Shown: piece after piece, positions 1-64,000 of the stretch | How positions within the stretch are numbered: position 1 is the stretch's first letter | Layout of the letters: every line of letters begins with the position of its first letter | Assembly: GCA_963749155.1 (NCBI GenBank) | Contig: CAVVLO010000002.1 | Location: 128,001 to 192,000 of the forward strand | Direction: 5' to 3' | DNA from: an uncultured Armatimonadia bacterium | GTDB taxonomy: Bacteria > Armatimonadota > Zipacnadia > CAVVLO01 | DNA: 64,000 bases | The notes under the pieces: generated by a model | Seen by the model: the letters and a program-made list of their open reading frames with translations, nothing else | What the model was told of the DNA's origin: nothing | Database searches by the model: none | Translations under genes and position numbers: made by a program

Positions 1-139
1 CCAGTGCGGCTTCATAACCTAGACGCTCGAGTGCGGCCTGGACCCTGGCGCCAGTGCGAAAGGAGACTTCCCTTTCACTGCTTGCGCCACCAGCCAGAAC
101 AGCCACACGCTTCAGGTCGGCAGGCAAAGAATAACTCAT
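1..139 (-). CDS. ddl: D-alanine--D-alanine ligase, N-terminal part (runs off window start)
   Basis: Manual translation from ATG at 139 gives MSYSLPADLKRVAVLAGGASSEREVSFRTGARVQAALERLGYE, which contains the Ddl N-terminal motif VAVLxGGxSxEREVS. Not in the ORF track. Confidence 0.85.
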   Translation of the reverse strand, partial: MSYSLPADLKRVAVLAGGASSEREVSFRTGARVQAALERLGYEAAL

Positions 140-151
140 TCGTCTTCGCCT

Positions 152-1211
152 CTAAAGAGGCAGCTTGACCGGCGCTGAATCGTTGCGGCCCGATGCCAGA
201 ATCGCATTTATGACCTCAACCGCTTTACGCGCCTCGCGACCGCTGACTGTAGGTTCGGCCCCCTCCAGGATGCAGTCGCACAGGTTCTCGACATGAGCCC
301 GGTGCCCCTGAAAACTGATTGCCATCGGGTCATCTGCGCCACTACCTACCTCAACCTCATCGAGTTTGGCCCTGCCCTTGGCGCCCGAGCCTTCGCGCTC
401 TGACTTCAGCTCCCAGGAGATTATCCTCCCATCCTGCCAGATAAGGCTGCCCTCGCTGCCATGAAGTTCGATCTTCGAATAATAGCCAGGATAGGCACAG
501 GTTGTGGCGATGACTGAAGCCCAACCGCCTGCTTTCCGGTCGAGCCAGGCATAGGTCACGTCATCAGCTTCCATCTTGTGGGCCATTGTCGCAAAACGCC
601 CTCGCACGTTGTCGAAGGGGCCAACAAACCATTGCAGCAAGTCTACAAAATGGCAACACTGGTTTATGATGGCGCCGCCCCCGTCAAGAGCCCAGGTGCC
701 ATGCCATTCATCATCGTAATAATCCTGACCGCGCCACCATTTCATCGAAAGGTCGGCCATATAAAGGTCTCCGAGCAATCCGTCCTCAATAGCCTTTTTG
801 ACCTCACGACTTGCCTGGGCATATCGATTCTGGAAGACACAAGACAGGACGACCTGATTTTCTTCGGCCGCTGCGACGAAGCGGTCACAGGCCTCAACGG
901 TAATGTCCAGTGGCTTTCTCTGACAGGATGTGCTTGCCAGCCCTGGCCGCTGCCACGCCGATGGTGGCATGCAAGCCACTGGGGGCGCAGATGCTGATGG
1001 CGTCGATATCATCGCGCGCAAGCAACTCGTTGAAGTCTTCATAGACGTCGCCACCGCCATTCTCACTGGCCCGCCTCTCTGCCCTGTCCAGCTTGATATC
1101 GCAGAAAGCCACCAGTTCGGCGCGCTCGCACTCGCGCACTGCATCACAGTGGGCGCCACTGATGCCACCGCTGCCGACGATACCCCAAGCCAATTTGCCG
1201 TCCTTTGTCAT
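152..1211 (-). CDS. Gfo/Idh/MocA family oxidoreductase (one frameshift near 915)
   Basis: ORF 894-1211 has the Rossmann motif WGIVGSGGI and GKHILSEK. ORF 152-1168 continues KPLDIT...FQNRY...GGGAIINQCCHFVD. The EKP motif is broken by an extra A (GAGAAAGCCA). Confidence 0.9.
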
Positions 1212-2050
1212 TACGAAAGCCCTCCCTGATTTAGCGAAGCCAGGTAGCTGCGAAGCGTCTCCGCGAACTGCGGCAGAGCCACTTCAGGCTCTTCGAGCTG
1301 TTGCTGCCACCGTTTTTCCCACTCAAAACTGTAATAGCCCTGATACCCTCGCTTCAAAGTAAGCTCGAGGAAAGGCGCCAGAGGGATGTCTCCCATACCA
1401 GTCAGGCACAACTGGACTGTGCCATCAGGCAGCAAGCGCGAGTCCTTCAGATGCGCGTGGCCGAGTCTGCTGCCGAGGTAATCCCAGCTTGCTTCCAGGC
1501 TTTCCCCAGCCCGCCAGGGGTGATGCATATCCCACAAAGCGCAACTTGCCTCGGGATTGCCTGCCGCCAGCACCGCGCCAACTCGCTTGCCAGTGACAAA
1601 AAAATCGTGAGTCTCCAAAGCCAGTCTTACTTTATAACTGGCAGCGAAGACTTCCGCCTGCCTGAGGGTAAGTTGTGCCGCCTCGAGTGCTTCTGCTTCG
1701 GTCGCGCCTTCCGGCGGATTGCCTCCGAAGACACGCACCAGAGGCGCTCCCAACTGCTGGGCAATTAGGCAATAATCGGCTAGCTCGCTCAGGGTAGCCT
1801 CTCGCCTGGCTTTGTCTACCTGGCACAGCTGCGCGCTGGAAGCCACTACCACTGGTTTTATCCCGGCACTGGCTAGTCGCTGTTTCAACACTGGTAAATG
1901 AGCCTTGGAAAAAAGAGGCGAATTACGCAGATCAACCTGGTCCAGGTAACCCCTGAACTCAAGTCCCGAATATCCACATTCCACAGCGCAATCCAGAATC
2001 TGATCGAGGTCCCAATTGGGGCACCCGAGCGTGCTGAAAGCAAGTTTCAT
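1211..2050 (-). CDS. Sugar phosphate isomerase/epimerase (AP-endonuclease-2 TIM barrel)
   Basis: MKLAFSTLGCP start; LETHD, WDMHH, HAHLKD and SFEWE metal motifs; TAATG overlap with the downstream gene. Confidence 0.85.
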   Translation of the reverse strand: MKLAFSTLGCPNWDLDQILDCAVECGYSGLEFRGYLDQVDLRNSPLFSKAHLPVLKQRLASAGIKPVVVASSAQLCQVDKARREATLSELADYCLIAQQLGAPLVRVFGGNPPEGATEAEALEAAQLTLRQAEVFAASYKVRLALETHDFFVTGKRVGAVLAAGNPEASCALWDMHHPWRAGESLEASWDYLGSRLGHAHLKDSRLLPDGTVQLCLTGMGDIPLAPFLELTLKRGYQGYYSFEWEKRWQQQLEEPEVALPQFAETLRSYLASLNQGGLS

Positions 2051-2090
2051 TAGTTGCTCCGCAAGCAGGCCGGCCTGCAACCTGGCTGGC

Positions 2091-3578
2091 TTAGACGTCT
2101 AGCTCCGCCGTTGCCTCGTTGCTCAGCTGGGTAAGGGCCGTAAGCTCTTCTTCTGCCAGGCCTTCCTGTTCCTTGACTATCTCTTTCAGCACGCGCACCA
2201 GTTCGGCATCGAACTTGGTGCCTGCGCCCTTCATCAATTCGGCAATCGCGCGCCTGGGCGACCAGGCTGGGCCATCCATCCCGTTAACCCAGGAGTCATA
2301 TTGATCTACTATGGCAATCATCCGGGTGTTTTGGTCAAGGTCATCGGCGGTCAGATGCTCAGGATAGCCAGAGCCGTCCAACCGCTCGTGGTGGCTGCGG
2401 ACCATCCTGAGTACTGAATTCAGGAAGCGCACCGGCTCCAGTATGCTCGCTCCGATAAGGGCATGCATGGTGTTTGTATATTCTTCGCGCAATGCCTGAT
2501 CGGCAAAGGGCAGGGCGTCATCTTCGGAGATGCCTATCTTGCCCACATCGTGGAGCATTGTGCCAAACTTGATCAGCTCGACATTTTCCTGGTCCAGTCC
2601 CTGACGCCTGGCCATCTCCAGCATTAGCTTGAGCACCCTGTTGGTATGGCCCATTGCCTCGGGATCTTTGGCTTCGATAGCCAGGGAGAGAGCCCGGACG
2701 GTGTCATAGTAACCAGCGCGGACATTCTCGTGCAGCATGGCGTTCTCGATGGCGATTGCAGCCTGAGAAGCGAAAGCCATCAGCAGCGCTACTTCGTCCT
2801 GATTGAACCGCCTGCGCTTGTCGTTGTAGACCTTAATAACACCGACGACCCGCTGTTTGGTGGTGAGTGGGAGGGCCAGGACTGACGTAATACCCTCGGC
2901 CTCTGCCAGCTCATGGTGCTGGTAGCGCTTGTCTGTCTTGGCGTTCTCGACGTAGACAATTCTGCCCTGCAGGGCTTCCTGATTGACCAGACTCTTGGTC
3001 AGATCAACTGGTTCCTTGTCAAAATAATGGCGAGAGAGTCCAGCGGCGGCATAACGGGGCAACACTTCATCTCCATCTCCGCTCTCGGTAAACAGGCGAA
3101 TCGAGCAAGCCTTCACATGCATTACCTGTTGGGCCTCTTCAGCTATCCGCCTGAGTACATCCTCCAGCCGGAGCGAAGAAGCGACATGGTTGGCGACCTG
3201 GTAGAGGGTAGCGAATTCTCTTGTGCGCTGCCGCAGGAGTGATGCAAGTCGCGAAGTAAGGCCTGCGATGACGAAGAAGAAACCTGCCCTTACAAGAGGG
3301 ACTACGACGGCTAGTTCCATCGTGTTGTCAGGCTTGATCATTACCATCGCGAGGAAAGCTGCGATGAGCGCAACAAAGATGCCTCCCAGCTCTTCCAGGA
3401 AGAAAGCCGCCAGGATGATCGGGATATAATAGAATTGCGCCGCTGAAGCTGCCTGCGCGCCTTCACTTACGCGGACAATAAAGCTTACTCCCGCAAGCAA
3501 TAAGAGCGTCAGGAAGCCGAAAAGCAAACGTTTGCCGAAAGGGATCTCGGACTTGTAGATGCTGCCACCAGGCTCCAT
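2091..3578 (-). CDS. Membrane GAF + HD-GYP cyclic-dinucleotide phosphodiesterase
   Basis: About 4 N-terminal TM helices; GAF ending FASQAAIAIENA; AIEAKDP, HDVGK and HHERLDGSGYP motifs. Confidence 0.9.
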   Translation of the reverse strand: MEPGGSIYKSEIPFGKRLLFGFLTLLLLAGVSFIVRVSEGAQAASAAQFYYIPIILAAFFLEELGGIFVALIAAFLAMVMIKPDNTMELAVVVPLVRAGFFFVIAGLTSRLASLLRQRTREFATLYQVANHVASSLRLEDVLRRIAEEAQQVMHVKACSIRLFTESGDGDEVLPRYAAAGLSRHYFDKEPVDLTKSLVNQEALQGRIVYVENAKTDKRYQHHELAEAEGITSVLALPLTTKQRVVGVIKVYNDKRRRFNQDEVALLMAFASQAAIAIENAMLHENVRAGYYDTVRALSLAIEAKDPEAMGHTNRVLKLMLEMARRQGLDQENVELIKFGTMLHDVGKIGISEDDALPFADQALREEYTNTMHALIGASILEPVRFLNSVLRMVRSHHERLDGSGYPEHLTADDLDQNTRMIAIVDQYDSWVNGMDGPAWSPRRAIAELMKGAGTKFDAELVRVLKEIVKEQEGLAEEELTALTQLSNEATAELDV

Positions 3579-3729
3579 TAAGTAAATCCCAGGTATAAGG
3601 CTTAGTGGCTAGCGGTTTTGGGCCTGGCCCAAAGAAAACCAGGCAGGGCAAATAACGCCCCGCACCAGCCCCCCGCTCGCCGAAATCAAAAATCCCCTGA
3701 AGGCTGGCAAGCTCTTGTCCCAGAAGGGC

Positions 3730-3757
3730 TAAAGAACCTTCCGCCTTGTGCCGATTA
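3730..3757 (+). promoter_or_regulatory. Putative sigma-28 (FliA/SigD) promoter
   Basis: TAAA(3730-3733)-N16-GCCGATTA(3750-3757), directly upstream of a FliK-like gene. Confidence 0.65.
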
Positions 3758-3804
3758 TTATAGCACGCGTGCTTGAAGCGACACAACTGATTGGAGGCTT
3801 GGTA

Positions 3805-5205
3805 GTGCCACCTTACCGGCTTGGCCCAATGGATAGCTTGTTGCTCTCGGGAGCACTGGCCCGGCTTGCCGAGCGAGGAGTATCTCTGCAACCAGGCGCG
3901 CGTCTGGCTGGCCGTGTCACTCGAATTATCGGCGGCTTTAGCGAGGTCCAGCTTGCCGGAGAGCCTGTGCTTGCGCGGGTAGATGTACCCGTTTTCGCAG
4001 GCCAGCGCGCCTTATTCGAAGTCCTTGCCCTCGAACAGTCGCGACTGCACCTGCGTCTTATCCAGCCAGGGCAGGGCGCCGATTCCACCAGGTCTCTCCT
4101 GTCGGCAACCAGTCCTGATGAGATAAGCAAATCAAGCCAGGTACCCGGCTCTCCCAGTCCAACCAGTCATCGTCATCAGTTCCTCCTGCCTGCCCTCGAG
4201 CTAGCCACTCAGCTCGAAAGCGCGCTTGCTTTGCCTGCCGAAAAGGCCCGCACCTTGCTCTGGTCTGGTCAGTCCGGTTGGCCTCTGCCTCCTGCCTCTC
4301 GGCTCCTTGCCTTGCTCGCGACCCTCACAACTCGCCTTTCAGGCTCTCCTGACCAGCAGCTTCTACTACTGCGCGCCCTGCTTGGCCCGGTCGCACCGAG
4401 TGTGCTGGGGGCAGCCCTGGAGATACAGCGTCCCCTGGCGCGCAAGGCGTCCAGCGAGGCAATCCTCATCCTGGACCGGCCCGAGACTGCCACTCGACTG
4501 CCTGGACTACTCAAGCTGCTGGATGCAGCCTCTCAAGCGCTTCAGGCTGTGGACGAACTCACTCCCGAAATACTCCAGAAGATCGCCGAGCAGCTTGCAG
4601 CTCAGGGCGAAACCGCGAATCAGGCCTCGGCGAAGCTTGCCCTCGAGGCTGCCCTGGTCGAACGAGCTCTGCTGGCGACTCCAGGCTCCAGTCCGGCCCT
4701 CGCGGGGCAACTGGCCAGCCTCGATCAGGGGGGAGAGCGGCTCAGCCATGCCGAGTTGCAGGGCTTGCTGGCAGAGACGACCGCAGAGCTAGCCGAGGCT
4801 CATAATCTGTTGCTTCTGGGCAGTCCACGCGAATTGCCTGCGTCCAAAGGGCAGTTGGTGGTAGCCTGGCTCCCCCCAATGGCAACCTTTGGATGTGAAG
4901 CTCCGCCTCTTCAACTTACCTATGAGCAATTGCCCCAGGAGGAAGAGACCGCCTTACTCGAACGCTGTCATTTCACCCTTTGGCTACCTCGACTTGGTGA
5001 GGTGGAAGCCACCTTGCTGCGTTCGGAGGGGCAGTTACTGGTCAGGCTGGATACTGGTGAAGTCCATGCAAGAGTGACGCTACTTGGTGCCGCTGACGAA
5101 CTCGCAAGAGCACTTTCAAGTTTTGGAGAATGCAGGGTGGTTATTTCCAGTCCATCGCCCCCCTCAGAAGGTCAGGGAGAGGGATATTTTGATGCCACAA
5201 TCTGA
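3805..5205 (+). CDS. Flagellar hook-length control FliK-like protein
   Basis: GGAGG RBS at 3793-3797 and in-frame GTG at 3805. Leu/Ala-rich body with C-terminal LPRLGEVEATL...LLVRL...LARALS, typical of the FliK C-terminal domain. Adjacent to an FlhB-C-like gene. Confidence 0.6.
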   Translation: MPPYRLGPMDSLLLSGALARLAERGVSLQPGARLAGRVTRIIGGFSEVQLAGEPVLARVDVPVFAGQRALFEVLALEQSRLHLRLIQPGQGADSTRSLLSATSPDEISKSSQVPGSPSPTSHRHQFLLPALELATQLESALALPAEKARTLLWSGQSGWPLPPASRLLALLATLTTRLSGSPDQQLLLLRALLGPVAPSVLGAALEIQRPLARKASSEAILILDRPETATRLPGLLKLLDAASQALQAVDELTPEILQKIAEQLAAQGETANQASAKLALEAALVERALLATPGSSPALAGQLASLDQGGERLSHAELQGLLAETTAELAEAHNLLLLGSPRELPASKGQLVVAWLPPMATFGCEAPPLQLTYEQLPQEEETALLERCHFTLWLPRLGEVEATLLRSEGQLLVRLDTGEVHARVTLLGAADELARALSSFGECRVVISSPSPPSEGQGEGYFDATI

Positions 5206-5542
5206 GGCAGACAAACTGCAGCGATTTGCCGCCGCGCTTGCCTGGGATTCAGCCACCGATGTGGCGCCGCGCGTATTGGCAGCAGGCTCGGGATGGATGG
5301 CAGACCTGATACTCGACCTGGCGCGCAAGTCGGACGTGCCGGTGAGGGAAAACAAAGATCTGGCCGAACGGCTCAGCGCCCTGGCTCCGCCCGCCTTTAT
5401 CCCCGAGGAGCTCTATCTGGCTGTAGCCGAAGTTTATGCTTTTCTGCTGCGCCTTGACGCCGAGGTTGGTTCACATCAAGTTGGTGATGAAATAAGCAAC
5501 CCCGAGGTAAACGGCGATCCCGGAGATATCGTTCAAGGTTGA
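5192..5542 (+). CDS. FlhB/EscU C-terminal-like protein (FlhX/YlqH type)
   Basis: AAALAWD...APRVLAAGSGWMADLILDLARKSDVPVRE...LAERL...IPEELYLAVAEVYAFL; ATG at 5192 overlaps the upstream stop. Confidence 0.85.
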   Translation: MPQSEADKLQRFAAALAWDSATDVAPRVLAAGSGWMADLILDLARKSDVPVRENKDLAERLSALAPPAFIPEELYLAVAEVYAFLLRLDAEVGSHQVGDEISNPEVNGDPGDIVQG

Positions 5543-6827
5543 TAATAGCGGATTGGCGGCAAGAGCTGGGTCCACGCCGGCCTTTGTCAGACTGACAGGC
5601 ACCAGGATCCCTGTACAAACCGAGACAATAATCGCGGCAGCCATTCCCACGCCTACCGATAAGGCAACGGTGCTGTCAGAAGTCCACATCAGCGCCACAA
5701 AGCCAAGCGTCAGGCCGAAAACAATCCCAAGGAAAGTAGCTGCCGTCATCTGCTTGAAGAAAGCCCGACGCAGCACTGACCGGCTTGCTTCTTTTTCGAT
5801 TAGCGCCCTGATAATCAAGGTCATCGTCTGAGCGCCGGAGGCATTGCCCAGGGCGGCTATTGCCGGCACGAACATTGCGAACATCAGCGGATCATGGTGG
5901 CCGAGTTTTTTTGCCACTACCCCTACCAGGATGCTCGAGATGATAGCATCGCCCAAGGATACCAGCAGATAAGGTACACGACTGGTTGCAGTCTGCATTG
6001 ACGTGAGCGTCAAGGTCTCGGTCAAACTCATCCCGGCCATCTTGAGGACGTCCTCTTCATGCTCCTCTTCAATGACTTCAAGCAAGTCGTCCACTGTGAT
6101 ACGACCTAATAACACCCCTGTCTCATCCACAACAGGGATAGCGTAGAGGTTGTACTTGCTTGCGAGGCGCGACACCTCTTCTCGGTCCACATCCGGTGCA
6201 ACTTTGATGATATCGGTGGTCATCAAATCCGAGACAGGCGTCTCCAGCGCAGCGGTGACCAGTTTCCTGAAGTCGACCACTCCGAGCAGCTTGCCCAGGG
6301 TGTCTGTGACATAAAGATAAAAAACTTCCTCGGGCGTCTCGCCGCGGCGCAAGAACTCCAGCACCTGGCCTACCGTCATTGCAGGGGGCACGGTGACCAA
6401 ATCCGGTGTCATCATCGCGCCGGCGCTGTCTTCTTCGTAGCTAAGTAGCGAGCGCAACTCGGCGGATTCTTCTGGAGGCATCAGCTCGAGTACACGCGCC
6501 GCCACGTCATCTTCGAGGTCGCGCATCTGCTCTGCGCCTTCATCAGGCGGCATCGCATCTATAATCTCAGCCAGGCGGTTATCGCTCAGCCCGTCGGTAA
6601 TCTCTTCGGCGATCTCATCCTCGACCTCATCGAGTACCTCGGCGGCTTCTTCGGTGCCCAGCAGACCGAAAAGCTGATCGCGTATCTCCGACTTCCAGCT
6701 CTTCAAGCAGGTCAGCCTTGTCCGAGGCGTGAAGTCGCGCCATCATCCGCACAAGCTGCTGCTGCTGGCCAGTAGCCAGCAAGCGCTCAACAGCCTTCGC
6801 AGCTTTTTCTACATTCAGTTTGGGCAT
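5471..6827 (-). CDS. mgtE: Magnesium transporter MgtE (frameshift near 6690)
   Basis: Acidic N domain (start in ORF 6627-6827, LHASDKADLLEEL), YEEDSAGAMMT, CBS pair, and TM domain with GNASGAQ and DPALAANPLLSTLND. Confidence 0.92.
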
Positions 6828-6937
6828 GGTGTGCCTTCAGCTAGAGGTGAGTGGGGGCAACTCGCTTATGACAAGCGGGGTGCGCCAAACAGATGCCTAA
6901 TTCTACGTCAGCCAGCGCCGCTCGTAAAGCAGGCTGG

Positions 6938-7666
6938 CTACTCGTCCTTGCCCGGGTAGTGGAATATCCTGCTGCAGCTCGAACACTTAACTACTTCAAC
7001 ACCTGCTTTTATTTTCTGCCAGTCCTTCTGACCGATACTTACTTTACAGGCGCCGCAACTCGGCTCAATCACCGGCCAGACTACCTGGCCTCCCAGGTGT
7101 TTGCGCAGTTCGTCATAACCTGCCAGAAGCCGCGCTTCTACCAGCTTGCGGGCTTCTACGCGCTGCTTGATTAGCTCTTCGACTTCAGATTTCAACCTGC
7201 CAACAGTCTGCTCAAAGCGCTTGCGAATTTGGACATACTGGCTTTTTAGTTGTTGCACTTCGTTTTGTTTTTCGACCACCGCAGCCGTTACGGCCTCGAC
7301 TTCAGTAAACAGTTGGAGCACCTCGCCATCGAGTTTGGCGCGTTTACGCCCAAGAGCCTGAGCTTCGGCCTCAAGGTCTTGAAGCTCACGAGGATTACTG
7401 ATCCGCCCGCTGTAAAGCTTCTCCTGTTCGCGCGCGAGCTTCTCTTCGGTGCCTTTGAGTTCCAGTTCGTGGTCACGCAGTTCGCCTTCGGTCTTTTTTT
7501 TCTGGTCGGTGATACTGGCTAGCTCAGCGGCTCCTGCTTTGATCGACCTGGCTAGCTCAGCCCCGTCATCGAGCTTGCGCGCTGCTGCCAGTCGTTTGTC
7601 AATCTCAAGATCCAGTTGCTGAAGCGCCCACAACCTGTCCGTAAGAGCCAACTGCGACTCACCCAC
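6938..7666 (-). CDS. Coiled-coil + C4 zinc-ribbon protein (DUF164/CT398-like)
   Basis: LWALQQLDLEI start, long coiled coil, CGAC...CSSCSRI; usual position next to Nif3. Confidence 0.88.
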   Translation of the reverse strand: MGESQLALTDRLWALQQLDLEIDKRLAAARKLDDGAELARSIKAGAAELASITDQKKKTEGELRDHELELKGTEEKLAREQEKLYSGRISNPRELQDLEAEAQALGRKRAKLDGEVLQLFTEVEAVTAAVVEKQNEVQQLKSQYVQIRKRFEQTVGRLKSEVEELIKQRVEARKLVEARLLAGYDELRKHLGGQVVWPVIEPSCGACKVSIGQKDWQKIKAGVEVVKCSSCSRIFHYPGKDE

Positions 7667-8744
7667 CTTCAGTGGTTCGGAGACGCCAGGCGAGAGGCTC
7701 TTTCGGCTCGCACCGAGCGTACTCCAGATTTGGAAACTGCGTACCTAGAAACTCCTGCATCGCCAATATGGTTGGTTGTTCGCTGATAGCATGGCCGAGT
7801 ACCACAGTAGAAAGGCCGCGCTGCAAGGCTTCCTGGGCTGGGTGGAAACCAAGCTCGCCAGTGATGAAGAGCTCCACTCCCCGCTCTGCTGCCTCGGCCA
7901 CAAAGCTATTGCCAGAACCAGCCACAATCGCGATATGCTGGACTTTACGCTGCGGGTCATTCCCCAGTCCATATGCCCTGGCGCCCAGCTTGCCAGCAAG
8001 CCCTTCAGCCAGCACCTCAACAGCGGTGAGTTGCTTGAGCTTGCCTACCACACCTGCCGAATAGGTCGTGTTGCGATTAGCCAGGGGAGTAAGCGTCAGG
8101 CGGTTTGGAGCGCCCCCCAGCGCCTGTTGAAGCCGTTCTCGGTAGTAAGAGGTGTTGGCCTGAGCACAATCGAAAGCCATTGCTACATGGGACTCAGAAG
8201 CAAGCTCGCCTTCTTTGGCCCCTGGCTTCAAAAGCGGCACGGCTGCCAGCTCGATGTCTTGCACTCCTGCCGCCATCAAAGCGAGCGCAACCGCATCGGA
8301 TTGTTCTTCAGGCACAAAGAAAGAAAGCCGCACTTTGGTATCCTGCTCTGCCATCCCCAAAGGGGCAAGCTCTGACAAATCAATCAGGGCGGCCAGCTTC
8401 CGACTGGCCCCAAACTTGAGCGAATTGTCCGCATTGGTGTGAGCACAGTAAAGCGCGATATCCTGCTTGACCAGTTCTCTGACGAGCTGGCCTTGCGGGG
8501 TATCAAAGGTAAGTCCGGACAAAGGCTTGAAAAGCAGCGGGTGATGAGTTATGAGTAACTGGGCTTTGCGCCGGCCATCAAGGGCTAGCTGTAGCGCGGC
8601 CGCATCGCAGTCGACGGCCAGCACAATCCGCTTAACTTCACTGTTCGGATCGCCAACTTGCAACCCCACGTTATCCCAGCTTTCTGCCAGGCCTTGTGGG
8701 GCGAAGTCTTCCAGTTCCTCGATGACGTCCTTTACCAGGGGCAT
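7659..8744 (-). CDS. Nif3-like dinuclear metal centre protein
   Basis: AESWDNVGLQVG, ITHHPLLF, HTNAD, ITGE and GHAISE motifs. Confidence 0.92.
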   Translation of the reverse strand: MPLVKDVIEELEDFAPQGLAESWDNVGLQVGDPNSEVKRIVLAVDCDAAALQLALDGRRKAQLLITHHPLLFKPLSGLTFDTPQGQLVRELVKQDIALYCAHTNADNSLKFGASRKLAALIDLSELAPLGMAEQDTKVRLSFFVPEEQSDAVALALMAAGVQDIELAAVPLLKPGAKEGELASESHVAMAFDCAQANTSYYRERLQQALGGAPNRLTLTPLANRNTTYSAGVVGKLKQLTAVEVLAEGLAGKLGARAYGLGNDPQRKVQHIAIVAGSGNSFVAEAAERGVELFITGELGFHPAQEALQRGLSTVVLGHAISEQPTILAMQEFLGTQFPNLEYARCEPKEPLAWRLRTTEGG

Positions 8745-8793
8745 AACCTGACCTCGACTCTAGTCCAAGTAAAAGATTTCGCCACTCTTCAGT

Positions 8794-9534
8794 TTAGTCC
8801 TGCCAAGGCTCTGGCTTGAAACTGGCGCGCCCCTCGAAGAGCAGGTCATATGCGTCGACATTGAACTCGCGCGCCTCGATATCGAAGTCCGAAGTCTCTA
8901 CAACGACATCGCCACTGCAGTCGATAATCAGGTCGTAGTCCGGCTTCAGGATTATGTTGCCTCCCGACAGCTCTATATCGCGCCAGGAATCCACTTTGAG
9001 AGTGCCATCACAATCAATTTCGATGTTGCCCATATGGTCAATCAGTATCTTGCTGCCGTTGGCGGACAGTTCCAGCTCGCCGGGGAAGCTCCCCAGCAAC
9101 ACCGAAGCGCTTCCAGACTTCAAGCTTACCTGGTCGGTGACATCGATACGCGAACCGTTGGAGCCTGACAGCGTCACCGGTGCGGTGAGCCACTTGCCAG
9201 AATTAACTGGCCCCCAGGGTGAAGGCCCCACGATGAAAGGCTGTTCTCCCTTGCCCTGGACAAAAGTAATCAGCACCTCCTGCCCCGCCTCGAGGCTCCA
9301 GCCTGTCTCGGGCAGAGCGCGCGCGGCGGAAAATTCTTTGCCCAAACTGGCTGCTTCAAGCCGGAACTCCCTGAGTCCCGTCTCTGGGCTGGTTATTTCC
9401 AGTATCTTCGCCAAATAAAACTGCCCTGGCAGTGCTTCTGCCTGAGGCCTGGCAAGCTGCGAAAACAAAAGGAAACCAAGGGCAATGACCGCAAGCAAGG
9501 CTAGTTGCAGCTTCTGACTTCCCATACTGACCAC
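8794..9534 (-). CDS. Secreted or anchored protein with gpV/VgrG-like OB-fold and beta-repeat tail
   Basis: Hydrophobic N-terminus; LEAGQEVLITFVQGKGEQPFIVG resembles the spike OB-fold motif; then short beta repeats (NIEIDCDGTLKVDS..., DLIIDCSGDVVVET). Confidence 0.55.
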   Translation of the reverse strand: MVSMGSQKLQLALLAVIALGFLLFSQLARPQAEALPGQFYLAKILEITSPETGLREFRLEAASLGKEFSAARALPETGWSLEAGQEVLITFVQGKGEQPFIVGPSPWGPVNSGKWLTAPVTLSGSNGSRIDVTDQVSLKSGSASVLLGSFPGELELSANGSKILIDHMGNIEIDCDGTLKVDSWRDIELSGGNIILKPDYDLIIDCSGDVVVETSDFDIEAREFNVDAYDLLFEGRASFKPEPWQD

Positions 9535-9587
9535 TCCTTCGTTGACAGTGGTGTCTCAAGCGCTTAGGATTAGCACCTGGCGTTCAA

Positions 9588-10505
9588 GTGAGGACAACAC
9601 CTTTGTTATATTCCACCCGGTGCACTGGATGTCTTCTAGATGACTTCGTTGGCGCCCTCGAAAGGCTTGAGTTGCCCGAGCCAAAGAGGTTGCAGCTGAC
9701 GCAGGCTGCTTTGGCCTTTCTTGCTGCGCATCTCGCCGACCAGGTACCTCCATCATACCTGATTACCGAACTGCATCGAATAATAAAACGCGAACTTCGT
9801 TTGGAGGAACCTTTCTCTGAACTCCGAGCCTTATGCAACGAAGTGGGGCTGCGGTTATACAAAGAACTGAGCCACACCCTGGCCGCCTTGCCTGCTGATG
9901 AGGCTTTCTTCGAGGCAGTGCGCTGGGCTGTGGCAGGCAATGTACTGGATTTCCGTACCGCCGGCGCCGGATATGAGATGGACCTTGCAAGAGTGCGAAG
10001 CGAACTCGATGAGGCGGTCGAATCGCTTGATTTTGACCAGCGCAGAGAATTACTCAAACTTGCCAGACCAGGCCTTGCGGTGCTTTATGTGCATGACAAT
10101 GTCGGTGAAGTGGCTCTCGACCGACTGTTGATAGATCAGTTACGTCTCCGAGGTGCTCGCGTGACCTCGGTCCTCCGCGGAGGGCCCATCACCAGCGATG
10201 CGACCTGGCGCGATGGCGATACGGTTGGCCTTGCTGAAAGCTCGGATGAGGTGTTCCTGGCTGGCCCTGACACCCTGGGAATAAGCCTGGTGGAAGGCAC
10301 AGCGCGCCTGTTGAAGGCACTCGCCGACAGCGACCTGATTATCAGCAAAGGGCAAGCCAATTATTATGTGCTTTCCGAGCCAGACACCCCTGTAAGGGGG
10401 GACGTGGCCTTTCTATTCCGAACCAAGTGTGAACTTGCGGCCAGGCGCTATGGTCTAAAGGGCAAATACCGAAATATCGTTGCCCTTCGATCAGCAAGTA
10501 GTTAA
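9588..10505 (+). CDS. ARMT1-like/DUF89 damage-control metal phosphatase
   Basis: N-terminal CxxC; AVAGNVLDF, DNVGE, PITSDAT, IISKGQANY and TKC motifs. Confidence 0.88.
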   Translation: MRTTPLLYSTRCTGCLLDDFVGALERLELPEPKRLQLTQAALAFLAAHLADQVPPSYLITELHRIIKRELRLEEPFSELRALCNEVGLRLYKELSHTLAALPADEAFFEAVRWAVAGNVLDFRTAGAGYEMDLARVRSELDEAVESLDFDQRRELLKLARPGLAVLYVHDNVGEVALDRLLIDQLRLRGARVTSVLRGGPITSDATWRDGDTVGLAESSDEVFLAGPDTLGISLVEGTARLLKALADSDLIISKGQANYYVLSEPDTPVRGDVAFLFRTKCELAARRYGLKGKYRNIVALRSASS

Positions 10506-10541
10506 CCGCAAGCCAAACAGCGTCTTGAGGGAGGTTGCCTT

Positions 10542-13064
10542 ATGTCACTACTCTACCTGGTCTTGCTGGTTGCTGTAGCCCTTCTCCTGCTAGCGGCAAC
10601 AGGCTTTGTTGCGCCACTCACCCCGCAGGAACTTGCCTCTGTCGATGCCAGGGCCAACGCGCTTATCGCCCAGATGACCCTCGAAGAGAAAATTACTATG
10701 GTGCACGGAATAGGGCGCGAGGGCTTCACGGGATACATCCCCGCCAACGAACGGCTAGGAATCCCCGCCGTGAAGATGGCCGATGGCCCAGTTGGTGTGC
10801 GCGCCGGAGAGTCGACCGCCTTCCCAGCGCCCATCTGTATGGCCGCTACCTGGAATCCCGAGGTCATCAACCGGGTCGGCCAGGCTCTTGGACGCGAAGT
10901 CCTGGGCAAGGGCCACAATGTCCTGCTTGGCCCCTGTATCAATATCGCCCGGCTTCCTCAGGGAGGGCGCAGTTTTGAGGCTTTTGGAGAGGATCCTTAC
11001 CTCGCAAGCCGCATGGCGGTCGCCTATATCACCGGGGTGCAGTCGCAGGGAGTTATCGCGGATGCCAAGCACTTCGCCGCCAACAACCAGGAAGAGCAGC
11101 GCGGCACCATCAGCGCTGAGGTTGACGAACGCACGATGCGGGAGATTTACCTGCCTGCCTTCCGGGCTGCGGTTGAAGAAGCCGGCGTCTGGTCGGTGAT
11201 GGCGGCCTATAACAAAATCAATGATACTTATTGCAGCGAGCACAACTGGCTGCTGCGCGACGTGCTGAAGGGCGACTGGGGTTTCCAGGGCTTCGTGGTG
11301 TCTGACTGGGGCGCCACCCACAGCACCGTAGGTTGCGCGCTGGGCGGCCTGGACGTCGATATGCCAGGCAGCGACTACTATAAGAACTCACTTCGAGGCG
11401 CGGTGCGTAATGAGCAGATCGAACTGGCCGTGCTGGATGAGATGGTCAGGCGCGTGCTGCGTCCGATGCTTGCTCAGGGCCTGTTCGAACGCGAAGATGA
11501 GCCAAATCCTGCTCTGGTAGACACGCCCGAGAACCGTCTGGCTGCGCTTGATACCGCCCGAGAGGGCTTTGTGTTGCTCAAAAATGAAGGCAGCCTTCTT
11601 CCGCTGGACCTGTCCAAAATCAAGCGGCTCGCGGTAATCGGGCCGCATGCCGGCCAGCTCCGGGCTGTAGGGGGAGGCAGCGCTTTCGTCTCGCCCGCTT
11701 ACACCGTCACCCCGCTGGAAGCGCTCCAGAGGCTAGTCGGTGACCAGGTCGAACTCGTTTATGCTCAGGGCTGCGATCTGCAGGGCACGATGACTTTATT
11801 GCCCTCTACCTGCCTGCTGCCACCAGCCGGAGTCGAAGGCAAACAGGGCTTGCTGGGAGAGTATTTCAAGGGCAGAGACTTCACCGGTGAGCCAGTCATC
11901 AAGCGGGTAGACGAGTCGGTGGACTTCCGCTGGGGCGGCGCTGGACCGGGCGGGGGACTTGGCGCAGACAATTATTGTGTTCGCTGGACTGGCAGGCTGA
12001 GGGTGCCTCTCACCGGCTCGTATGGCCTGGGCGCCACCAGTGACGATGGGATGCGCCTCTACCTCGATAATCAGGTTGTCCTGGATCGCTGGAATGATCG
12101 CGCCGAGACAACTGATATGACCAATATCGAGCTTGAAGCCGGTAGAGAATACAGTTTGCGAGTTGAGTATTACCAGAATACCGGCGATGCCGTAATGCGC
12201 CTTGGGCTGATGCAGCCGGGCCAGCAAGAATATACCGAGGCCATCACCGCTGCTACCGGAGCCGATGCTGTGCTTCTATTCGTGGGGCTGGACAGCTCCA
12301 TCGAGACCGAAGGCCGGGACCGGACCAGTCTGGATTTGCCCGCCCCTCAGGTGGGCCTGATAAAAGCTGTTGCCGCCGTGAATCCTTCCACCATCGTAGT
12401 GTTGAACTGTGGGGCGCCGGTACCGATGGACGAATGGCTGCCCCAGGCGAAGTCTTTGCTGCTTACCTGGTATATGGGCGAAAATGGCGCAGAAGCCGCG
12501 GCCGAGTTGCTCCTGGGCCTCCGGTCGCCCTCAGGCAAGCTGCCTGTGACCTTCCCCCGCAGGTGGCAAGACACGCCGGCTTTCGTGACTTATCCAGGGG
12601 CAGATGGTATCGCCCCCTATTCCGAAGGGGTCTTCGTTGGTTATCGCTGGTATGACCAGCAGGAAATCGAACCGCTCTTCCCCTTCGGATATGGGCTTTC
12701 GTATACTACTTTCGAATACCAGGACTTGCAGGTAATCCCTGGCAGCCCTGCTGCTGGCGAGCCGGTTACCGTCAGTTTTGAAGTCAGCAATACCGGCTCT
12801 GTCACGGCAGCCGAAGTCGCTCAGGTTTATGTCGGCGACCCCAAGGCCAGTGTCTTGCGGCCCCCGAGCGAACTGAAAGCTTTTACCAAAGTTTTGCTGA
12901 AGCCTGGCGAGACTAAAACTGTCACCCTGACTCTCGGGCCAGAAGCCTTCGCTTTTTGGGATGTTATCCGGGATGATTGGTATGTCGAACCAGGCAGCTT
13001 CCAGATAAAAGTTGGCGGATCGTCCAGAGACTTGGGGCTTACCGCCGAGATAAGAATCAAGTAA
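10542..13064 (+). CDS. Secreted GH3 beta-glucosidase with PA14 insert and Fn3-like C-terminus
   Basis: Signal peptide; ADGPVGVR, GRSFEAFGEDP, KHFAANNQE and VVSDWGA (nucleophile); PA14 motif SDDGMRLYLD; PLFPFGYGLSYT. Confidence 0.95.
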   Translation: MSLLYLVLLVAVALLLLAATGFVAPLTPQELASVDARANALIAQMTLEEKITMVHGIGREGFTGYIPANERLGIPAVKMADGPVGVRAGESTAFPAPICMAATWNPEVINRVGQALGREVLGKGHNVLLGPCINIARLPQGGRSFEAFGEDPYLASRMAVAYITGVQSQGVIADAKHFAANNQEEQRGTISAEVDERTMREIYLPAFRAAVEEAGVWSVMAAYNKINDTYCSEHNWLLRDVLKGDWGFQGFVVSDWGATHSTVGCALGGLDVDMPGSDYYKNSLRGAVRNEQIELAVLDEMVRRVLRPMLAQGLFEREDEPNPALVDTPENRLAALDTAREGFVLLKNEGSLLPLDLSKIKRLAVIGPHAGQLRAVGGGSAFVSPAYTVTPLEALQRLVGDQVELVYAQGCDLQGTMTLLPSTCLLPPAGVEGKQGLLGEYFKGRDFTGEPVIKRVDESVDFRWGGAGPGGGLGADNYCVRWTGRLRVPLTGSYGLGATSDDGMRLYLDNQVVLDRWNDRAETTDMTNIELEAGREYSLRVEYYQNTGDAVMRLGLMQPGQQEYTEAITAATGADAVLLFVGLDSSIETEGRDRTSLDLPAPQVGLIKAVAAVNPSTIVVLNCGAPVPMDEWLPQAKSLLLTWYMGENGAEAAAELLLGLRSPSGKLPVTFPRRWQDTPAFVTYPGADGIAPYSEGVFVGYRWYDQQEIEPLFPFGYGLSYTTFEYQDLQVIPGSPAAGEPVTVSFEVSNTGSVTAAEVAQVYVGDPKASVLRPPSELKAFTKVLLKPGETKTVTLTLGPEAFAFWDVIRDDWYVEPGSFQIKVGGSSRDLGLTAEIRIK

Positions 13065-13095
13065 CGAGCCGACCCCGCCGGCAAGGAGCATCAAG

Positions 13096-15790
13096 ATGGA
13101 CAAATCAAGAGGGATAACCACTGCTGCCCTGCTTGCAGGATTGCTTGGGCTAATATTGCTCGCCGCGGCGACTTTTGCCATAGCGCGCGAAAGGCAGACC
13201 GCGGCCACCGTAGCCGACTATGCCAAACTCGAAGCCGAAGCCGCTAAACTGGGAGGGACCTCGCTTGCGTCCGCGGCGGAAGAAGTCCTTAAACCCGTGC
13301 GCGAAGCGCTTGCCCAGGGCAACCTTGAAACTGTCCGCTCCGAGTTGCCTGGCGCTCAGGATAAAGTCTGGCGCCTCCAGTCCGAGGCCGCTCCCCAGCA
13401 ACCTGGTCCCTCTGGCCTCGAAGGTTCGGAGGCCGATGAATTAAAAACTCTGCGCGCTAGCGCGGCGCTTTTTGCCTCGGATCCCGAGTTGCAAGCCTTG
13501 TACACAAAAATCGTAGAGTCGCTTCCGAGCGTGCCCGAGCCTCAGCGTCCCAAACTAATCCAGACTCTGGACGAGGCCTCCAAAGCTGCTCTGACCAAAG
13601 ATTTTGTGAAAGCCCGGCAGCTTCTTGCTCCCTTTAATCAGACGCAGGCGCCAGTGATGGGCCCAATGACCTTGAGCCCCGAGGCCAAAGCGCTGATGGA
13701 GAAAGACGCCAAATTCAAAAAAATGGTTGAGCTGCTGCAGGCGCGTCTGGCAGACCGAACCCATCCCCCTACCAACCCTCAGGCGCTGGCCCAGGCGCTT
13801 CCGGCGCTAAGAGAAGCAGTTAAAAAGGGTGATGCGACAGGCGGCGCGTTCGGTGCTTTCCAGGGCCTTGAAGGCACTCGATGAGGCCCCTGCCGGTGGC
13901 GCTATGCGGCCAATGATGCCCGGCCAGCCTGGCCAGCCTCAGCGTATGCCCCAGGGCGCCAGGCCGCCTCAGGAGCTTGGCCAGGTCTTTAACGAATTCA
14001 ACCAGCTCATTGGGCAGCTCGGACAGACGGGGCAGCCAATGGACCAGTGGATGCAGCGACGCAATGCTATTCTGGCCAAGTTGGGGCAGCAAAAGTTTGG
14101 CGAAGCGCTTTCGATGGCCAAGCAAGCCAACACTGCGATGAAAGCAGCCCTTGCCAAAAGCCCCAAGCCGACTGGCAAGCCTGTCAGCCCTCCTCCTACC
14201 GGAATTACGCCTCCTGCTGGAGCCCAGCCGACCGAACCTGTACCCAGCGCGCCTCTCGACCTGCTGGTCAAGCGCCTCGATGAAGTGCGGGCTCTGCCGG
14301 CAGAGGATTACAACCAGCATAAGCCGGAGATAGCAGCCGAATTGCTAGCTCTTGCGCGAGGCCAGATGGGTCCCGGCCAGCCTGGTGGGATGGCTCCTTC
14401 CGAGGCTCTCAAAGCCCCGGAGCCTGTAAAACAGGTGCTACTCAAGACCGAAATCAAGGCCGAGAAGTGCGCAGGCTTACTTGATAAACCAGTTTTCCTT
14501 TCCAACGCCTACACGACTACCACAGCGGGAGTCGTCTTCGAGCTGGCTGGCCTGCCCGCCTCCGTTACCAAGCCCAGCCTCGAACTGCGCTGGCGCTCTG
14601 GAGACCACGAGGGCAGCTTCAAACTGGAAGGTGAAGCAAAGGAAGGCAAAGCCGAGTTGGTCCTGCCCGCCAGGCTTCCCGGTCAGGACTGGCCGGGCGA
14701 ACTCTTGCAGGTCTCGGTGCCTGCCGAACTGGCAGGCGCAGAGCTTTCGCTGGTGCGCCTTTCAGCCCCGGCCGTGCCAATCGGCGATTTGCTGCGCCAG
14801 GCGCCTCTGCCCGTGCGCATATTTGACTTCCTGAGGCGTATTGTCATCCCCGGAGAGCAACCTGCCGTCGCCTTTGGGCTGACGCGAGACCAGCGCCACC
14901 CTTGCGAAAGTGGCGTCTCGAGCGTCCTCAACGCCCGAGTAGGCCAGTCGCTGCTTGCGCTTTCCCAGTTACTCGCAGGCAAGCTGCCGGAAGCAGAAGC
15001 TCAACAGATCGCCACGATGGCCACTGGCTTGCTTGTGACAGCTCCAGGCCAGCCCGCTTCACTTGGCGAGCTTGTGACTCTGGCCGAAGCCAGACTCGGC
15101 GCCTCGAGACTGCCAGGCGCAAGCCCGGAGCTTGTGCAACTGGCTGAGAAGAACGCTGATGAAGTGAGAGGCCAGGCGCGCGCAAGTCGTGAAGCCGTCC
15201 TTGCCGCTCCAACCTCGACCCTTGCGGTTGCGGCCAGAGTGCTGCTATTAAGTGACACTGAGGCGCCTTCCGAAGAAGCCTTGAACTTGCTGGGTGAGTT
15301 GCGAGGCAGGCTGGAGGCTTCAACCGGACTGGTGAAGGAGTTCTCGCGCGGTAATCCTGTCTATACAACCTTCGGTCAGGCTTCGACCGCGCGCGCCTTC
15401 GAGCTGGCAGAAAGCAAGCAACCAGGCAAGACCAACGAGGCAGCCCATAAACTGCTTCAAGCTACCTTCAATTCGCCACTACTTGCCGATGCCAGGTTTG
15501 GAGGATTCTTCCAGCGCGCTGGGGCGAAACCAGCCCGCAAGTCGCTGCTTGATCACGCCGAATTGTTGCTAGCGGTCCGGGGCCTCGAGGCAGGTGGATT
15601 GAAGAACGAGCAGCTTGGGAAGTGGGGCGCCGACCTTTCGGCCTTGCTCACTGACAGATTCTACGATCCGGTCTGGAATGGTGCTACAGCGGTCACGGAT
15701 GAGCAGTTCCGGCCTGTTGGAGATTCGCCCTGCGCCACCGCCAGCACCGAAGCGATGTGTGGTCTGCTGCTCGGACTGGTACAGTTCTAG
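13096..15790 (+). CDS. Large membrane-anchored hypothetical protein, probably one gene with a frameshift near 13840
   Basis: Overlapping ORFs 13096-13884 and 13829-15790 join through AVKKGD/QAARSVLSRAL, a helical-hairpin unit repeated in both parts. Pro/Gln/Met-rich linkers. The C-terminus (GGFF...KSLLDHAEL...RFYDPVWNG) recalls (alpha/alpha)6 AGE/YyaL domains. Confidence 0.55.
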
Positions 15791-15799
15791 CCATCCTGC

Positions 15800-16819
15800 T
15801 TATTGCTTGGCGGCCCGGCTTTCGAAACGCAGCCTGTAGGTCCCGATCCCGAAAAGGTCGCCGGCCCGCAGGCTGCGACTTGTTACAGGCTGACCGTTCA
15901 CCAGCACAGGTTGTCCTGTGCCCAGGTCGCGCAAGGAGCAGCGCCCACTCTCGATTGTGAGTTCGCAATGGAAAGGCGCGACCGAGGGGTCTTTTATCAA
16001 GGTGATATCCGCCTTGGGCGAACTGCCCAGCCGCGTCACATGCTGGTAGAGGATGAACTGCTTGCCCGCAAGTGGACCAGTAAGCACATGCAACCAGAAG
16101 GTCTTGGCAGCTTGTTCGACCGCGCTGATAGCGACTCCCACCAGCAGGCCCATTACCGAGAAGCCAATCAGGCGCGACATAAGGCCGCCGCCGGTGACGA
16201 TGGCAAGGGGATCAAACAAGGCCCCTCCCAGGAAGCCACCGAGCAGCCCACCTATCAGGCCATTGAGGATGCGCTTGCCCGAAAGCCCAGGCAAGCCTTG
16301 CCCAAGCCCCACAAACAGCCCCACCAGTGCCCAGGCAAGCGCGCGCACGAAGAGCTGTGTAGCAGGATTGCCACCTTGCTCTCCGCCCCCAAGAGAGGTA
16401 TATGCAGCCTGGCCAACTACGCTGCCGAAGGCGCCCCCTGCCCCGCCAACCAGCAAACCGATGAGAGCGCCCTTCAGGGCCTTCTCCCAAACCCCGCTTC
16501 CCACGCCTTCGGTTGCTCCGAGCAGCAAGCCTATAGGCCCGCCAATTCCAAGGCCCAGAATCAGCATCTCCAGCATCGGGTTGAGCGCCGAGGCAGCTTC
16601 ATCCGAGATGAAAGGCTCCACCGCGCACCAGCTGAGGAAGCCCCCAATCAGACCTGCAAGTGCCCCAAGCAGCACTGGCGAGAAAAGCACCTGAGAAGCG
16701 CCAGACTTGCCTTTGCCGGAGCCCTCTCCCCAGCCAGGGCCTCCCCCAGCACCGACCTGATCGAAGAGATCGCCGTCATCCTTGAAATCATCACTTGTCA
16801 GTATAAGGCGGTCGGGCAC
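15800..16819 (-). CDS. Multi-pass Gly-rich membrane protein with C-terminal FHA-like domain
   Basis: About 6-7 Gly-rich TM segments, then WLHVLTGPLAGKQFIL...LGSSPKADI...VLVNGQPV...LRAGDLFGIG. Confidence 0.85.
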   Translation of the reverse strand: MPDRLILTSDDFKDDGDLFDQVGAGGGPGWGEGSGKGKSGASQVLFSPVLLGALAGLIGGFLSWCAVEPFISDEAASALNPMLEMLILGLGIGGPIGLLLGATEGVGSGVWEKALKGALIGLLVGGAGGAFGSVVGQAAYTSLGGGEQGGNPATQLFVRALAWALVGLFVGLGQGLPGLSGKRILNGLIGGLLGGFLGGALFDPLAIVTGGGLMSRLIGFSVMGLLVGVAISAVEQAAKTFWLHVLTGPLAGKQFILYQHVTRLGSSPKADITLIKDPSVAPFHCELTIESGRCSLRDLGTGQPVLVNGQPVTSRSLRAGDLFGIGTYRLRFESRAAKQ

Positions 16820-17520
16820 TAGTCAAGCACACTCCTGGCTATGGCGTAACCCAGCTGCACAATTAGCTCTTTGAAATTCTTGGTAGAGTCGATGTCTGTG
16901 AAGGTACCGCCCGTCTTCTGCGCCAGCATCAGATAACCTTCAAGGGGCTTCGCGACGACATAACAGGCTAGCCCGCGCTCTTTCAATCCGGTCACTGCAT
17001 CCTCGAGTTTCAGCGTAGTGAAGTCTGTGCCGTCGCCAGCGGTGTGATAACCGGCATCACTAATCAGGATCAGCACTCGCTTGGCCTCGGGCCGGAAGGC
17101 CATCCGCGAGGCACTCATCAACGCTTCAAGCTGATTTTCGGGCTCATCCACGCCACCAACAGCTTGCTGGACGGCCAGCCAGGACTTGAACTCTCCAACA
17201 CTGGGGGTGAGGCTCAGGTCCTCGCGATACACCATCCTGACCTCATCACCGAAGGTCACCAGGCCAAATTTACAGTCTACGCCCTGACCGCTTAATAATT
17301 CGGAGAACTGTTCCGACGCAGCCAAAGTGCCATCGATCTCTTCTCTCATACTGCTGGTTGTGTCGAAAACAAAAACCACGTCCACTGGCTCGGGGCTGAA
17401 GGCCCCTCCCCGCCAGAAGAGCGCCAAAGCGATAAGCCCGGCCCAGCAGGCAACGATCAGCAGCCCAAGGGGAAGGTTGGCAAAGAGAGCTCGGTTGAAT
17501 TCTTTCAGAGAAAAACCCAT
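16819..17520 (-). CDS. Membrane-anchored vWA domain protein
   Basis: N-terminal TM, MIDAS-type DVVFVFDTTSSM, GGVDEPE, LILISDA and LAQKTGG. Confidence 0.9.
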   Translation of the reverse strand: MGFSLKEFNRALFANLPLGLLIVACWAGLIALALFWRGGAFSPEPVDVVFVFDTTSSMREEIDGTLAASEQFSELLSGQGVDCKFGLVTFGDEVRMVYREDLSLTPSVGEFKSWLAVQQAVGGVDEPENQLEALMSASRMAFRPEAKRVLILISDAGYHTAGDGTDFTTLKLEDAVTGLKERGLACYVVAKPLEGYLMLAQKTGGTFTDIDSTKNFKELIVQLGYAIARSVLD

Positions 17521-18635
17521 CAGAGCCCCTCCTTACCCTTGCCCTGGCGCACCCAGAAGACCAGCACTGTGTTGCCCACATGCAGCAAGGCGCCATCTCG
17601 CAGCCTGGCCGATGAGACAGGTTGCCCATCAAGCCCCACTTGAAGTCCTCGCTCGGCCTGCACCTGCCAGCCCGTGCCAGTATGCCGCAGGACGAAGTGA
17701 CGCTCTGCCAGGCCAGGTTCTTTCACCAGCCGCACATCCGCCTCAGGCGAGGAGCCCACCCAATTTTCGGGCTTGTGCAGTATGAACTGCTTACCCCGCA
17801 TCGAGCCTTTGGCCACAGCCAGCCAGGCCTGCTTGAAGACCTCGCCAGCAAGCCCCATCAGCAGTCCAACACAGGCGCCAAGAGCTAGCAGTGCAAGCAG
17901 TCTGCCCAGGCTTGAAGAAGCAACCGCGCCTTTGATAGCCTCAAAGGCGATGCCCCCCAGTAGTCCTCCCAGCGCCCCACCCAGCAGCCCATTGCGCAGC
18001 TTGGCTGCCGAGGTATGCAAAGCCGAACTGCCAATTCCCAGGAAGAAGCCCAGCACCGACCAGCCGACAGCTCGCACAAGTAACGCCGCGGCAGGCCCCA
18101 TAAGATGCCCAGTGGATGCGAACTGGTAAGCCCACTCGGCAAGCGCGCCGCCAAGCGCGCCTCCACAAGCGCCTATCAGCCCCCCCATAAAAGCGTGAGC
18201 CAGAGCCGAAGTGATATCTCCGAAAACCAGTTCCTCAAAACTGCTGAGGAAAAGCCCAATCAGAGCGCCCGCCACCAGGCCATATAAAGCCGTCCTGATT
18301 ATCAGGTCTCCTCCGAAGGAACTCGACCAGGCTAGCAGGATTATCTCTCCAAGCAGCCAGGCGCAAACCGCACCAAGTAGCCCGGCAACCAGCAGCAGGG
18401 CCGGCCTGAGAAGAGCGGAAGCACGACGCGGAGCCACCTCGGGTTTGGCCCAGGCCTCTACTGGAGGGCCAACCGAGGCGCCTGCCGGCTCGAAGACTTC
18501 CTCCTCGCTGAAGTCCTCTGCCCCGAGCACCAGCCTTCCAGAGGCCGGGGGAGGCGCAGGTTCCTCCTCGGCAAAGTCCTCGGAAGTCAACTCCAGTCGC
18601 TCTGGCAGCTCTTCCTTGTCGGGCGTATTGTCCAA
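17520..18635 (-). CDS. Multi-pass Gly-rich membrane protein with C-terminal FHA-like domain (paralogue of 15800-16819)
   Basis: Acidic N-tail, TM block, then WLAVAKGSMRGKQFIL...VGSSPEADV...LRDGALLHVG. Confidence 0.85.
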   Translation of the reverse strand: MDNTPDKEELPERLELTSEDFAEEEPAPPPASGRLVLGAEDFSEEEVFEPAGASVGPPVEAWAKPEVAPRRASALLRPALLLVAGLLGAVCAWLLGEIILLAWSSSFGGDLIIRTALYGLVAGALIGLFLSSFEELVFGDITSALAHAFMGGLIGACGGALGGALAEWAYQFASTGHLMGPAAALLVRAVGWSVLGFFLGIGSSALHTSAAKLRNGLLGGALGGLLGGIAFEAIKGAVASSSLGRLLALLALGACVGLLMGLAGEVFKQAWLAVAKGSMRGKQFILHKPENWVGSSPEADVRLVKEPGLAERHFVLRHTGTGWQVQAERGLQVGLDGQPVSSARLRDGALLHVGNTVLVFWVRQGKGKEGL

Positions 18636-18651
18636 ACCTTACTCCCTGGAC

Positions 18652-19443
18652 CTAGACTGTAGTATCGATTATTCCCTCACTGGCGAGTTTCTGGGCCATC
18701 TGGTCGCGCTTCTCATAACCGGCCTCAAGCGCGGCTTTACTGGCACTGCCGAGTCTGGGAAGTTCAGCAAGCGCCGCTTCATCCACCGGCACCAAGGCTT
18801 GTCTGGCAAGCCCATCAGGCCCGGCCAGGCCCATCAGTTGAAGCAGTTCTTTCATCCTGGCCTCGGTGCCTACAGGACCAAACAACCAAAATCCAACCCG
18901 TCGCAGTCCTTCAGGGCCTTGCTGGAAAGCGCCCAGCTTGCCTTGAACCGGGTCGTGTACCACCGCTACCTGGCCAGGGGCGCTGAAAAAATTCTGCTGG
19001 ATGAACTGGTCGAACTCACTGAGGAAAACCCCAAAGCCCGGATGCGTGTGATACCAGCCCATTATCTTGAGGCCAGGCCAGTTGGCGTCCAGTTCGGCGG
19101 AGAAGGCATTCCAGGTGGCATGGGTGAAGGTAATGTTGGTGTGAGTATGGGTTATATGCTGAGCGGGCAAAGCGTGCTCTAGCTCGATGGCCTCGAAGGG
19201 CGCCCCGCCCGGCAGCTGCCAACGCGAGCGCCTGCCGATTAACGCCCCCCCGAGTTCTCTGCTGCGGTCAGTCATACAGTGAGCGCGCATCGCCGATAAA
19301 GCGCTCAATTTGAAGAAAAGGGGTACCACTGCCGAGGCAGGTCGCTCATACTCGAATACCACCATATCGGTGGTCGCGCGCAGAGGCAACTCCTGCTTCG
19401 GAGCCGCCTCACTCAGGCTGATTTGGAAGTCTTTTTCCGCCAT
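18652..19443 (-). CDS. JAB/MPN+ (Mov34) metallo-isopeptidase
   Basis: ELGGALIG and GWYHTHPGFGVFLSEFD form an intact JAMM motif. Confidence 0.92.
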   Translation of the reverse strand: MAEKDFQISLSEAAPKQELPLRATTDMVVFEYERPASAVVPLFFKLSALSAMRAHCMTDRSRELGGALIGRRSRWQLPGGAPFEAIELEHALPAQHITHTHTNITFTHATWNAFSAELDANWPGLKIMGWYHTHPGFGVFLSEFDQFIQQNFFSAPGQVAVVHDPVQGKLGAFQQGPEGLRRVGFWLFGPVGTEARMKELLQLMGLAGPDGLARQALVPVDEAALAELPRLGSASKAALEAGYEKRDQMAQKLASEGIIDTTV

Positions 19444-19457
19444 AGCCTCTAACCGGG

Positions 19458-19997
19458 CTAACCGAGCTGGATGTCGAAATCGTCTCCACTGGGCGCTGGC
19501 GCCTGGGCCTCATCAAAGAAAACAATATCGATGTCTGGTTGCCGCAAGTCCACATTCTGCAACGGGAACCGGTTCCTGTTCAACTCTGACCAGCGCGCAG
19601 CTTCCGCGTTAAGGGGGCTTTTGGGATTATATTCCTGATAGGTCAGCATCTCGGCGACCTGATAAACGATGTCGACCAGAGTCTCACCGGCCGCCCAGTG
19701 GTCGCCGATGCAGATATAACTGCCAAAGTTGGGGTGCCAGACAGGATCCAGCATCACTGACTTGGGCTTCTCCCTTGGATAATCAGTGTGCAGATATATC
19801 TCGGCGCGGTGGACCTCCCTTGTGCGGATGTTGCCCTGCGCATCGCGCCAAAGCCCCTTAACCCGGTACGTAATCCGATACCGGTCAGGAGGATTGGCGG
19901 GACCAATCGGCTCCACCGTGATATAGGGGTGACCCGAGAACTCCTCTTGCACTCGGCTCCAGTCGGCGGCAAGTCGCCTGAGTCTTGCAACACTCAT
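19458..19997 (-). CDS. Ubiquitin-conjugating E2 (UBC fold)
   Basis: RLRRLAADW, DYPREKP, WHPNFGSYICIG (HPN plus catalytic Cys), W, and YNPKSPLNAEAA. Confidence 0.92.
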   Translation of the reverse strand: MSVARLRRLAADWSRVQEEFSGHPYITVEPIGPANPPDRYRITYRVKGLWRDAQGNIRTREVHRAEIYLHTDYPREKPKSVMLDPVWHPNFGSYICIGDHWAAGETLVDIVYQVAEMLTYQEYNPKSPLNAEAARWSELNRNRFPLQNVDLRQPDIDIVFFDEAQAPAPSGDDFDIQLG

Positions 19998-20026
19998 CTA
20001 CTTCCTCCTGCCTGAATAAAAAACTA

Positions 20027-20947
20027 CTAGCGTTTTATCATACCAAGTAAGCCGGCTGCATTGACCAAAACCGCTTGTGCCTGCCCATATTCATACGAAA
20101 ATTGCTGTAAGGCACCAACGTTTGCGGCCATCTCGGCCCGGCGCAGGTGAGTAACCGCACTTTGCACCTGGCCGACAAACTGCAGTCTCATTGGATTATC
20201 ACGCCCTAGCTGCACCAAAGGCTCGAGTAAGGCTTCACCTGCCTGACGCTCTCCTTCGGCCCTTGCCTGATCGCCCAGGCTCCAATGCTGGGTGGCCAGA
20301 TTGAGGTGATTCAAAGCCTCATCAGCAATTGCCACGAACCTCGACTCATCGAGGAAAGCCGAACCAGCCAGTCCAATAATAATAATTACAACAGCTACAG
20401 CCATTACCGCAAGCACGCCAAAAGCTACCTGGGGACTAGCGCGCCGGCTAGTTGGCCTGGGCCAGCCAGGAGCTGGACGCGCCCATTGGGGAACAGGCCG
20501 GTTGCCCGGCGCGGTCGGCATTACCGGTCGCTGCCCCTGATTTTGGCGCACCTGGGGCGAATTCTCGCACCCATAGGTCGTACAACCGCCGTTCTCCTGC
20601 CAGCATTCCTCGTGATGGGGGATACCGCAGGTAGGACAAACGATACTCCTCTCCCCAGCATCTATTTCGCACTGACAATAAGGACAATTTCTACCTTTCG
20701 TTGGACTGGCCTCGGACTTCATCTCCACAGGTTCGCCTGGCTCATCGAAGGGAATGGGCGCTGGCGCCGTTTGGGTTGGCCCCAGAGTTATTAGCACCTC
20801 GTCATCCTGGTCTAGTGAAGGCAAATCTGATACGCGTGGCCGTGCAAGCGAGGTCTCGAATATCTCCCCGCATACCGGACACATATAAGGAGCAGGCCCT
20901 GCGTCTCGAAACTCGCGCCTGCATCTTGGACAGACAAGCTCAGCCAT
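20027..20947 (-). CDS. Zn-ribbon + prokaryotic RING + single TM + extracytoplasmic helical domain (putative E3)
   Basis: N-terminal CPRC..CPVC; CPYC-x11-CPTCGIPHHEECWQENGGCTTYGC; TM VAFGVLAVMAVAVVIIIIGL. Confidence 0.8.
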   Translation of the reverse strand: MAELVCPRCRREFRDAGPAPYMCPVCGEIFETSLARPRVSDLPSLDQDDEVLITLGPTQTAPAPIPFDEPGEPVEMKSEASPTKGRNCPYCQCEIDAGERSIVCPTCGIPHHEECWQENGGCTTYGCENSPQVRQNQGQRPVMPTAPGNRPVPQWARPAPGWPRPTSRRASPQVAFGVLAVMAVAVVIIIIGLAGSAFLDESRFVAIADEALNHLNLATQHWSLGDQARAEGERQAGEALLEPLVQLGRDNPMRLQFVGQVQSAVTHLRRAEMAANVGALQQFSYEYGQAQAVLVNAAGLLGMIKR

Positions 20948-20953
20948 ATATCC

Positions 20954-21640
20954 TCAGTCGGGCACCTGCTCTGATGCTTCGCTTCGGCCGGTCCTCAAAG
21001 GGGCTGGTTGGCCTCTCGCGTTGCATCCGTATGCGGCACAGCCTGCATTTTCGCTCCAGCAGTCGAAATGATGAGGCAGTCCGCACTTGGGGCAAAACAA
21101 CACCACATCGCCTCGCTCGAAAGGGCTCAGGCAGTAGGCACAAATCTGCCCTGCCACTTCGTCGCCAGCTATCACGAGGTCATAACCTGAATGCCTGAAA
21201 CTCGATGCTACTCCTGTATTGCGCGCGGTCTTGATATGAACGAACAACTGCTGTCCCTGGGGCGACACCAGATGCCACAAGACCAGGCCCCACAGTATAG
21301 AGACAAGCGTCATTGCGCCCAGGGCGAATCCCTGCCAGAGACCGTACGAGAGCCCACCCCAGACTGCAAGCCAGAGCGTAAAAATCCCTGACAGTATGCC
21401 GCTGAAAGGGTCTTCGGAATCGATAACCACATCGCGCAGCTCGGTCCAGGTCACTCGCCGACGCCGCGCAAGTATCACTGGCACAGCGAGCGCCACCAGC
21501 ACTCCCGCCAGGAGGAGCGGCCAGGCGAACACCGTTCCAATGAGCGAGGCGCCCAAGGCGATAAATCCGCCAGAAGCCACGAACAGCAACGCGAAGGCAA
21601 GACCTCCGCGCAGCTCCCTGGAGCCAGACTGACTGCGCAC
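20954..21640 (-). CDS. 4-TM protein with C-terminal prokaryotic RING (putative E3)
   Basis: Four hydrophobic segments, then CAYC-x11-CPKCGLPHHFDCWSENAGCAAYGC. Confidence 0.8.
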   Translation of the reverse strand: MRSQSGSRELRGGLAFALLFVASGGFIALGASLIGTVFAWPLLLAGVLVALAVPVILARRRRVTWTELRDVVIDSEDPFSGILSGIFTLWLAVWGGLSYGLWQGFALGAMTLVSILWGLVLWHLVSPQGQQLFVHIKTARNTGVASSFRHSGYDLVIAGDEVAGQICAYCLSPFERGDVVLFCPKCGLPHHFDCWSENAGCAAYGCNARGQPAPLRTGRSEASEQVPD

Positions 21641-21718
21641 TATACTCCACCGGGCACAGGCGGCCTTAGCTGGCCTGACGCGCCCCCTCTATCATATCAA
21701 ACAGGTGGCGTGTAGGGG

Positions 21719-22351
21719 CTACGTTCCGACCAGAGAAGGCAATCCGCAACACAGGCACGTAAAGAGCAGTATCACCAGTGAGTACACCAGCAGGCTGCGA
21801 CCAAAAGCTCTATCCTCAGGATGGCGCTGCCCCATCAGGATTGCGCCGCCGACAATTCCAGCAAGAGGGCCGATCCCGGTAAAAGCCAGCAGCAGAACCA
21901 TTATGTAGAAAATAGTCCTGACTGCCGCCGGGATCGCCGGCTGTGGCCTCGTCCCTCTGGCAGACCCCCTGTCCCACTGGTCGCCCCGCTGGTCGGACGG
22001 ATAGGGATAGGGCGGCGCCTCTGGACTACGCGGAGCAGTAGGTTCGGTGCGCCCAGCCAGAGCGCGCGCCTGAGGGCTTTCGCTGCAGCCATAAGTTGTG
22101 CAACCCTCGTTCTCTCGCCAGCATTCGAGGTGATGCGGGGTAGCGCAAACTGGACAGCTATGAGTCTGATCTGAAGGGCCAATCTCACTTTGGCAATACG
22201 GACAGAGTTTGCCCACTACGCTTGCTGGCGCCTCTGGCTGGCGAGGGGCTGCGGGCTGCCTTGTAAACATCAACTGGCAATGGGGGCAGAAGTGCATCTC
22301 CCCCGGCTCGTCCTCAAAATTCTGGTTGCAGCGTGGGCACTGGACCTGCAA
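21719..22351 (-). CDS. Zn-ribbon + prokaryotic RING + C-terminal TM segments (putative E3)
   Basis: CPRC..CPHC; CPYC-x11-CPVCATPHHLECWRENEGCTTYGC; Pro-rich linker; 2-3 TM helices. Confidence 0.8.
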   Translation of the reverse strand: MQVQCPRCNQNFEDEPGEMHFCPHCQLMFTRQPAAPRQPEAPASVVGKLCPYCQSEIGPSDQTHSCPVCATPHHLECWRENEGCTTYGCSESPQARALAGRTEPTAPRSPEAPPYPYPSDQRGDQWDRGSARGTRPQPAIPAAVRTIFYIMVLLLAFTGIGPLAGIVGGAILMGQRHPEDRAFGRSLLVYSLVILLFTCLCCGLPSLVGT

Positions 22352-22369
22352 GTAGCAGTTCTCCTTACA

Positions 22370-23059
22370 CTAGCTCTTGAGCCATAAGGCAAAGCCGCGC
22401 AGTAACGCCAGTTCTACCACTCCAAGCAAAATCAGCAACCCCAGGGTGCGCAAGGGAGCTTTCCTCAGCATACTGATGCCCGAGGTACGTCTGTCATGCA
22501 GCGCGAGCGCTGCCAGGTTGATTAGCGCCCCTGCAAGGAGCACCCCAAGCAAACTGAGTCCATCGAGCACAATCCAGCCTGGTCTGATAAGCAATACCAA
22601 CAGGCTGACCCCAGCCAGTGTAACCAGACCAAGCCCAAAGGGTTCCCAGACAGATTTGAACATTGGGCGCCGCGGGGGCCTGGCCGGGGCATGGTTAATA
22701 ATAACCAGCAGCAGACTGGCCAGGGCAGGCCCGGCGAAAGCCCCTGTTGCCAAACGGGTCAGGTTGTCAGTTTCTCTGAAGCCCAGACCAGCAGAAATAG
22801 CATCCAGCCCCATCGGTGCAAGTAAAGCCAGCAAGGCAAGCATACGCCAGACATCGCCTGGATAGTCGGCTTTCGCGCGCCCAAGTGCAGCCAGAAGGAG
22901 CACTCCGACAACAAGTCCCAGATGCACTCCCGTGCAACGCGCGCAGAGGGCCAGTTGCACTTCGCCAGGAGCGAAGGAGTGGCTGGGCATCCGATGGCAT
23001 AAACAGGCGCCTAGCTGATCAGCGCTTTGCCGAAACAACTCGACCCACTCGGGAGCCAC
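22370..23059 (-). CDS. DUF2085-type membrane protein
   Basis: LCHRMPSHSF...LCARCTGVHLG...PMGLD...NLTRLATG; multi-TM. Confidence 0.8.
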   Translation of the reverse strand: MAPEWVELFRQSADQLGACLCHRMPSHSFAPGEVQLALCARCTGVHLGLVVGVLLLAALGRAKADYPGDVWRMLALLALLAPMGLDAISAGLGFRETDNLTRLATGAFAGPALASLLLVIINHAPARPPRRPMFKSVWEPFGLGLVTLAGVSLLVLLIRPGWIVLDGLSLLGVLLAGALINLAALALHDRRTSGISMLRKAPLRTLGLLILLGVVELALLRGFALWLKS

Positions 23060-23061
23060 AA

Positions 23062-24074
23062 TTACGTCCCAGCCGGCTGCTCGCCGCTCGCAGGAAGAAT
23101 CAGTAACCGCCCTGGCAACAATCTGTCAGGATTCACAATCCCATTCAGCCTGGCAATTTCCACCCAGCGCTCGCGAGCCCCGAGTTTTTGCTCCGCTATA
23201 CTGCTTAAGGTATCGCCGGCGCTACCTGATAGATTTGGTAAACCGCCTCGGCTTGGGGTTGAACGGCAGTTGGAGCAGGCTCGGTCTGTACGCCCGCAGC
23301 AATCGGTGGAGGGAGCTTGGCCAGTTCAGCCTGGGCCGCATAGAGTTTGATTTTTACATCTGACAATTCAGTTTCCAGACGCTGGACCCTGGTTGTCAGC
23401 GCAAGCAGCAGCACGCAGGCAGCCAGCAAGAGCGCCCAGGGAGCCCAGAGGGCCAACCTCGAGGCCGGTTGCGCAGCCGGCTGAAGGGCCTCGGGCGCCA
23501 GCCCCTCGTGCACCAGGTGATAGCCGGGCAGCAGTTCAGGCCCTGAGTCGGTATTTCCGAAAAAGCCTTGTTCTTTGGCCCGAGGGTCGTAAACCAGCGC
23601 CACCTGAGAGGGCATATTGAAAAAATTGCCCTGGATAAAAAGGTCGTGACCTGACAGGAATATGCCGAATCCAGGATGAGAGTGCACCCAGCCGACGACT
23701 TTCTGGTCAGGATAGTCGGCTTCCAGTACCTCATAAATGTGGTTCCAGGCTTCGTGGGTGAAGGTAAGGCTGGCTCTGCGCGAGTCGGCGCCCTCGGCGG
23801 CGATCATCCCAGTCACATGGATGTGCCAGCGCCCGCGCTTTTCGTGGGAAGTACCCACTAGCACCCCGCCCAGCTCATTGGAGAGATCCTGACTAAGGCA
23901 GGCGACGATCTGATCCCAGACCGGGGCGTCCAGATAGACTTGTACGCGCGCGGACTCAGGCTGTCCAATAGCCTCGCAGTGTTCGGGAGCAGGCAGTTTG
24001 GAGGCAGAGCCTCCCCCGCCCTCTACGGCAGGGGCAAGCTCTAATTCGAAGCCTTCTTCGTTGTTATCAGTCAT
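23062..24074 (-). CDS. JAB/MPN+ peptidase - TM - coiled coil - LysM (frameshift near 23218)
   Basis: ELGGVLVG and GWVHSHPGFGIFLSGHD; TM WALLLAACVLLLAL. After a frame change it reads YQVAP/GDTLSSIAEQKLGARERWVEIARLNGIVNPDRLLPGRLLILP (LysM) to TAA at 23062, abutting the next start at 23059. Confidence 0.85.
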
Positions 24075-24078
24075 CTGA

Positions 24079-25410
24079 TCAGATTCTCGACAGGTTGCGC
24101 TGGATACTGGCAGGCTTGCGTTTATGCTCGAGGCGAGGCTCCATACTGGTCGCCAGCGCCCCAAGGGCGCGAGCGCGATCCGCGGCCAACAAGTAATGCT
24201 TCATCTCGAGTCCTACCCGCGCGGTCACGATGTCGTAGAGGGGCAGGCCAATCTCAGCCAGTGTCATATCGCCGAACTCTTCGGTCCCGCTGTAGGTATG
24301 AGCCAGCTCGGTATCGCGCGCTTCTCCACAGCCCGGGCACCTGGCATCTTTTTCGGACAGTCTGCCAAGCAGTTTGAAAACAGGTTCTCTTGTTCCGCAC
24401 TTTTGGCACAGGAAGGCCGCAACCAGCTCGCGGTCCAGTTCTACCAGCGCCTCAGGTCCCAGATCAGTTCTGGCCCGTTCCAGCAAAGCGTTGAAGGTCA
24501 GGTCAGCGACTCCAGCTTCAAGGGGGATTACTTCCTCAAAGGTAAAATGGGACAGGCAATCTTCTTTCCTTGGATAGTCTACAAGGAAAGAATCGTGAGT
24601 CAGCCCGTTAAAGACCCAGCCCTTGCCGTAAAGCACAGGGAGTTCGGGGCGAGCGTGCAAAAGTTTTAACGCCTCCAGCACTTGTACACCTGCCACGATG
24701 GAAGCACTGGTTGGAGTTGTCGGCACCTTCCCCTCGAGCAACTGGTCCCGGCTGAGCAGAGCGCAGGACTTGCGAGCCGCCAGCAGCTTGGTGTCGAATT
24801 CGTTCATCGTGCATTCATAGCAAGACGAGTCCGGTGGCACAAAAACTCGCGCGATGCCATTCAACACTTCTATGGCGCCATCTATCCAGGGAGTGTTTAC
24901 CTTCCAGCAGGCCTGGTTGATACCGAGTCTGGCCTCCCGGTTGTCAAGCCCGCCGAGGACGACATCCATCTCCAGGAAAACGCCAAGCCCAATATCGGTC
25001 AGCACATTGCCCTGCACCGCGTGAACCGCACAGTCAGGGTTGATTTCCCTGACTGTTTCAGCAGCCACTTCGGCCTTCGGGCGTCCCTCGTCTTCGACCC
25101 GGAATAAAACCGAACGCGTAAGGTTGGAATGCTCTACCGTATCGAGATCAAGCACCAGCAGATTGCCCACGCCAAGCAAAGCGAGATTCTTGAGCAGCTC
25201 GTTTCCAAGCGCGCCGGCGCCTACAATCAGCACCGAAGAAGCTTTGAGCAGAGTTTGATCCCACCAGGGCACGAGGAAGAAACGCGCATAACGGCTGGCT
25301 TCTTCCTCCATACTGACAGTGAGAGGCCCGCCTTCCGCGTCCTTGCCCGAAGGCGCGGGCGCGGGGCCTTCTACAGCAGCCCCGAGCTCAATATCAAAGT
25401 CATCACTCAT
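24079..25410 (-). CDS. ThiF/E1-like ubiquitin-activating enzyme
   Basis: VGAGALG, DLDTVEHSNLTRS, KAEVA, GLDNREAR, CYEC, candidate catalytic Cys in RKSCALL, and an extra CQKC..CPGC Zn ribbon in a C-terminal extension. Confidence 0.93.
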   Translation of the reverse strand: MSDDFDIELGAAVEGPAPAPSGKDAEGGPLTVSMEEEASRYARFFLVPWWDQTLLKASSVLIVGAGALGNELLKNLALLGVGNLLVLDLDTVEHSNLTRSVLFRVEDEGRPKAEVAAETVREINPDCAVHAVQGNVLTDIGLGVFLEMDVVLGGLDNREARLGINQACWKVNTPWIDGAIEVLNGIARVFVPPDSSCYECTMNEFDTKLLAARKSCALLSRDQLLEGKVPTTPTSASIVAGVQVLEALKLLHARPELPVLYGKGWVFNGLTHDSFLVDYPRKEDCLSHFTFEEVIPLEAGVADLTFNALLERARTDLGPEALVELDRELVAAFLCQKCGTREPVFKLLGRLSEKDARCPGCGEARDTELAHTYSGTEEFGDMTLAEIGLPLYDIVTARVGLEMKHYLLAADRARALGALATSMEPRLEHKRKPASIQRNLSRI

Positions 25411-25413
25411 CTG

Positions 25414-25683
25414 CTAACCAGCCGTGACTTCTGGCTGCAACCGCATCACGTCGCCATCCTTCACGCCAGCGTCGGCAAGGCTTTCGTCGTCCGTAAGTTG
25501 CTTGCCCGACTGCTTGTGGACCACTTTGTAAGAGAGCGGTTGGCCGTCAGGGCCGGTCGCCGGCAGTTTCATCATCTGCACAAGCTTGGCAACAATACGA
25601 CGCACCGCTACATCATCCGGCACGGTCGCCTGCTGTTCTTTGTTGCCAGTTACATCAATTATGGTCACGTTGACCTGTCCCAC
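25414..25683 (-). CDS. Ubiquitin-like protein (YukD/EsaB-type beta-grasp) ending in Gly
   Basis: 89 aa; VNVTIID, VPDDVAVRRIVAKLV, GKQLTDDESLADAGVKDGDVMRL, C-terminal PEVTAG; AAGGAGG RBS. Confidence 0.9.
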   Translation of the reverse strand: MGQVNVTIIDVTGNKEQQATVPDDVAVRRIVAKLVQMMKLPATGPDGQPLSYKVVHKQSGKQLTDDESLADAGVKDGDVMRLQPEVTAG

Positions 25684-25695
25684 TGCTGGCCTCCT

Positions 25696-26706
25696 TTAGT
25701 GAAGCTGGATGTCTATATCATCCAAATTTTCTTCTGGTTCTTCGCGTGGCGCCTGAGGTTGCGGGGTTGTCGGCCCGCCGAAATGGATCTCGGGCTCAGG
25801 CCCCACCTCCTGCGGTTGGACTGGCTGCTGGCCTGGCATCGGAGTGTGCGGGCCTTTCTTCATGAACAGCCAGGTGATTACCGTTGCAATCGCCATTATG
25901 ATGAATATGACAAGTACCCAAACCGCCGGATTGGCGGGAGGCTTTTCTTCGGCTGGCACTTCAGGCACATCGGTCTCAGGAGGGCTGGGAGTCTCGCCCG
26001 CCGGAGGCCTGGCGCCTTCGACAAGCTTAAGGCTGAATTGCTTATGACTTGGGACTACCAGGGCTGAGACGCCTTGCTGATTGAGCAGCTTCAACAAGTC
26101 GTTGCTTGGCAGGGCAAAGCCCATACCCTGGGCGCCTTTCAGTACGCGCACAGCTACCCCCAGCACCTCGCCCTGCGAGTTGAGCAGCGGTCCACCACTG
26201 TTGCCAGGATTTAGCGCCGCATCTGTCTGCAGGAATGGCTGGTCCTTTTCTTCCGAAGGCAAGGAGCTGATGATGCCCCGAGTAGCCGAATCGATGGCAA
26301 AAGGCGAACCAATCGCAACGACTGAATCGCCCTGCTTTACGCTTGCCGAATCGGCAAGGGCCAGTGCAGGCGAATTGTCCACCGGGACTTTCAGCAACGC
26401 CACGTCGGCCTTCTCATCCCGGAAGGTTACCTGGGCCTGGGTCTTCTTCTTGCCGTATAACTCGACATCCACCATCGGATGCCCGCCTACGACATGCGCG
26501 CAGGTCACCGCGACGCCATCGGTGTTGATGAAGAAACCAGTGCCAATCCGTTGCTTGCCCTCTTCATCTACCGAGACCTGAAGGACAGCTGGTTTGGCTC
26601 CTTCAATCAGGGCAGGGGTCGGCTTGTCACCAGACTGACAGAAGGCCGGTAAGCCTGAAATCGTTATCCAGCCAGTAAGGAGCATTGCGAGCACTAGCCA
26701 CTTCAT
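25696..26706 (-). CDS. Membrane-anchored trypsin-like (S1C) serine protease without PDZ
   Basis: Signal peptide; TCAHVV, DVALLK, QTDAALNPGNSGGPL; C-terminal TM and a Pro/acidic cytoplasmic tail. Confidence 0.9.
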   Translation of the reverse strand: MKWLVLAMLLTGWITISGLPAFCQSGDKPTPALIEGAKPAVLQVSVDEEGKQRIGTGFFINTDGVAVTCAHVVGGHPMVDVELYGKKKTQAQVTFRDEKADVALLKVPVDNSPALALADSASVKQGDSVVAIGSPFAIDSATRGIISSLPSEEKDQPFLQTDAALNPGNSGGPLLNSQGEVLGVAVRVLKGAQGMGFALPSNDLLKLLNQQGVSALVVPSHKQFSLKLVEGARPPAGETPSPPETDVPEVPAEEKPPANPAVWVLVIFIIMAIATVITWLFMKKGPHTPMPGQQPVQPQEVGPEPEIHFGGPTTPQPQAPREEPEENLDDIDIQLH

Positions 26707-26748
26707 TGACCATCACCTGCTCAAATCGTGGTGCCAACTCACTCGTAA

Positions 26749-26777
26749 AGTATAAACGACCCTGGGCTACCCGACAA
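26749..26777 (-). promoter_or_regulatory. Putative sigma-70 promoter of the Ubl operon
   Basis: Minus strand TTGTCG-N17-TATACT, about 40 nt upstream of the protease ATG. Confidence 0.55.
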
Positions 26778-26812
26778 CAGAAACTCTGTATACGATTTTA
26801 TTACGCGGCCGA

Positions 26813-28948
26813 CTAGAGGCCGCCCTGTATCACCCAGTCGAGAGCTGGCTCGGGCTTGCGTTTGCCTGTTGCGTAGTCATAGATGGCCAGGTTCACCAGC
26901 CTGGCTGCCCTGACAAGCTCTATATAGGGCCTGTCAGCGACATCAACAAATCCGATATTGTAGTTCTCTCCATCGAACCGCCCAGTGAGCGGTTGGTCTG
27001 CATATTCGAACCAATGGACGCCTACCAGATTGGGCAGAGCCGCGGCGCTTGAAACATAATGAGCGTAGGCCTGGGCGCGCTCAGGCTGCGACGCGACTGG
27101 ACGCAGTCCGCCTGCAAGCCCACTGTCGAGTGCCCCAAAATGGAACTCTCCCCCGATAAAAGGTTTACGCGCCAGTTCGTAAAACTGCTGAGCCTGCTCA
27201 GGATTTATCTCATACAGATAGGGGTTGAAGGACACTACATCACAGTATTCTCCTGCGGCTTTGATGGCTTCTTCCGAATAGGCGGCAAAACGCGCGCCCA
27301 GATAAAGATGACCGGGATCGTGACGCTTGAGTACTGCGCGAACGGTACGGAAATACTGCCGGGCAAATTCAAGCAGATAGACGCCGAGGTCAGCCTTGGC
27401 AGCCTCCGGAAGCTCGCGCACCTCGACAGGCGCGTCTTGCCTGAAAGCCTCGAAGCTTGCGAAACTGGTGCCCCAGGCCGCATTGAGGCGCGCCAGGTCC
27501 TGGCCATAAGTGGCAAAGAGCTGTCTCATAAGCGCGCGCCTGGCGAAGGACTTCTCCGGCAAGGCCAGTACCTGAGAGGCCAAATCCAGTTTGCCTGCTT
27601 CGTCCCAGCCTGCCCAAGGTAGTTCATTATCGAAAAAGTAACCGAGTATCCAGGGATCGGCGGCAAGCTCCTCCAGTTGAGACGCAAAGCTGGCCTCAAG
27701 CTGTTTTGCGAACTCGGGATCAAAGGGATCAGGCATACGTTCATTTACTTTGGGTACCCCGCCTGGAGTGCCCAGAGCGACCACATAAGCCGTCCTGCCG
27801 CGAGTTTGGAAGTCTCGGTCCGACCAGTTGCCAATTGTGTTGAAGCCCCAGGCGCGCAGCCGGTCGAGGCTGACCCGGATCCAGCTTTCGCGCCACTCAG
27901 GCCCATATTTACGAATCAGGTTGGCGGTGTAGAGGCTGACCCGATTGGGATCTCCCCAGCCTGCAGTGCGCGCTGGTCCGAAAGTGGCATCCTCCAGGGC
28001 AGGCAGCCACTTGAAAAGAGCCTCTCTGCCCGAGAGGGGGGTTGCGGTGTCGCCAAGCCCCATCACGTCCATCCCGACCGACCAGAACAGCCGCCCCTCG
28101 GGATCGACCAGCCACCAGCGCCCACCATGCTGAGTGGTTCGGAAGCGTCCGGTGGCCTCAAGCTTGGGGCCAGCCGCCCAACCGCCATACTTGTCGAGCC
28201 AGGCCGGGAGCATCACCTGGGCGAGCTGCCGGGCTTCTCCCTCAGCCTGAAGACGCAATTGACCGTCCGACTCGACCTTCACCTCAGCCGACAGAAAGCC
28301 GGGTTGTCCGAACTCATCCAGCAGCCAACTGGGCGCCTGACCTTTTACCAAACCTGCCCTCTCGACCAGCAGCTTGCAGGATTCGGTTGGATTTACCAGG
28401 AAGAGCACCAGCCGCATCATCCGCTGCCAGTAGATGGGTGGCCCGTAAAGCTGGCGCGGGATGAAGCCCTCTCCTGCCATTGGAGGCCAGCGCATCGCCT
28501 CATCCGTCCAGGTTGTAGCAAGGCGGATCCGGCTCAGGCGATGGGGCAGCAAGTAGAATTCGAACGTCTTCCAGCCTTCCTTGCCATCAGAGCCAAGCGA
28601 ATCAAGACGCAGGTGAACAAGCTGAGGCCTCGTAGAGGGATTCCATATTTCGAGTTCAAAAGCTGGGGCCTTCGTCCAGTCAGTCTCCAACCCAAGGGCC
28701 GAAAATTCCAGCGACAATCCGGGATATTCGGCCGGCTGGAAGGTAACTTCGACGACCTGCCCTCCGGCTGGCGCCTCGACAAGTCGGGCGGTCGAACTGG
28801 AAAAACTGGCCGCCTCCAGCAGCTCTTGTCCAGCCAGCGAGAAGGCCAGCGCGCTTGGGGAGAGGGCAAAAAGCAGTAATAAGACGGTCCAGCAAGCCTT
28901 CAAGACAATCCCCCCCAAGCCTGGCTGAAAGGTTAATTCGTGTTCCAC
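26813..28948 (-). CDS. GH50-like (beta-agarase family) glycoside hydrolase, secreted
   Basis: WWLVDPEG, WGFNTIGNWS, DPFDPEF, GYFFDNEL, DVVSFN, GEFHFGALD and DQPLTGRFDGENYNIGFVDV motifs. Confidence 0.85.
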   Translation of the reverse strand: MEHELTFQPGLGGIVLKACWTVLLLLFALSPSALAFSLAGQELLEAASFSSSTARLVEAPAGGQVVEVTFQPAEYPGLSLEFSALGLETDWTKAPAFELEIWNPSTRPQLVHLRLDSLGSDGKEGWKTFEFYLLPHRLSRIRLATTWTDEAMRWPPMAGEGFIPRQLYGPPIYWQRMMRLVLFLVNPTESCKLLVERAGLVKGQAPSWLLDEFGQPGFLSAEVKVESDGQLRLQAEGEARQLAQVMLPAWLDKYGGWAAGPKLEATGRFRTTQHGGRWWLVDPEGRLFWSVGMDVMGLGDTATPLSGREALFKWLPALEDATFGPARTAGWGDPNRVSLYTANLIRKYGPEWRESWIRVSLDRLRAWGFNTIGNWSDRDFQTRGRTAYVVALGTPGGVPKVNERMPDPFDPEFAKQLEASFASQLEELAADPWILGYFFDNELPWAGWDEAGKLDLASQVLALPEKSFARRALMRQLFATYGQDLARLNAAWGTSFASFEAFRQDAPVEVRELPEAAKADLGVYLLEFARQYFRTVRAVLKRHDPGHLYLGARFAAYSEEAIKAAGEYCDVVSFNPYLYEINPEQAQQFYELARKPFIGGEFHFGALDSGLAGGLRPVASQPERAQAYAHYVSSAAALPNLVGVHWFEYADQPLTGRFDGENYNIGFVDVADRPYIELVRAARLVNLAIYDYATGKRKPEPALDWVIQGGL

Positions 28949-28991
28949 ACCTTTTCACCTGCCTGCCCTGGCTCGCTGGTATACTTGCTTC

Positions 28992-29908
28992 GTGCGAAAA
29001 CAAGTCGTGTTTGGCGTTTTACTTACCTTCGTCCTGCTCGTGTGTTTCGGGCTGGGTTATTGGTGGTCGGTGCCCAATCGGGTAGCGGGCCGTTTTCCGG
29101 TGGCCCCTGAGTCCGATCGATTGACAGCCTGATACAGAGCTGGCTCTGGTGCTTGGTCCTGGTGGCTCAAGAGGGGCAGCTCATATAGGGGCGCTCAAAG
29201 CCCTGAGAGAAGCCAAACTCCAGCCGGGCCTCGTTCTCGGGGTAAGCGCCGGCTCTATCGCCGCCTGCGCTTATAGCCTTGGATTGCCCCTGGACGACCT
29301 GAGGCAGTTGTCAATCAACACTTCCACTGCCGCGATCACCTGGCCCTCTTTTTCGATCAGGGCGCCTTTCAGTCAGACTAACCTGCGTCGGTATCTGACC
29401 CGGGTATTTGGTGAGGCTCAACTTGAACAGTTGCCCATCAAATGTGTAATCGTCGCGACTGATCTGATATCCGGCGAACCTTTGTATCTGACGTCTGGTT
29501 CGGTTGTGGACGCCTGCCTGGCCAGTTGCGCCATACCGGGCACTTTCCAGGCCAAGGAGCTTGGAGGGCGTTATTATATCGACGGGGGGATCTCCGATCC
29601 GCTGCCCGGTGCGCAAGGCGCGCTCACTTGGGGCGAAGCAGGTTATCGTCCTTGATCTCGGAGTCCTTGGGCCCGATTTTCCAGCTCGCAAAAGTTTTAT
29701 CCACACCCTCGGCAAAGCTTTGAATGTGTCCATAGAAAAGCTCGCAGCCTGGGAAGCGGCCGAAGCGGACCTGGTAGTGCGTCCAAAGGTCAGCCAGGTC
29801 GACATGTTTGATTATTCACAAGGCCCTTTTGTGTATCAGCAAGGCTACGAGGCCACTCGCAAGGCGCTTGAAGAGGCGTCTCCTGGATTGCACAAGCCCA
29901 GCCGCTAG
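28992..29908 (+). CDS. Patatin-like phospholipase with N-terminal anchor (frameshifts near 29125 and 29610)
   Basis: MRKQVVFGVLLTFVLLVCFGLGYW from GTG 28992; LALVLGPGGSRGAAHIG, GVSAG and DGGISDPLP; the C-terminus continues in another frame (ARSLGAKQVIVLD..ADLVVRP). Confidence 0.8.
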
Positions 29909-30004
29909 TTGGCCTTCTGCAGCTTTCTTTCCACGTTCTGTGGGCAGGTTATGCTTCCTTCCTGCCGAAGAGATGAACCCAACTCCGCGGTCAGGAGGTT
30001 CACA

Positions 30005-33000
30005 ATGCTTCGCCTGAGAGCCTGGACAGTGTGTTTGGTAATAGCTCTGTTTACCGTGAGACTGCCGGCGTCGGCTGATTCTATTTGTCTGGTTCTCGAC
30101 ACCTTGCCCTCGGGCCCTGCTGCCTTTGGGCTTGCCGAACTCGAGACCGCCTGTAAGCAGTTCGAGCTTGAAGTGATGCTGCAGCCGCGCCCCGAGCCTG
30201 AGACCCCTTCGGTCGTATTGGGCATCCAGGGCAAGTCGACCCTGGCCCAGCAACTGGCTGAAGAGGCTGACCTTGAGCCTGTTACGGAAGCTGAAGGTTA
30301 TCTGCTGGCTGCCGTCCGGCCAGATTTGACCGTGTGTCTGGGCGCTGACGCGGTTGGCTTAATGTATGGCGCGCTTGAACTAGTCGACCGACTTGGTCTG
30401 GAGGGGCTGGCTGGCCTGCAACCTGCAGAGCCTGTCCGCGCGCAGCCAAAAGTAAAACTGCGCGGAGTAAACGAGTTTCTGAATGTGCCCCGCTCGGAGG
30501 GCGAAGACTGGTACTTCCTGCACGAAGATTTCTGGACAGGCCTGCTGGACCTGATGGCAAGGAGTCGGCTTAACTGGCTGGACCTGCATGGGATGTATGA
30601 CATTGATACGACCTGGTTTCCCAACATCTACCCCTACTTTATCAAGTCAGATACCTTCCCGGACGCGGGCCTGCCGCCCTCTCAGATGGCTCTCAACCTG
30701 GCGATGCTCAAGCGTATCCTCGAGCTTGCTCACGATAGAGGCATAAAGGTAGGCCTGATGAGCTATCAGACTTCCTGGGATGGCCCTTTCCTGCCCAAAG
30801 CACCCTATGAAGCCACCGAAGAGAACCTGGCTCTCTATACCAAAGAGTGTGTCCGCAATCTGTTGAAAGTGCTCCCGGAACTCGATTTCATTGGTTTCCG
30901 GATTGGCGAGTCCGGCAGGTCAGAGGATTTCTTCCAGAGCAGCTATTTACCTGGCCTGGATGAAAGCGGACTTGATATCCCCCTCTATACTCGCACCTGG
31001 GGGGCGCGCAAGGAGAAGATCCTCGAACTTGGAGATCGCTATCCCGGGCGCTTCTACATCGAGATAAAATACAATGGCGAGCAATACGGCCTGCCTTACA
31101 TCGTGTCAGGGGGCAGGATGGCCGGCTGGCGTGATTATTCTTATCAGAACTACTTCTCCTGGCCGACCGATTACAAGGTGCTGTGGCAACTTCGTTACAA
31201 TGGCACCCACCGCCTTTATCGCTGGGGCAACCTGGGTGACACCCGTCGCACCGCGCGCACGATTGACTTTTGCGGGGCTGAGGGAGTCTGCCTCGAGCCC
31301 TCGATGGCTTATTATCCCAAGAATGACTATATGCATCTGCCAGGCTCTTCTCATACCTATGGCTGGGGCTGGCAGCGCGACTGGGCCTGGTACGAGCTGT
31401 GGGGTCGCCTTATGTATGACCCAGACACTCCGGACGAGGTCTTCCTGCAGCACTTCGAGCAGCGATTTGGCCTGGAACAAGGCAGGTATGCGCTTACAGG
31501 ACTTGATTCGGCCAGCCACATAATCCCCTGGATTTATCGTTACCATTGCCTGGGGCCTGACCACCGCAGTATGGCGCCTGAATACGAGATGGGCGGAGAT
31601 CTGGCAGGATTCGCCGAACTTTCTCCGCTTGATACTTTTGTGATGAAATCGCCTTCAGAGAGCGCCCTGTGCGATCTTGAGGGTACCTGTGATGCCCGAC
31701 TTGGGGCTGACCAGTTCGCAACCAGGTTGCTACTAATCGCATCTCGCACAGAGCAACTTGCAGCTAATCTGGACTCGGTGAAAGGTGCAAATCCAGAGCT
31801 AGATTGCCTCTCGCTGGACTTCAGAGCGCAGGCAGAGCTCGCTCGTTATTACGCTTACAAGAAACGCGCTGCCTATCATTTTGCGCTCTATCTGGAGACT
31901 GAAGATCTGGCATCGGCGTCTGCGGCGCGTTATTGGCTGGGACTTTCACATCAGGCCTGGGCTCGCATGGCCGCGCTTAATGCCGGTCATTATGCGCCCC
32001 TGGTAGATCAACTTCGGATGCATACCCCTGCCTTTACCTGGCAGAAAGAAGGCGAGTTGCTCGCGGGTGATTCAGCCTTGCTTGATGAAGCAGTTTCAGA
32101 CTTTATGGCTAACCTGCCCGCAGCGGAGTTGGAGCCAGAGTTCAGGTCCACCACCCTGGCTACAGCACTGCCCGCTACTCTGCCTTGCAGTTTCTCACTG
32201 ACAATTGGTACCCAGGGCGAGGTCAGTGAGACTACACTCAATTATCAGCTTCGCCCGGCAGGAGAAGAGCCTGCCACCTGGGGCACTCGCCGGATGAGGT
32301 CGCTCGATGAGTTCCAGAACAGGGCCTTCTCCGTGGACTTCTCTATGCCCGAACTGACTGGAGAACTGGCCTGGTATTTCACCTGTACTGTCGCTGGCAG
32401 GCAGCTACGCTATCCGGCAGAAGGCGAATTCAAGCGTCCTGTCACCCAGGATATGACGCCCCCAGTCATCACTCTTGATCGGACCAGTCGTCAGTCCACC
32501 AGTGAAGGCGGCAAGCTTGTGCGCCTTGTGGTGAAAGTTGATGACGCCTCAAAGCTGGCCGAACTAGTGCTGGCCTGGAAGCCCCTGCCTTCGGAAACAG
32601 CCTGGCATTATGCGCCTCTTGCCCAGCGAGATGGCGCCTGGGTGGGCGAGTTCCCGCTTACCTCCGAAGGCGCCCAGTGGGCCTTGCGCGCAACCGATGA
32701 GTGGGGCAACGCCTGTATGTGGCCGGATTTCGAGAAGGAGACTCCCTATATCATCGAAGAACCCTGGGCAGCGCCAGCGCCTTCGCCTGCGGTGCCTCCA
32801 ATTGCCCTCGACCGGTTGCTTCTGCCCGAGGCCAGCGGCAAGCTGAAGAAGGTAGCCCTGGTGGGAAGAGAGGCTTCCAGCCTGGCCCAGGCAAGCCTCG
32901 AGGTCAAAAAGGCTTTACTTGCCCGGGTAGAGGCTGGGGAGTCTTTGATTATCTTCAATCAGAACTGGCCAGAAGGCCTGACTTTCGACTGGCTGCCTGG

Positions 33001-33382
33001 TTCACTTGGCCAGACTGACGATGATTTCGACAGCGCAACTCTCGTGGGAGAACATCCTCTTACCACAGGCCTCACCAGCAAGCTCAGGGCCAGCAAAATC
33101 GTAAATGACGCTCTGATACCTGGCGAGGGTTGGACTGGCCTGTCCGATCCTTGTGGTCTGGCTGTGCGCGAGTGGGGCAAAGGTTATATAATCTCGGTGC
33201 AGTTCCGGCTTGAAGACCTGCAAGCTGTGGCTTCAATGCGGCGGCTTGCGCGCAATATAATCGGCTTTCTGCACCTTGAGCCTGGCCAGGATGAAGTGCT
33301 TGTGATCGATCCGGGCAATGGCGCGGCTCGCTCGTTGTTCGAGGAACTCGGCTTCAAGCTGGCATATCTTACAGAACTCTGA
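30005..33382 (+). CDS. Large secreted putative glycoside hydrolase (GH67/GH115/GH20-like N-domain + TIM barrel + Ig-like domains)
   Basis: AGGAGG RBS and signal peptide; EAEGYLL...GADAVGLMYGALEL...PKVKLRG; LLDLMARSRLNWL; AHDRGIKV. Confidence 0.55.
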   Translation: MLRLRAWTVCLVIALFTVRLPASADSICLVLDTLPSGPAAFGLAELETACKQFELEVMLQPRPEPETPSVVLGIQGKSTLAQQLAEEADLEPVTEAEGYLLAAVRPDLTVCLGADAVGLMYGALELVDRLGLEGLAGLQPAEPVRAQPKVKLRGVNEFLNVPRSEGEDWYFLHEDFWTGLLDLMARSRLNWLDLHGMYDIDTTWFPNIYPYFIKSDTFPDAGLPPSQMALNLAMLKRILELAHDRGIKVGLMSYQTSWDGPFLPKAPYEATEENLALYTKECVRNLLKVLPELDFIGFRIGESGRSEDFFQSSYLPGLDESGLDIPLYTRTWGARKEKILELGDRYPGRFYIEIKYNGEQYGLPYIVSGGRMAGWRDYSYQNYFSWPTDYKVLWQLRYNGTHRLYRWGNLGDTRRTARTIDFCGAEGVCLEPSMAYYPKNDYMHLPGSSHTYGWGWQRDWAWYELWGRLMYDPDTPDEVFLQHFEQRFGLEQGRYALTGLDSASHIIPWIYRYHCLGPDHRSMAPEYEMGGDLAGFAELSPLDTFVMKSPSESALCDLEGTCDARLGADQFATRLLLIASRTEQLAANLDSVKGANPELDCLSLDFRAQAELARYYAYKKRAAYHFALYLETEDLASASAARYWLGLSHQAWARMAALNAGHYAPLVDQLRMHTPAFTWQKEGELLAGDSALLDEAVSDFMANLPAAELEPEFRSTTLATALPATLPCSFSLTIGTQGEVSETTLNYQLRPAGEEPATWGTRRMRSLDEFQNRAFSVDFSMPELTGELAWYFTCTVAGRQLRYPAEGEFKRPVTQDMTPPVITLDRTSRQSTSEGGKLVRLVVKVDDASKLAELVLAWKPLPSETAWHYAPLAQRDGAWVGEFPLTSEGAQWALRATDEWGNACMWPDFEKETPYIIEEPWAAPAPSPAVPPIALDRLLLPEASGKLKKVALVGREASSLAQASLEVKKALLARVEAGESLIIFNQNWPEGLTFDWLPGSLGQTDDDFDSATLVGEHPLTTGLTSKLRASKIVNDALIPGEGWTGLSDPCGLAVREWGKGYIISVQFRLEDLQAVASMRRLARNIIGFLHLEPGQDEVLVIDPGNGAARSLFEELGFKLAYLTEL

Positions 33383-33400
33383 TCAGGCGGGTAAAAGACG

Positions 33401-34267
33401 ATGGCGCTTCAGTTTGGTGAACTGACGGCGGTTGTTGATAACTCTCCAGGCGGCGATGCGGCGGTCAGATACGCGGCCTTCCTGGCAAGACGCCTCAACC
33501 CTATTTCGCCTCATCTGCGCCTTGCGGCGCTGGTGCAGCCAGAGCCTCTGGAACTCGAGGCTTCACCCGCTGACAACTCGGTACTGCCGGCTTTCAATAC
33601 TGGCCCGCGTATTACGGGGGGCAACCTGGCTTCGGAAGCCGCTCTGTCAGAGCGCCGCGATTTGCTGGACAGTTGGTCTGACAAGCTCTACAAGGAGCAG
33701 GTCGTCTGCGAAGAGGAAGTGGTCGTAGACGATCCGGTGCCTGCGCTTGTCTCGCTCTTCAAAAGCAGTGAGCTTACCGTGGCCAGTGCCCAGTCTAAAA
33801 TTACCAGAGCCCCTAAAACTCCGAAATTCCTGGCTACTTCCTGTCTTGCCGCTGGCAAACCTCTGCTGGTGGTTCAGAACGCCTATGATGTTATCTGTCA
33901 TGTCGCTTGCGTACTCAACTGGTCGCAGGCTGACCATATAGGAGAATCCCTGGCCGCCCTGCGTAACCTGGCTCGCGAGTGCCACAGACCCGCTCGGGTC
34001 ACCTGCCTTTTGATGGACAGAGGGGGCAGACGTGAAGGCCTGCTTGCCAAGGCAGAGGAATGGCGAGCTTTTTGGCCTCAGGTAGATGTGGTGCCAGCAA
34101 CGGACCCTAAAGACTTGACCAACCTGACCCGGCAGGCTGCGCAAATCGAAGCCGACCTGCTGGTGATGCCGACTTCTCTTGTTAATGGATTGTTTTCTTT
34201 CTCACGTATTGGGATTCTTGCCCGATTGATTTCAGAGGCTACCAAACCACTACTTTTATTGCCTTGA
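33401..34267 (+). CDS. Tandem universal stress protein-like
   Basis: VVDNSPGGDAAVRYAAFLA, GKPLLVV and EADLLVM...ATKPLLLLP. Confidence 0.7.
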   Translation: MALQFGELTAVVDNSPGGDAAVRYAAFLARRLNPISPHLRLAALVQPEPLELEASPADNSVLPAFNTGPRITGGNLASEAALSERRDLLDSWSDKLYKEQVVCEEEVVVDDPVPALVSLFKSSELTVASAQSKITRAPKTPKFLATSCLAAGKPLLVVQNAYDVICHVACVLNWSQADHIGESLAALRNLARECHRPARVTCLLMDRGGRREGLLAKAEEWRAFWPQVDVVPATDPKDLTNLTRQAAQIEADLLVMPTSLVNGLFSFSRIGILARLISEATKPLLLLP

Positions 34268-34268
34268 G

Positions 34269-36722
34269 ATGAGCCCTATCGTCGACTTGCGCAAGACCTC
34301 GGAGTTTCGGTCAGGTGGCCTGCGCTTGCCCCACCGGGCCAGCCAGGTGGTCTTGACGCTTGCTTTGCTTATGACAGGAATCGGACTGACTGGTTGCAGA
34401 CAACCTCCAGCCATCACGCCTCCCCCGCAGATAAGCCCCAAACCACCAATTGTTCTGGCCAACCTGAACTGCCTCCTTCTGGAACCATCAGGCGATACTT
34501 ATGCTGGAGCCACGTTGCTCAGGCAGAACGACCAGCTAGTAGTTAGCGCGCCCGCCTGGGAAACAGGTCAGGCCGCAAGCCTCTACCTCGACCTGCCGGT
34601 GGCCGACTTGCAGACTGCCGAGTGGAGACTGCAGACCGGGATGACTCTTGAAGTAACCAACCTGACACAAACAGCTGTAGGTCTTACCGTGGTATTTGAA
34701 GATGAAGCAGGTTCTCAGCGTTTCTGGGCTTCCACCTTGCAACCTGGTGCCAACCTGGTTCAGTGTCCCTTTGTCGAGAAGACCCGGGGCTTGCGCCTTG
34801 ATAAGGTAAAACGCTTCACTTTGAGGCTGCAACGAGGGCCAGGCCCGGTAGAGCTTGCCCTGGACCGGTTGTCACTTCGTTTCGAACCCGAAGCACTTAC
34901 GAGAGCCTTGGCCAGCCGGTTAGTCAAACTGGAAGCCCAACTAGGCACCTTGCCTGCAGCAGCTACAGAGTCGCTGCGCGCAGAGCTTGCGGCGCTCCAT
35001 ACTCGGGTGAACTCACTGACCGCCGATATGACAGTGCGGAGCGGAGTGTTGCCCGCGGAGCTTGAAGCGCTATCGGCGCTTGAAAGAGTTGATTTTCCCC
35101 GTATACAGACTGCGATCTGTCAGGCGCTTGCTGCGCACAACGCCGGCTCGGAGCCAGAGGGGCCTGGCTATCTTGTGGTACCTGGCCTTGCGCAGGTCTC
35201 GCCGGAGGAAGGCTTCGCAGGAGACCAGCCGCAGGCCGACTTGCGCCTGGTAGCGGCACGGGGCGAAGTGGCACTAGCCCAGGTAGTGCTCTCTCCCGGC
35301 ATCAAACCTCTACGCGAGGTTGAGTGGGAGCTTGAGCCGCTGATAGGCCCAGAAGGCGCCAGTCTTCCGGAAGACTCGGTGGAGGTGCTTCCCCTCGGTT
35401 ATGTATACTGCAAGGCCCCTGCCGAATACGCGACCGAGGGAGAGGGCTGGTATCCGGATGCGCTGCTTTCTGGATTGCAGGAACTCCGAGTGCCTGCCAA
35501 CCGGTTCAGATCGCTGTTAGTGCGGTTTACTGGGCCAAAGGCAGCAAAACCAGGACTATATAAAGGCCAGCTTGCCTTCATAAGTGGTGGAGGCGACCAT
35601 TTCAAGGTTGCTATCCAGGCCGAAGTGCTGGATTACACCTTGCCTCAAAAGGCAACACTTCCAGCTTTCTTCCCCGCCAGGCTGGAATATGCCCAGGCCG
35701 TTTATGGCAACAAGGCTCCCCAGTTTATCTCCGCGCTTGCCGATTTGCTATTACAGTATCGAATGATGCCCCTTGATTTCTATGCGCCCCCAGTAGAGGC
35801 AGAGCAACTCGAACTCTTGGCCAAGGCTGGTCAGCCTGTTTTTCCGGTTGGATATCTCGGTAAAGAAAGTGATCCAGCCAAAGCGGATGAGCAGATCCGC
35901 GCCGAGCTGGAGTCCTTGAAACAGCTGCTAGGCCAGTTGCCTGAGGCAACCCGCAAACAAGCCCTGTTTTACCTGATGGACGAGGCTCCCCTGGAAGACC
36001 TGCAAGCTCTCTCGACGGCCGCCGGGGTATTGAAAATCGCCTTTCCCGACCTGCGCCTTGCGACCTCGGCTCTGCCACCAGCGGCCCAGCAACATCAGGG
36101 CCTGAGGGATCTGATTACCGACTGGATTGTGCTAACCAGTGACCTGCCTTTGGTTGATGAGCAAGCCTTAAGGGCCAACAAAGCCCGGCTCTGGGGCTAT
36201 ATTGCCAACCAGCCAACCAGTCCCTATGCCAACTGCTTTATCGAGTCATCCTGGACAGGGCTACGCTCACTTGCGGGCGCCCAGGCACTGGCAGCAGAAC
36301 TGGATGGCCTGCTCTACTACGCCGTAAATAAATGGTGTGCTGGGGCAAGTCCCCTGGAAGAGCGTCCCTTGCTCCAATTCGCCACCGCGAACGATCACTC
36401 GGGCAACGGGGTAGGCTGGCTGGTCTATCCTGGCAAAGCCGGCCCGCTAGCTTCGATGCGGCTTGAGGCGCTGAGGCAAGGGCTTCAAGACCATACAACC
36501 GCTCGCCTGCTTGGACACCTGGCGCAAAAAGCAGCAAAGCGGGGAGGCAAAGCAGCAGGGCTCGCAAGCCAGGCCCAGGCGGCGCTTGCCACCAAAGCCG
36601 GACCTGCCAGTTCCTTCACCGACTATAGCCTGGAGCCTGAAGATTACGAAGCCTGGCACCTGAAGATTTCACGTTTGACAGCCCAACTGACAACTGCCCT
36701 CGACGAGTCGCCCAAAGATTGA
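34269..36722 (+). CDS. Lipoprotein with GH123-like/DUF4091 glycoside hydrolase domain
   Basis: Lipobox GLTGC; AARGE, WYPDAL, YLMDEA, DGLLYYA and NGVGWLVYPG..GPLASMRLEALRQGLQD. Confidence 0.7.
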   Translation: MSPIVDLRKTSEFRSGGLRLPHRASQVVLTLALLMTGIGLTGCRQPPAITPPPQISPKPPIVLANLNCLLLEPSGDTYAGATLLRQNDQLVVSAPAWETGQAASLYLDLPVADLQTAEWRLQTGMTLEVTNLTQTAVGLTVVFEDEAGSQRFWASTLQPGANLVQCPFVEKTRGLRLDKVKRFTLRLQRGPGPVELALDRLSLRFEPEALTRALASRLVKLEAQLGTLPAAATESLRAELAALHTRVNSLTADMTVRSGVLPAELEALSALERVDFPRIQTAICQALAAHNAGSEPEGPGYLVVPGLAQVSPEEGFAGDQPQADLRLVAARGEVALAQVVLSPGIKPLREVEWELEPLIGPEGASLPEDSVEVLPLGYVYCKAPAEYATEGEGWYPDALLSGLQELRVPANRFRSLLVRFTGPKAAKPGLYKGQLAFISGGGDHFKVAIQAEVLDYTLPQKATLPAFFPARLEYAQAVYGNKAPQFISALADLLLQYRMMPLDFYAPPVEAEQLELLAKAGQPVFPVGYLGKESDPAKADEQIRAELESLKQLLGQLPEATRKQALFYLMDEAPLEDLQALSTAAGVLKIAFPDLRLATSALPPAAQQHQGLRDLITDWIVLTSDLPLVDEQALRANKARLWGYIANQPTSPYANCFIESSWTGLRSLAGAQALAAELDGLLYYAVNKWCAGASPLEERPLLQFATANDHSGNGVGWLVYPGKAGPLASMRLEALRQGLQDHTTARLLGHLAQKAAKRGGKAAGLASQAQAALATKAGPASSFTDYSLEPEDYEAWHLKISRLTAQLTTALDESPKD

Positions 36723-36750
36723 GGTTGCGAAAGGAGCCCACTAGCTGGAG

Positions 36751-37726
36751 ATGAGAAACTCGCGTCCCCCAAGCAGAGGCTGGAAAGACTGGAAGCTGTG
36801 GTTTCTGATACTAGGAACTCTAATTATGGGTTATCTGCTGGTATCACCGGCGCTCAACCGACCCGGTCCACAATCAAACCAGGCGCTTGATCTCTGGCGC
36901 CAACTGCTTGCGGCCCAGCGGGCAAGCCCGCCTGTCAGGCTCGTGGTCAGGCTGGAGCTGCCCCAGGCTAATCCGCCCATCGATATCCGGGCTACTCTGA
37001 CCCGGTCAGGCAAGTGGGGCGAACTGGCGCCCGAGCAAAGCGCTCTGACAAGCACCCGGTTGATGTCGGATGGGCTGCGTTATTGGCCCGCCACAAAAGA
37101 GCCTTCCAGCCTCCGCCTGCCCTCCCTTCCCTTGCCCGAGAACGAGGCCCAATTGCTTGCCAATTATCGGATTGAAGCTGGCAAGCAGAGCCAGCTCGCT
37201 GGACGTTCGGTAAGGGAGTTCGTAATCAGACCGGTGACGCCTGGACAGCCCTCTGAACGCCTTTGGTGCGACGAGATCAACCGACTCGTCCTGAAGCGAG
37301 AACGTCGTTCGGCTTCTGGCCAGATTGTTTTCAGACTGGAGACTAGTGCCTACCAGCCTCTTGATTCCTGGGAACCGGAAAACGAACTGGCTGGCTCAAG
37401 GGAAGCCCCCTTGCAGAAGCCTCTTGCCCAAACCGAATTGGAACAATCTCTCGGCATAAAGCTAGCTAGCGCCGACCAGCCTCCCGGAAGGGTATAAGCT
37501 AGAAGGTTACTATTTGATTGATTGCGCAGGAAGGCCAGTGGCAGAAAGCCGGTATACGAATGGCCTGTCGCATCTGGCCTTGTTCCAAAGCAAGCCAGGC
37601 CAGACTTGCGCTGGCGCTGACGTCTTTGGTCAGACCATCTCAGTTGAGGTAGCAGGGCAGCAGTTGCTGGCGGCAGGTGAACTTGGAGAGACTGCCCTCA
37701 GGCAGTTTGCAATGAGCGCCAAGTAA
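36751..37726 (+). CDS. MucB/RseB-like (LolA-fold) periplasmic regulator (frameshift near 37465)
   Basis: N-terminal TM; LAGRSVREFVIRP...RLWCDEINRLVLKRE. The second frame continues LPEGYKL...YTNGLSHLALFQ...AAGELGETALRQFAMS. Confidence 0.7.
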
Positions 37727-37741
37727 TCAGGTAGACAGTCA

Positions 37742-37770
37742 GGAAACCTTTTCCATAAAATATTCGTCAA
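37742..37770 (+). promoter_or_regulatory. Putative ECF-sigma promoter
   Basis: GGAAAC(37742-37747)-N17-CGTCAA(37765-37770) with an AT-rich spacer, about 30 nt upstream of GGAGG and the ATG at 37803. Confidence 0.55.
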
Positions 37771-37802
37771 ATAGTCAAAGGCAGTACGAGGAGGCGTTTA
37801 TC

Positions 37803-38303
37803 ATGGGGAGGAAATTACTTTTAGTTTGTGCCGTTTTGTTGGGACTGCTTGCCCTGGCAGCGGTAGCCCTTGCTGATGAAGAGAGAGGCTATGCCCAGAC
37901 CCTGGGAGACCGGTTCGATCAAGCAGACCGATATTACGACTACCAGTACGATGACGATTATGACAATCGCCGGATGAAGCTCAACAAAAAGGAAAGAGAC
38001 CGTAGAGAGCGCGAGTGGGACCAGGACGAGTGGTGGGAACCACGCACAGAGCGCTACCGGCGGCAGCAACACTATGGCCCGCAGGGTCCCTCTTACTATG
38101 GTGGGGGTTACTATCCAGGTAATGGGTGGTCCTTCCAGTATTCACAGCCAGGCTGGAGCTTTGGGATGGGCTATGGTTTACCGTCCTGGGGTTATAACCA
38201 GCAAAACTGGAATGCCAAGGAACCGTGGTGGAGTGACCGGGTACCCCGTACGACCTATCGGATCTTCAGACCAGGTTTCTGGGGACCGGCAGGCGAGTGG
38301 TAG
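37803..38303 (+). CDS. Secreted low-complexity Asp/Tyr/Trp/Gly-rich hypothetical protein
   Basis: GAGGAGG RBS, signal peptide (AVALA), charged segment, then a G/Y/W/Q-rich segment. Confidence 0.75.
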   Translation: MGRKLLLVCAVLLGLLALAAVALADEERGYAQTLGDRFDQADRYYDYQYDDDYDNRRMKLNKKERDRREREWDQDEWWEPRTERYRRQQHYGPQGPSYYGGGYYPGNGWSFQYSQPGWSFGMGYGLPSWGYNQQNWNAKEPWWSDRVPRTTYRIFRPGFWGPAGEW

Positions 38304-38327
38304 CTAGCTTCGCAAGCAACTGAAGCG

Positions 38328-38361
38328 GACGAAAGGCGGGCCTTGGCCCGTCTTTCGTCTT
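38328..38361 (+). terminator. Probable intrinsic terminator hairpin
   Basis: GACGAAAGGCGGGC-CTTG-GCCCGTCTTTCGTC, 25 nt after the stop codon; the U tail is weak. Confidence 0.6.
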
Positions 38362-38383
38362 GACCAGACCAGAAGACGGCAAG

Positions 38384-38413
38384 TTGAGCAGGCCTCTCTT
38401 TATAAGGTATAAT
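38384..38413 (+). promoter_or_regulatory. Putative sigma-70 promoter of the ftsEX cluster
   Basis: TTGAGC-N18-TATAAT. Confidence 0.5.
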
Positions 38414-38447
38414 CCCGAGGCAAGTTGCGGGAGGAGACAAAGGCTTT

Positions 38448-39140
38448 ATGCCAGAAGAAATGGTACGCTTTGAGGGCGTCAGCCATATCTACCCTAACGG
38501 GGTAGCCGCCCTTAGCGACATAAACCTGCAAGTAGACCGAGGCGAGTTCGTTTTCCTCGTAGGACCTAGCGGTACTGGCAAATCCACTATGTTGCGCACC
38601 CTCTACAGGGCACTTGTCCCGACCCACGGCGAAGTGGTTGTGGCGGGGATGAGCGTTTCCCGACTTTCGCCCTCGAAGGTGCCCTTGCTCCGGCGCAAAT
38701 TAGGGGTCGTATTTCAGGATTACAAGCTGCTCGAGAAGAAAACTGCCTGGGAGAATATCGCCTTCGCCCTTCAGGTTACCAATGCCAGCCGAAGGCGTAT
38801 CTATCTCAGAGTGCCCGAGATACTCGAGCTGGTTGGACTGCATGACAAGCGCGACGCCTTGCCTCTTGAGATGAGCGGAGGGGAGCAACAGCGACTCAGT
38901 ATTGCCCGAGCCCTCGTGAATGAGCCCGCTTTACTGGTTGCAGATGAGCCTACCGGCAACCTGGACCCAAAAATATCCGAAGAAATTATCAGTCTACTTT
39001 CCGAGATCAATTCTACTCATCAGACAGCCACTATCGTAGCCACGCATGACCGGCTGGTAGTCGACAGATTCCGCAAGCGCGTCGTCGCCCTTTGTGATGG
39101 GAGTATCGTCAGCGACCGCCAGGAAAGCGGTTATGCTTAA
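38448..39140 (+). CDS. ftsE: Cell division ATP-binding protein FtsE
   Basis: [31 protein letters not shown] and ADEPTGNLD motifs. Confidence 0.95.
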
Positions 39141-39148
39141 GGACAGAG

Positions 39149-40063
39149 ATGCTTAGCTCCCCAGTTGAGTTCGCGGTAGAGGAAGCCTTCGCCAACTTGA
39201 AGCGCAACCAGTCTATGAACTGGGCTTCCTTTCTTACTGTAACGGTGACCCTTTGCATATTGGGGTTCGCGCTGATGGTTAGTGCCAATCTAAACCATCT
39301 GGCTGACCAGTGGTCAAAGGAAGCTGGCCTTGTGGTCTTCTTTTCAAGCAATGCCACTACTGCCCAGGAAGAGGCAGTCTCGAAGGTACTCGAAGGCCGT
39401 CCCGAGGTGCGCAACGTTCGCTTCATCAGCAAGAAAGATGCGCTCAACCGACTGCAGGAGCGCTTTGGCAACAGGCTGGATTTGGAGACTTTCGCCAGCG
39501 ATAATCCTCTGCCAGACAGTCTGGAAGTCGAGCTTGCCGGGCCCGAGGCTGGAGCAGCGCTGGTGCCAGTGCTGGAAGGCCAGGCAGGGATTGAAGAGAT
39601 GGTACTGCCGCGCGAACTGCTCGATCGGTTACGCGCCATTACGCTGGGAGTACAGGTGCTGGCTTTCTCGATGGTTGCGTTGTTTGCCTTCAGTTCGCTT
39701 TTGATAATCAGCAATACTATTCGACTTACGGTGATGAGCCGGCAGCGAGAAGTAGAGATAATGCGGCTTGTGGGCGCCTCCGAAAGCCTGGTAAAAGCTC
39801 CTTTCGTACTGGAAGGCGCTTTTCTTGGAGCAGCCGGCGGAGTTGCGAGCGCGCTCGTGGTAACCTTGCTTTATGAGTTATATGCCGAGATGGTTGCAGC
39901 CAAGCTACCCTTTATACCTACAGTAGGGGGCACTGGCTTCGTGATGAGCTTCTGGATACTTTTGACAGCGGTAGGAATTGGCTTCGGCCTGATTAGTAGT
40001 ATTATGGCAGCCAACAAGTTTCTGGGCGAGCCGTATGCCTCTGCAGGGGGAGGCAAACCTTGA
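39149..40063 (+). CDS. ftsX: Cell division permease FtsX
   Basis: NPLPDSLEV and ISNTIRLTVMSRQREVEIMRLVGA...PFVLEG. Confidence 0.95.
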   Translation: MLSSPVEFAVEEAFANLKRNQSMNWASFLTVTVTLCILGFALMVSANLNHLADQWSKEAGLVVFFSSNATTAQEEAVSKVLEGRPEVRNVRFISKKDALNRLQERFGNRLDLETFASDNPLPDSLEVELAGPEAGAALVPVLEGQAGIEEMVLPRELLDRLRAITLGVQVLAFSMVALFAFSSLLIISNTIRLTVMSRQREVEIMRLVGASESLVKAPFVLEGAFLGAAGGVASALVVTLLYELYAEMVAAKLPFIPTVGGTGFVMSFWILLTAVGIGFGLISSIMAANKFLGEPYASAGGGKP

Positions 40064-41199
40064 GAATCGGCTGGCTGTCACTCATCATACTTGGGCTTTT
40101 TTGCCTAACACTGGCCGGGCCTTTAGCCCAATCAGGGGCAGGGGCTGACACCAAAAAAAGCACTTTGCAGCAGAAGAAGAACCAACTCCAGAAGAAGATT
40201 GACGAGCTCCAGAAAAAAATACGTCCCATCAAGCAGCAACAACGCCGCATGGCCGATCAGGTCAAGGACTGCGAAGATCGCGTGGCAGATGCCAGAGTTC
40301 ATTTGGGTCAGACGCGCAGTAAACTTGCCACTGCCAAACAGGAACTAGCCAAGTGCGAAACGCGTATGAAGGAATTGGAGACCCAACATTCTAACCAGCG
40401 CAAGCTATTTGGCGGACGTCTCTCTGCCTACTATAAGGGCGACCGGCTTCGCTTCCTTAACCTGTTGCTCGAGTCCGACAGCATTTTCGATCTGATAAGC
40501 AACGCTTATCTGGTCAGCGTGCTTTTCCAGGCTGATGTGCGAGCACTGGACGCAATCGAGATCACCAAAGTGGAACTCGAGACTGTACGCAAGAAGAAGG
40601 CCACCCAGGCTGCTACTTACGAAGGCTATGTCCAGGATGAGCTTACGGACCTGGAAGAAATCAAGCAGCAGGCTTATACCCAGCATGCGATACTTGCCAA
40701 GATAAGCAAGGAGCGCGCTTCCTGGGAACAATATATGCAGGAGTTCATCGAGGACTCTCAGGCCATCGAACGCCAGTTGTCGTCCTATTCCAGCGGATAT
40801 ACCGGCACCCTCGGGGGCAAGTGGCGCGGTAAGCTTATCCGCCCCTGTGGTGGGCCAGTAACTAGCCCGTTCGGCTGGCGTATCCATCCAATATATAGAA
40901 CCAAACGATTTCATACCGGCGTAGATTTTGGTATAGCGTCAGGTACTCCGGTCAAAGCGGCCACTGACGGACGGGTTGTCTCCGCAGGCTGGAAGGGAGC
41001 CTACGGCCGCTGTGTAATAATTGAACATGGAGGGGGCATATCAACAGTTTATGGCCACCTCAGTTCAATTAGCGTAAAAGCCGGTCAGACAGTAAGCAAA
41101 GCTCAGATGGTTGGTCGTGTTGGCAGTACGGGGCTTTCTACAGGGCCTCATCTGCATTTCGAGGTACGCGAAAACGGCAAGCCCGTGAATCCGCTCTAA
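40060..41199 (+). CDS. Coiled-coil M23 peptidase (EnvC-like architecture)
   Basis: Signal peptide, coiled coil, HTGVD, YGHL and STGPHLHFEVR; the Zn ligands are intact. Confidence 0.9.
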   Translation: MRIGWLSLIILGLFCLTLAGPLAQSGAGADTKKSTLQQKKNQLQKKIDELQKKIRPIKQQQRRMADQVKDCEDRVADARVHLGQTRSKLATAKQELAKCETRMKELETQHSNQRKLFGGRLSAYYKGDRLRFLNLLLESDSIFDLISNAYLVSVLFQADVRALDAIEITKVELETVRKKKATQAATYEGYVQDELTDLEEIKQQAYTQHAILAKISKERASWEQYMQEFIEDSQAIERQLSSYSSGYTGTLGGKWRGKLIRPCGGPVTSPFGWRIHPIYRTKRFHTGVDFGIASGTPVKAATDGRVVSAGWKGAYGRCVIIEHGGGISTVYGHLSSISVKAGQTVSKAQMVGRVGSTGLSTGPHLHFEVRENGKPVNPL

Positions 41200-41223
41200 G
41201 CTCTCAGTTCACCTGGAGGAATA

Positions 41224-42522
41224 ATGCGCGCTTTCAAGATATCGATTTTCGCCCTGATACTGGTGTTGGCGATGAGCCTGGCCTTTGTTGCGGGCCTCCG
41301 GGTGAATACTTCGCTGCTGCATCAGGCGACAGACCCTGCCAGGAGCCTCAATACGCTCATCCCCATACTTGATGAGGCCCATAGCGCCCCGCAGCTCGAG
41401 TCTACAATGGAGCCGCTAAGCACCTTCTGGGAAGTACTGGTGCGGCTTAAGACCAGTTATGTAGACCGGCTCGATGATGACAGGTCGCTGGCTTATGGCG
41501 CCATCCAGGGAATGCTCAAGACTCTGGATGATCCCTACACCAGATTTATGGATCCTGATAGCTATTCGAGTTTCCGTACCGAGAGTCAGGGTTCTTTCGA
41601 AGGGATTGGCGCAGTACTCGGAGTTTCCACCAAGGACAAGCCCGAAGAAGCCGAACCGCTTATAGTCAAACCCTTTGAGGGAGGTCCTGCCTTCAAAGCT
41701 GGCCTCCAGGTCGAAGACATCATAGTTGCCGTCGATGGCAAGCCGACCAAGGGAGTAGTGCTGGATGAAGTCGTGCGCTGGATCCGGGGCCCCCGTGGCA
41801 CCGAGATAACACTTACCATCCGCCGCAAGGACGTAGAAAAGGCTTTTGATGTGCCAATTAAACGCGACAGGGTGGAATTGCCCACTCTCCAAAGCGAGAT
41901 CAAAGACGAGATTGGCATTATCAGGCTATATGCTTTCAATGAGAACAGCCTGATGTTGCTGGATAAAGCCCTGGCTGATTTACAAACCAAGAAGGTCAAG
42001 GGGCTTGTCTTCGACCTGCGCGATAATCCTGGCGGCCTGCTGGATGTCGCAGTAGGAGTCGCCTCTCGCTTCGTGGCAAATGGCCCTGTGGTATATGTAG
42101 AAGAGCGAGGCAACCAGGAGACAGTGCTGAAAGTTACTCCCTCGGCGGTCCATGAGTATAGCCTGCCAATGGCAGTGCTGGTAAACAAAGGCAGTGCCAG
42201 TGCTTCCGAGATTGTCTCGGGCGCCTTGCAGGACGTTGACCGGGCTGCGCTTGTGGGCGAGACTACTTTTGGCAAGGGCCTGGTCCAGACAGTTGTGCCT
42301 TTACGAGATGGTTCAGCAGTGGCCATCACGACTGCTCGGTACCTAACTCCCAGCAAACGTGATATAAATCATAAAGGGATCGTTCCGGATTACCAGGTTT
42401 CACTCAGTGAAGAGGAACTGAAAGCGGGACGAGATCCCCAGGAAGCCAAAGCCCTGGAGCTGGTAGAGCAGGCAAGGACGACTCCTCTCCAGGCCAAGTC
42501 CAGCCGGCCTGGCTCGGTTTGA
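41224..42522 (+). CDS. ctpA: C-terminal processing protease S41A
   Basis: LDDPYT, GIGA PDZ, DLRDNPGG, SASASEI and TFGKGLVQ motifs. Confidence 0.92.
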   Translation: MRAFKISIFALILVLAMSLAFVAGLRVNTSLLHQATDPARSLNTLIPILDEAHSAPQLESTMEPLSTFWEVLVRLKTSYVDRLDDDRSLAYGAIQGMLKTLDDPYTRFMDPDSYSSFRTESQGSFEGIGAVLGVSTKDKPEEAEPLIVKPFEGGPAFKAGLQVEDIIVAVDGKPTKGVVLDEVVRWIRGPRGTEITLTIRRKDVEKAFDVPIKRDRVELPTLQSEIKDEIGIIRLYAFNENSLMLLDKALADLQTKKVKGLVFDLRDNPGGLLDVAVGVASRFVANGPVVYVEERGNQETVLKVTPSAVHEYSLPMAVLVNKGSASASEIVSGALQDVDRAALVGETTFGKGLVQTVVPLRDGSAVAITTARYLTPSKRDINHKGIVPDYQVSLSEEELKAGRDPQEAKALELVEQARTTPLQAKSSRPGSV

Positions 42523-42600
42523 GGTTTTCTTATTAGAGTTCCAGGATAATCGCCTGGCTTACGTATCGCAGCCCAAGATGCACCAGAGGTAATACCAGAA

Positions 42601-43662
42601 ATGGCCACCAGGCGCAGGAAAGTCGGCACCAGTTCTACTCGGGGCCGTGGCAGCGCATCTCGCGCAAAGCCGCGCTCGGGCAGGGCCTTGCTGCTTACAA
42701 TTGTCATTGTTGTGCTTATGTGCGTCGTTTACGGCGCCTATGCGCAAAGTACTGGCCCAGTGCAAAAACTCCGACATTGGAGTATCTGGGCTCTTGACAA
42801 GCTGTTTGCAAAGAGCGCCCAGGCCTCTCGAGAAGTCACGCCTGCTCGGTCGAACCCGCCGGCTGACATCAATCCTCAATCTGGCAAAGTTAGCCTTGAC
42901 TCAACCGCTGTCCAGGCACCTGACACTGCCAGCAAGCAACCAAGCAAGGCGGCTCCTCCTCGCCCGGCTCACAGGCTGGTAATCGTCATCGATGACTGTG
43001 GTTACAACGAGCTTATCCTGCGCGAGCTGGCTGCTTTGGACCTGAAGCTAACCTATGCCTTCTTGCCAGATGGCTCTTGCACGCCGAAGATGGCCGCAGA
43101 GCTCTCGCGAGCTGGCCATTGTATTATGTTGCATATGCCGATGGAGCCACTTGCCAGTGACAAACTGGCGCTTGAACCTAGTACTCTGCGCTGCGGAATG
43201 GATGGGGAGCAGTTGGAGAACTTGCTTGAGCTAGCCCTTGCCAAGGTGCCGCAAGCCGAAGGGCTAAACAACCATATGGGTTCCAGAGCGACATGTGACC
43301 AACAGGTGACTGAAACACTGGCTCGGTTCCTGCGCAATAGAACAGGCCCCTCGGGCAATCCCTTGTTCTTGCTTGATAGTATGACTACCCCGAGTGGTTC
43401 CTCTTCGCTGATGCGCGCGGCAGCTTTACGTTTCGAGCTTCCTTTCCGGACTCGAGACGTTTTTCTGGACGATGAGCTGGACCCTGAAGCTATGACTCGC
43501 CAGGCTGAAGAAGCTCTCGAGGTAGCCAAAAACACCGGAGAGGCTATCCTGATTGGGCATGCGCGGCGTGAGACTTTAGAGTGGCTCCGGACTAACAGCA
43601 AGTTATTCCAGGAATCAGACGTTACTCTGATGGGGCTTACTGAGGCAATCTATGGCCTCTAG
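42601..43662 (+). CDS. Divergent polysaccharide deacetylase
   Basis: IVIDDCG, LHMPMEP, NNHMGS, LDS, RDVFLD and IGH motifs. Confidence 0.9.
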   Translation: MATRRRKVGTSSTRGRGSASRAKPRSGRALLLTIVIVVLMCVVYGAYAQSTGPVQKLRHWSIWALDKLFAKSAQASREVTPARSNPPADINPQSGKVSLDSTAVQAPDTASKQPSKAAPPRPAHRLVIVIDDCGYNELILRELAALDLKLTYAFLPDGSCTPKMAAELSRAGHCIMLHMPMEPLASDKLALEPSTLRCGMDGEQLENLLELALAKVPQAEGLNNHMGSRATCDQQVTETLARFLRNRTGPSGNPLFLLDSMTTPSGSSSLMRAAALRFELPFRTRDVFLDDELDPEAMTRQAEEALEVAKNTGEAILIGHARRETLEWLRTNSKLFQESDVTLMGLTEAIYGL

Positions 43663-43678
43663 CAGGGAGGAGGGTATT

Positions 43679-44587
43679 ATGGCAGCCGACCCATCCTTTG
43701 ACAGACATGAACTTGTGAGCAGATTCCGCCGCCAGATCAACCTGATGTGGCTGGTGATTTTGGTGCTGCTCCTACTCAACTTCATCCAGTTCAGCGGTAA
43801 GGGCAAGGTGGCCGCCATACTGGTTGATGGCACGCCTGTGGCCTATGTCGAAGACAAAGATGCCGCGGATGGGGTACTCGCCAGCGTGCTGGATTCTGTG
43901 AAATTCGATACCAAAGCAAGCGATGCCCGATTCTCGAACACAGTGCGAGTAGTGGCTGTAAGCAAGCGCAATGCCGACTCGCTAGATGATCAGAAAGGCG
44001 CAGAGGAAAAGCTCAAGCGTTATGCGAAGGTACTCGTCAATGCCTTCGTAGCGCAGAACAACCAGACGGGAGAACGGCTAGTGGCACTGCCTACCGTGGA
44101 TGCGGTGAAGGAGCTGCAGGCGCGCGTAAGCAGCGAAGCTGCCGCCAAGCAGTTACCTCCCAATCTGCAACCGCTTACTGATATCACCGAATCGAAGCAG
44201 TGGGTTGATAGCAACCTGGCCTTCGCGACAGTCGAGCAGGCTTACGCTTTTCTGTCAGGCGGGAAGCTGCCGGCTACACCAGCGCTCGATACGCCGACGC
44301 CCGTTGCTCCAGTCCCAGCAGACGACAACACTGCGACAACCGCTCCAGTTAAGCCTGCCCCCCAGCCTGTTGTCAGCAAGCCAGTAAAGCCGGCTACGCC
44401 AACGGTTACCCCTGCTCCTGCGCCGTCGGGAGGAGGCACCTATACGGTGAAAGAAGGCGACACAGCCTGGGGTATATGCAAGCGATTGAAGGTATCTCTC
44501 AGCACTTTGGAAAAGTTGAATCCGGGCGTAAATCTCGATATCCTTAAGCCTGGCGACAAGCTGAACCTGCCTGGTGGCACCAACTAG
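43679..44587 (+). CDS. Membrane-anchored LysM protein
   Basis: TM, Pro/Thr linker, C-terminal YTVKEGDTAWGI...LNP...LKPGDKLNLP. Confidence 0.85.
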   Translation: MAADPSFDRHELVSRFRRQINLMWLVILVLLLLNFIQFSGKGKVAAILVDGTPVAYVEDKDAADGVLASVLDSVKFDTKASDARFSNTVRVVAVSKRNADSLDDQKGAEEKLKRYAKVLVNAFVAQNNQTGERLVALPTVDAVKELQARVSSEAAAKQLPPNLQPLTDITESKQWVDSNLAFATVEQAYAFLSGGKLPATPALDTPTPVAPVPADDNTATTAPVKPAPQPVVSKPVKPATPTVTPAPAPSGGGTYTVKEGDTAWGICKRLKVSLSTLEKLNPGVNLDILKPGDKLNLPGGTN

Positions 44588-44609
44588 AGTACCAGGAGAG
44601 GTCGGCGAA

Positions 44610-44639
44610 TTGACTAAGGTTTCGGCAGCATAGTATACT
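44610..44639 (+). promoter_or_regulatory. Putative sigma-70 promoter
   Basis: TTGACT-N18-TATACT, upstream of the GGGGGAGG RBS. Confidence 0.55.
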
Positions 44640-44688
44640 GCCGTCATTCTTGGCGCTGTGGAGCCATTCCACTGGGGGAGGCACTTGT

Positions 44689-45957
44689 ATGCCGTTTTGT
44701 CCTCAATGCGGCGCTGAAAACGAGCCTGAAGACCGGTTCTGCGGCGCCTGTGGCTATAAATTGCACACGGGCGGTAAAGCTGCGGCTGGCAAGTCCGGAC
44801 GGTTAGCGCGTGGTGAACGCGCTGCTAGCGAGGACGAGTCCCTGCTCGAATCAGCTGAAGAGGAAGCGCCTTCCGCGCTGCAGTATTCGAGCGCCAGAAG
44901 CTTCCTGCTGCACTATATGCGTCCCATTGGAGAAGGCCTTGGCGTATGCCTGGTGCTGGGCCTGCTCTATATCATCATCGGAGTCAAGCTTTCCAAGGTA
45001 TACCTTCCCCTTGAGACCATCTACAGCCCACTGCTTATGGGCACGGAAGAAGGCTCCAACCTGGGGGGCATCCTGGTCTGGCTTGCTATTTTCGGCGTCG
45101 GAGCAGCCTGGGCGGCGCGGGAAACCAAAGAGAACGGTTTCCTGTGTGGAGGCATCGCCGGTTTTCTGGCAGGGGCTATCTTCTCACTTGTCGAGGATCT
45201 GGTCTTCGACTGGGCTACCGCTTCTTTCCAGCATACCCTTGGCGCTGCAATGTGTGGAATGGCAATTGGCTTGCTGGTAGGACTTGTGGCCAGCCTGGTC
45301 GGTAGTCCTGCCCTCGTGCGCTTCCCGGCCAGGGCCAGGCAGAGCGCCCTGATTGCGCTAATTGTGCTGGTAGGAATGCTTATTGTCTTTGTAAACTTGC
45401 CCGAAATGGAAGGCACAAGAGCCTATGTACTGGGCAACAAGTTCCAGGAATACGGGCTCTTCAACGCCGCGATTCTGAAGTATGACTATGCGCATCGACA
45501 GGATCCGATGGATGTCAACATCCTCAATGACTGGGGAGTGGCCCTGAAGCAGGTACGCAAACCTGAGGAAGCCATTGCCGTCTGGGAACAGGCAGCCAGA
45601 TGGAATCCCAGTCGCGCTGACATACATCACAACCTGGGCATTGCTTACCATGAATTGTCACGCGTCGCGGATGCGATGAATCAGTATAAACTGGCAATAG
45701 CCTCAGACCCTGAGGATATGATAGCGCGCTACAACCTGGGTATCGCCTATGTTCACAAAGGGCAATTTGACCTGGCTGAACAGACCTTCAACGAATTGCT
45801 TACGGTCGATCCTGAAAACACCGACGCCAAGGCTGCTCTGGAAGCTGTCGCCAAGCGTCGAGCAGCCGCCGAGGCACTCGAAAGTGAAGAAACCTCGGGC
45901 GACTCGTCGGATGAGGAAGACCAGAATGAGGAGGACTTATACAACGACGAAGACTAG
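44689..45957 (+). CDS. Zinc-ribbon + multi-TM + TPR protein
   Basis: MPFCPQCG..FCGACG, about 5 TM helices, several TPR units (HHNLGIAY, RYNLGIAY), acidic tail. Confidence 0.85.
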   Translation: MPFCPQCGAENEPEDRFCGACGYKLHTGGKAAAGKSGRLARGERAASEDESLLESAEEEAPSALQYSSARSFLLHYMRPIGEGLGVCLVLGLLYIIIGVKLSKVYLPLETIYSPLLMGTEEGSNLGGILVWLAIFGVGAAWAARETKENGFLCGGIAGFLAGAIFSLVEDLVFDWATASFQHTLGAAMCGMAIGLLVGLVASLVGSPALVRFPARARQSALIALIVLVGMLIVFVNLPEMEGTRAYVLGNKFQEYGLFNAAILKYDYAHRQDPMDVNILNDWGVALKQVRKPEEAIAVWEQAARWNPSRADIHHNLGIAYHELSRVADAMNQYKLAIASDPEDMIARYNLGIAYVHKGQFDLAEQTFNELLTVDPENTDAKAALEAVAKRRAAAEALESEETSGDSSDEEDQNEEDLYNDED

Positions 45958-46036
45958 CCTTGATCCTCAAAGCAAGCCCAGCAGATGCCCGGGGTCCTGG
46001 CCTCGGGCATTTCTGCACCCGCAGGGGGAGTGACTT

Positions 46037-46534
46037 ATGACCGACAAAGAAAAACAGATTGTGATAGCCGAGTTGCTGGAGCCGAATTCAAGGCTGAGCG
46101 TGGAGGACATCGCCCTTCGCTCAGGGCTGCCCGCAGAGGAAGTCGCCCATCTTATCGAGCATATGGAGCAGCAGCGCATAATCGTGAAGTACAAGACGAT
46201 TATCAACTGGGAAGCTTTGCGCGATGAGCAGGCTTATGCCTTCATCTCGGTTAAGAGTTCGCCAGAGCCGGAACTGGGCTTTGAGGGCATCGCCGAGCGC
46301 ATCTACAGCTATCCTGAAGTCCACTCCTTGTATCTTTGCTCGGGTGACTTCGACTTTATGGTAGTTGTCGAGGGGCGCACAATGAAGGAAGTGGCCTATT
46401 TCGTTGCTGAACGCCTTTCGCCCATCAAAGAGGTTACCAGCACGCGCACCCAGTTCGTGCTCAAGAAATACAAGATGGATGGCGAACTCCTGGTGCCAGG
46501 CCGTCAGGACAGGAGGTTGCCAGTATCGCCATGA
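46037..46534 (+). CDS. Lrp/AsnC family regulator
   Basis: N-terminal HTH; IAERIYSYPEVHSLYLCSGDFD, of the YugG/AlaR type. Confidence 0.9.
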   Translation: MTDKEKQIVIAELLEPNSRLSVEDIALRSGLPAEEVAHLIEHMEQQRIIVKYKTIINWEALRDEQAYAFISVKSSPEPELGFEGIAERIYSYPEVHSLYLCSGDFDFMVVVEGRTMKEVAYFVAERLSPIKEVTSTRTQFVLKKYKMDGELLVPGRQDRRLPVSP

Positions 46535-47694
46535 GCAGACCTGACCGGATAGCCAAAATGGTGAGTGAGATGGCCCCCTCAGGCATCAGGGCCTTCTTTG
46601 ACCTGGTGGTAGGCAAACCCAATGTCATAAAGCTGGCAGTGGGCGAGCCGGATTTTTCGCCTCCCTGGCATGTCATAGAAGCGGTCATCGATTCGCTGTA
46701 TGCGGGTTTCACCTCCTATTCGTCCAACCAGGGTTTGCTGCGCCTAAGGGAAGAGATTGCTCAATATCTCGATTCCAGGTTCGGCATAATGGTGGATCCT
46801 GAGAAACAGGTGCTAGTTACGACTGGCGTAAGCGAGGCAATCGATATTGCCCTTCGAGCGCTACTTGAGCCTGGCGATGAGGTTATCGTCACCCAGCCTT
46901 GTTATGTCTCCTATGCGCCTTGTGTGGAACTTGCTTACGGCAAGCCAGTGATAATCGAATGCCGCCCAGAAGACGGCTGGCAGGTAGATCCTGAGCGGCT
47001 GGAAGCCGCCTGCAACGAGCGCACAAAGGCCCTGTTAATCAACTACCCCTGCAATCCAACAGGGGCTACACTTTCGAAAGAAGTCCTTGAACGCCTGGTT
47101 GAACTGGCTGTCAAGTGGGACTTCGTAATTTTGAGTGACGAGGTCTATGCGGAGCTGACTTTCGAGGGCGATCATACCGCAGTGGGCAGCCTGCCTGGCG
47201 CAGCCGACCATGTGCTTACTCTTAGTGGCTTCTCCAAGGCCTGGGCAATGACTGGGCTGAGACTTGGTTATGCGGCAGGGCCGACCGATATAATCGCCGC
47301 GATGACCAAAATCCACCAGTATACGATGCTCTGCGCGCCCATTACCGCCCAGATTGGCGGGATAGAAGCCCTCGCCGGGCCAAGTGATGAGATGCGTCAG
47401 CAACTGCGCGAATATGGCAGGCGACGCCGAGTCTTCTGCGCAGGGCTCAAAGAACTTGGTTTCCCCCTGGTAGAGCCAAGCGGAACCTTCTACGCTTTCC
47501 CGGATATCCGGTGGACGGGGCTCTCTTCCCAGGAGTTTTGCAAACAGCTATTGATGGAGAAAGAAGTAGCCACAGTGCCTGGAGATGCCTTTGGGACAGC
47601 GGGCGATGGTTACATCAGATGCGCCTTCGCAACGTCCATCGGGCAACTCGAGGAAGCCCTTCGGAGAATCAAGGACTTCCTCGCCGCCCTCTAG
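46531..47694 (+). CDS. PLP-dependent class I/II aminotransferase (YugH/AlaT-like)
   Basis: GEPDF, NYPCNPTG, SDEVY and SGFSKAWAMTGLRLG motifs. Confidence 0.93.
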   Translation: MSRPDRIAKMVSEMAPSGIRAFFDLVVGKPNVIKLAVGEPDFSPPWHVIEAVIDSLYAGFTSYSSNQGLLRLREEIAQYLDSRFGIMVDPEKQVLVTTGVSEAIDIALRALLEPGDEVIVTQPCYVSYAPCVELAYGKPVIIECRPEDGWQVDPERLEAACNERTKALLINYPCNPTGATLSKEVLERLVELAVKWDFVILSDEVYAELTFEGDHTAVGSLPGAADHVLTLSGFSKAWAMTGLRLGYAAGPTDIIAAMTKIHQYTMLCAPITAQIGGIEALAGPSDEMRQQLREYGRRRRVFCAGLKELGFPLVEPSGTFYAFPDIRWTGLSSQEFCKQLLMEKEVATVPGDAFGTAGDGYIRCAFATSIGQLEEALRRIKDFLAAL

Positions 47695-47709
47695 ATCACG
47701 CTCTTGTTA

Positions 47710-49053
47710 TTACCAGAGCGAGGTCTCGTAACGATACTGCACTTCGGTCTGAGGCCGTTCGTCCTCAGGCGCTTCGACCTGAAGCATCAACCGATGCTTC
47801 GAGTCTTTGCTGCCGCCTAGTTGCAGGCCGAACTCCCAGTCTTCTTGGTCGTTGTACTCGTTCTGCTCTAGTTGGATTGTCAGTTGGAACAGCGAACTCC
47901 GAGCCAGCTCGAGTCGTGAGGTTAGCAGGTTGTCAGACTGCGCCCACTCGCCCGAGGCTGTGGCATCAATCCCAAACACGTTGAACAGGCGCAGTTTGCC
48001 TGTATAGGTGTCCTCGACCAGGTCGGCATAAGGACTCTCGTCGCGCTGGAAGCCCAGCTCCAGACGCCCTTTCTCCAGTTCAAACCGGTAGTCCCGGCGC
48101 TCGAGGCCGGCACTGGCCAGGGTGTCTTTCAGAGCCACCTCGGCGTTGAAGTCCAGCCCCAGCAAGGAAGTTCGTCCACCATAGCGCGCTTTGCGTTCTG
48201 TCTGGCTCTGCGCGAGCTCGCCCTGGAGCAACAGGTCAGAAACTGGTTTTGTATCCAGCTTCACCTTATAGGTAGGTGAACCAAATACAGAACCTATACT
48301 TGCGTCCCATCCCAGCGATTCGCTACCGCGCGGTGTATAAGCGAGTTCCCAGAGCTCGCCGCGCACAGAGTCACGCTGGGCGAGGACCGCAATTACTCCA
48401 TCAGCGGTCCGGCGATTATAGGCTGCGCCCAGCAACTGACTGCCCTGGAGCTGACTGTAAGTTAGTCCTGTATTGGACCGGCTGCTTTTTTGCATATAAG
48501 CAAAGCTCTTTTCAATCTTGGTCGAGTTACTCCACCTTGCATCAAAGCTCTTGCCTTGGCCAAGGCTCGAAGTCAGAGTAAAGACATCGCTGCCACTGGC
48601 GGCTGGACTTCCCCGGAATCCCAGTTTCGTTCTGCTGCCAAGTGCCAGTTCACTGGACCAGGTTTCAGTTGTGCTTGCGCCATGACCTTGCAAGGTGCGC
48701 GTCAGGTTGAATTGCTGTTTGGGCAGCGAAAGCTGCAGCGTCCGAGTGTCTTCGCCCTCTTCCCGGTAACCAAGCACCGAAGAGCCATACGGGTGGAAAA
48801 CAAGCCCCAGTGATTCAGGCTGGCTTGCCCCTGTAAGCTCGCTAGTAGCCCCTTCTCGCTCGAAGCTCCAGTTCGTATCCAGTTCGAAGGAGCCAGTATT
48901 CAGTTGAAACTGGGTGGTGGCCTTATCGCTGGTATAGTTTTGAACCGAGGCGGCAAGCCCAGTTGGCGCTCCGGACGGTTCATCCGAGAAGCCTGGTAAG
49001 GCCAGGTAGCATACTAGTACTAGAATAAGAAGCCCTTTGGTCATCTTGCTCAC
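47710..49053 (-). CDS. Secreted beta-strand-rich protein, possible outer-membrane beta-barrel
   Basis: Signal peptide, alternating polar/hydrophobic strands, C-terminal EVQYRYETSLW. Confidence 0.5.
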   Translation of the reverse strand: MSKMTKGLLILVLVCYLALPGFSDEPSGAPTGLAASVQNYTSDKATTQFQLNTGSFELDTNWSFEREGATSELTGASQPESLGLVFHPYGSSVLGYREEGEDTRTLQLSLPKQQFNLTRTLQGHGASTTETWSSELALGSRTKLGFRGSPAASGSDVFTLTSSLGQGKSFDARWSNSTKIEKSFAYMQKSSRSNTGLTYSQLQGSQLLGAAYNRRTADGVIAVLAQRDSVRGELWELAYTPRGSESLGWDASIGSVFGSPTYKVKLDTKPVSDLLLQGELAQSQTERKARYGGRTSLLGLDFNAEVALKDTLASAGLERRDYRFELEKGRLELGFQRDESPYADLVEDTYTGKLRLFNVFGIDATASGEWAQSDNLLTSRLELARSSLFQLTIQLEQNEYNDQEDWEFGLQLGGSKDSKHRLMLQVEAPEDERPQTEVQYRYETSLW

Positions 49054-49139
49054 CTCCCTTTAGCTGGTTGGCAAAGCAAAGACGAGCCTGCTTGGCGGCT
49101 CGTCTCACGCACTGCCTTCCTGAGTATTTAGACACCACT

Positions 49140-50558
49140 CTAGCCTGCGGGTTGCTGCTCCTTGTCACTGTGCTTGACTGGCAACCAAACGCTGAAAGTT
49201 GAGCCTTCCCCTTCTTTGCTGGATAAGGCCAGGCGACCTCCATGATGCTCCACCAGTTTTTTTACAAGGGGCAATCCAAGACCGGTGCCTTTCTTCTTTC
49301 TGGCGCTTTCGGTACGGAAATAGGGTTCGAAGACTTTCGCCATATCGCTTTCGCCAATCCCAAATCCCTGGTCCTCGACCTCTACACGCGCCTCGTCATC
49401 CTCCAGGGCAAGTCGGACCGTCACGGTCGTATTGCTGGGCGAATACTTGATAGCATTAGTGACAAGGTTCGTGATAACGAGTTGGATACGAGGCTCATCG
49501 GCTTCGATATGAAGCCCCTTCGCCTCTGCAGCCACTTCGTAGACAAGCTCATGTTCGTTGGCATAAAGGCCGTGACGTTCTACGAAATGGTCCAGTAAAG
49601 CGTCCAGGTCGAAAGCCGTTATGTTCAGTCTAAGAGACTTGCCCGATTCGATCTGGGACAGGTCCAGGAACCCATTAATCATCTGGGTCAGGCGGTCGAC
49701 CTCGTCCATCATCATCTGAAGGAACTGGGCCTGACGCGCGCCTTCGAGCCGCTGGTCCAAAATGCTGGAAGCTACAAACTTGAGGGTCGTAAGGGGGCTC
49801 TTCAGCTCATGCGACACGAAGGAAACAGCCTCACTCTTCATTCGTGAAAGCCGCTCCAGCTCCGTGACATCCGTGAAGACAACAACTCGTCCAAGCCAGG
49901 AGCCATTGCTTCCCCCGATATCCTCAACGCCTGCCTGGACGAAGGTCTCGCCAGTCTGGAGAACCCGGTTTTCCGGCAAGTTGCCTGTAGCAATTACTGT
50001 GAGTAGCTCCTTGTCTTTGATCGATTCTTGTGCAACAGGACGACCAGCCTTCGGTGGGTCAATGCCAAGCAAGCGACAGGCAAAATCGTTGGCTATTACC
50101 ATTTGGTTCGCAGAGTTGGTAACCACAAGCCCATCGGGCATCAGGTCTACGATTGCCTCGAGCTGGGTCTCCAGCAATCTAGCCCTGGCAGCGATCCGGG
50201 CGCGCTCGGCTTCCAGCTCGATGCGTTGCTTTTCCATACTGCTCTTGGCGGCCTGGTAAGCGGCAGTCGCCTGGTTGACGAGACTACGCACCTCGGCATC
50301 AGACGTCAAAGTGAAGACTGCGCGCCCCCCTTCCCCATGACGTTCCAGCAAGCCAGCGGCCACCAGTTCACTGGCTTCGAGGTCAAGCTGGGCAGGCTCG
50401 GCGCCTATCCAGATAGCCAAGGATTCGGCGGTGTCTATTGTGCCCGGATTAGCATCCAGAAAAGCTACCAACTCGAGTTTGACCAGCGAGTCGAGATGCT
50501 CTTCCAGGAATTGGGCTATCTCGCTTGCTTTTTCACTTTTGCGTGATTTGGCTGTCAT
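49140..50558 (-). CDS. Cytoplasmic histidine kinase: wHTH-like - coiled coil - PAS - HisKA - HATPase
   Basis: VSHELKSPL, NLVTNAIKYS, DQGFGI, FEPYFR and GTGLGL motifs; no TM segment. Confidence 0.92.
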   Translation of the reverse strand: MTAKSRKSEKASEIAQFLEEHLDSLVKLELVAFLDANPGTIDTAESLAIWIGAEPAQLDLEASELVAAGLLERHGEGGRAVFTLTSDAEVRSLVNQATAAYQAAKSSMEKQRIELEAERARIAARARLLETQLEAIVDLMPDGLVVTNSANQMVIANDFACRLLGIDPPKAGRPVAQESIKDKELLTVIATGNLPENRVLQTGETFVQAGVEDIGGSNGSWLGRVVVFTDVTELERLSRMKSEAVSFVSHELKSPLTTLKFVASSILDQRLEGARQAQFLQMMMDEVDRLTQMINGFLDLSQIESGKSLRLNITAFDLDALLDHFVERHGLYANEHELVYEVAAEAKGLHIEADEPRIQLVITNLVTNAIKYSPSNTTVTVRLALEDDEARVEVEDQGFGIGESDMAKVFEPYFRTESARKKKGTGLGLPLVKKLVEHHGGRLALSSKEGEGSTFSVWLPVKHSDKEQQPAG

Positions 50559-50559
50559 A

Positions 50560-51936
50560 TCAGGCAGGGAGTATCCTGACTCCTTCATTACTGATCTCAA
50601 ACTGCCGAACGCGCATATCCGCGGCACTGGTGCGCATCTTGGGTATGGAAAGCTGTCGCTTTATCACACCTTGCTCCTCCACCAGACGCATTTCGAGGAT
50701 AGTATCTATCGCCATTCCCGCTAGCTCATAGCCGCGGTCTTCCCCACCGAAATTTTCATGGGTCAGTATCGAGGTAATGCCTTGCTGCTCGAAAGTGCTC
50801 ACCAGGCTGTAAATCCAGTTGCGAAGCTCGGTGGGAGAGGCAGTGTTGGCCTCGATTACATTGAGTCCGTCCACTACTACTCGTTTGATTTCAAGTTCGC
50901 GTACAGAATCCTGGATCTCCCAGAAGAGCCGGTTCACATTGAGATCAGCCGAGGGAGCCGCCAAAACGCGGAATTTCTCACTTTTGATAAAGTCTCGCAG
51001 ATAACCGAATCCCTCAGCCATCTGGAATATCTTGTATAACCGCTCATCCAGGGAGACAAACAGGCAAGACTCTTCCTGCTGGACGCCCTCATGCAGAAAT
51101 TGCAAGCCCAGACTGCTCTTGCCTGCACCAGGGGGGCCACTCACGAGGCCACAGAAACCTTGTATTAGGCCCCCGCTCAGCATCTCGTCCAGCCCAGCGC
51201 AGCCTGTCGAGACGCGCTCCAGCGGATTGCCGATGATCTCTTCGCGAGGGGGTTGGGGATTGGGATAGACAACAAGCCCCGAATCGGAGAAATCAAGGGG
51301 ATGTTTGCCCGAAATGTGCTCCTGTCCACGCGTCTTTACAATCTCGACGCACCGCTGCCGCCTCATCCGTTTGGGACTCGGATCATAACTCACCACGAGT
51401 ACGGCATCGGCGGTATAAGCCTCAAAAGAGATTGGCGAATCGTGTTCAAGTGAGAGTTCCTTGGTAAGGAAAGCTGTGAGATTGCGCTTTTTGAAGCCAT
51501 TGAGGAAGCTGTTCATTATCTCGCGCAATCTTACTGTCTCGAGTTCCAGCCGTTCAAAATGAGTGACGCTATCCACCAGGATGCGTCGAGCGCCAATCTC
51601 ATCCATCACGACATCCAGCATACCGCCTGGTTCCTGGATTTGTTCGTTGAAGACTTCAGGTGATGTACTGATGACCCTGAGTTTATCTTCGTCCTCAAGC
51701 GCCCTCAGATCCCAGCCGAACTGGGCCGCATCACGATAAAGCTGTTCAGGAAACTGCTCGAAAGTCACGATGATGCCAGGTTCGTCCAGCTCGGAGGCGC
51801 CGTGATAGACAAATTGTAGACCGAGGGTTGTCTTGCCGGTGCCTGGCGCGCCTTCTATCAAGAGGCTATGCCCCTCGATTAGCCCACCTAAAAATAGTTC
51901 GTCCAGGCCTTTGATGCCCAGGGGTAGCTTGCCCAT
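50560..51936 (-). CDS. KaiC-family two-domain ATPase
   Basis: GIKGLDEL..GAPGTGKT..VDSV..KTRG; second domain STGCAGLDEMLSGG..GPPGAGKS..KMR. Confidence 0.92.
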   Translation of the reverse strand: MGKLPLGIKGLDELFLGGLIEGHSLLIEGAPGTGKTTLGLQFVYHGASELDEPGIIVTFEQFPEQLYRDAAQFGWDLRALEDEDKLRVISTSPEVFNEQIQEPGGMLDVVMDEIGARRILVDSVTHFERLELETVRLREIMNSFLNGFKKRNLTAFLTKELSLEHDSPISFEAYTADAVLVVSYDPSPKRMRRQRCVEIVKTRGQEHISGKHPLDFSDSGLVVYPNPQPPREEIIGNPLERVSTGCAGLDEMLSGGLIQGFCGLVSGPPGAGKSSLGLQFLHEGVQQEESCLFVSLDERLYKIFQMAEGFGYLRDFIKSEKFRVLAAPSADLNVNRLFWEIQDSVRELEIKRVVVDGLNVIEANTASPTELRNWIYSLVSTFEQQGITSILTHENFGGEDRGYELAGMAIDTILEMRLVEEQGVIKRQLSIPKMRTSAADMRVRQFEISNEGVRILPA

Positions 51937-51949
51937 GCAGTTTCTTCTC

Positions 51950-52282
51950 CTATTTCCTGCCGTTGAACTCCAACAACTTGGCCAAACGCAGCCTGCCGTC
52001 AGAATCCAGGAGCTGGGCGAGAAACTCTCCAACCAGCTCTCGGGCCTCGCGGTCGCGTGTATAACGGAAAACTGGATTATCCGAAGCCGAACACTGCAGC
52101 AACCCGGTAGAGGCCATCTGCTCCAGCACGGATTCCAGCAACTCGGGATTGCGTCCTATCCAGTGCGCCAAGCCCCGGCTGGTATCCATAGCCGAAGGAT
52201 TGTGATGGAAGTATGCAAGCACTTCCACCGCAATCACCGAACTACCAATCTGCCCAACATACTGAGCGAGTTGTTCTTTCAT
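51950..52282 (-). CDS. Small wHTH-like protein (KaiC-associated)
   Basis: YFHHNPSAMDTSRGLAHWIGR...GLL; homologous by eye to the kinase N-domain. Confidence 0.75.
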   Translation of the reverse strand: MKEQLAQYVGQIGSSVIAVEVLAYFHHNPSAMDTSRGLAHWIGRNPELLESVLEQMASTGLLQCSASDNPVFRYTRDREARELVGEFLAQLLDSDGRLRLAKLLEFNGRK

Positions 52283-52339
52283 AAGACATACTTCCTGCAT
52301 TGGTCCTGCTCCATCCAGGCTGGCCTGCGACCTTCCAAC

Positions 52340-52630
52340 CTAGCGCGCTGCCAACACCGTCGAGACTAGCTGGCGCAGCGTTTTATCCTTGGTATAGCTA
52401 TAAATCGGAGGCCTGGTAACACCGGCCGTTGCTCTTATTTGTACGAGGCCCTTCTCTGCCAGAAGCTCCAGTTCATCGCGCACTGACTGCTCGCTTTGGC
52501 CTAGTCTTACAGCGATGCCCCGAGCATAATCCATCGTGAAGGGATTACGCTCAAAGAAATTCAGGACGCCCACACACCCCTGGGCGTCATCCTGCTCAAG
52601 CCAGTTTCTGAGTGTCTCCTCGGTCATCAA
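52340..52630 (-). CDS. Small wHTH-like protein (paralogue)
   Basis: FFERNPFTMDYARGIAVRLGQ...LELLAEKGLV. Confidence 0.75.
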   Translation of the reverse strand: MMTEETLRNWLEQDDAQGCVGVLNFFERNPFTMDYARGIAVRLGQSEQSVRDELELLAEKGLVQIRATAGVTRPPIYSYTKDKTLRQLVSTVLAAR

Positions 52631-53946
52631 GACTCCCGTTCACCGCCGGCCTCGTGGCGAGGCAGACGCGCAACCAGTGCGTCCAGAGCATCAGCGTGCT
52701 GGGCTTCCAAAGGGTACACGATGAAGGTGCATTCTTCATCGCCGACTGCCTGGCAAGCCATCTCTTCACAATTGCAGGGGGCGCCGGTAAGCAGTTCTGC
52801 CGTACGCGACAAAAATCCCCGAGCGAAATCATCTGCCTGACGTCCAGCAGGAGTCATGGCCTGGAAAAGTCCGGTGCCAGCAAAACGCAGTTCTCCAGAG
52901 GCCTCCTGAGACTCCGCAAGCCTGAGTTCGCCAAGGCCCTGGAGCTGGAAGGCCTTCAGTCGCTCGCCCAGGCTGCCACCGAGTTTCTCAGCCAGTCGCC
53001 CGCCCGTATTATACATCGCGAGGGTCGACTCTCTCATCTGGTCGCCAAGGTCTTTCAGGATCTCGCCCACGAGCTGCCTGGAGACGGAACTTGCCTTGAG
53101 TTGGGCCTGAGCGCGTTCGAGTCGCCTGGCCATCTCATTTAGCGTGATAGCGAGCAAGCCAAGTTCATCTTTGGTATGGACAGTTGCGCGACGTGAAAGT
53201 TTCCCCGAAGCCAGTTGCTCGGCCACCGTAGACAGCTCCATAATGCGAGCCGAGATGCCTTTTGAGACCCAGATGCCCGCCCCAAGCGCAAGGAACACTG
53301 TCAAGATTAGCGCTGTAAGCACCAGAGAGTTGGCCCTGCCTGTAGCCTGGTCTATCTGCTCACGCGAGAGCTTCCTTGCCTGGGCTACTAACTGCTGAGC
53401 CTCAAGAGCCGCGCTGCGGAAGGCGGCTGCGCGCCGGCTGTTGGCGCCACTAAGCTCTGTGGCTCGAGTAGCCACAGAGTGCGCCTGATCGAGTATGCCG
53501 AGTAGTGCTGCAACGAAATCATCAACCTGGGGAGTTGCGGTTCCCACTCCCACATCCAGTGGAGAGATATTACTAAGCGAAAAGCCTGCGCGCTGGGCTT
53601 CCTTTTGCAGTTCGTCAGACTTCGAACTCCACTCGCGAGCCAGTTCGGCCAGCTCCTGAGGAGGAGCCTCCTGAGGAGCTTCAGCAATCAGGGCTGTCCG
53701 TTCACTTAGTCCACCCAGCTCTGCCAGCAACTCGAAAAGGCTTGACTGACTTTGGATACGACTCAGCGAACCCGAAATAAACCACAGCAAGACACCAAAG
53801 ACGCCACAGACCAGCAGAGGCACCGCAATTATCTTGGTGCCTACACCGAACCGCACCGTCATCACCTGGCTTGCCAGACGACTCAGTGGATCATGCCGGG
53901 CCATCGTTTCCGGCTCACTCCCTGTAGTAGTCGGCGTTGACGACAA
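52627..53946 (-). CDS. 2-TM sensor - HAMP - V4R protein
   Basis: TM, helical extracytoplasmic domain, TM, HAMP (GKLSRR..DELGLLAITLNEMA), and C-terminal GFL...CEEMACQAVGDEECTFIV (V4R). Confidence 0.8.
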   Translation of the reverse strand: MSSTPTTTGSEPETMARHDPLSRLASQVMTVRFGVGTKIIAVPLLVCGVFGVLLWFISGSLSRIQSQSSLFELLAELGGLSERTALIAEAPQEAPPQELAELAREWSSKSDELQKEAQRAGFSLSNISPLDVGVGTATPQVDDFVAALLGILDQAHSVATRATELSGANSRRAAAFRSAALEAQQLVAQARKLSREQIDQATGRANSLVLTALILTVFLALGAGIWVSKGISARIMELSTVAEQLASGKLSRRATVHTKDELGLLAITLNEMARRLERAQAQLKASSVSRQLVGEILKDLGDQMRESTLAMYNTGGRLAEKLGGSLGERLKAFQLQGLGELRLAESQEASGELRFAGTGLFQAMTPAGRQADDFARGFLSRTAELLTGAPCNCEEMACQAVGDEECTFIVYPLEAQHADALDALVARLPRHEAGGERES

Positions 53947-54652
53947 GCCCCTGCTGGGGTTTCAGGGCAAAGGGGAAGGCCCGGGGGTCGAAAGGCTGGC
54001 CACGCACCTTGGAAACTCGCAGATTGCGTTTGGGCACGCCGCCTCTTTCTTCCGCCACAAAGAGTTCTGCGATCACGTCATAAGCATTGGTCAGGCCATA
54101 AGTCTCCACAGGCCCCATTGCCGAGGAGAGATACAAGTCTAATAGCACTACGTTATCTTCGCGCAGCAACCTGTTCTTGTCGTAGATAAGGTTCACAAAG
54201 TCTCGCGGCGAGTAGTTGACCATAACTGATGCCAGGGAATCTATGACGACTCGACAGGGCCTGCCTGCTTTATCAACCGCCGATTTGATCACGTAGAGCA
54301 GTTCCTGCTGGTCGGCCTTGTCCGAGACGAAATAGCCCCCAGAGCGCTGCTGTGAGAAAGCATCCAGCACCAGCAGCTTGCCCTCACGCTCATAAGGATC
54401 TGTACCGAAACCGAATTTTTTAAGGGCGCGCCGTATCCTGTCCGGCGACTCGTCGCAAGCAACAAAGACAGCCGACTCTCTGGCCCGCAAGCCCTCGACG
54501 ATGAATTGATAACCGAAGGTAGACTTGCCGGCTCCGCTGTCCCCAGTCACTTGCCAGGCGGTCCCGAAGGGAATCGGCTCGCTAAGTATGCCCTCAAGCG
54601 GTGTGAAACGTACTCCCTCTTCGCCCTGTGGCGTGGCTCGCTCCTCGCTCAC
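53915..54652 (-). CDS. Single-domain KaiC/RAD55-family ATPase
   Basis: GDSGAGKST, RVVIDSL and LRVSKVRG motifs. Confidence 0.9.
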   Translation of the reverse strand: MSEERATPQGEEGVRFTPLEGILSEPIPFGTAWQVTGDSGAGKSTFGYQFIVEGLRARESAVFVACDESPDRIRRALKKFGFGTDPYEREGKLLVLDAFSQQRSGGYFVSDKADQQELLYVIKSAVDKAGRPCRVVIDSLASVMVNYSPRDFVNLIYDKNRLLREDNVVLLDLYLSSAMGPVETYGLTNAYDVIAELFVAEERGGVPKRNLRVSKVRGQPFDPRAFPFALKPQQGLVVNADYYRE

Positions 54653-56062
54653 TTAGCTCATCTCCTCGCCACCGGGCACGTAGTACACCCGGATGCCTTC
54701 CTGGGTGATGGCCATCCTGTGCTCGCCCATCACGTGGCGCGTAGCGCGCAGTTTATAAACCTCAAGGCTGCGCCGACGTTTGGAATCCTGCTGCTGCACT
54801 CTCAGCACCACGACCCCGTCTACCAGTGATTCCTCAGTCTTAAAATTGCTAAGGTCGAGGGCGCCAGAGGTCGTTGGTGACACCAGGACTGATGTTGACT
54901 TGCAGGACTTTAACAGGTCGACAAGCTGAGCCAGCTTCTCGGCTACCAGCCCATCGTCCTCCGAGATCGAGTGCAGCATCGAGGCAACCGAATCCACTGC
55001 CACTCGCTTTGCGCCAGTGGTCTCAAGCAGCTCGCGCACTTCAAGCAGATGCTTGTCGACGTTCAGGTCTACAATGGGAAAAGACCGGAGCACCAGCTTG
55101 CCTTCCTCTACTAGCTGTCTCACAGGCCAGCCAAAGCTCTCGCCGAGTTCGACAAGTTGCCCTTCGGCCTCTTCATAGAGCAGCATCAAACCGACTTCGC
55201 CAAATTCCAGAGCGCCTCTTGTCAGATATTGCAGAGAGAGAATCGTCTTGCCAGTGCCAGCGGCTCCCGACAGCAGAGTTACAGCCCCCTGGGGGAAGCC
55301 TCCCCCAAGCAGTCTGTCTATCTCCGACAGGCCAAAAGCGCATCGGACGTCACTCTTAAGCACGGCTGGCTGGCCACTGGTCAGTTTTCGCGGGAAGACC
55401 TGCAGCCCGTCAGGATCTATCTCATACGAATGCCGGCCTGGCATAAAACCCGAACCGCGCATCTTGTGGACCGACAACCAGCGTCCCCCGCCTCGGGTCT
55501 GCTCGTCATTCTCGAGGTACAGCACCCCGTCAGCGATGGCAAATTCCGGCTCGGATTCGAGTTGATCAGCGGTATATTCACCAATCAGGAAGGTGGTGCA
55601 TTGCCAGCCGGCCATCTTCACCGCCAGGTCGTAGACGAACTTCCGGAACTCGCTAACCGAGGGCGCCAAGTCGTGGATAGCCTTGAAGCTATCGATTACC
55701 ACAACGGCAGGCCGGATCTGCTTTACCATCTCGATAAGCCGAGATTGGGCATCTCCGAGCCCTTCCTGGCGCACAATAGCGCCAATATCATTGAAAAATA
55801 CGCTTGTACCGACTTTATCCTGGTCGAAGAAAGTGAAGCCTTGCTGATAGCGCAGCACCTTGACCGAGGGCTCGGACAAGGTAGTGACATACATCGCTTT
55901 GCGCTCTTCGCTGGCGTTGTGGAACATCATCTCTTGAGCCAGGACAGTCTTCCCGGTACCGGGGCTTCCAGCTATCACGTTAACCGAATAGGCAGGAAAA
56001 CCTCCGCTGAGGATACGATCCAGATTCGGGATGCCTGTGGGCAGTCGCTCCAACTCGCACAC
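54653..56062 (-). CDS. KaiC-family two-domain ATPase
   Basis: PTGIPNLDRILSGG, GSPGTGKT, IDSF, KMRG; second domain GAAGTGKT, YEE, VDSV, KLRA. Confidence 0.93.
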   Translation of the reverse strand: MCELERLPTGIPNLDRILSGGFPAYSVNVIAGSPGTGKTVLAQEMMFHNASEERKAMYVTTLSEPSVKVLRYQQGFTFFDQDKVGTSVFFNDIGAIVRQEGLGDAQSRLIEMVKQIRPAVVVIDSFKAIHDLAPSVSEFRKFVYDLAVKMAGWQCTTFLIGEYTADQLESEPEFAIADGVLYLENDEQTRGGGRWLSVHKMRGSGFMPGRHSYEIDPDGLQVFPRKLTSGQPAVLKSDVRCAFGLSEIDRLLGGGFPQGAVTLLSGAAGTGKTILSLQYLTRGALEFGEVGLMLLYEEAEGQLVELGESFGWPVRQLVEEGKLVLRSFPIVDLNVDKHLLEVRELLETTGAKRVAVDSVASMLHSISEDDGLVAEKLAQLVDLLKSCKSTSVLVSPTTSGALDLSNFKTEESLVDGVVVLRVQQQDSKRRRSLEVYKLRATRHVMGEHRMAITQEGIRVYYVPGGEEMS

Positions 56063-56108
56063 CTTCCCACACTTCGGCCCAGGCTACAAACCTTGGCCGC
56101 GACGGTGT

Positions 56109-56478
56109 TCAGTCTCCGTTGAGCTGATGCTCGGCCTGTTCCACGTCGGGTCTAAGATGCTTGACCACGACCTGACCGGTCAGAGTGGAGACATTCGAAA
56201 ATCAGCCGGGTGAATAGAGTCTTAAAAGCCTCTTTAAGTCGCTCGGGCGGCACCTCATCGAAGACGCTCACGTCTTCGGGAAGACGCACCCCTTCGTCAG
56301 TGACCTCGATGTATTCCAGGAAATGGTACTCCCCCGCCGCATCGAAAATGGCTGCCTCAATCATCGTCTGCAGGGCCACTGGCCCGAGCATACTGACTGC
56401 TTTGCGCCATATCGAGCGGAGCACCTCGGAATACACCTCGAGGATCTGCCGCTGGCTTAGTTCAGTCTGGCCGTTCAC
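56109..56478 (-). CDS. Small helical KaiC-associated protein (frameshift near 56199)
   Basis: Removing one T from ATTTTCG gives ...RLISNVSTLTGQVVVKHLRPDVEQAEHQLNGD*, matching the LTG motif of paralogue 57919-58260. Confidence 0.7.
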
Positions 56479-56490
56479 GGCGTCTACCCC

Positions 56491-57901
56491 TCACTCCCAC
56501 TGGATTTCGACAGGGTCAGCCAGTACAAGCCCCTGGTTGCTAATACAGAGCTCTCTAGCCTGTCGAGAGTGATCGCTAGCATGCATCTTGAGTATGAGCA
56601 ACGCTTTCTTCATCGCGCCCTGGTCATAGGTGTACTGAAGCATCAGCACGTTGTCCACCAGGGTGAAAAGCCCTTGTTCGGAAAGCGAACGCGCTCCAAA
56701 CAACTCGGGTACATTGTCCACCAACAAGGTCGTCACGCCCTGCCTTGCCAGGCGACGAAGCAAGGAGTGGAAGAAACCTTGCGCATTGATACTCGCATCG
56801 AAGGCTTGCCGCAGCTCGCTTACGCTATCGAGTACGAGTCTTTTGGTGCCAGTCCGTTGCACCTTCGTCAGCAGGTCGGTAGTAAAACGTTCTGGCTCCA
56901 GGCTGCGCGGAGAGAGAGGCCAAATCTCGACCTGATTCCCCTTCAGCGATACCCCTGCGCCTGCCGAAGTGCCGCGAAGCTCAGCTTCCGACTGACGGAA
57001 ACTCACTAACAATCCTGGGTCACTAGCAGCTTGTCCGGCTGCAAGGAAGCTCATCGCGACAAGGGACTTCCCCACGCCGCTCGGGCCGATGACAAGGGTG
57101 CTGGTGCCGCGCGGGATGCCTCCCCCACAAGCCTCATCAAGCCCCCTTACCTGGAGGCCAACTCGATCAGCTACGGATTCGACCGAATTCTCACAGATAA
57201 AATGCTCGCTTTCCAGATTCGGGAACAGCCGCAAGCCATCAGTGGTGATTTCGAAATAATGCTTGCCAATCTCGAAATCACTACCGCGCATCTTGACGAC
57301 TTCAAGAGAACGCCGCCGCCGCGCGCCATTGCCTTCAAAAGTCAGCTCGAGTACGCCATCGGCGATGGCGAATATCGACTCGGTGCGCATCTCTTCTTCT
57401 GTGTATTCGCCAATCAGGAAAGTAGTGCATTCCCAGGCCGACAGTTTCAGCGCCAAATCAAAACCAAACTTGCGGACTTCCTTGTTGTCGGTCGCAAGAT
57501 CGTTAATGGCTTTGAAAGAGTCAATACAAACGAGCCCTGGCTGCGTCTTGCGCACCTGATGCAGAATCTGCTGGAGCGTCTCGTTTAGACCTTTCTCACG
57601 GATCAGATGGGCCAGGTCCAGATAGACAACACTATCATTGAAACGGTCGATGTTGAAGTAGGAAAAACGTGACTGATAGCGCAACAGCTTGAGCGCTGGC
57701 TCGGACAAAGTGGTCATGTAGATGGCCTTGAAATTGACCGAAGCATTGTAAAACAGACTTTGATGAACCAGGGTAGTTTTTCCGCCGCCAGGCCTTCCGC
57801 TGATTATGTTGACCGAATACAGCGGAAACCCACCGTGCAGGATTTTGTCCAACCCCGCATTGCCCGTAGCCAGCTTGGGTAGCCCAGGTATAGGGGATCA
57901 C
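56491..57901 (-). CDS. KaiC-family two-domain ATPase (probable frameshift just after the start)
   Basis: In-frame upstream PKLATGNAGLDKILHGG; GRPGGGKT and GPSGVGKS. The GTG at 57901 is reached by removing one C from CCCC. Confidence 0.9.
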
Positions 57902-57918
57902 TCCCGGCGCGGAAGCGC

Positions 57919-58260
57919 TTAATCTGGCCCGCCAGGCACGTTGTCCATAATACGCCTGGCCAACGCGTTGCCTGTAAGGCGAGCAATAATGGCGAAGATA
58001 TTACCTATGACTTCGGTCAGGGCTTGCCTGACTTCAACCGGGTCTAACTCGGCACTTCGGTTTTTCAACTCGCCAAGGTCGAGTCCGGTAGGCTTGGCCT
58101 GCACCAGTTCTGCCAAAGGATATTCTTCGGCGGTGCGGTAAAGGGCGCTCGAGCAAATCTCCTCGACTGCTGCTGTGCCAAGAGTCGGGAGAATCTTGTC
58201 CCAGATCGCGCCCAAAATATCTTCGTAAATTTCGACGGTCTGCTGGACGATATCCACCAT
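57919..58260 (-). CDS. Small helical KaiC-associated protein
   Basis: GAGG RBS; EIYEDILGAIWDK..LG..A...YP....RLTGNAL; paralogue of 56109-56478. Confidence 0.75.
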   Translation of the reverse strand: MVDIVQQTVEIYEDILGAIWDKILPTLGTAAVEEICSSALYRTAEEYPLAELVQAKPTGLDLGELKNRSAELDPVEVRQALTEVIGNIFAIIARLTGNALARRIMDNVPGGPD

Positions 58261-58324
58261 CTGTAACCTCTAATAATTGCAGCCCATACCGCAAAGGGCC
58301 GGTCAAAGGGCCTTGTCGCCCGTG

Positions 58325-58363
58325 ATTATAACACAGGGCCGGTCAGACAACCTCCCGGCCCTG
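58325..58363 (-). promoter_or_regulatory. Hairpin after the SAM synthetase gene, overlapping an extended -10 promoter for the KaiC cluster
   Basis: Inverted repeat CAGGGCCGG(58334-58342)/CCGGCCCTG(58355-58363), followed on the minus strand by TGtTATAAT. Confidence 0.5.
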
Positions 58364-58391
58364 CTCTTCGCTTGCAGTTTACCACTTCGAC

Positions 58392-59576
58392 TTAGAACAG
58401 GCGCCACTTGTGTTCGAGGAATCCTAGCTGGATATTCTTCCAGTCGGCCAGGACTTCCTGCACGATGGCATAGATTGTCTCTTCGAGGTCTTGGGTTGGC
58501 ACCTCCGCTTCGACTTCCACGTTGACTTCGTTGGGTTCGTTGATAGGATGGCCGATGCGGCTTAGCATATAGCACTGAGCTGCTGTCACTGGCTCTATAT
58601 CTTCGACTCTTTCGGCGATAAGTTGTGCCATTACCGAATAGATTTTCCCGACATGGCTTACGGGATTTTTTCCGCAGGCGGCTTCAAGAGTCATTGGCCT
58701 GTAAGGCGTGATAAGCCCATTTGGCCTGTTGCCACGCCCAACCTGGCCATCGTCGCCGGCCTCGGCGCTGGTGCCTGTGATAGTAAGATAAGCCTGTTGG
58801 GGATCGTCAGCCGTGTTGACCGACACCTTGCAGGCGCGATGAGTAAGTCCCTGTGCCAAATCCAGTATCGTCTGCTCAATAAGAGCCTTGGCCTCATCAT
58901 AAGCTGCTCTATTTGGCAACTCGGAGGCGACCATTGCACAAGCGACAGTAAGGTCGAGCTCGTCGCCCTGGCGAAGGCCCATTATCTTTATATCAGTGCC
59001 GATCTCGGGATGTTCCTGCTTGAACTCGAAGGAGTTGAGCACATGCTCTCCATCGAGCACGACTTTCTCAAGGTCGCTAAGGGGCCAGTAACCTACACCG
59101 AAGGAGGTATCATTGGCGCGTGGAACCGCAAGCGCCTGCGAAGCATCATAATTGTGCTGCAAGTCGAGAGAACCGGCCCGGATACGGGCATCTACAACCA
59201 ACCTGTCGCTGCCAACAAGCCGAGGCAGGTCGGTGGCAATCCAGTCAAGGGTGGTGGCCTGAGCAAATTCGAGCATATTAAGCTGGCCATCGATTGGTGT
59301 AGCGCGACCAACGAGGATAATCTCGATAGGGTCAAGCAGCTTCCCACCGCCAAATACTGGCTCAGTTCTGCCACCTACCAGCACGCACTTGTCCACGTTG
59401 TGATGGAGGATACGTCCACATGCCTCCAGATAACGCTTGCTCAGCGCAATACTGAGTTCTTCAGCAGCCCTGTCCGCAATAGAGTCAGGATGGCCCATAC
59501 CTTTACGCTCGACTATCTCGACAGGCATAAAGTTGGCGTTGGGGCGAGTGGGATTTGAGACTTTAATCCGTGGCAT
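58392..59576 (-). CDS. mat: Archaeal-type methionine adenosyltransferase (SAM synthetase)
   Basis: VEIVERKGMGHPDSIAD, HHNVDK, ANDTSFGVG, GTDIKIMGLR, GTSAEAGDDGQVGRGNR and EAACGKNPVSHVGKIY. Confidence 0.93.
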   Translation of the reverse strand: MPRIKVSNPTRPNANFMPVEIVERKGMGHPDSIADRAAEELSIALSKRYLEACGRILHHNVDKCVLVGGRTEPVFGGGKLLDPIEIILVGRATPIDGQLNMLEFAQATTLDWIATDLPRLVGSDRLVVDARIRAGSLDLQHNYDASQALAVPRANDTSFGVGYWPLSDLEKVVLDGEHVLNSFEFKQEHPEIGTDIKIMGLRQGDELDLTVACAMVASELPNRAAYDEAKALIEQTILDLAQGLTHRACKVSVNTADDPQQAYLTITGTSAEAGDDGQVGRGNRPNGLITPYRPMTLEAACGKNPVSHVGKIYSVMAQLIAERVEDIEPVTAAQCYMLSRIGHPINEPNEVNVEVEAEVPTQDLEETIYAIVQEVLADWKNIQLGFLEHKWRLF

Positions 59577-59631
59577 CTAGATTCCTCCCTAGTAGGTTGC
59601 CAACCCAGCCGGGAGGGAAGCGAGGGGAAAT

Positions 59632-59660
59632 AAAAAAACCCCTCTCTGCGAGAAGGGGCT
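59632..59660 (-). terminator. Riboswitch expression-platform terminator
   Basis: Minus strand AGCCCCTTCT-CGC-AGAGAGGGGTTTTTTT. Confidence 0.85.
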
Positions 59661-59678
59661 TAGACGATGCAGTCTCTG

Positions 59679-59792
59679 CCCTTATCTTCCGCAGAGCTTC
59701 CGCCTGCGCTGGAGTTAGCACCGTCCCCTCGGATAATCCGGGGGGGTTGCTGCGGCTTCACAGGGCCAGTCCCTCAGCCGCTCTCGATAAGG
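59679..59792 (-). ncRNA. SAM-I (S-box) riboswitch
   Basis: Minus strand CCTTATCGAGAGCGGCTGAGGGACTGGCCCTGTGAAGCCGCAGCAACC...GGTGCTAACTCC...GAAGATAAGG, upstream of the SAM synthetase. Confidence 0.96.
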
Positions 59793-59888
59793 TATATCGG
59801 CGGGATTCTACCAACCTTGAGAGGTAAAGGTCAACTTATCTTTATTTTTTCTGCGGCTCAGTTGTCTGGACTGGTCCTTTATCGGACA

Positions 59889-61817
59889 ATGAAGGCAACA
59901 ATGAAGAATAACACTTGGCGATTATTACTAACTGGCCTGTTGATTTGGCTAGCCAGTTACGGGTGGCTGACCTCGCCTCGGGCAGGCAGACTGGGCGAAT
60001 TGGAGCTTGACCTGCTGGCTCATCGTTTCAACTTGCGTGGGCCCAGGCCTGTCCCCTCCGGCATACTGCTTATTGGCTACGATGCCTCTGATGATGCTGA
60101 TCCGGATTTCGTCAGGCAGTTAGGAGAAGTGACCCGGCTGGCCCTTGAAGCTGGTTGCAAGGCAGTTGCGCTGGATCGTACAGTCGAGACCCCACGAGAT
60201 GATTTCTCCAGTGAGCTTGGAGATCTCGATACATCTCGCCTGGTACTGGTGTGCCGGGAATCTGGCGAGGGCATACCTGTTGAGACTGTTCCGAAGCAAC
60301 CTTGTGAAATCCAGGTGGCAGAAGGCGCCAGAGTGCCAGAAGTTCGGGCTTTGGCTCTGCCAACCCCAGCCCTGCTTCTGAGGGCGGGGGCAGTAGGAGC
60401 GGCTGACTTGATGGTGGCCTCACCTCTTGAGGCCTGGAAACTGCCCTTCGTGGTGAAACAGAAAGCAGGTCCGCGCCGGTTTGTCGAAGAGACTAGCGAA
60501 GAGGGCAAACGCCGCAAAATCGAACGCACTCCTTCCCTGCTGGTGCCTGGTTTGCCTGTAGCCTTGCTTGCCGCAGGGCAGCCAATTACCAAACTGGAGG
60601 TAAGCTCAGGGCAGGCCAAACTCGGGGAGAATCTCACAATCCCCCTGAACAAGGGGGGCGAGTTCGCCGTTAATTACTATGGACCAGGAGAGAGCCTGCC
60701 CAAGGTAGCCTTCAGCGATGTACTGCATGGGCTAGTGCCTCCTGAGCGTCTTCAAGGCCGATTCTGTATCATCGGCGCCACCGATTTTGCCCTTGGCGAC
60801 GTTGTGTGGAATCCCTTTTCAGGCGCTTTTCCCGGTCCTGAATTGATGCTAACTGCCACAGCCAATCTGATGGAGGGACGAGTGGCTCGATTGCTCAGCT
60901 CTCGAAGCGCAGCCCTGACAGCCTTTGCCTATACACTGGTCTTGCTTGGTGTTTTCCTTCTTTTTGACGGGCTTTTTATGCCTTTGCTGCTAGGGTTTGC
61001 GAGCTGGTTGTTTGCCGGTATGCTCTCAGAATTGGTTTTTGTCAGGCAAGACTTGATTGTCCAAATGGTTAGCCTGCTTGCATATGGGCTAGTATTGTTT
61101 ATTGCCCTGGCAGGACTGCGAGGATGGGAACTCGGCCGAGAACGTCAGCAGCTTGCCCGGGCGCTCGAACTCTATGTGCCCCTGACTTCGAGCCAGGATC
61201 TGGCTCAACTGAACGAGCCCCTCGGTCTGGGCGAAAGGCGTGTAATCACCGTTATGTTTTGCGATTTGCGCCACTTTACAGCCAATACGGCTTCAATGGC
61301 GCCGGAAGAGACAGTGAGTTTTCTTAACAGGTACTTCGCCGAGATGGCTCGTTTGGTCAATACTCATTTTGGAGTCGTAGACAAGTTTATCGGCGATGGC
61401 TTTATGGCAGTTTTTGGAGCACCACTTGTGGACTCCGAGCACCGCAGGCATGCCCTGCAATGCAGCCTGAGTTTGCTTGCGGAGCTACCCAAACTGGCCT
61501 TCGAGTATGCAGGCACTCCGCTTGGCGAATTGGAAGTCGCTATTGGCCTTGATACAGGTGAGGCGCTTGTGGGACGAATTGGTTCGCCTACCCTGCACCA
61601 GTTCACGGTGATAGGCGCGCCTGCCAACCTGGCAGCTCACCTTCAGCAAGCGGCTGGTAAAGCCAATCTGCCCTTGCTGGCCAGTGCCCGAGTGCTTGCA
61701 GGACTTGAGCAGGAATATGACACAGAGCTTTTTGCGGAGGCGGGATTGGAAGAAGAACTACAAGGCGCCTGTTTCTGGGTAAAAGGTAAGGCCAGGGCGC
61801 CAGGCAAGGAGGATTAG
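59889..61817 (+). CDS. CHASE2 + class III adenylate/guanylate cyclase
   Basis: CHASE2 (RGPRP..ILLIGYD..NYYGP..IIGAT..PGPE), 3 TM helices, VMFCDLRHFT, DKFIGDGFMAVFGAP and TVIGAPANLAAHLQ. The ORF-track start at 59667 overlaps the riboswitch and is unlikely. Confidence 0.9.
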   Translation: MKATMKNNTWRLLLTGLLIWLASYGWLTSPRAGRLGELELDLLAHRFNLRGPRPVPSGILLIGYDASDDADPDFVRQLGEVTRLALEAGCKAVALDRTVETPRDDFSSELGDLDTSRLVLVCRESGEGIPVETVPKQPCEIQVAEGARVPEVRALALPTPALLLRAGAVGAADLMVASPLEAWKLPFVVKQKAGPRRFVEETSEEGKRRKIERTPSLLVPGLPVALLAAGQPITKLEVSSGQAKLGENLTIPLNKGGEFAVNYYGPGESLPKVAFSDVLHGLVPPERLQGRFCIIGATDFALGDVVWNPFSGAFPGPELMLTATANLMEGRVARLLSSRSAALTAFAYTLVLLGVFLLFDGLFMPLLLGFASWLFAGMLSELVFVRQDLIVQMVSLLAYGLVLFIALAGLRGWELGRERQQLARALELYVPLTSSQDLAQLNEPLGLGERRVITVMFCDLRHFTANTASMAPEETVSFLNRYFAEMARLVNTHFGVVDKFIGDGFMAVFGAPLVDSEHRRHALQCSLSLLAELPKLAFEYAGTPLGELEVAIGLDTGEALVGRIGSPTLHQFTVIGAPANLAAHLQQAAGKANLPLLASARVLAGLEQEYDTELFAEAGLEEELQGACFWVKGKARAPGKED

Positions 61818-61819
61818 CA

Positions 61820-63451
61820 GTGGAAGGACGCTCCTATGAAAACCAACTCTACGCGCTGCTTGAAGCGAGTCTGCTGGTCAGCGCAGAGCTGGAACTAAGC
61901 CCACTGCTTGCACTGCTTACCAAGCTTGCGGCCAAAGTTGTAGACGCCGAAGCGGCTTCTTTGTTGCTGATTGATCCTGCGGCACAAGAGCTCGAATTCG
62001 CCGTTGCGCTTGGCGAGAAAGGCGCGGAAGCTGCAAGGCATCGTATTAAGGTAGGCCAGGGAGTCGCCGGTTGGGTAGCCGCCACCGGGCAATCTGCCAA
62101 TGTCGCCGATGCGGCAGCCGATTCACGCTTCACTGGCTTGATAGACCAGGAAACCGGGTTCCATACGCGCAACTTGCTGGCCGTCCCAATGAAATATCAT
62201 GACGAGTTGGTTGGCGTTATCGAGTCTATGAACAAGCGCTCTGGAGATGGCTTCTCAAAGGATGATCAGAGCGTACTGGAAGCTTTCGCGGCCCAGGCGG
62301 CTGTAGCAGTGAAGAACGCTCGTTATCTTGAGCTCCTCCAGGCCCGACTTGGCGAAGTGAATCAGGAAGCAGTGCGCCAGGCAGAACAGGCTCGGGCTGG
62401 TCAGCATTTGCTTCGTGAGGTAATGAACGCACTGGCTGATGCTGTGTGGGTCACAGACCAGGCTGCCAATGTCTGGGATGCCAATCCGGCAGCAGATTTG
62501 CTTCTGCGACAGAGACTGGGCACAAGTCTGGGAAAACCTTTGGGTGATTTACTTGGGTGCGAGCCTGTTGCCGAACTAATAAAACGCTTCTCTGCTGGCG
62601 AAGAGAGCCCTGAAGCAGTGGAAGTCAAGCTGACCATCGAAGACGAACCGTGCGTGCTTCAACTGCGCGCAGGCAAGCTCCCTCCTGTAAAAACCCTGGT
62701 CGCCAGTTATGTATTTGTAGCAACCGATATCACCACGCTGAAAGACCTGGCGCAGATGAAAAGTGATTTTGTGGGCTATGTCTCTCACGAGATGAAGACG
62801 CCGCTTACAAACATAATTGGCTTTACCTCAACGCTCATTAGATTGAAAGAGAGACTTGATTCCGTTCAGCAGGAGGAGTTTCTGACAACCATCGAGTCTG
62901 AAGCTCATCGCCTGGTGAGGCTTATCAATGATTTTCTCGATGTGACGAAGCTTGAAGCGGGTAAAGCGCTGACACTTATAGTTACAGAAGAAAATCCAGA
63001 ACGGCTGACACGCAAGTCGCTAGCCCCACTGGAGAAGCTGTCAGACAACCATCAACTGGTTTGGGACTTTCCAGAATCTGCAACCTCCCTCGAATGCGAT
63101 GCCGATAAAGTGGCACAGATTCTGGTTAACCTGGTGAGCAACGCTATCAAATATTCACCTAACGGAGGCGAGATAGGCATACGCCTTGCGCAGGAGGGCG
63201 ATTGCACTCGCTGGCAGATATCAGATCAGGGGCTGGGAATGACCCCTGAAGAACAGGGGCTGCTCTTCCAGCAATTTAGTCGTTTGCCCCAGAAAGGCAC
63301 GCGCAAGATAAAGGGTACAGGACTTGGACTTTACATCACACGGCGGCTGATTGAGGCTCACCGTGGTAGAATATGGGTCGAGAGCACACCGGGAGAAGGT
63401 TCTACTTTCTCCTTCGAGTTGCCAAACAGGGCAACGGATACAGCCAAATAA
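61820..63451 (+). CDS. GAF-PAS histidine kinase
   Basis: GQGVAGWVA..DQETGFHTRNLLAVP (GAF); VSHEMKTPL, NLVSNAIKYSP and GTGLGL. Confidence 0.92.
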   Translation: MEGRSYENQLYALLEASLLVSAELELSPLLALLTKLAAKVVDAEAASLLLIDPAAQELEFAVALGEKGAEAARHRIKVGQGVAGWVAATGQSANVADAAADSRFTGLIDQETGFHTRNLLAVPMKYHDELVGVIESMNKRSGDGFSKDDQSVLEAFAAQAAVAVKNARYLELLQARLGEVNQEAVRQAEQARAGQHLLREVMNALADAVWVTDQAANVWDANPAADLLLRQRLGTSLGKPLGDLLGCEPVAELIKRFSAGEESPEAVEVKLTIEDEPCVLQLRAGKLPPVKTLVASYVFVATDITTLKDLAQMKSDFVGYVSHEMKTPLTNIIGFTSTLIRLKERLDSVQQEEFLTTIESEAHRLVRLINDFLDVTKLEAGKALTLIVTEENPERLTRKSLAPLEKLSDNHQLVWDFPESATSLECDADKVAQILVNLVSNAIKYSPNGGEIGIRLAQEGDCTRWQISDQGLGMTPEEQGLLFQQFSRLPQKGTRKIKGTGLGLYITRRLIEAHRGRIWVESTPGEGSTFSFELPNRATDTAK

Positions 63452-63475
63452 GCAGCCGATGCAGGAAGTGAAGCA

Positions 63476-64000
63476 ATGGCCAGCAGCAAAGCCCGTGGCG
63501 GGAGGCCCGCTGGTGCGCTCGCGCGCCTGAAAGAGGTGCCCAAGTATCTGCTTGGGGGTTATGCTTTGGTGGGAGCAGGTCTAGTGCTCTTCACCGGGCA
63601 TTGTATTGGCTGGTTTTACTCCAATCTGCTCACTGACATCTCTCATAACCTCGAACTCTTCTTTGGAGATCTGGCTTTCCTCTTTGGGCTTCTACTTGCC
63701 TGGACTGGCGCGCTACTTATCATTGAAGGGCCTTTCCTGAGCACCCTCAAAAAACAGCTTGGGGGAGGGCTGTTGTTTGTCTCCCTACTGGTGCTTGCCG
63801 CTTTGGCAAGGGGGCTTAGCGAGTTAACAGCGCAGGAACTGGCTGGCTGGGCAGGATTCCATCTGGCTACTGTTATGCGAGAGCTGCTTACCTGGGCAGG
63901 CGCTTTTGTTGTCTCTCTTATCGGACTGGTTGGAGCGTTGCTCCTTATTACAGAGGGGCAGATATTTCATCAACTTGGCACTGCCTGGAAAGCCTTGCGC
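63476..64000 (+). CDS. Multi-TM N-terminus, possibly DNA translocase FtsK/SpoIIIE (runs off window end)
   Basis: Manual translation from ATG 63476 is open to the end: basic start MASSKARGGR, then about 4 TM helices with AGWAG..LA..MRELL..AGA, like FtsK_4TM. Confidence 0.5.
   Translation, partial: MASSKARGGRPAGALARLKEVPKYLLGGYALVGAGLVLFTGHCIGWFYSNLLTDISHNLELFFGDLAFLFGLLLAWTGALLIIEGPFLSTLKKQLGGGLLFVSLLVLAALARGLSELTAQELAGWAGFHLATVMRELLTWAGAFVVSLIGLVGALLLITEGQIFHQLGTAWKALR

Follow-up and report, generated by a model that had tools for sequence, protein, structure and literature searches.

A winged-helix domain, free and fused to a histidine kinase, associated with one clade of KaiC-like ATPases in Armatimonadota

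In the 64,000-nucleotide stretch of DNA analysed here (the window), a small domain that we call X occurs twice as a free protein and once at the N-terminus of a histidine kinase, all three copies lying around a single KaiC-like ATPase gene. Across the phylum, X is associated with one clade of KaiC-like ATPases by adjacency and by co-occurrence. X probably couples this KaiC-like ATPase to signalling enzymes rather than binding DNA. To the more specific reading, that X is a protein-interaction module for one KaiC-like subfamily and has lost the hallmarks of DNA contact, we give roughly even credence.

The operon and its three copies of X

The genes concerned are closely packed as a minus-strand operon, with the KaiC-like gene 50560-51936 between X copies:

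49140..50558, minus strand: cytoplasmic histidine kinase, 472 aa from ATG 50558 (ORF open to 50627)
50253..50522, minus strand: X domain (predicted winged helix) at the N-terminus of the kinase (BLASTP; own-genome profile match E 9.4e-36)
50560..51936, minus strand: 458-aa double-domain KaiC-like ATPase belonging to the X-associated clade (PF06745 twice, E 8.8e-95)
51950..52300, minus strand: 116-aa free X protein, shortened to 110 aa if the second ATG is used (BLASTP, AF2)
52340..52630, minus strand: free X protein, 95/96 aa (BLASTP; sub-threshold MarR_2 and CggR_N matches)
52627..53946, minus strand: HAMP and V4R protein, 439 aa (Pfam HAMP E 1.4e-10, V4R E 2.6e-9)
53915..54652, minus strand: single-domain KaiC-like protein, 245 aa, outside the X-associated clade (PF06745 E 1.2e-30)
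54653..56062, minus strand: second double-domain KaiC-like ATPase, 469 aa, outside the X-associated clade (PF06745 E 6.6e-84)
56152..56478, minus strand: 108-aa small protein belonging to a second family, not related to X (no Pfam/NCBIfam match)
56491..57852, minus strand: third double-domain KaiC-like ATPase, 453 aa, outside the X-associated clade (NCBIfam KaiC models E 2.6e-53)
57919..58260, minus strand: 113-aa small protein, paralogous to the 108-aa one (no family match)

Judging from the nucleotide sequence, ATG 50558, 1 nt past the KaiC stop (TGAtATG), is the most likely start of the kinase, which would thus have 472 aa, not 495; the 96-aa X gene probably starts at ATG 52627, overlapping the stop of the upstream HAMP-V4R gene. 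The 116-aa X gene lies 13 nt upstream of the KaiC-like start. The HAMP-V4R protein is likely the upstream sensor of the operon. The kinase has the domain order X, long helix, PAS, HisKA and HATPase_c, and its Pfam matches to HisKA (E 1.1e-14) and HATPase_c (E 3.1e-31), together with a weak one to PAS, identify it as a two-component histidine kinase. The 108-aa and 113-aa small proteins match each other (BLASTP E 4e-11), and the 108-aa protein was rejected as a further X copy (hhalign probability 0.3%).

The first-pass annotation of this DNA had proposed that one winged-helix-like domain occurs twice alone and once as kinase input around one KaiC gene, and this description was borne out. Pairwise BLASTP showed homology between the 116-aa and 96-aa proteins (E 8e-16, 37% identity over 75 aa), between the kinase and the 116-aa protein (E 4e-13, 32% over 87 aa) and between the kinase and the 96-aa protein (E 9e-7, 27% over 74 aa). 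The AF2 models of the 116-aa protein and of the kinase N-terminus agree in helix-strand order, and all three copies, free and kinase-fused forms of one module, flank the minus-strand gene with its two PF06745 domains. When the three copies are aligned, 14 columns are invariant, among them the N-P, D, G, G-L and D..R.LV positions quoted in the first-pass annotation.

A fourth X copy was found elsewhere in the same genome, which is the sole representative of its family among the genomes compared, and it too lies directly upstream of a KaiC-like gene. In the family tree, the two free window copies and the fourth copy form a loose group with weak support (71/75). This grouping would suit copies that arose by duplication in place and are functionally unconnected to KaiC and the kinase; however, the kinase's X clusters with the kinase-fused X of the same class from other families (support 89/80) and not with its neighbours, and X is paired with KaiC again in many other families of the phylum and in two further architectures. 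We therefore regard duplication alone as very improbable.

Fold and DNA-contact features of X

According to AF2 models, X is an undescribed winged-helix domain with an ArsR/MarR-type fold. The 116-aa protein (pLDDT 87.0) and the first 150 residues of the kinase (pLDDT 87.8) were modelled as helix-helix-strand-helix-helix-hairpin with flanking helices; the elements in the 116-aa protein are H2-18, H22-33, E38-40, H41-48, H52-65, E68-70, E77-80, H84-97 and H100-114, and in the kinase X is followed by a single 52-residue helix. When the 116-aa model was compared with known structures by VIA-align, the best match was CzrA (Z 10.9, rmsd 3.1, 93 residues), with SmtB at Z 10.1, and Foldseek returned MarR family members at E 1.2e-3 and weaker. 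None of the X sequences tested reached a Pfam or NCBIfam cut-off. The 96-aa protein remained below the MarR_2 cut-off (20.7 bits vs 27), the 116-aa protein had no MarR match in Pfam, and sub-threshold matches among 61 X members were to MarR_2 in 14 (E<=0.01), to HVO_A0114 in 19 and to PF01047 in 1. A weak HTH_Cmi2_C match was also observed for X, and no literature on Cmi2 was found that accounts for it. CapK/CapS, described as a case of anti-sigma-type kinases, were set aside as irrelevant for comparison.

Since canonical MarR is absent from the window's own genome, 30 MarR controls were drawn from 24 related genomes. The N-half of the recognition helix has a net charge of -1.5 in X (n=44) versus +0.67 in MarR (n=30), with 2.14 versus 0.03 acidic residues, and the wing carries 1.89 basic residues in X versus 4.53 in the controls. 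The D-x-R-R wing motif seen in the controls is missing from X, and the start of its recognition helix is acidic, not Ser/Thr-rich. X thus lacks both the polar or basic helix start and the basic wing of DNA-binding MarR proteins, while the net charge of the whole domain is nearly equal (-1.9 vs -1.1), so that only the helix start and the wing separate the two groups.

The earlier claim that X is not a DNA binder is supported as far as the DNA-contact features of MarR are concerned, which are absent, but the fold is that of the DNA-binding ArsR/SmtB/MarR repressors, so that X may still bind DNA. We infer that X has lost DNA binding. The alternative is that X is an ordinary ArsR/MarR-type repressor autoregulating the KaiC operon, perhaps modulated by KaiC, with the N-terminal domain of the kinase as a relic or a DNA tether. 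The top structural matches, namely CzrA, SmtB and MarR (Foldseek E ~1e-3), all bind DNA, the sub-threshold MarR_2 and HVO_A0114 matches point the same way, and a location directly upstream of the regulated gene is usual for autoregulators. Against a repressor stand the acidic N-half of the recognition helix and the few basic wing residues, together with the architectures and gene overlaps described below, and we consider it unlikely.

Association of X with one KaiC clade

A single-sequence homologue search with the 116-aa protein gave only 4 matches, and no relatives of it were found in metagenome contigs; a 33-residue match in an actinobacterial record (genome contigs, query P0004) was spurious and was set aside. 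The exhaustive profile search yielded 753 cluster representatives with the threshold at E<=1e-3, and 107 when it was set to E<=1e-10. Outside the phylum, Atlas matches point to Chloroflexota and Actinomycetota. X was found in the architectures X-PAS-HisKA-HATPase, X-GAF-PAS-cyclase and X-BON, and as MerR_1-X in 3 of 3 tested proteins, each encoded directly upstream of a KaiC-like gene. In the last of these X lies C-terminal to the MerR DNA-binding domain, in the effector position. A repressor reading does not lead one to expect X in MerR proteins, which already have a genuine DNA-binding domain ahead of it, nor at the N-terminus of kinases and cyclases, the seat of input modules.

The tie to KaiC postulated for the window extends beyond it, in adjacency, in genome co-occurrence and in restriction to one KaiC clade. 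X was present in 139 of the 401 genomes of the phylum. A KaiC-like ATPase, scored at E<=1e-30, was detected in 124 of the 139 X-positive genomes versus 85 of the 262 X-negative genomes, counts that span related and hence non-independent genomes, so that the Fisher p-value overstates the association. KaiC at this threshold was missing from 15 X-positive genomes; for at least five of these, G027, G219, G227, G317 and G332 (completeness 81-95%), the X matches are strong.

For half of the sampled free copies (13/26), KaiC is the next gene downstream on the same strand, often with the two genes overlapping, and this frequent start/stop overlap suggests stoichiometric co-production, which again argues against a repressor. 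For the remaining 13 of 26, no KaiC was found within ~8 kb, and one free-X clade adjoins pyrF/DUF4132/DUF6259 instead of KaiC. At least 44 of the 146 X matches listed have a listed KaiC match downstream. Of the kinase-fused copies in other genomes, 11 were sampled; none was near KaiC, and their neighbours vary, which makes the arrangement in the window unusual.

In the KaiC tree, all 21 X-adjacent KaiCs examined fall in one 25-row clade (support 95/89), whereas 0 of 19 KaiCs outside it are X-adjacent. The KaiCs of the f39 genomes also belong to this clade, though X sits only on the kinase in these genomes, with no free copy; the 139-144-aa proteins upstream of the f39 KaiCs were rejected as X (hhalign probability 0.1%).

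Free and fused X occur together in single genomes, e.g. G008, G092 and G243. This would fit a reading in which X is a dimerisation or ligand-sensing module, free X heterodimerises with the kinase's X in a dominant-negative or activating manner, and KaiC acts as a remodelling ATPase or protein kinase, not as a docking platform. ArsR/MarR-type domains are obligate dimers via N- and C-terminal dimerisation helices; such helices are present in the AF2 model of X, and the kinase's X continues into the 52-residue helix of an enzyme class that is dimeric. This reading, however, leaves unexplained why X adjacency is limited to one KaiC clade and why MerR-X lies beside KaiC, and the f39 genomes have a kinase-fused X with no free partner. 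We consider it quite improbable.

The ATPase 50560-51936 has two RecA-like KaiC domains with P-loops (GAPGTGKT and GPPGAGKS in the translation) and aligns over its full length with solved KaiC (E 8.9e-64). In this alignment I-S-T-I-T of the 8zn5 chain corresponds to A-G-M-A-I, so that G and M replace the S-T pair, which we take to be S431/T432. The protein ends at the core, without the C-terminal tail, and scores 198.6 bits against the NCBIfam circ_KaiC cut-off of 546; no KaiB (PF07689) match was obtained in the window genome at E<=0.001. Lacking the phosphorylation pair, the tail and a kaiB partner, it is not a circadian KaiC proper.

When KaiC, as a monomer, and the 116-aa X protein were modelled as a complex, the prediction gave no interface and scored 0.60 (runs 0.53, 0.61 and 0.60), while the best of 3 controls scored 0.00. 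Among 157 solved complexes 116 attained the mark, as did 2 of 215 mismatches, and 0.60 falls in a weak band, since scores <=0.60 came from just 18 of the 157 solved complexes plus both passing mismatches. The runs agreed in at least 67% of contacts, and the partner pLDDT was at least 71. The signal is above the controls, but weak and obtained for a monomer. The earlier proposal of X as a KaiC-docking module is plausible, and we infer that X may bind KaiC directly.

Proposed role and comparison with known systems

In the proposed mechanism, the HAMP-V4R sensor, the KaiC-like paralogs, the two free X proteins, the X-associated KaiC and the X-PAS kinase would be co-transcribed and partly translationally coupled. 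X domains would read the state of the KaiC-like ring, which may be nucleotide-bound or conformational (the clock phosphorylation sites are absent). The X of the kinase would place the kinase under KaiC control through the long signalling helix, and the free X proteins, as adaptors or buffers, might bind where the kinase's X does or close by; that they compete with the kinase for KaiC is speculative. In other genomes, X could likewise connect cyclases and MerR-type transcription factors with KaiCs of this subfamily.

It is possible, though we hold it only tentatively, that X is the functional analogue of the KaiB/SasA N-domain for a widespread non-circadian KaiC subfamily, a universal plug reading the ring state and passing it to histidine kinases, nucleotide cyclases and MerR-type factors, with free X tuning access. 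If so, a bacterial signalling system centred on KaiC would rest on a winged helix that has given up DNA binding, and another winged helix would have switched from DNA binding to protein docking. A clade-specific X, free and fused to kinases, cyclases and MerR, offers a testable wiring diagram for non-clock bacterial KaiC signalling. The window is the best test site because sensor, ATPase, free adaptors and kinase share one operon.

To our knowledge, partners and outputs are not known for most non-cyanobacterial KaiC homologues. Makarova, Galperin and Koonin (2017, mBio) reportedly described archaeal KaiC-like ATPases as signal-transduction hubs, and are said to have found KaiC-family genes together with small adaptors and a range of signalling domains for input and output. 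That paper aside, the pairing of X with KaiC was not found in the literature on KaiC homologues (winged helix, MarR, histidine kinase, Armatimonadetes). Their hub proposal is cited in PMC5847659; it concerns archaea, whereas the hub here is bacterial and its adaptor is tied to one KaiC clade.

ArsR/SmtB and MarR repressors have the secondary-structure order and overall fold of X; unlike them, X is under every Pfam cut-off and occurs in fusions with kinases, cyclases and MerR domains. Rio2 kinase, like the protein in the window, has an N-terminal winged helix fused to a kinase (structural match Z 9.5, 90 residues), but it belongs to the eukaryotic-type protein kinases and is not linked to KaiC, and the likeness is one of fold only.

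The interplay of SasA and KaiB on KaiC is treated in PMC3161067 and bioRxiv 10.1101/2020.06.17.158394. The parallel to this system drawn in the first-pass annotation does not extend to sequence family or fold: the KaiB/SasA N-domain is thioredoxin-like and X is a winged helix in the models, the window genome gave no PF07689 match, and the KaiC here is without S-T pair and C-terminal tail. The parallel is thus one of logic only: in both systems a small domain occurs on its own and also at the N-terminus of a histidine kinase as its input, and both forms are tied to a KaiC-type double RecA ATPase.

Minus-strand cluster and the shared winged-helix domain

The minus-strand genes of the cluster, from the 113-aa protein through the PAS-HisKA-HATPase kinase, are closely packed in the window.

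Genes of the cluster, in order of transcription
57919-58260, minus: 113-aa protein, without Pfam/NCBIfam match
56491-57852, minus: KaiC-like 3
56152-56478, minus: 108-aa protein, without Pfam/NCBIfam match
54653-56062, minus: KaiC-like 2
53915-54652, minus: single-domain KaiC-like protein
52627-53946, minus: HAMP-V4R protein
52340-52630, minus: 95/96-aa protein (free X)
51950-52300, minus: 116-aa protein (free X)
50560-51936, minus: KaiC-like 1
49140-50558, minus: PAS-HisKA-HATPase kinase

The stop codon of the HAMP-V4R gene overlaps the ATG of the 96-aa gene, a 13-nt spacer containing GGAG separates the 116-aa gene from KaiC-like 1, and 1 nt lies between the KaiC-like 1 stop and the kinase ATG. 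The cluster has no response regulator gene. The 108-aa and 113-aa proteins, on either side of KaiC-like 3, are paralogs (BLASTP E 4e-11) with no relationship to X (hhalign probability 0.3%), and may form a second type of KaiC-associated small partner. Immediately downstream of the kinase lies a 447-aa protein (47710-49053, minus) whose N-terminus is hydrophobic and for which Pfam gives no match. Adjoining the cluster and divergent from it are plus-strand ORFs of 716 and 543 aa (59667-63451); judged by eye, the end of the former looks like a nucleotide cyclase and the latter like a GAF-PAS histidine kinase.

The first-pass annotation had recognized that both small proteins share a homologous stretch with the N-terminus of the kinase, and that all three flank one KaiC gene. 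BLASTP confirmed the homology (E 8e-16, 4e-13 and 9e-7), and the KaiC gene is KaiC-like 1, inside the minus-strand series. The shared domain, here called X, has no Pfam or NCBIfam model above threshold. Its sub-threshold winged-helix matches are HTH_Cmi2_C, MarR_2 and CggR_N, and 61 X members gave weak family matches at E<=0.01 to HVO_A0114 (19/61) and MarR_2 (14/61). The AF2 model of the 116-aa protein (pLDDT 87.0) has the helix/strand order of ArsR/MarR repressors; the top Foldseek matches are MarR proteins (E about 1e-3), and VIA-align gave Z scores of 10.9 for CzrA, 10.1 for SmtB and 9.5 for the Rio2 N-terminal winged helix. Kinase residues 1-150 (AF2, pLDDT 87.8) adopt the same fold, followed by one 52-residue helix.

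Distribution of X and its association with KaiC

A profile search of 1.84 billion cluster representatives returned 753 X matches (E<=1e-3), of which 107 reach E<=1e-10; the majority are free proteins of 90-170 aa. Among 16 long matches scanned, X is N-terminal to PAS-HisKA-HATPase kinases in nine, with one further truncated case, and also N-terminal in one GAF-PAS-cyclase and one BON protein. In 225-236-aa proteins of phylum genomes, X follows an N-terminal MerR_1 DNA-binding domain (3/3 tested by Pfam). Since the C-terminal part of MerR-type regulators receives the effector, X occupies the input position there, as in kinases and cyclases.

Across 401 phylum genomes, 139 carry X (E<=1e-5) and 209 a KaiC-like ATPase (E<=1e-30); KaiC is present in 124/139 X-positive against 85/262 X-negative genomes. 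Because the genomes are related and not independent, the nominal p-value makes this association look stronger than it is. The genome of the window has a fourth X (110 aa) immediately upstream of another KaiC-like gene. That KaiC-like gene (L006, the fourth-copy locus, 6482-7886, minus, contig C1) is broken into two ORFs of 328 and 135 aa that do not share a reading frame, through a frameshift or through a fault in the assembly. We then considered 40 X loci, sampled for taxonomic spread and contig size with context unseen and frame lengths known. Free X lies immediately upstream of a same-strand double-domain KaiC in 13 of 26 loci, often with overlapping stop and start codons. Among all 146 X matches listed, at least 44 are followed within 1.5 kb by a KaiC match (at least 42 of 96 short and 2 of 50 long frames), a lower bound given that 150 of 441 KaiC matches were listed.

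A tree built from 44 KaiC N-domains places all 19 rows first known to be X-adjacent in a single clade of 25 rows (support 95/89). They comprise 13 free-X neighbours, 4 MerR-X neighbours, KaiC-like 1 and the KaiC beside the fourth copy. Of the four other rows in the clade, two also have an X-bearing protein immediately upstream, giving 21. The KaiCs of family f39, whose sole X is the kinase-fused copy, fall within the clade as sister to free-X-adjacent KaiCs (99/96). The 19 KaiCs outside it come from X-less genomes or are not X-adjacent, and the other three KaiC paralogs of the window are outside as well. The remaining two rows of the clade are f20 paralogs of about 585 aa that lack X upstream. 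Directly after each comes an ORF of 730-745 aa that runs off the stretch fetched, and the later part of this ORF matches the histidine-kinase-type ATPase end of the kinase profile (loci L135 4008-8001 and L136 4038-7999).

In related families, the X-adjacent KaiC (about 870-880 aa) carries a C-terminal solute-binding-protein domain, SBP_bac_1/8 (E 1e-16 to 1e-20), which suggests direct ligand input into the ATPase.

KaiC-SBP loci
L038 5311-7947: KaiC-SBP fusion
L043 8192-10831: KaiC-SBP fusion
L047 8396-10999: KaiC-SBP fusion
L039, L044, L045, L048, L049, L077: frames of about 880 aa

DNA contact or protein docking

Docking of X on KaiC, with the free copies competing with the kinase, had been proposed by the first-pass annotation. 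Several observations weigh against it. Half of the sampled free X copies (13/26) have no KaiC within the stretch fetched. KaiC is absent at E<=1e-30 from five f3 genomes (81-95% complete) whose X matches are strong, and three f3 X copies without KaiC nest within the KaiC-adjacent X clade, so X is able to persist without KaiC. The neighbours of kinase-fused X genes are variable and unrelated outside the window, and no KaiC was found within the stretch fetched beside 14 fused X genes (11 kinase, 2 cyclase, 1 BON); a kinase adjoining KaiC is an exceptional arrangement of the window. One free X clade (L063-L067 and L062, families f33 and f30) lies in a conserved row of DUF4132/DUF7737 protein, OMP decarboxylase (pyrF), X and DUF6259 protein with no KaiC nearby; the same genomes also encode MerR-X beside KaiC. 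The reading of X as a heterodimerisation module remains live.

So does the reading of X as a repressor, in keeping with its fold. For comparison, 30 genuine MarR proteins were taken from related genomes and their MarR cores aligned with 44 X domains. The MarR recognition-helix start is Ser/Thr-rich, with 0.03 acidic residues and a net charge of +0.67, and the wing has 4.53 Lys/Arg including a D-x-R-R motif; the corresponding values for X are 2.14 acidic residues, a net charge of -1.5 and 1.89 basic wing residues. Whole-domain charge did not discriminate between them. The acidic helix start and basic-poor wing of X make classical DNA contact less likely.

The complex prediction by which docking was to be checked was run for one pair, KaiC-like 1 (63-row alignment) with the 116-aa X (61-row alignment). 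The score of 0.60 (runs 0.53, 0.61, 0.60) exceeded the best control (0.00), with contact agreement of at least 67% and partner pLDDT of at least 71, but the grade of the tool was weak: its mark is reached by 116/157 solved complexes and 2/215 mismatches, and just 18 of the 157 solved complexes score 0.60 or below, together with both passing mismatches. The tool gave out no interface for the pair. With synteny taken as prior, the model is mildly supportive of direct binding of the 116-aa X to KaiC-like 1. Overall, the favoured reading, at about even odds, is that X serves one KaiC subfamily as a partner module. No prior description was found in the literature searched; there, neither the domain family nor its fold, nor a bacterial setting for such a KaiC partner, appears to have been described.

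Comparison with clock KaiC and known KaiC systems

The alignment of KaiC-like 1 to solved KaiCs covers its full length (E 8.9e-64). However, the I-S-T-I-T stretch of the solved chain, which holds the phosphorylation pair of the clock, aligns to A-G-M-A-I, and the C-terminal tail of clock KaiC is missing. Unlike in clock KaiC, the Glu-Glu pairs are E-Q in the first domain and D-E in the second, and a lowered ATPase activity is possible; by the alignment consensus, most of its 62 aligned relatives keep E-E. KaiC relatives sharing 38-40% identity are assigned to Armatimonadota in their sources, which suggests that phylum for the window. No KaiB was found in the genome of the window. KaiC-like 1 is a KaiC-family ATPase and not a clock KaiC. 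The proposed logic of the X-KaiC arrangement resembles that of KaiB/SasA and, here in a bacterium, that of the archaeal KaiC-hub proposal.
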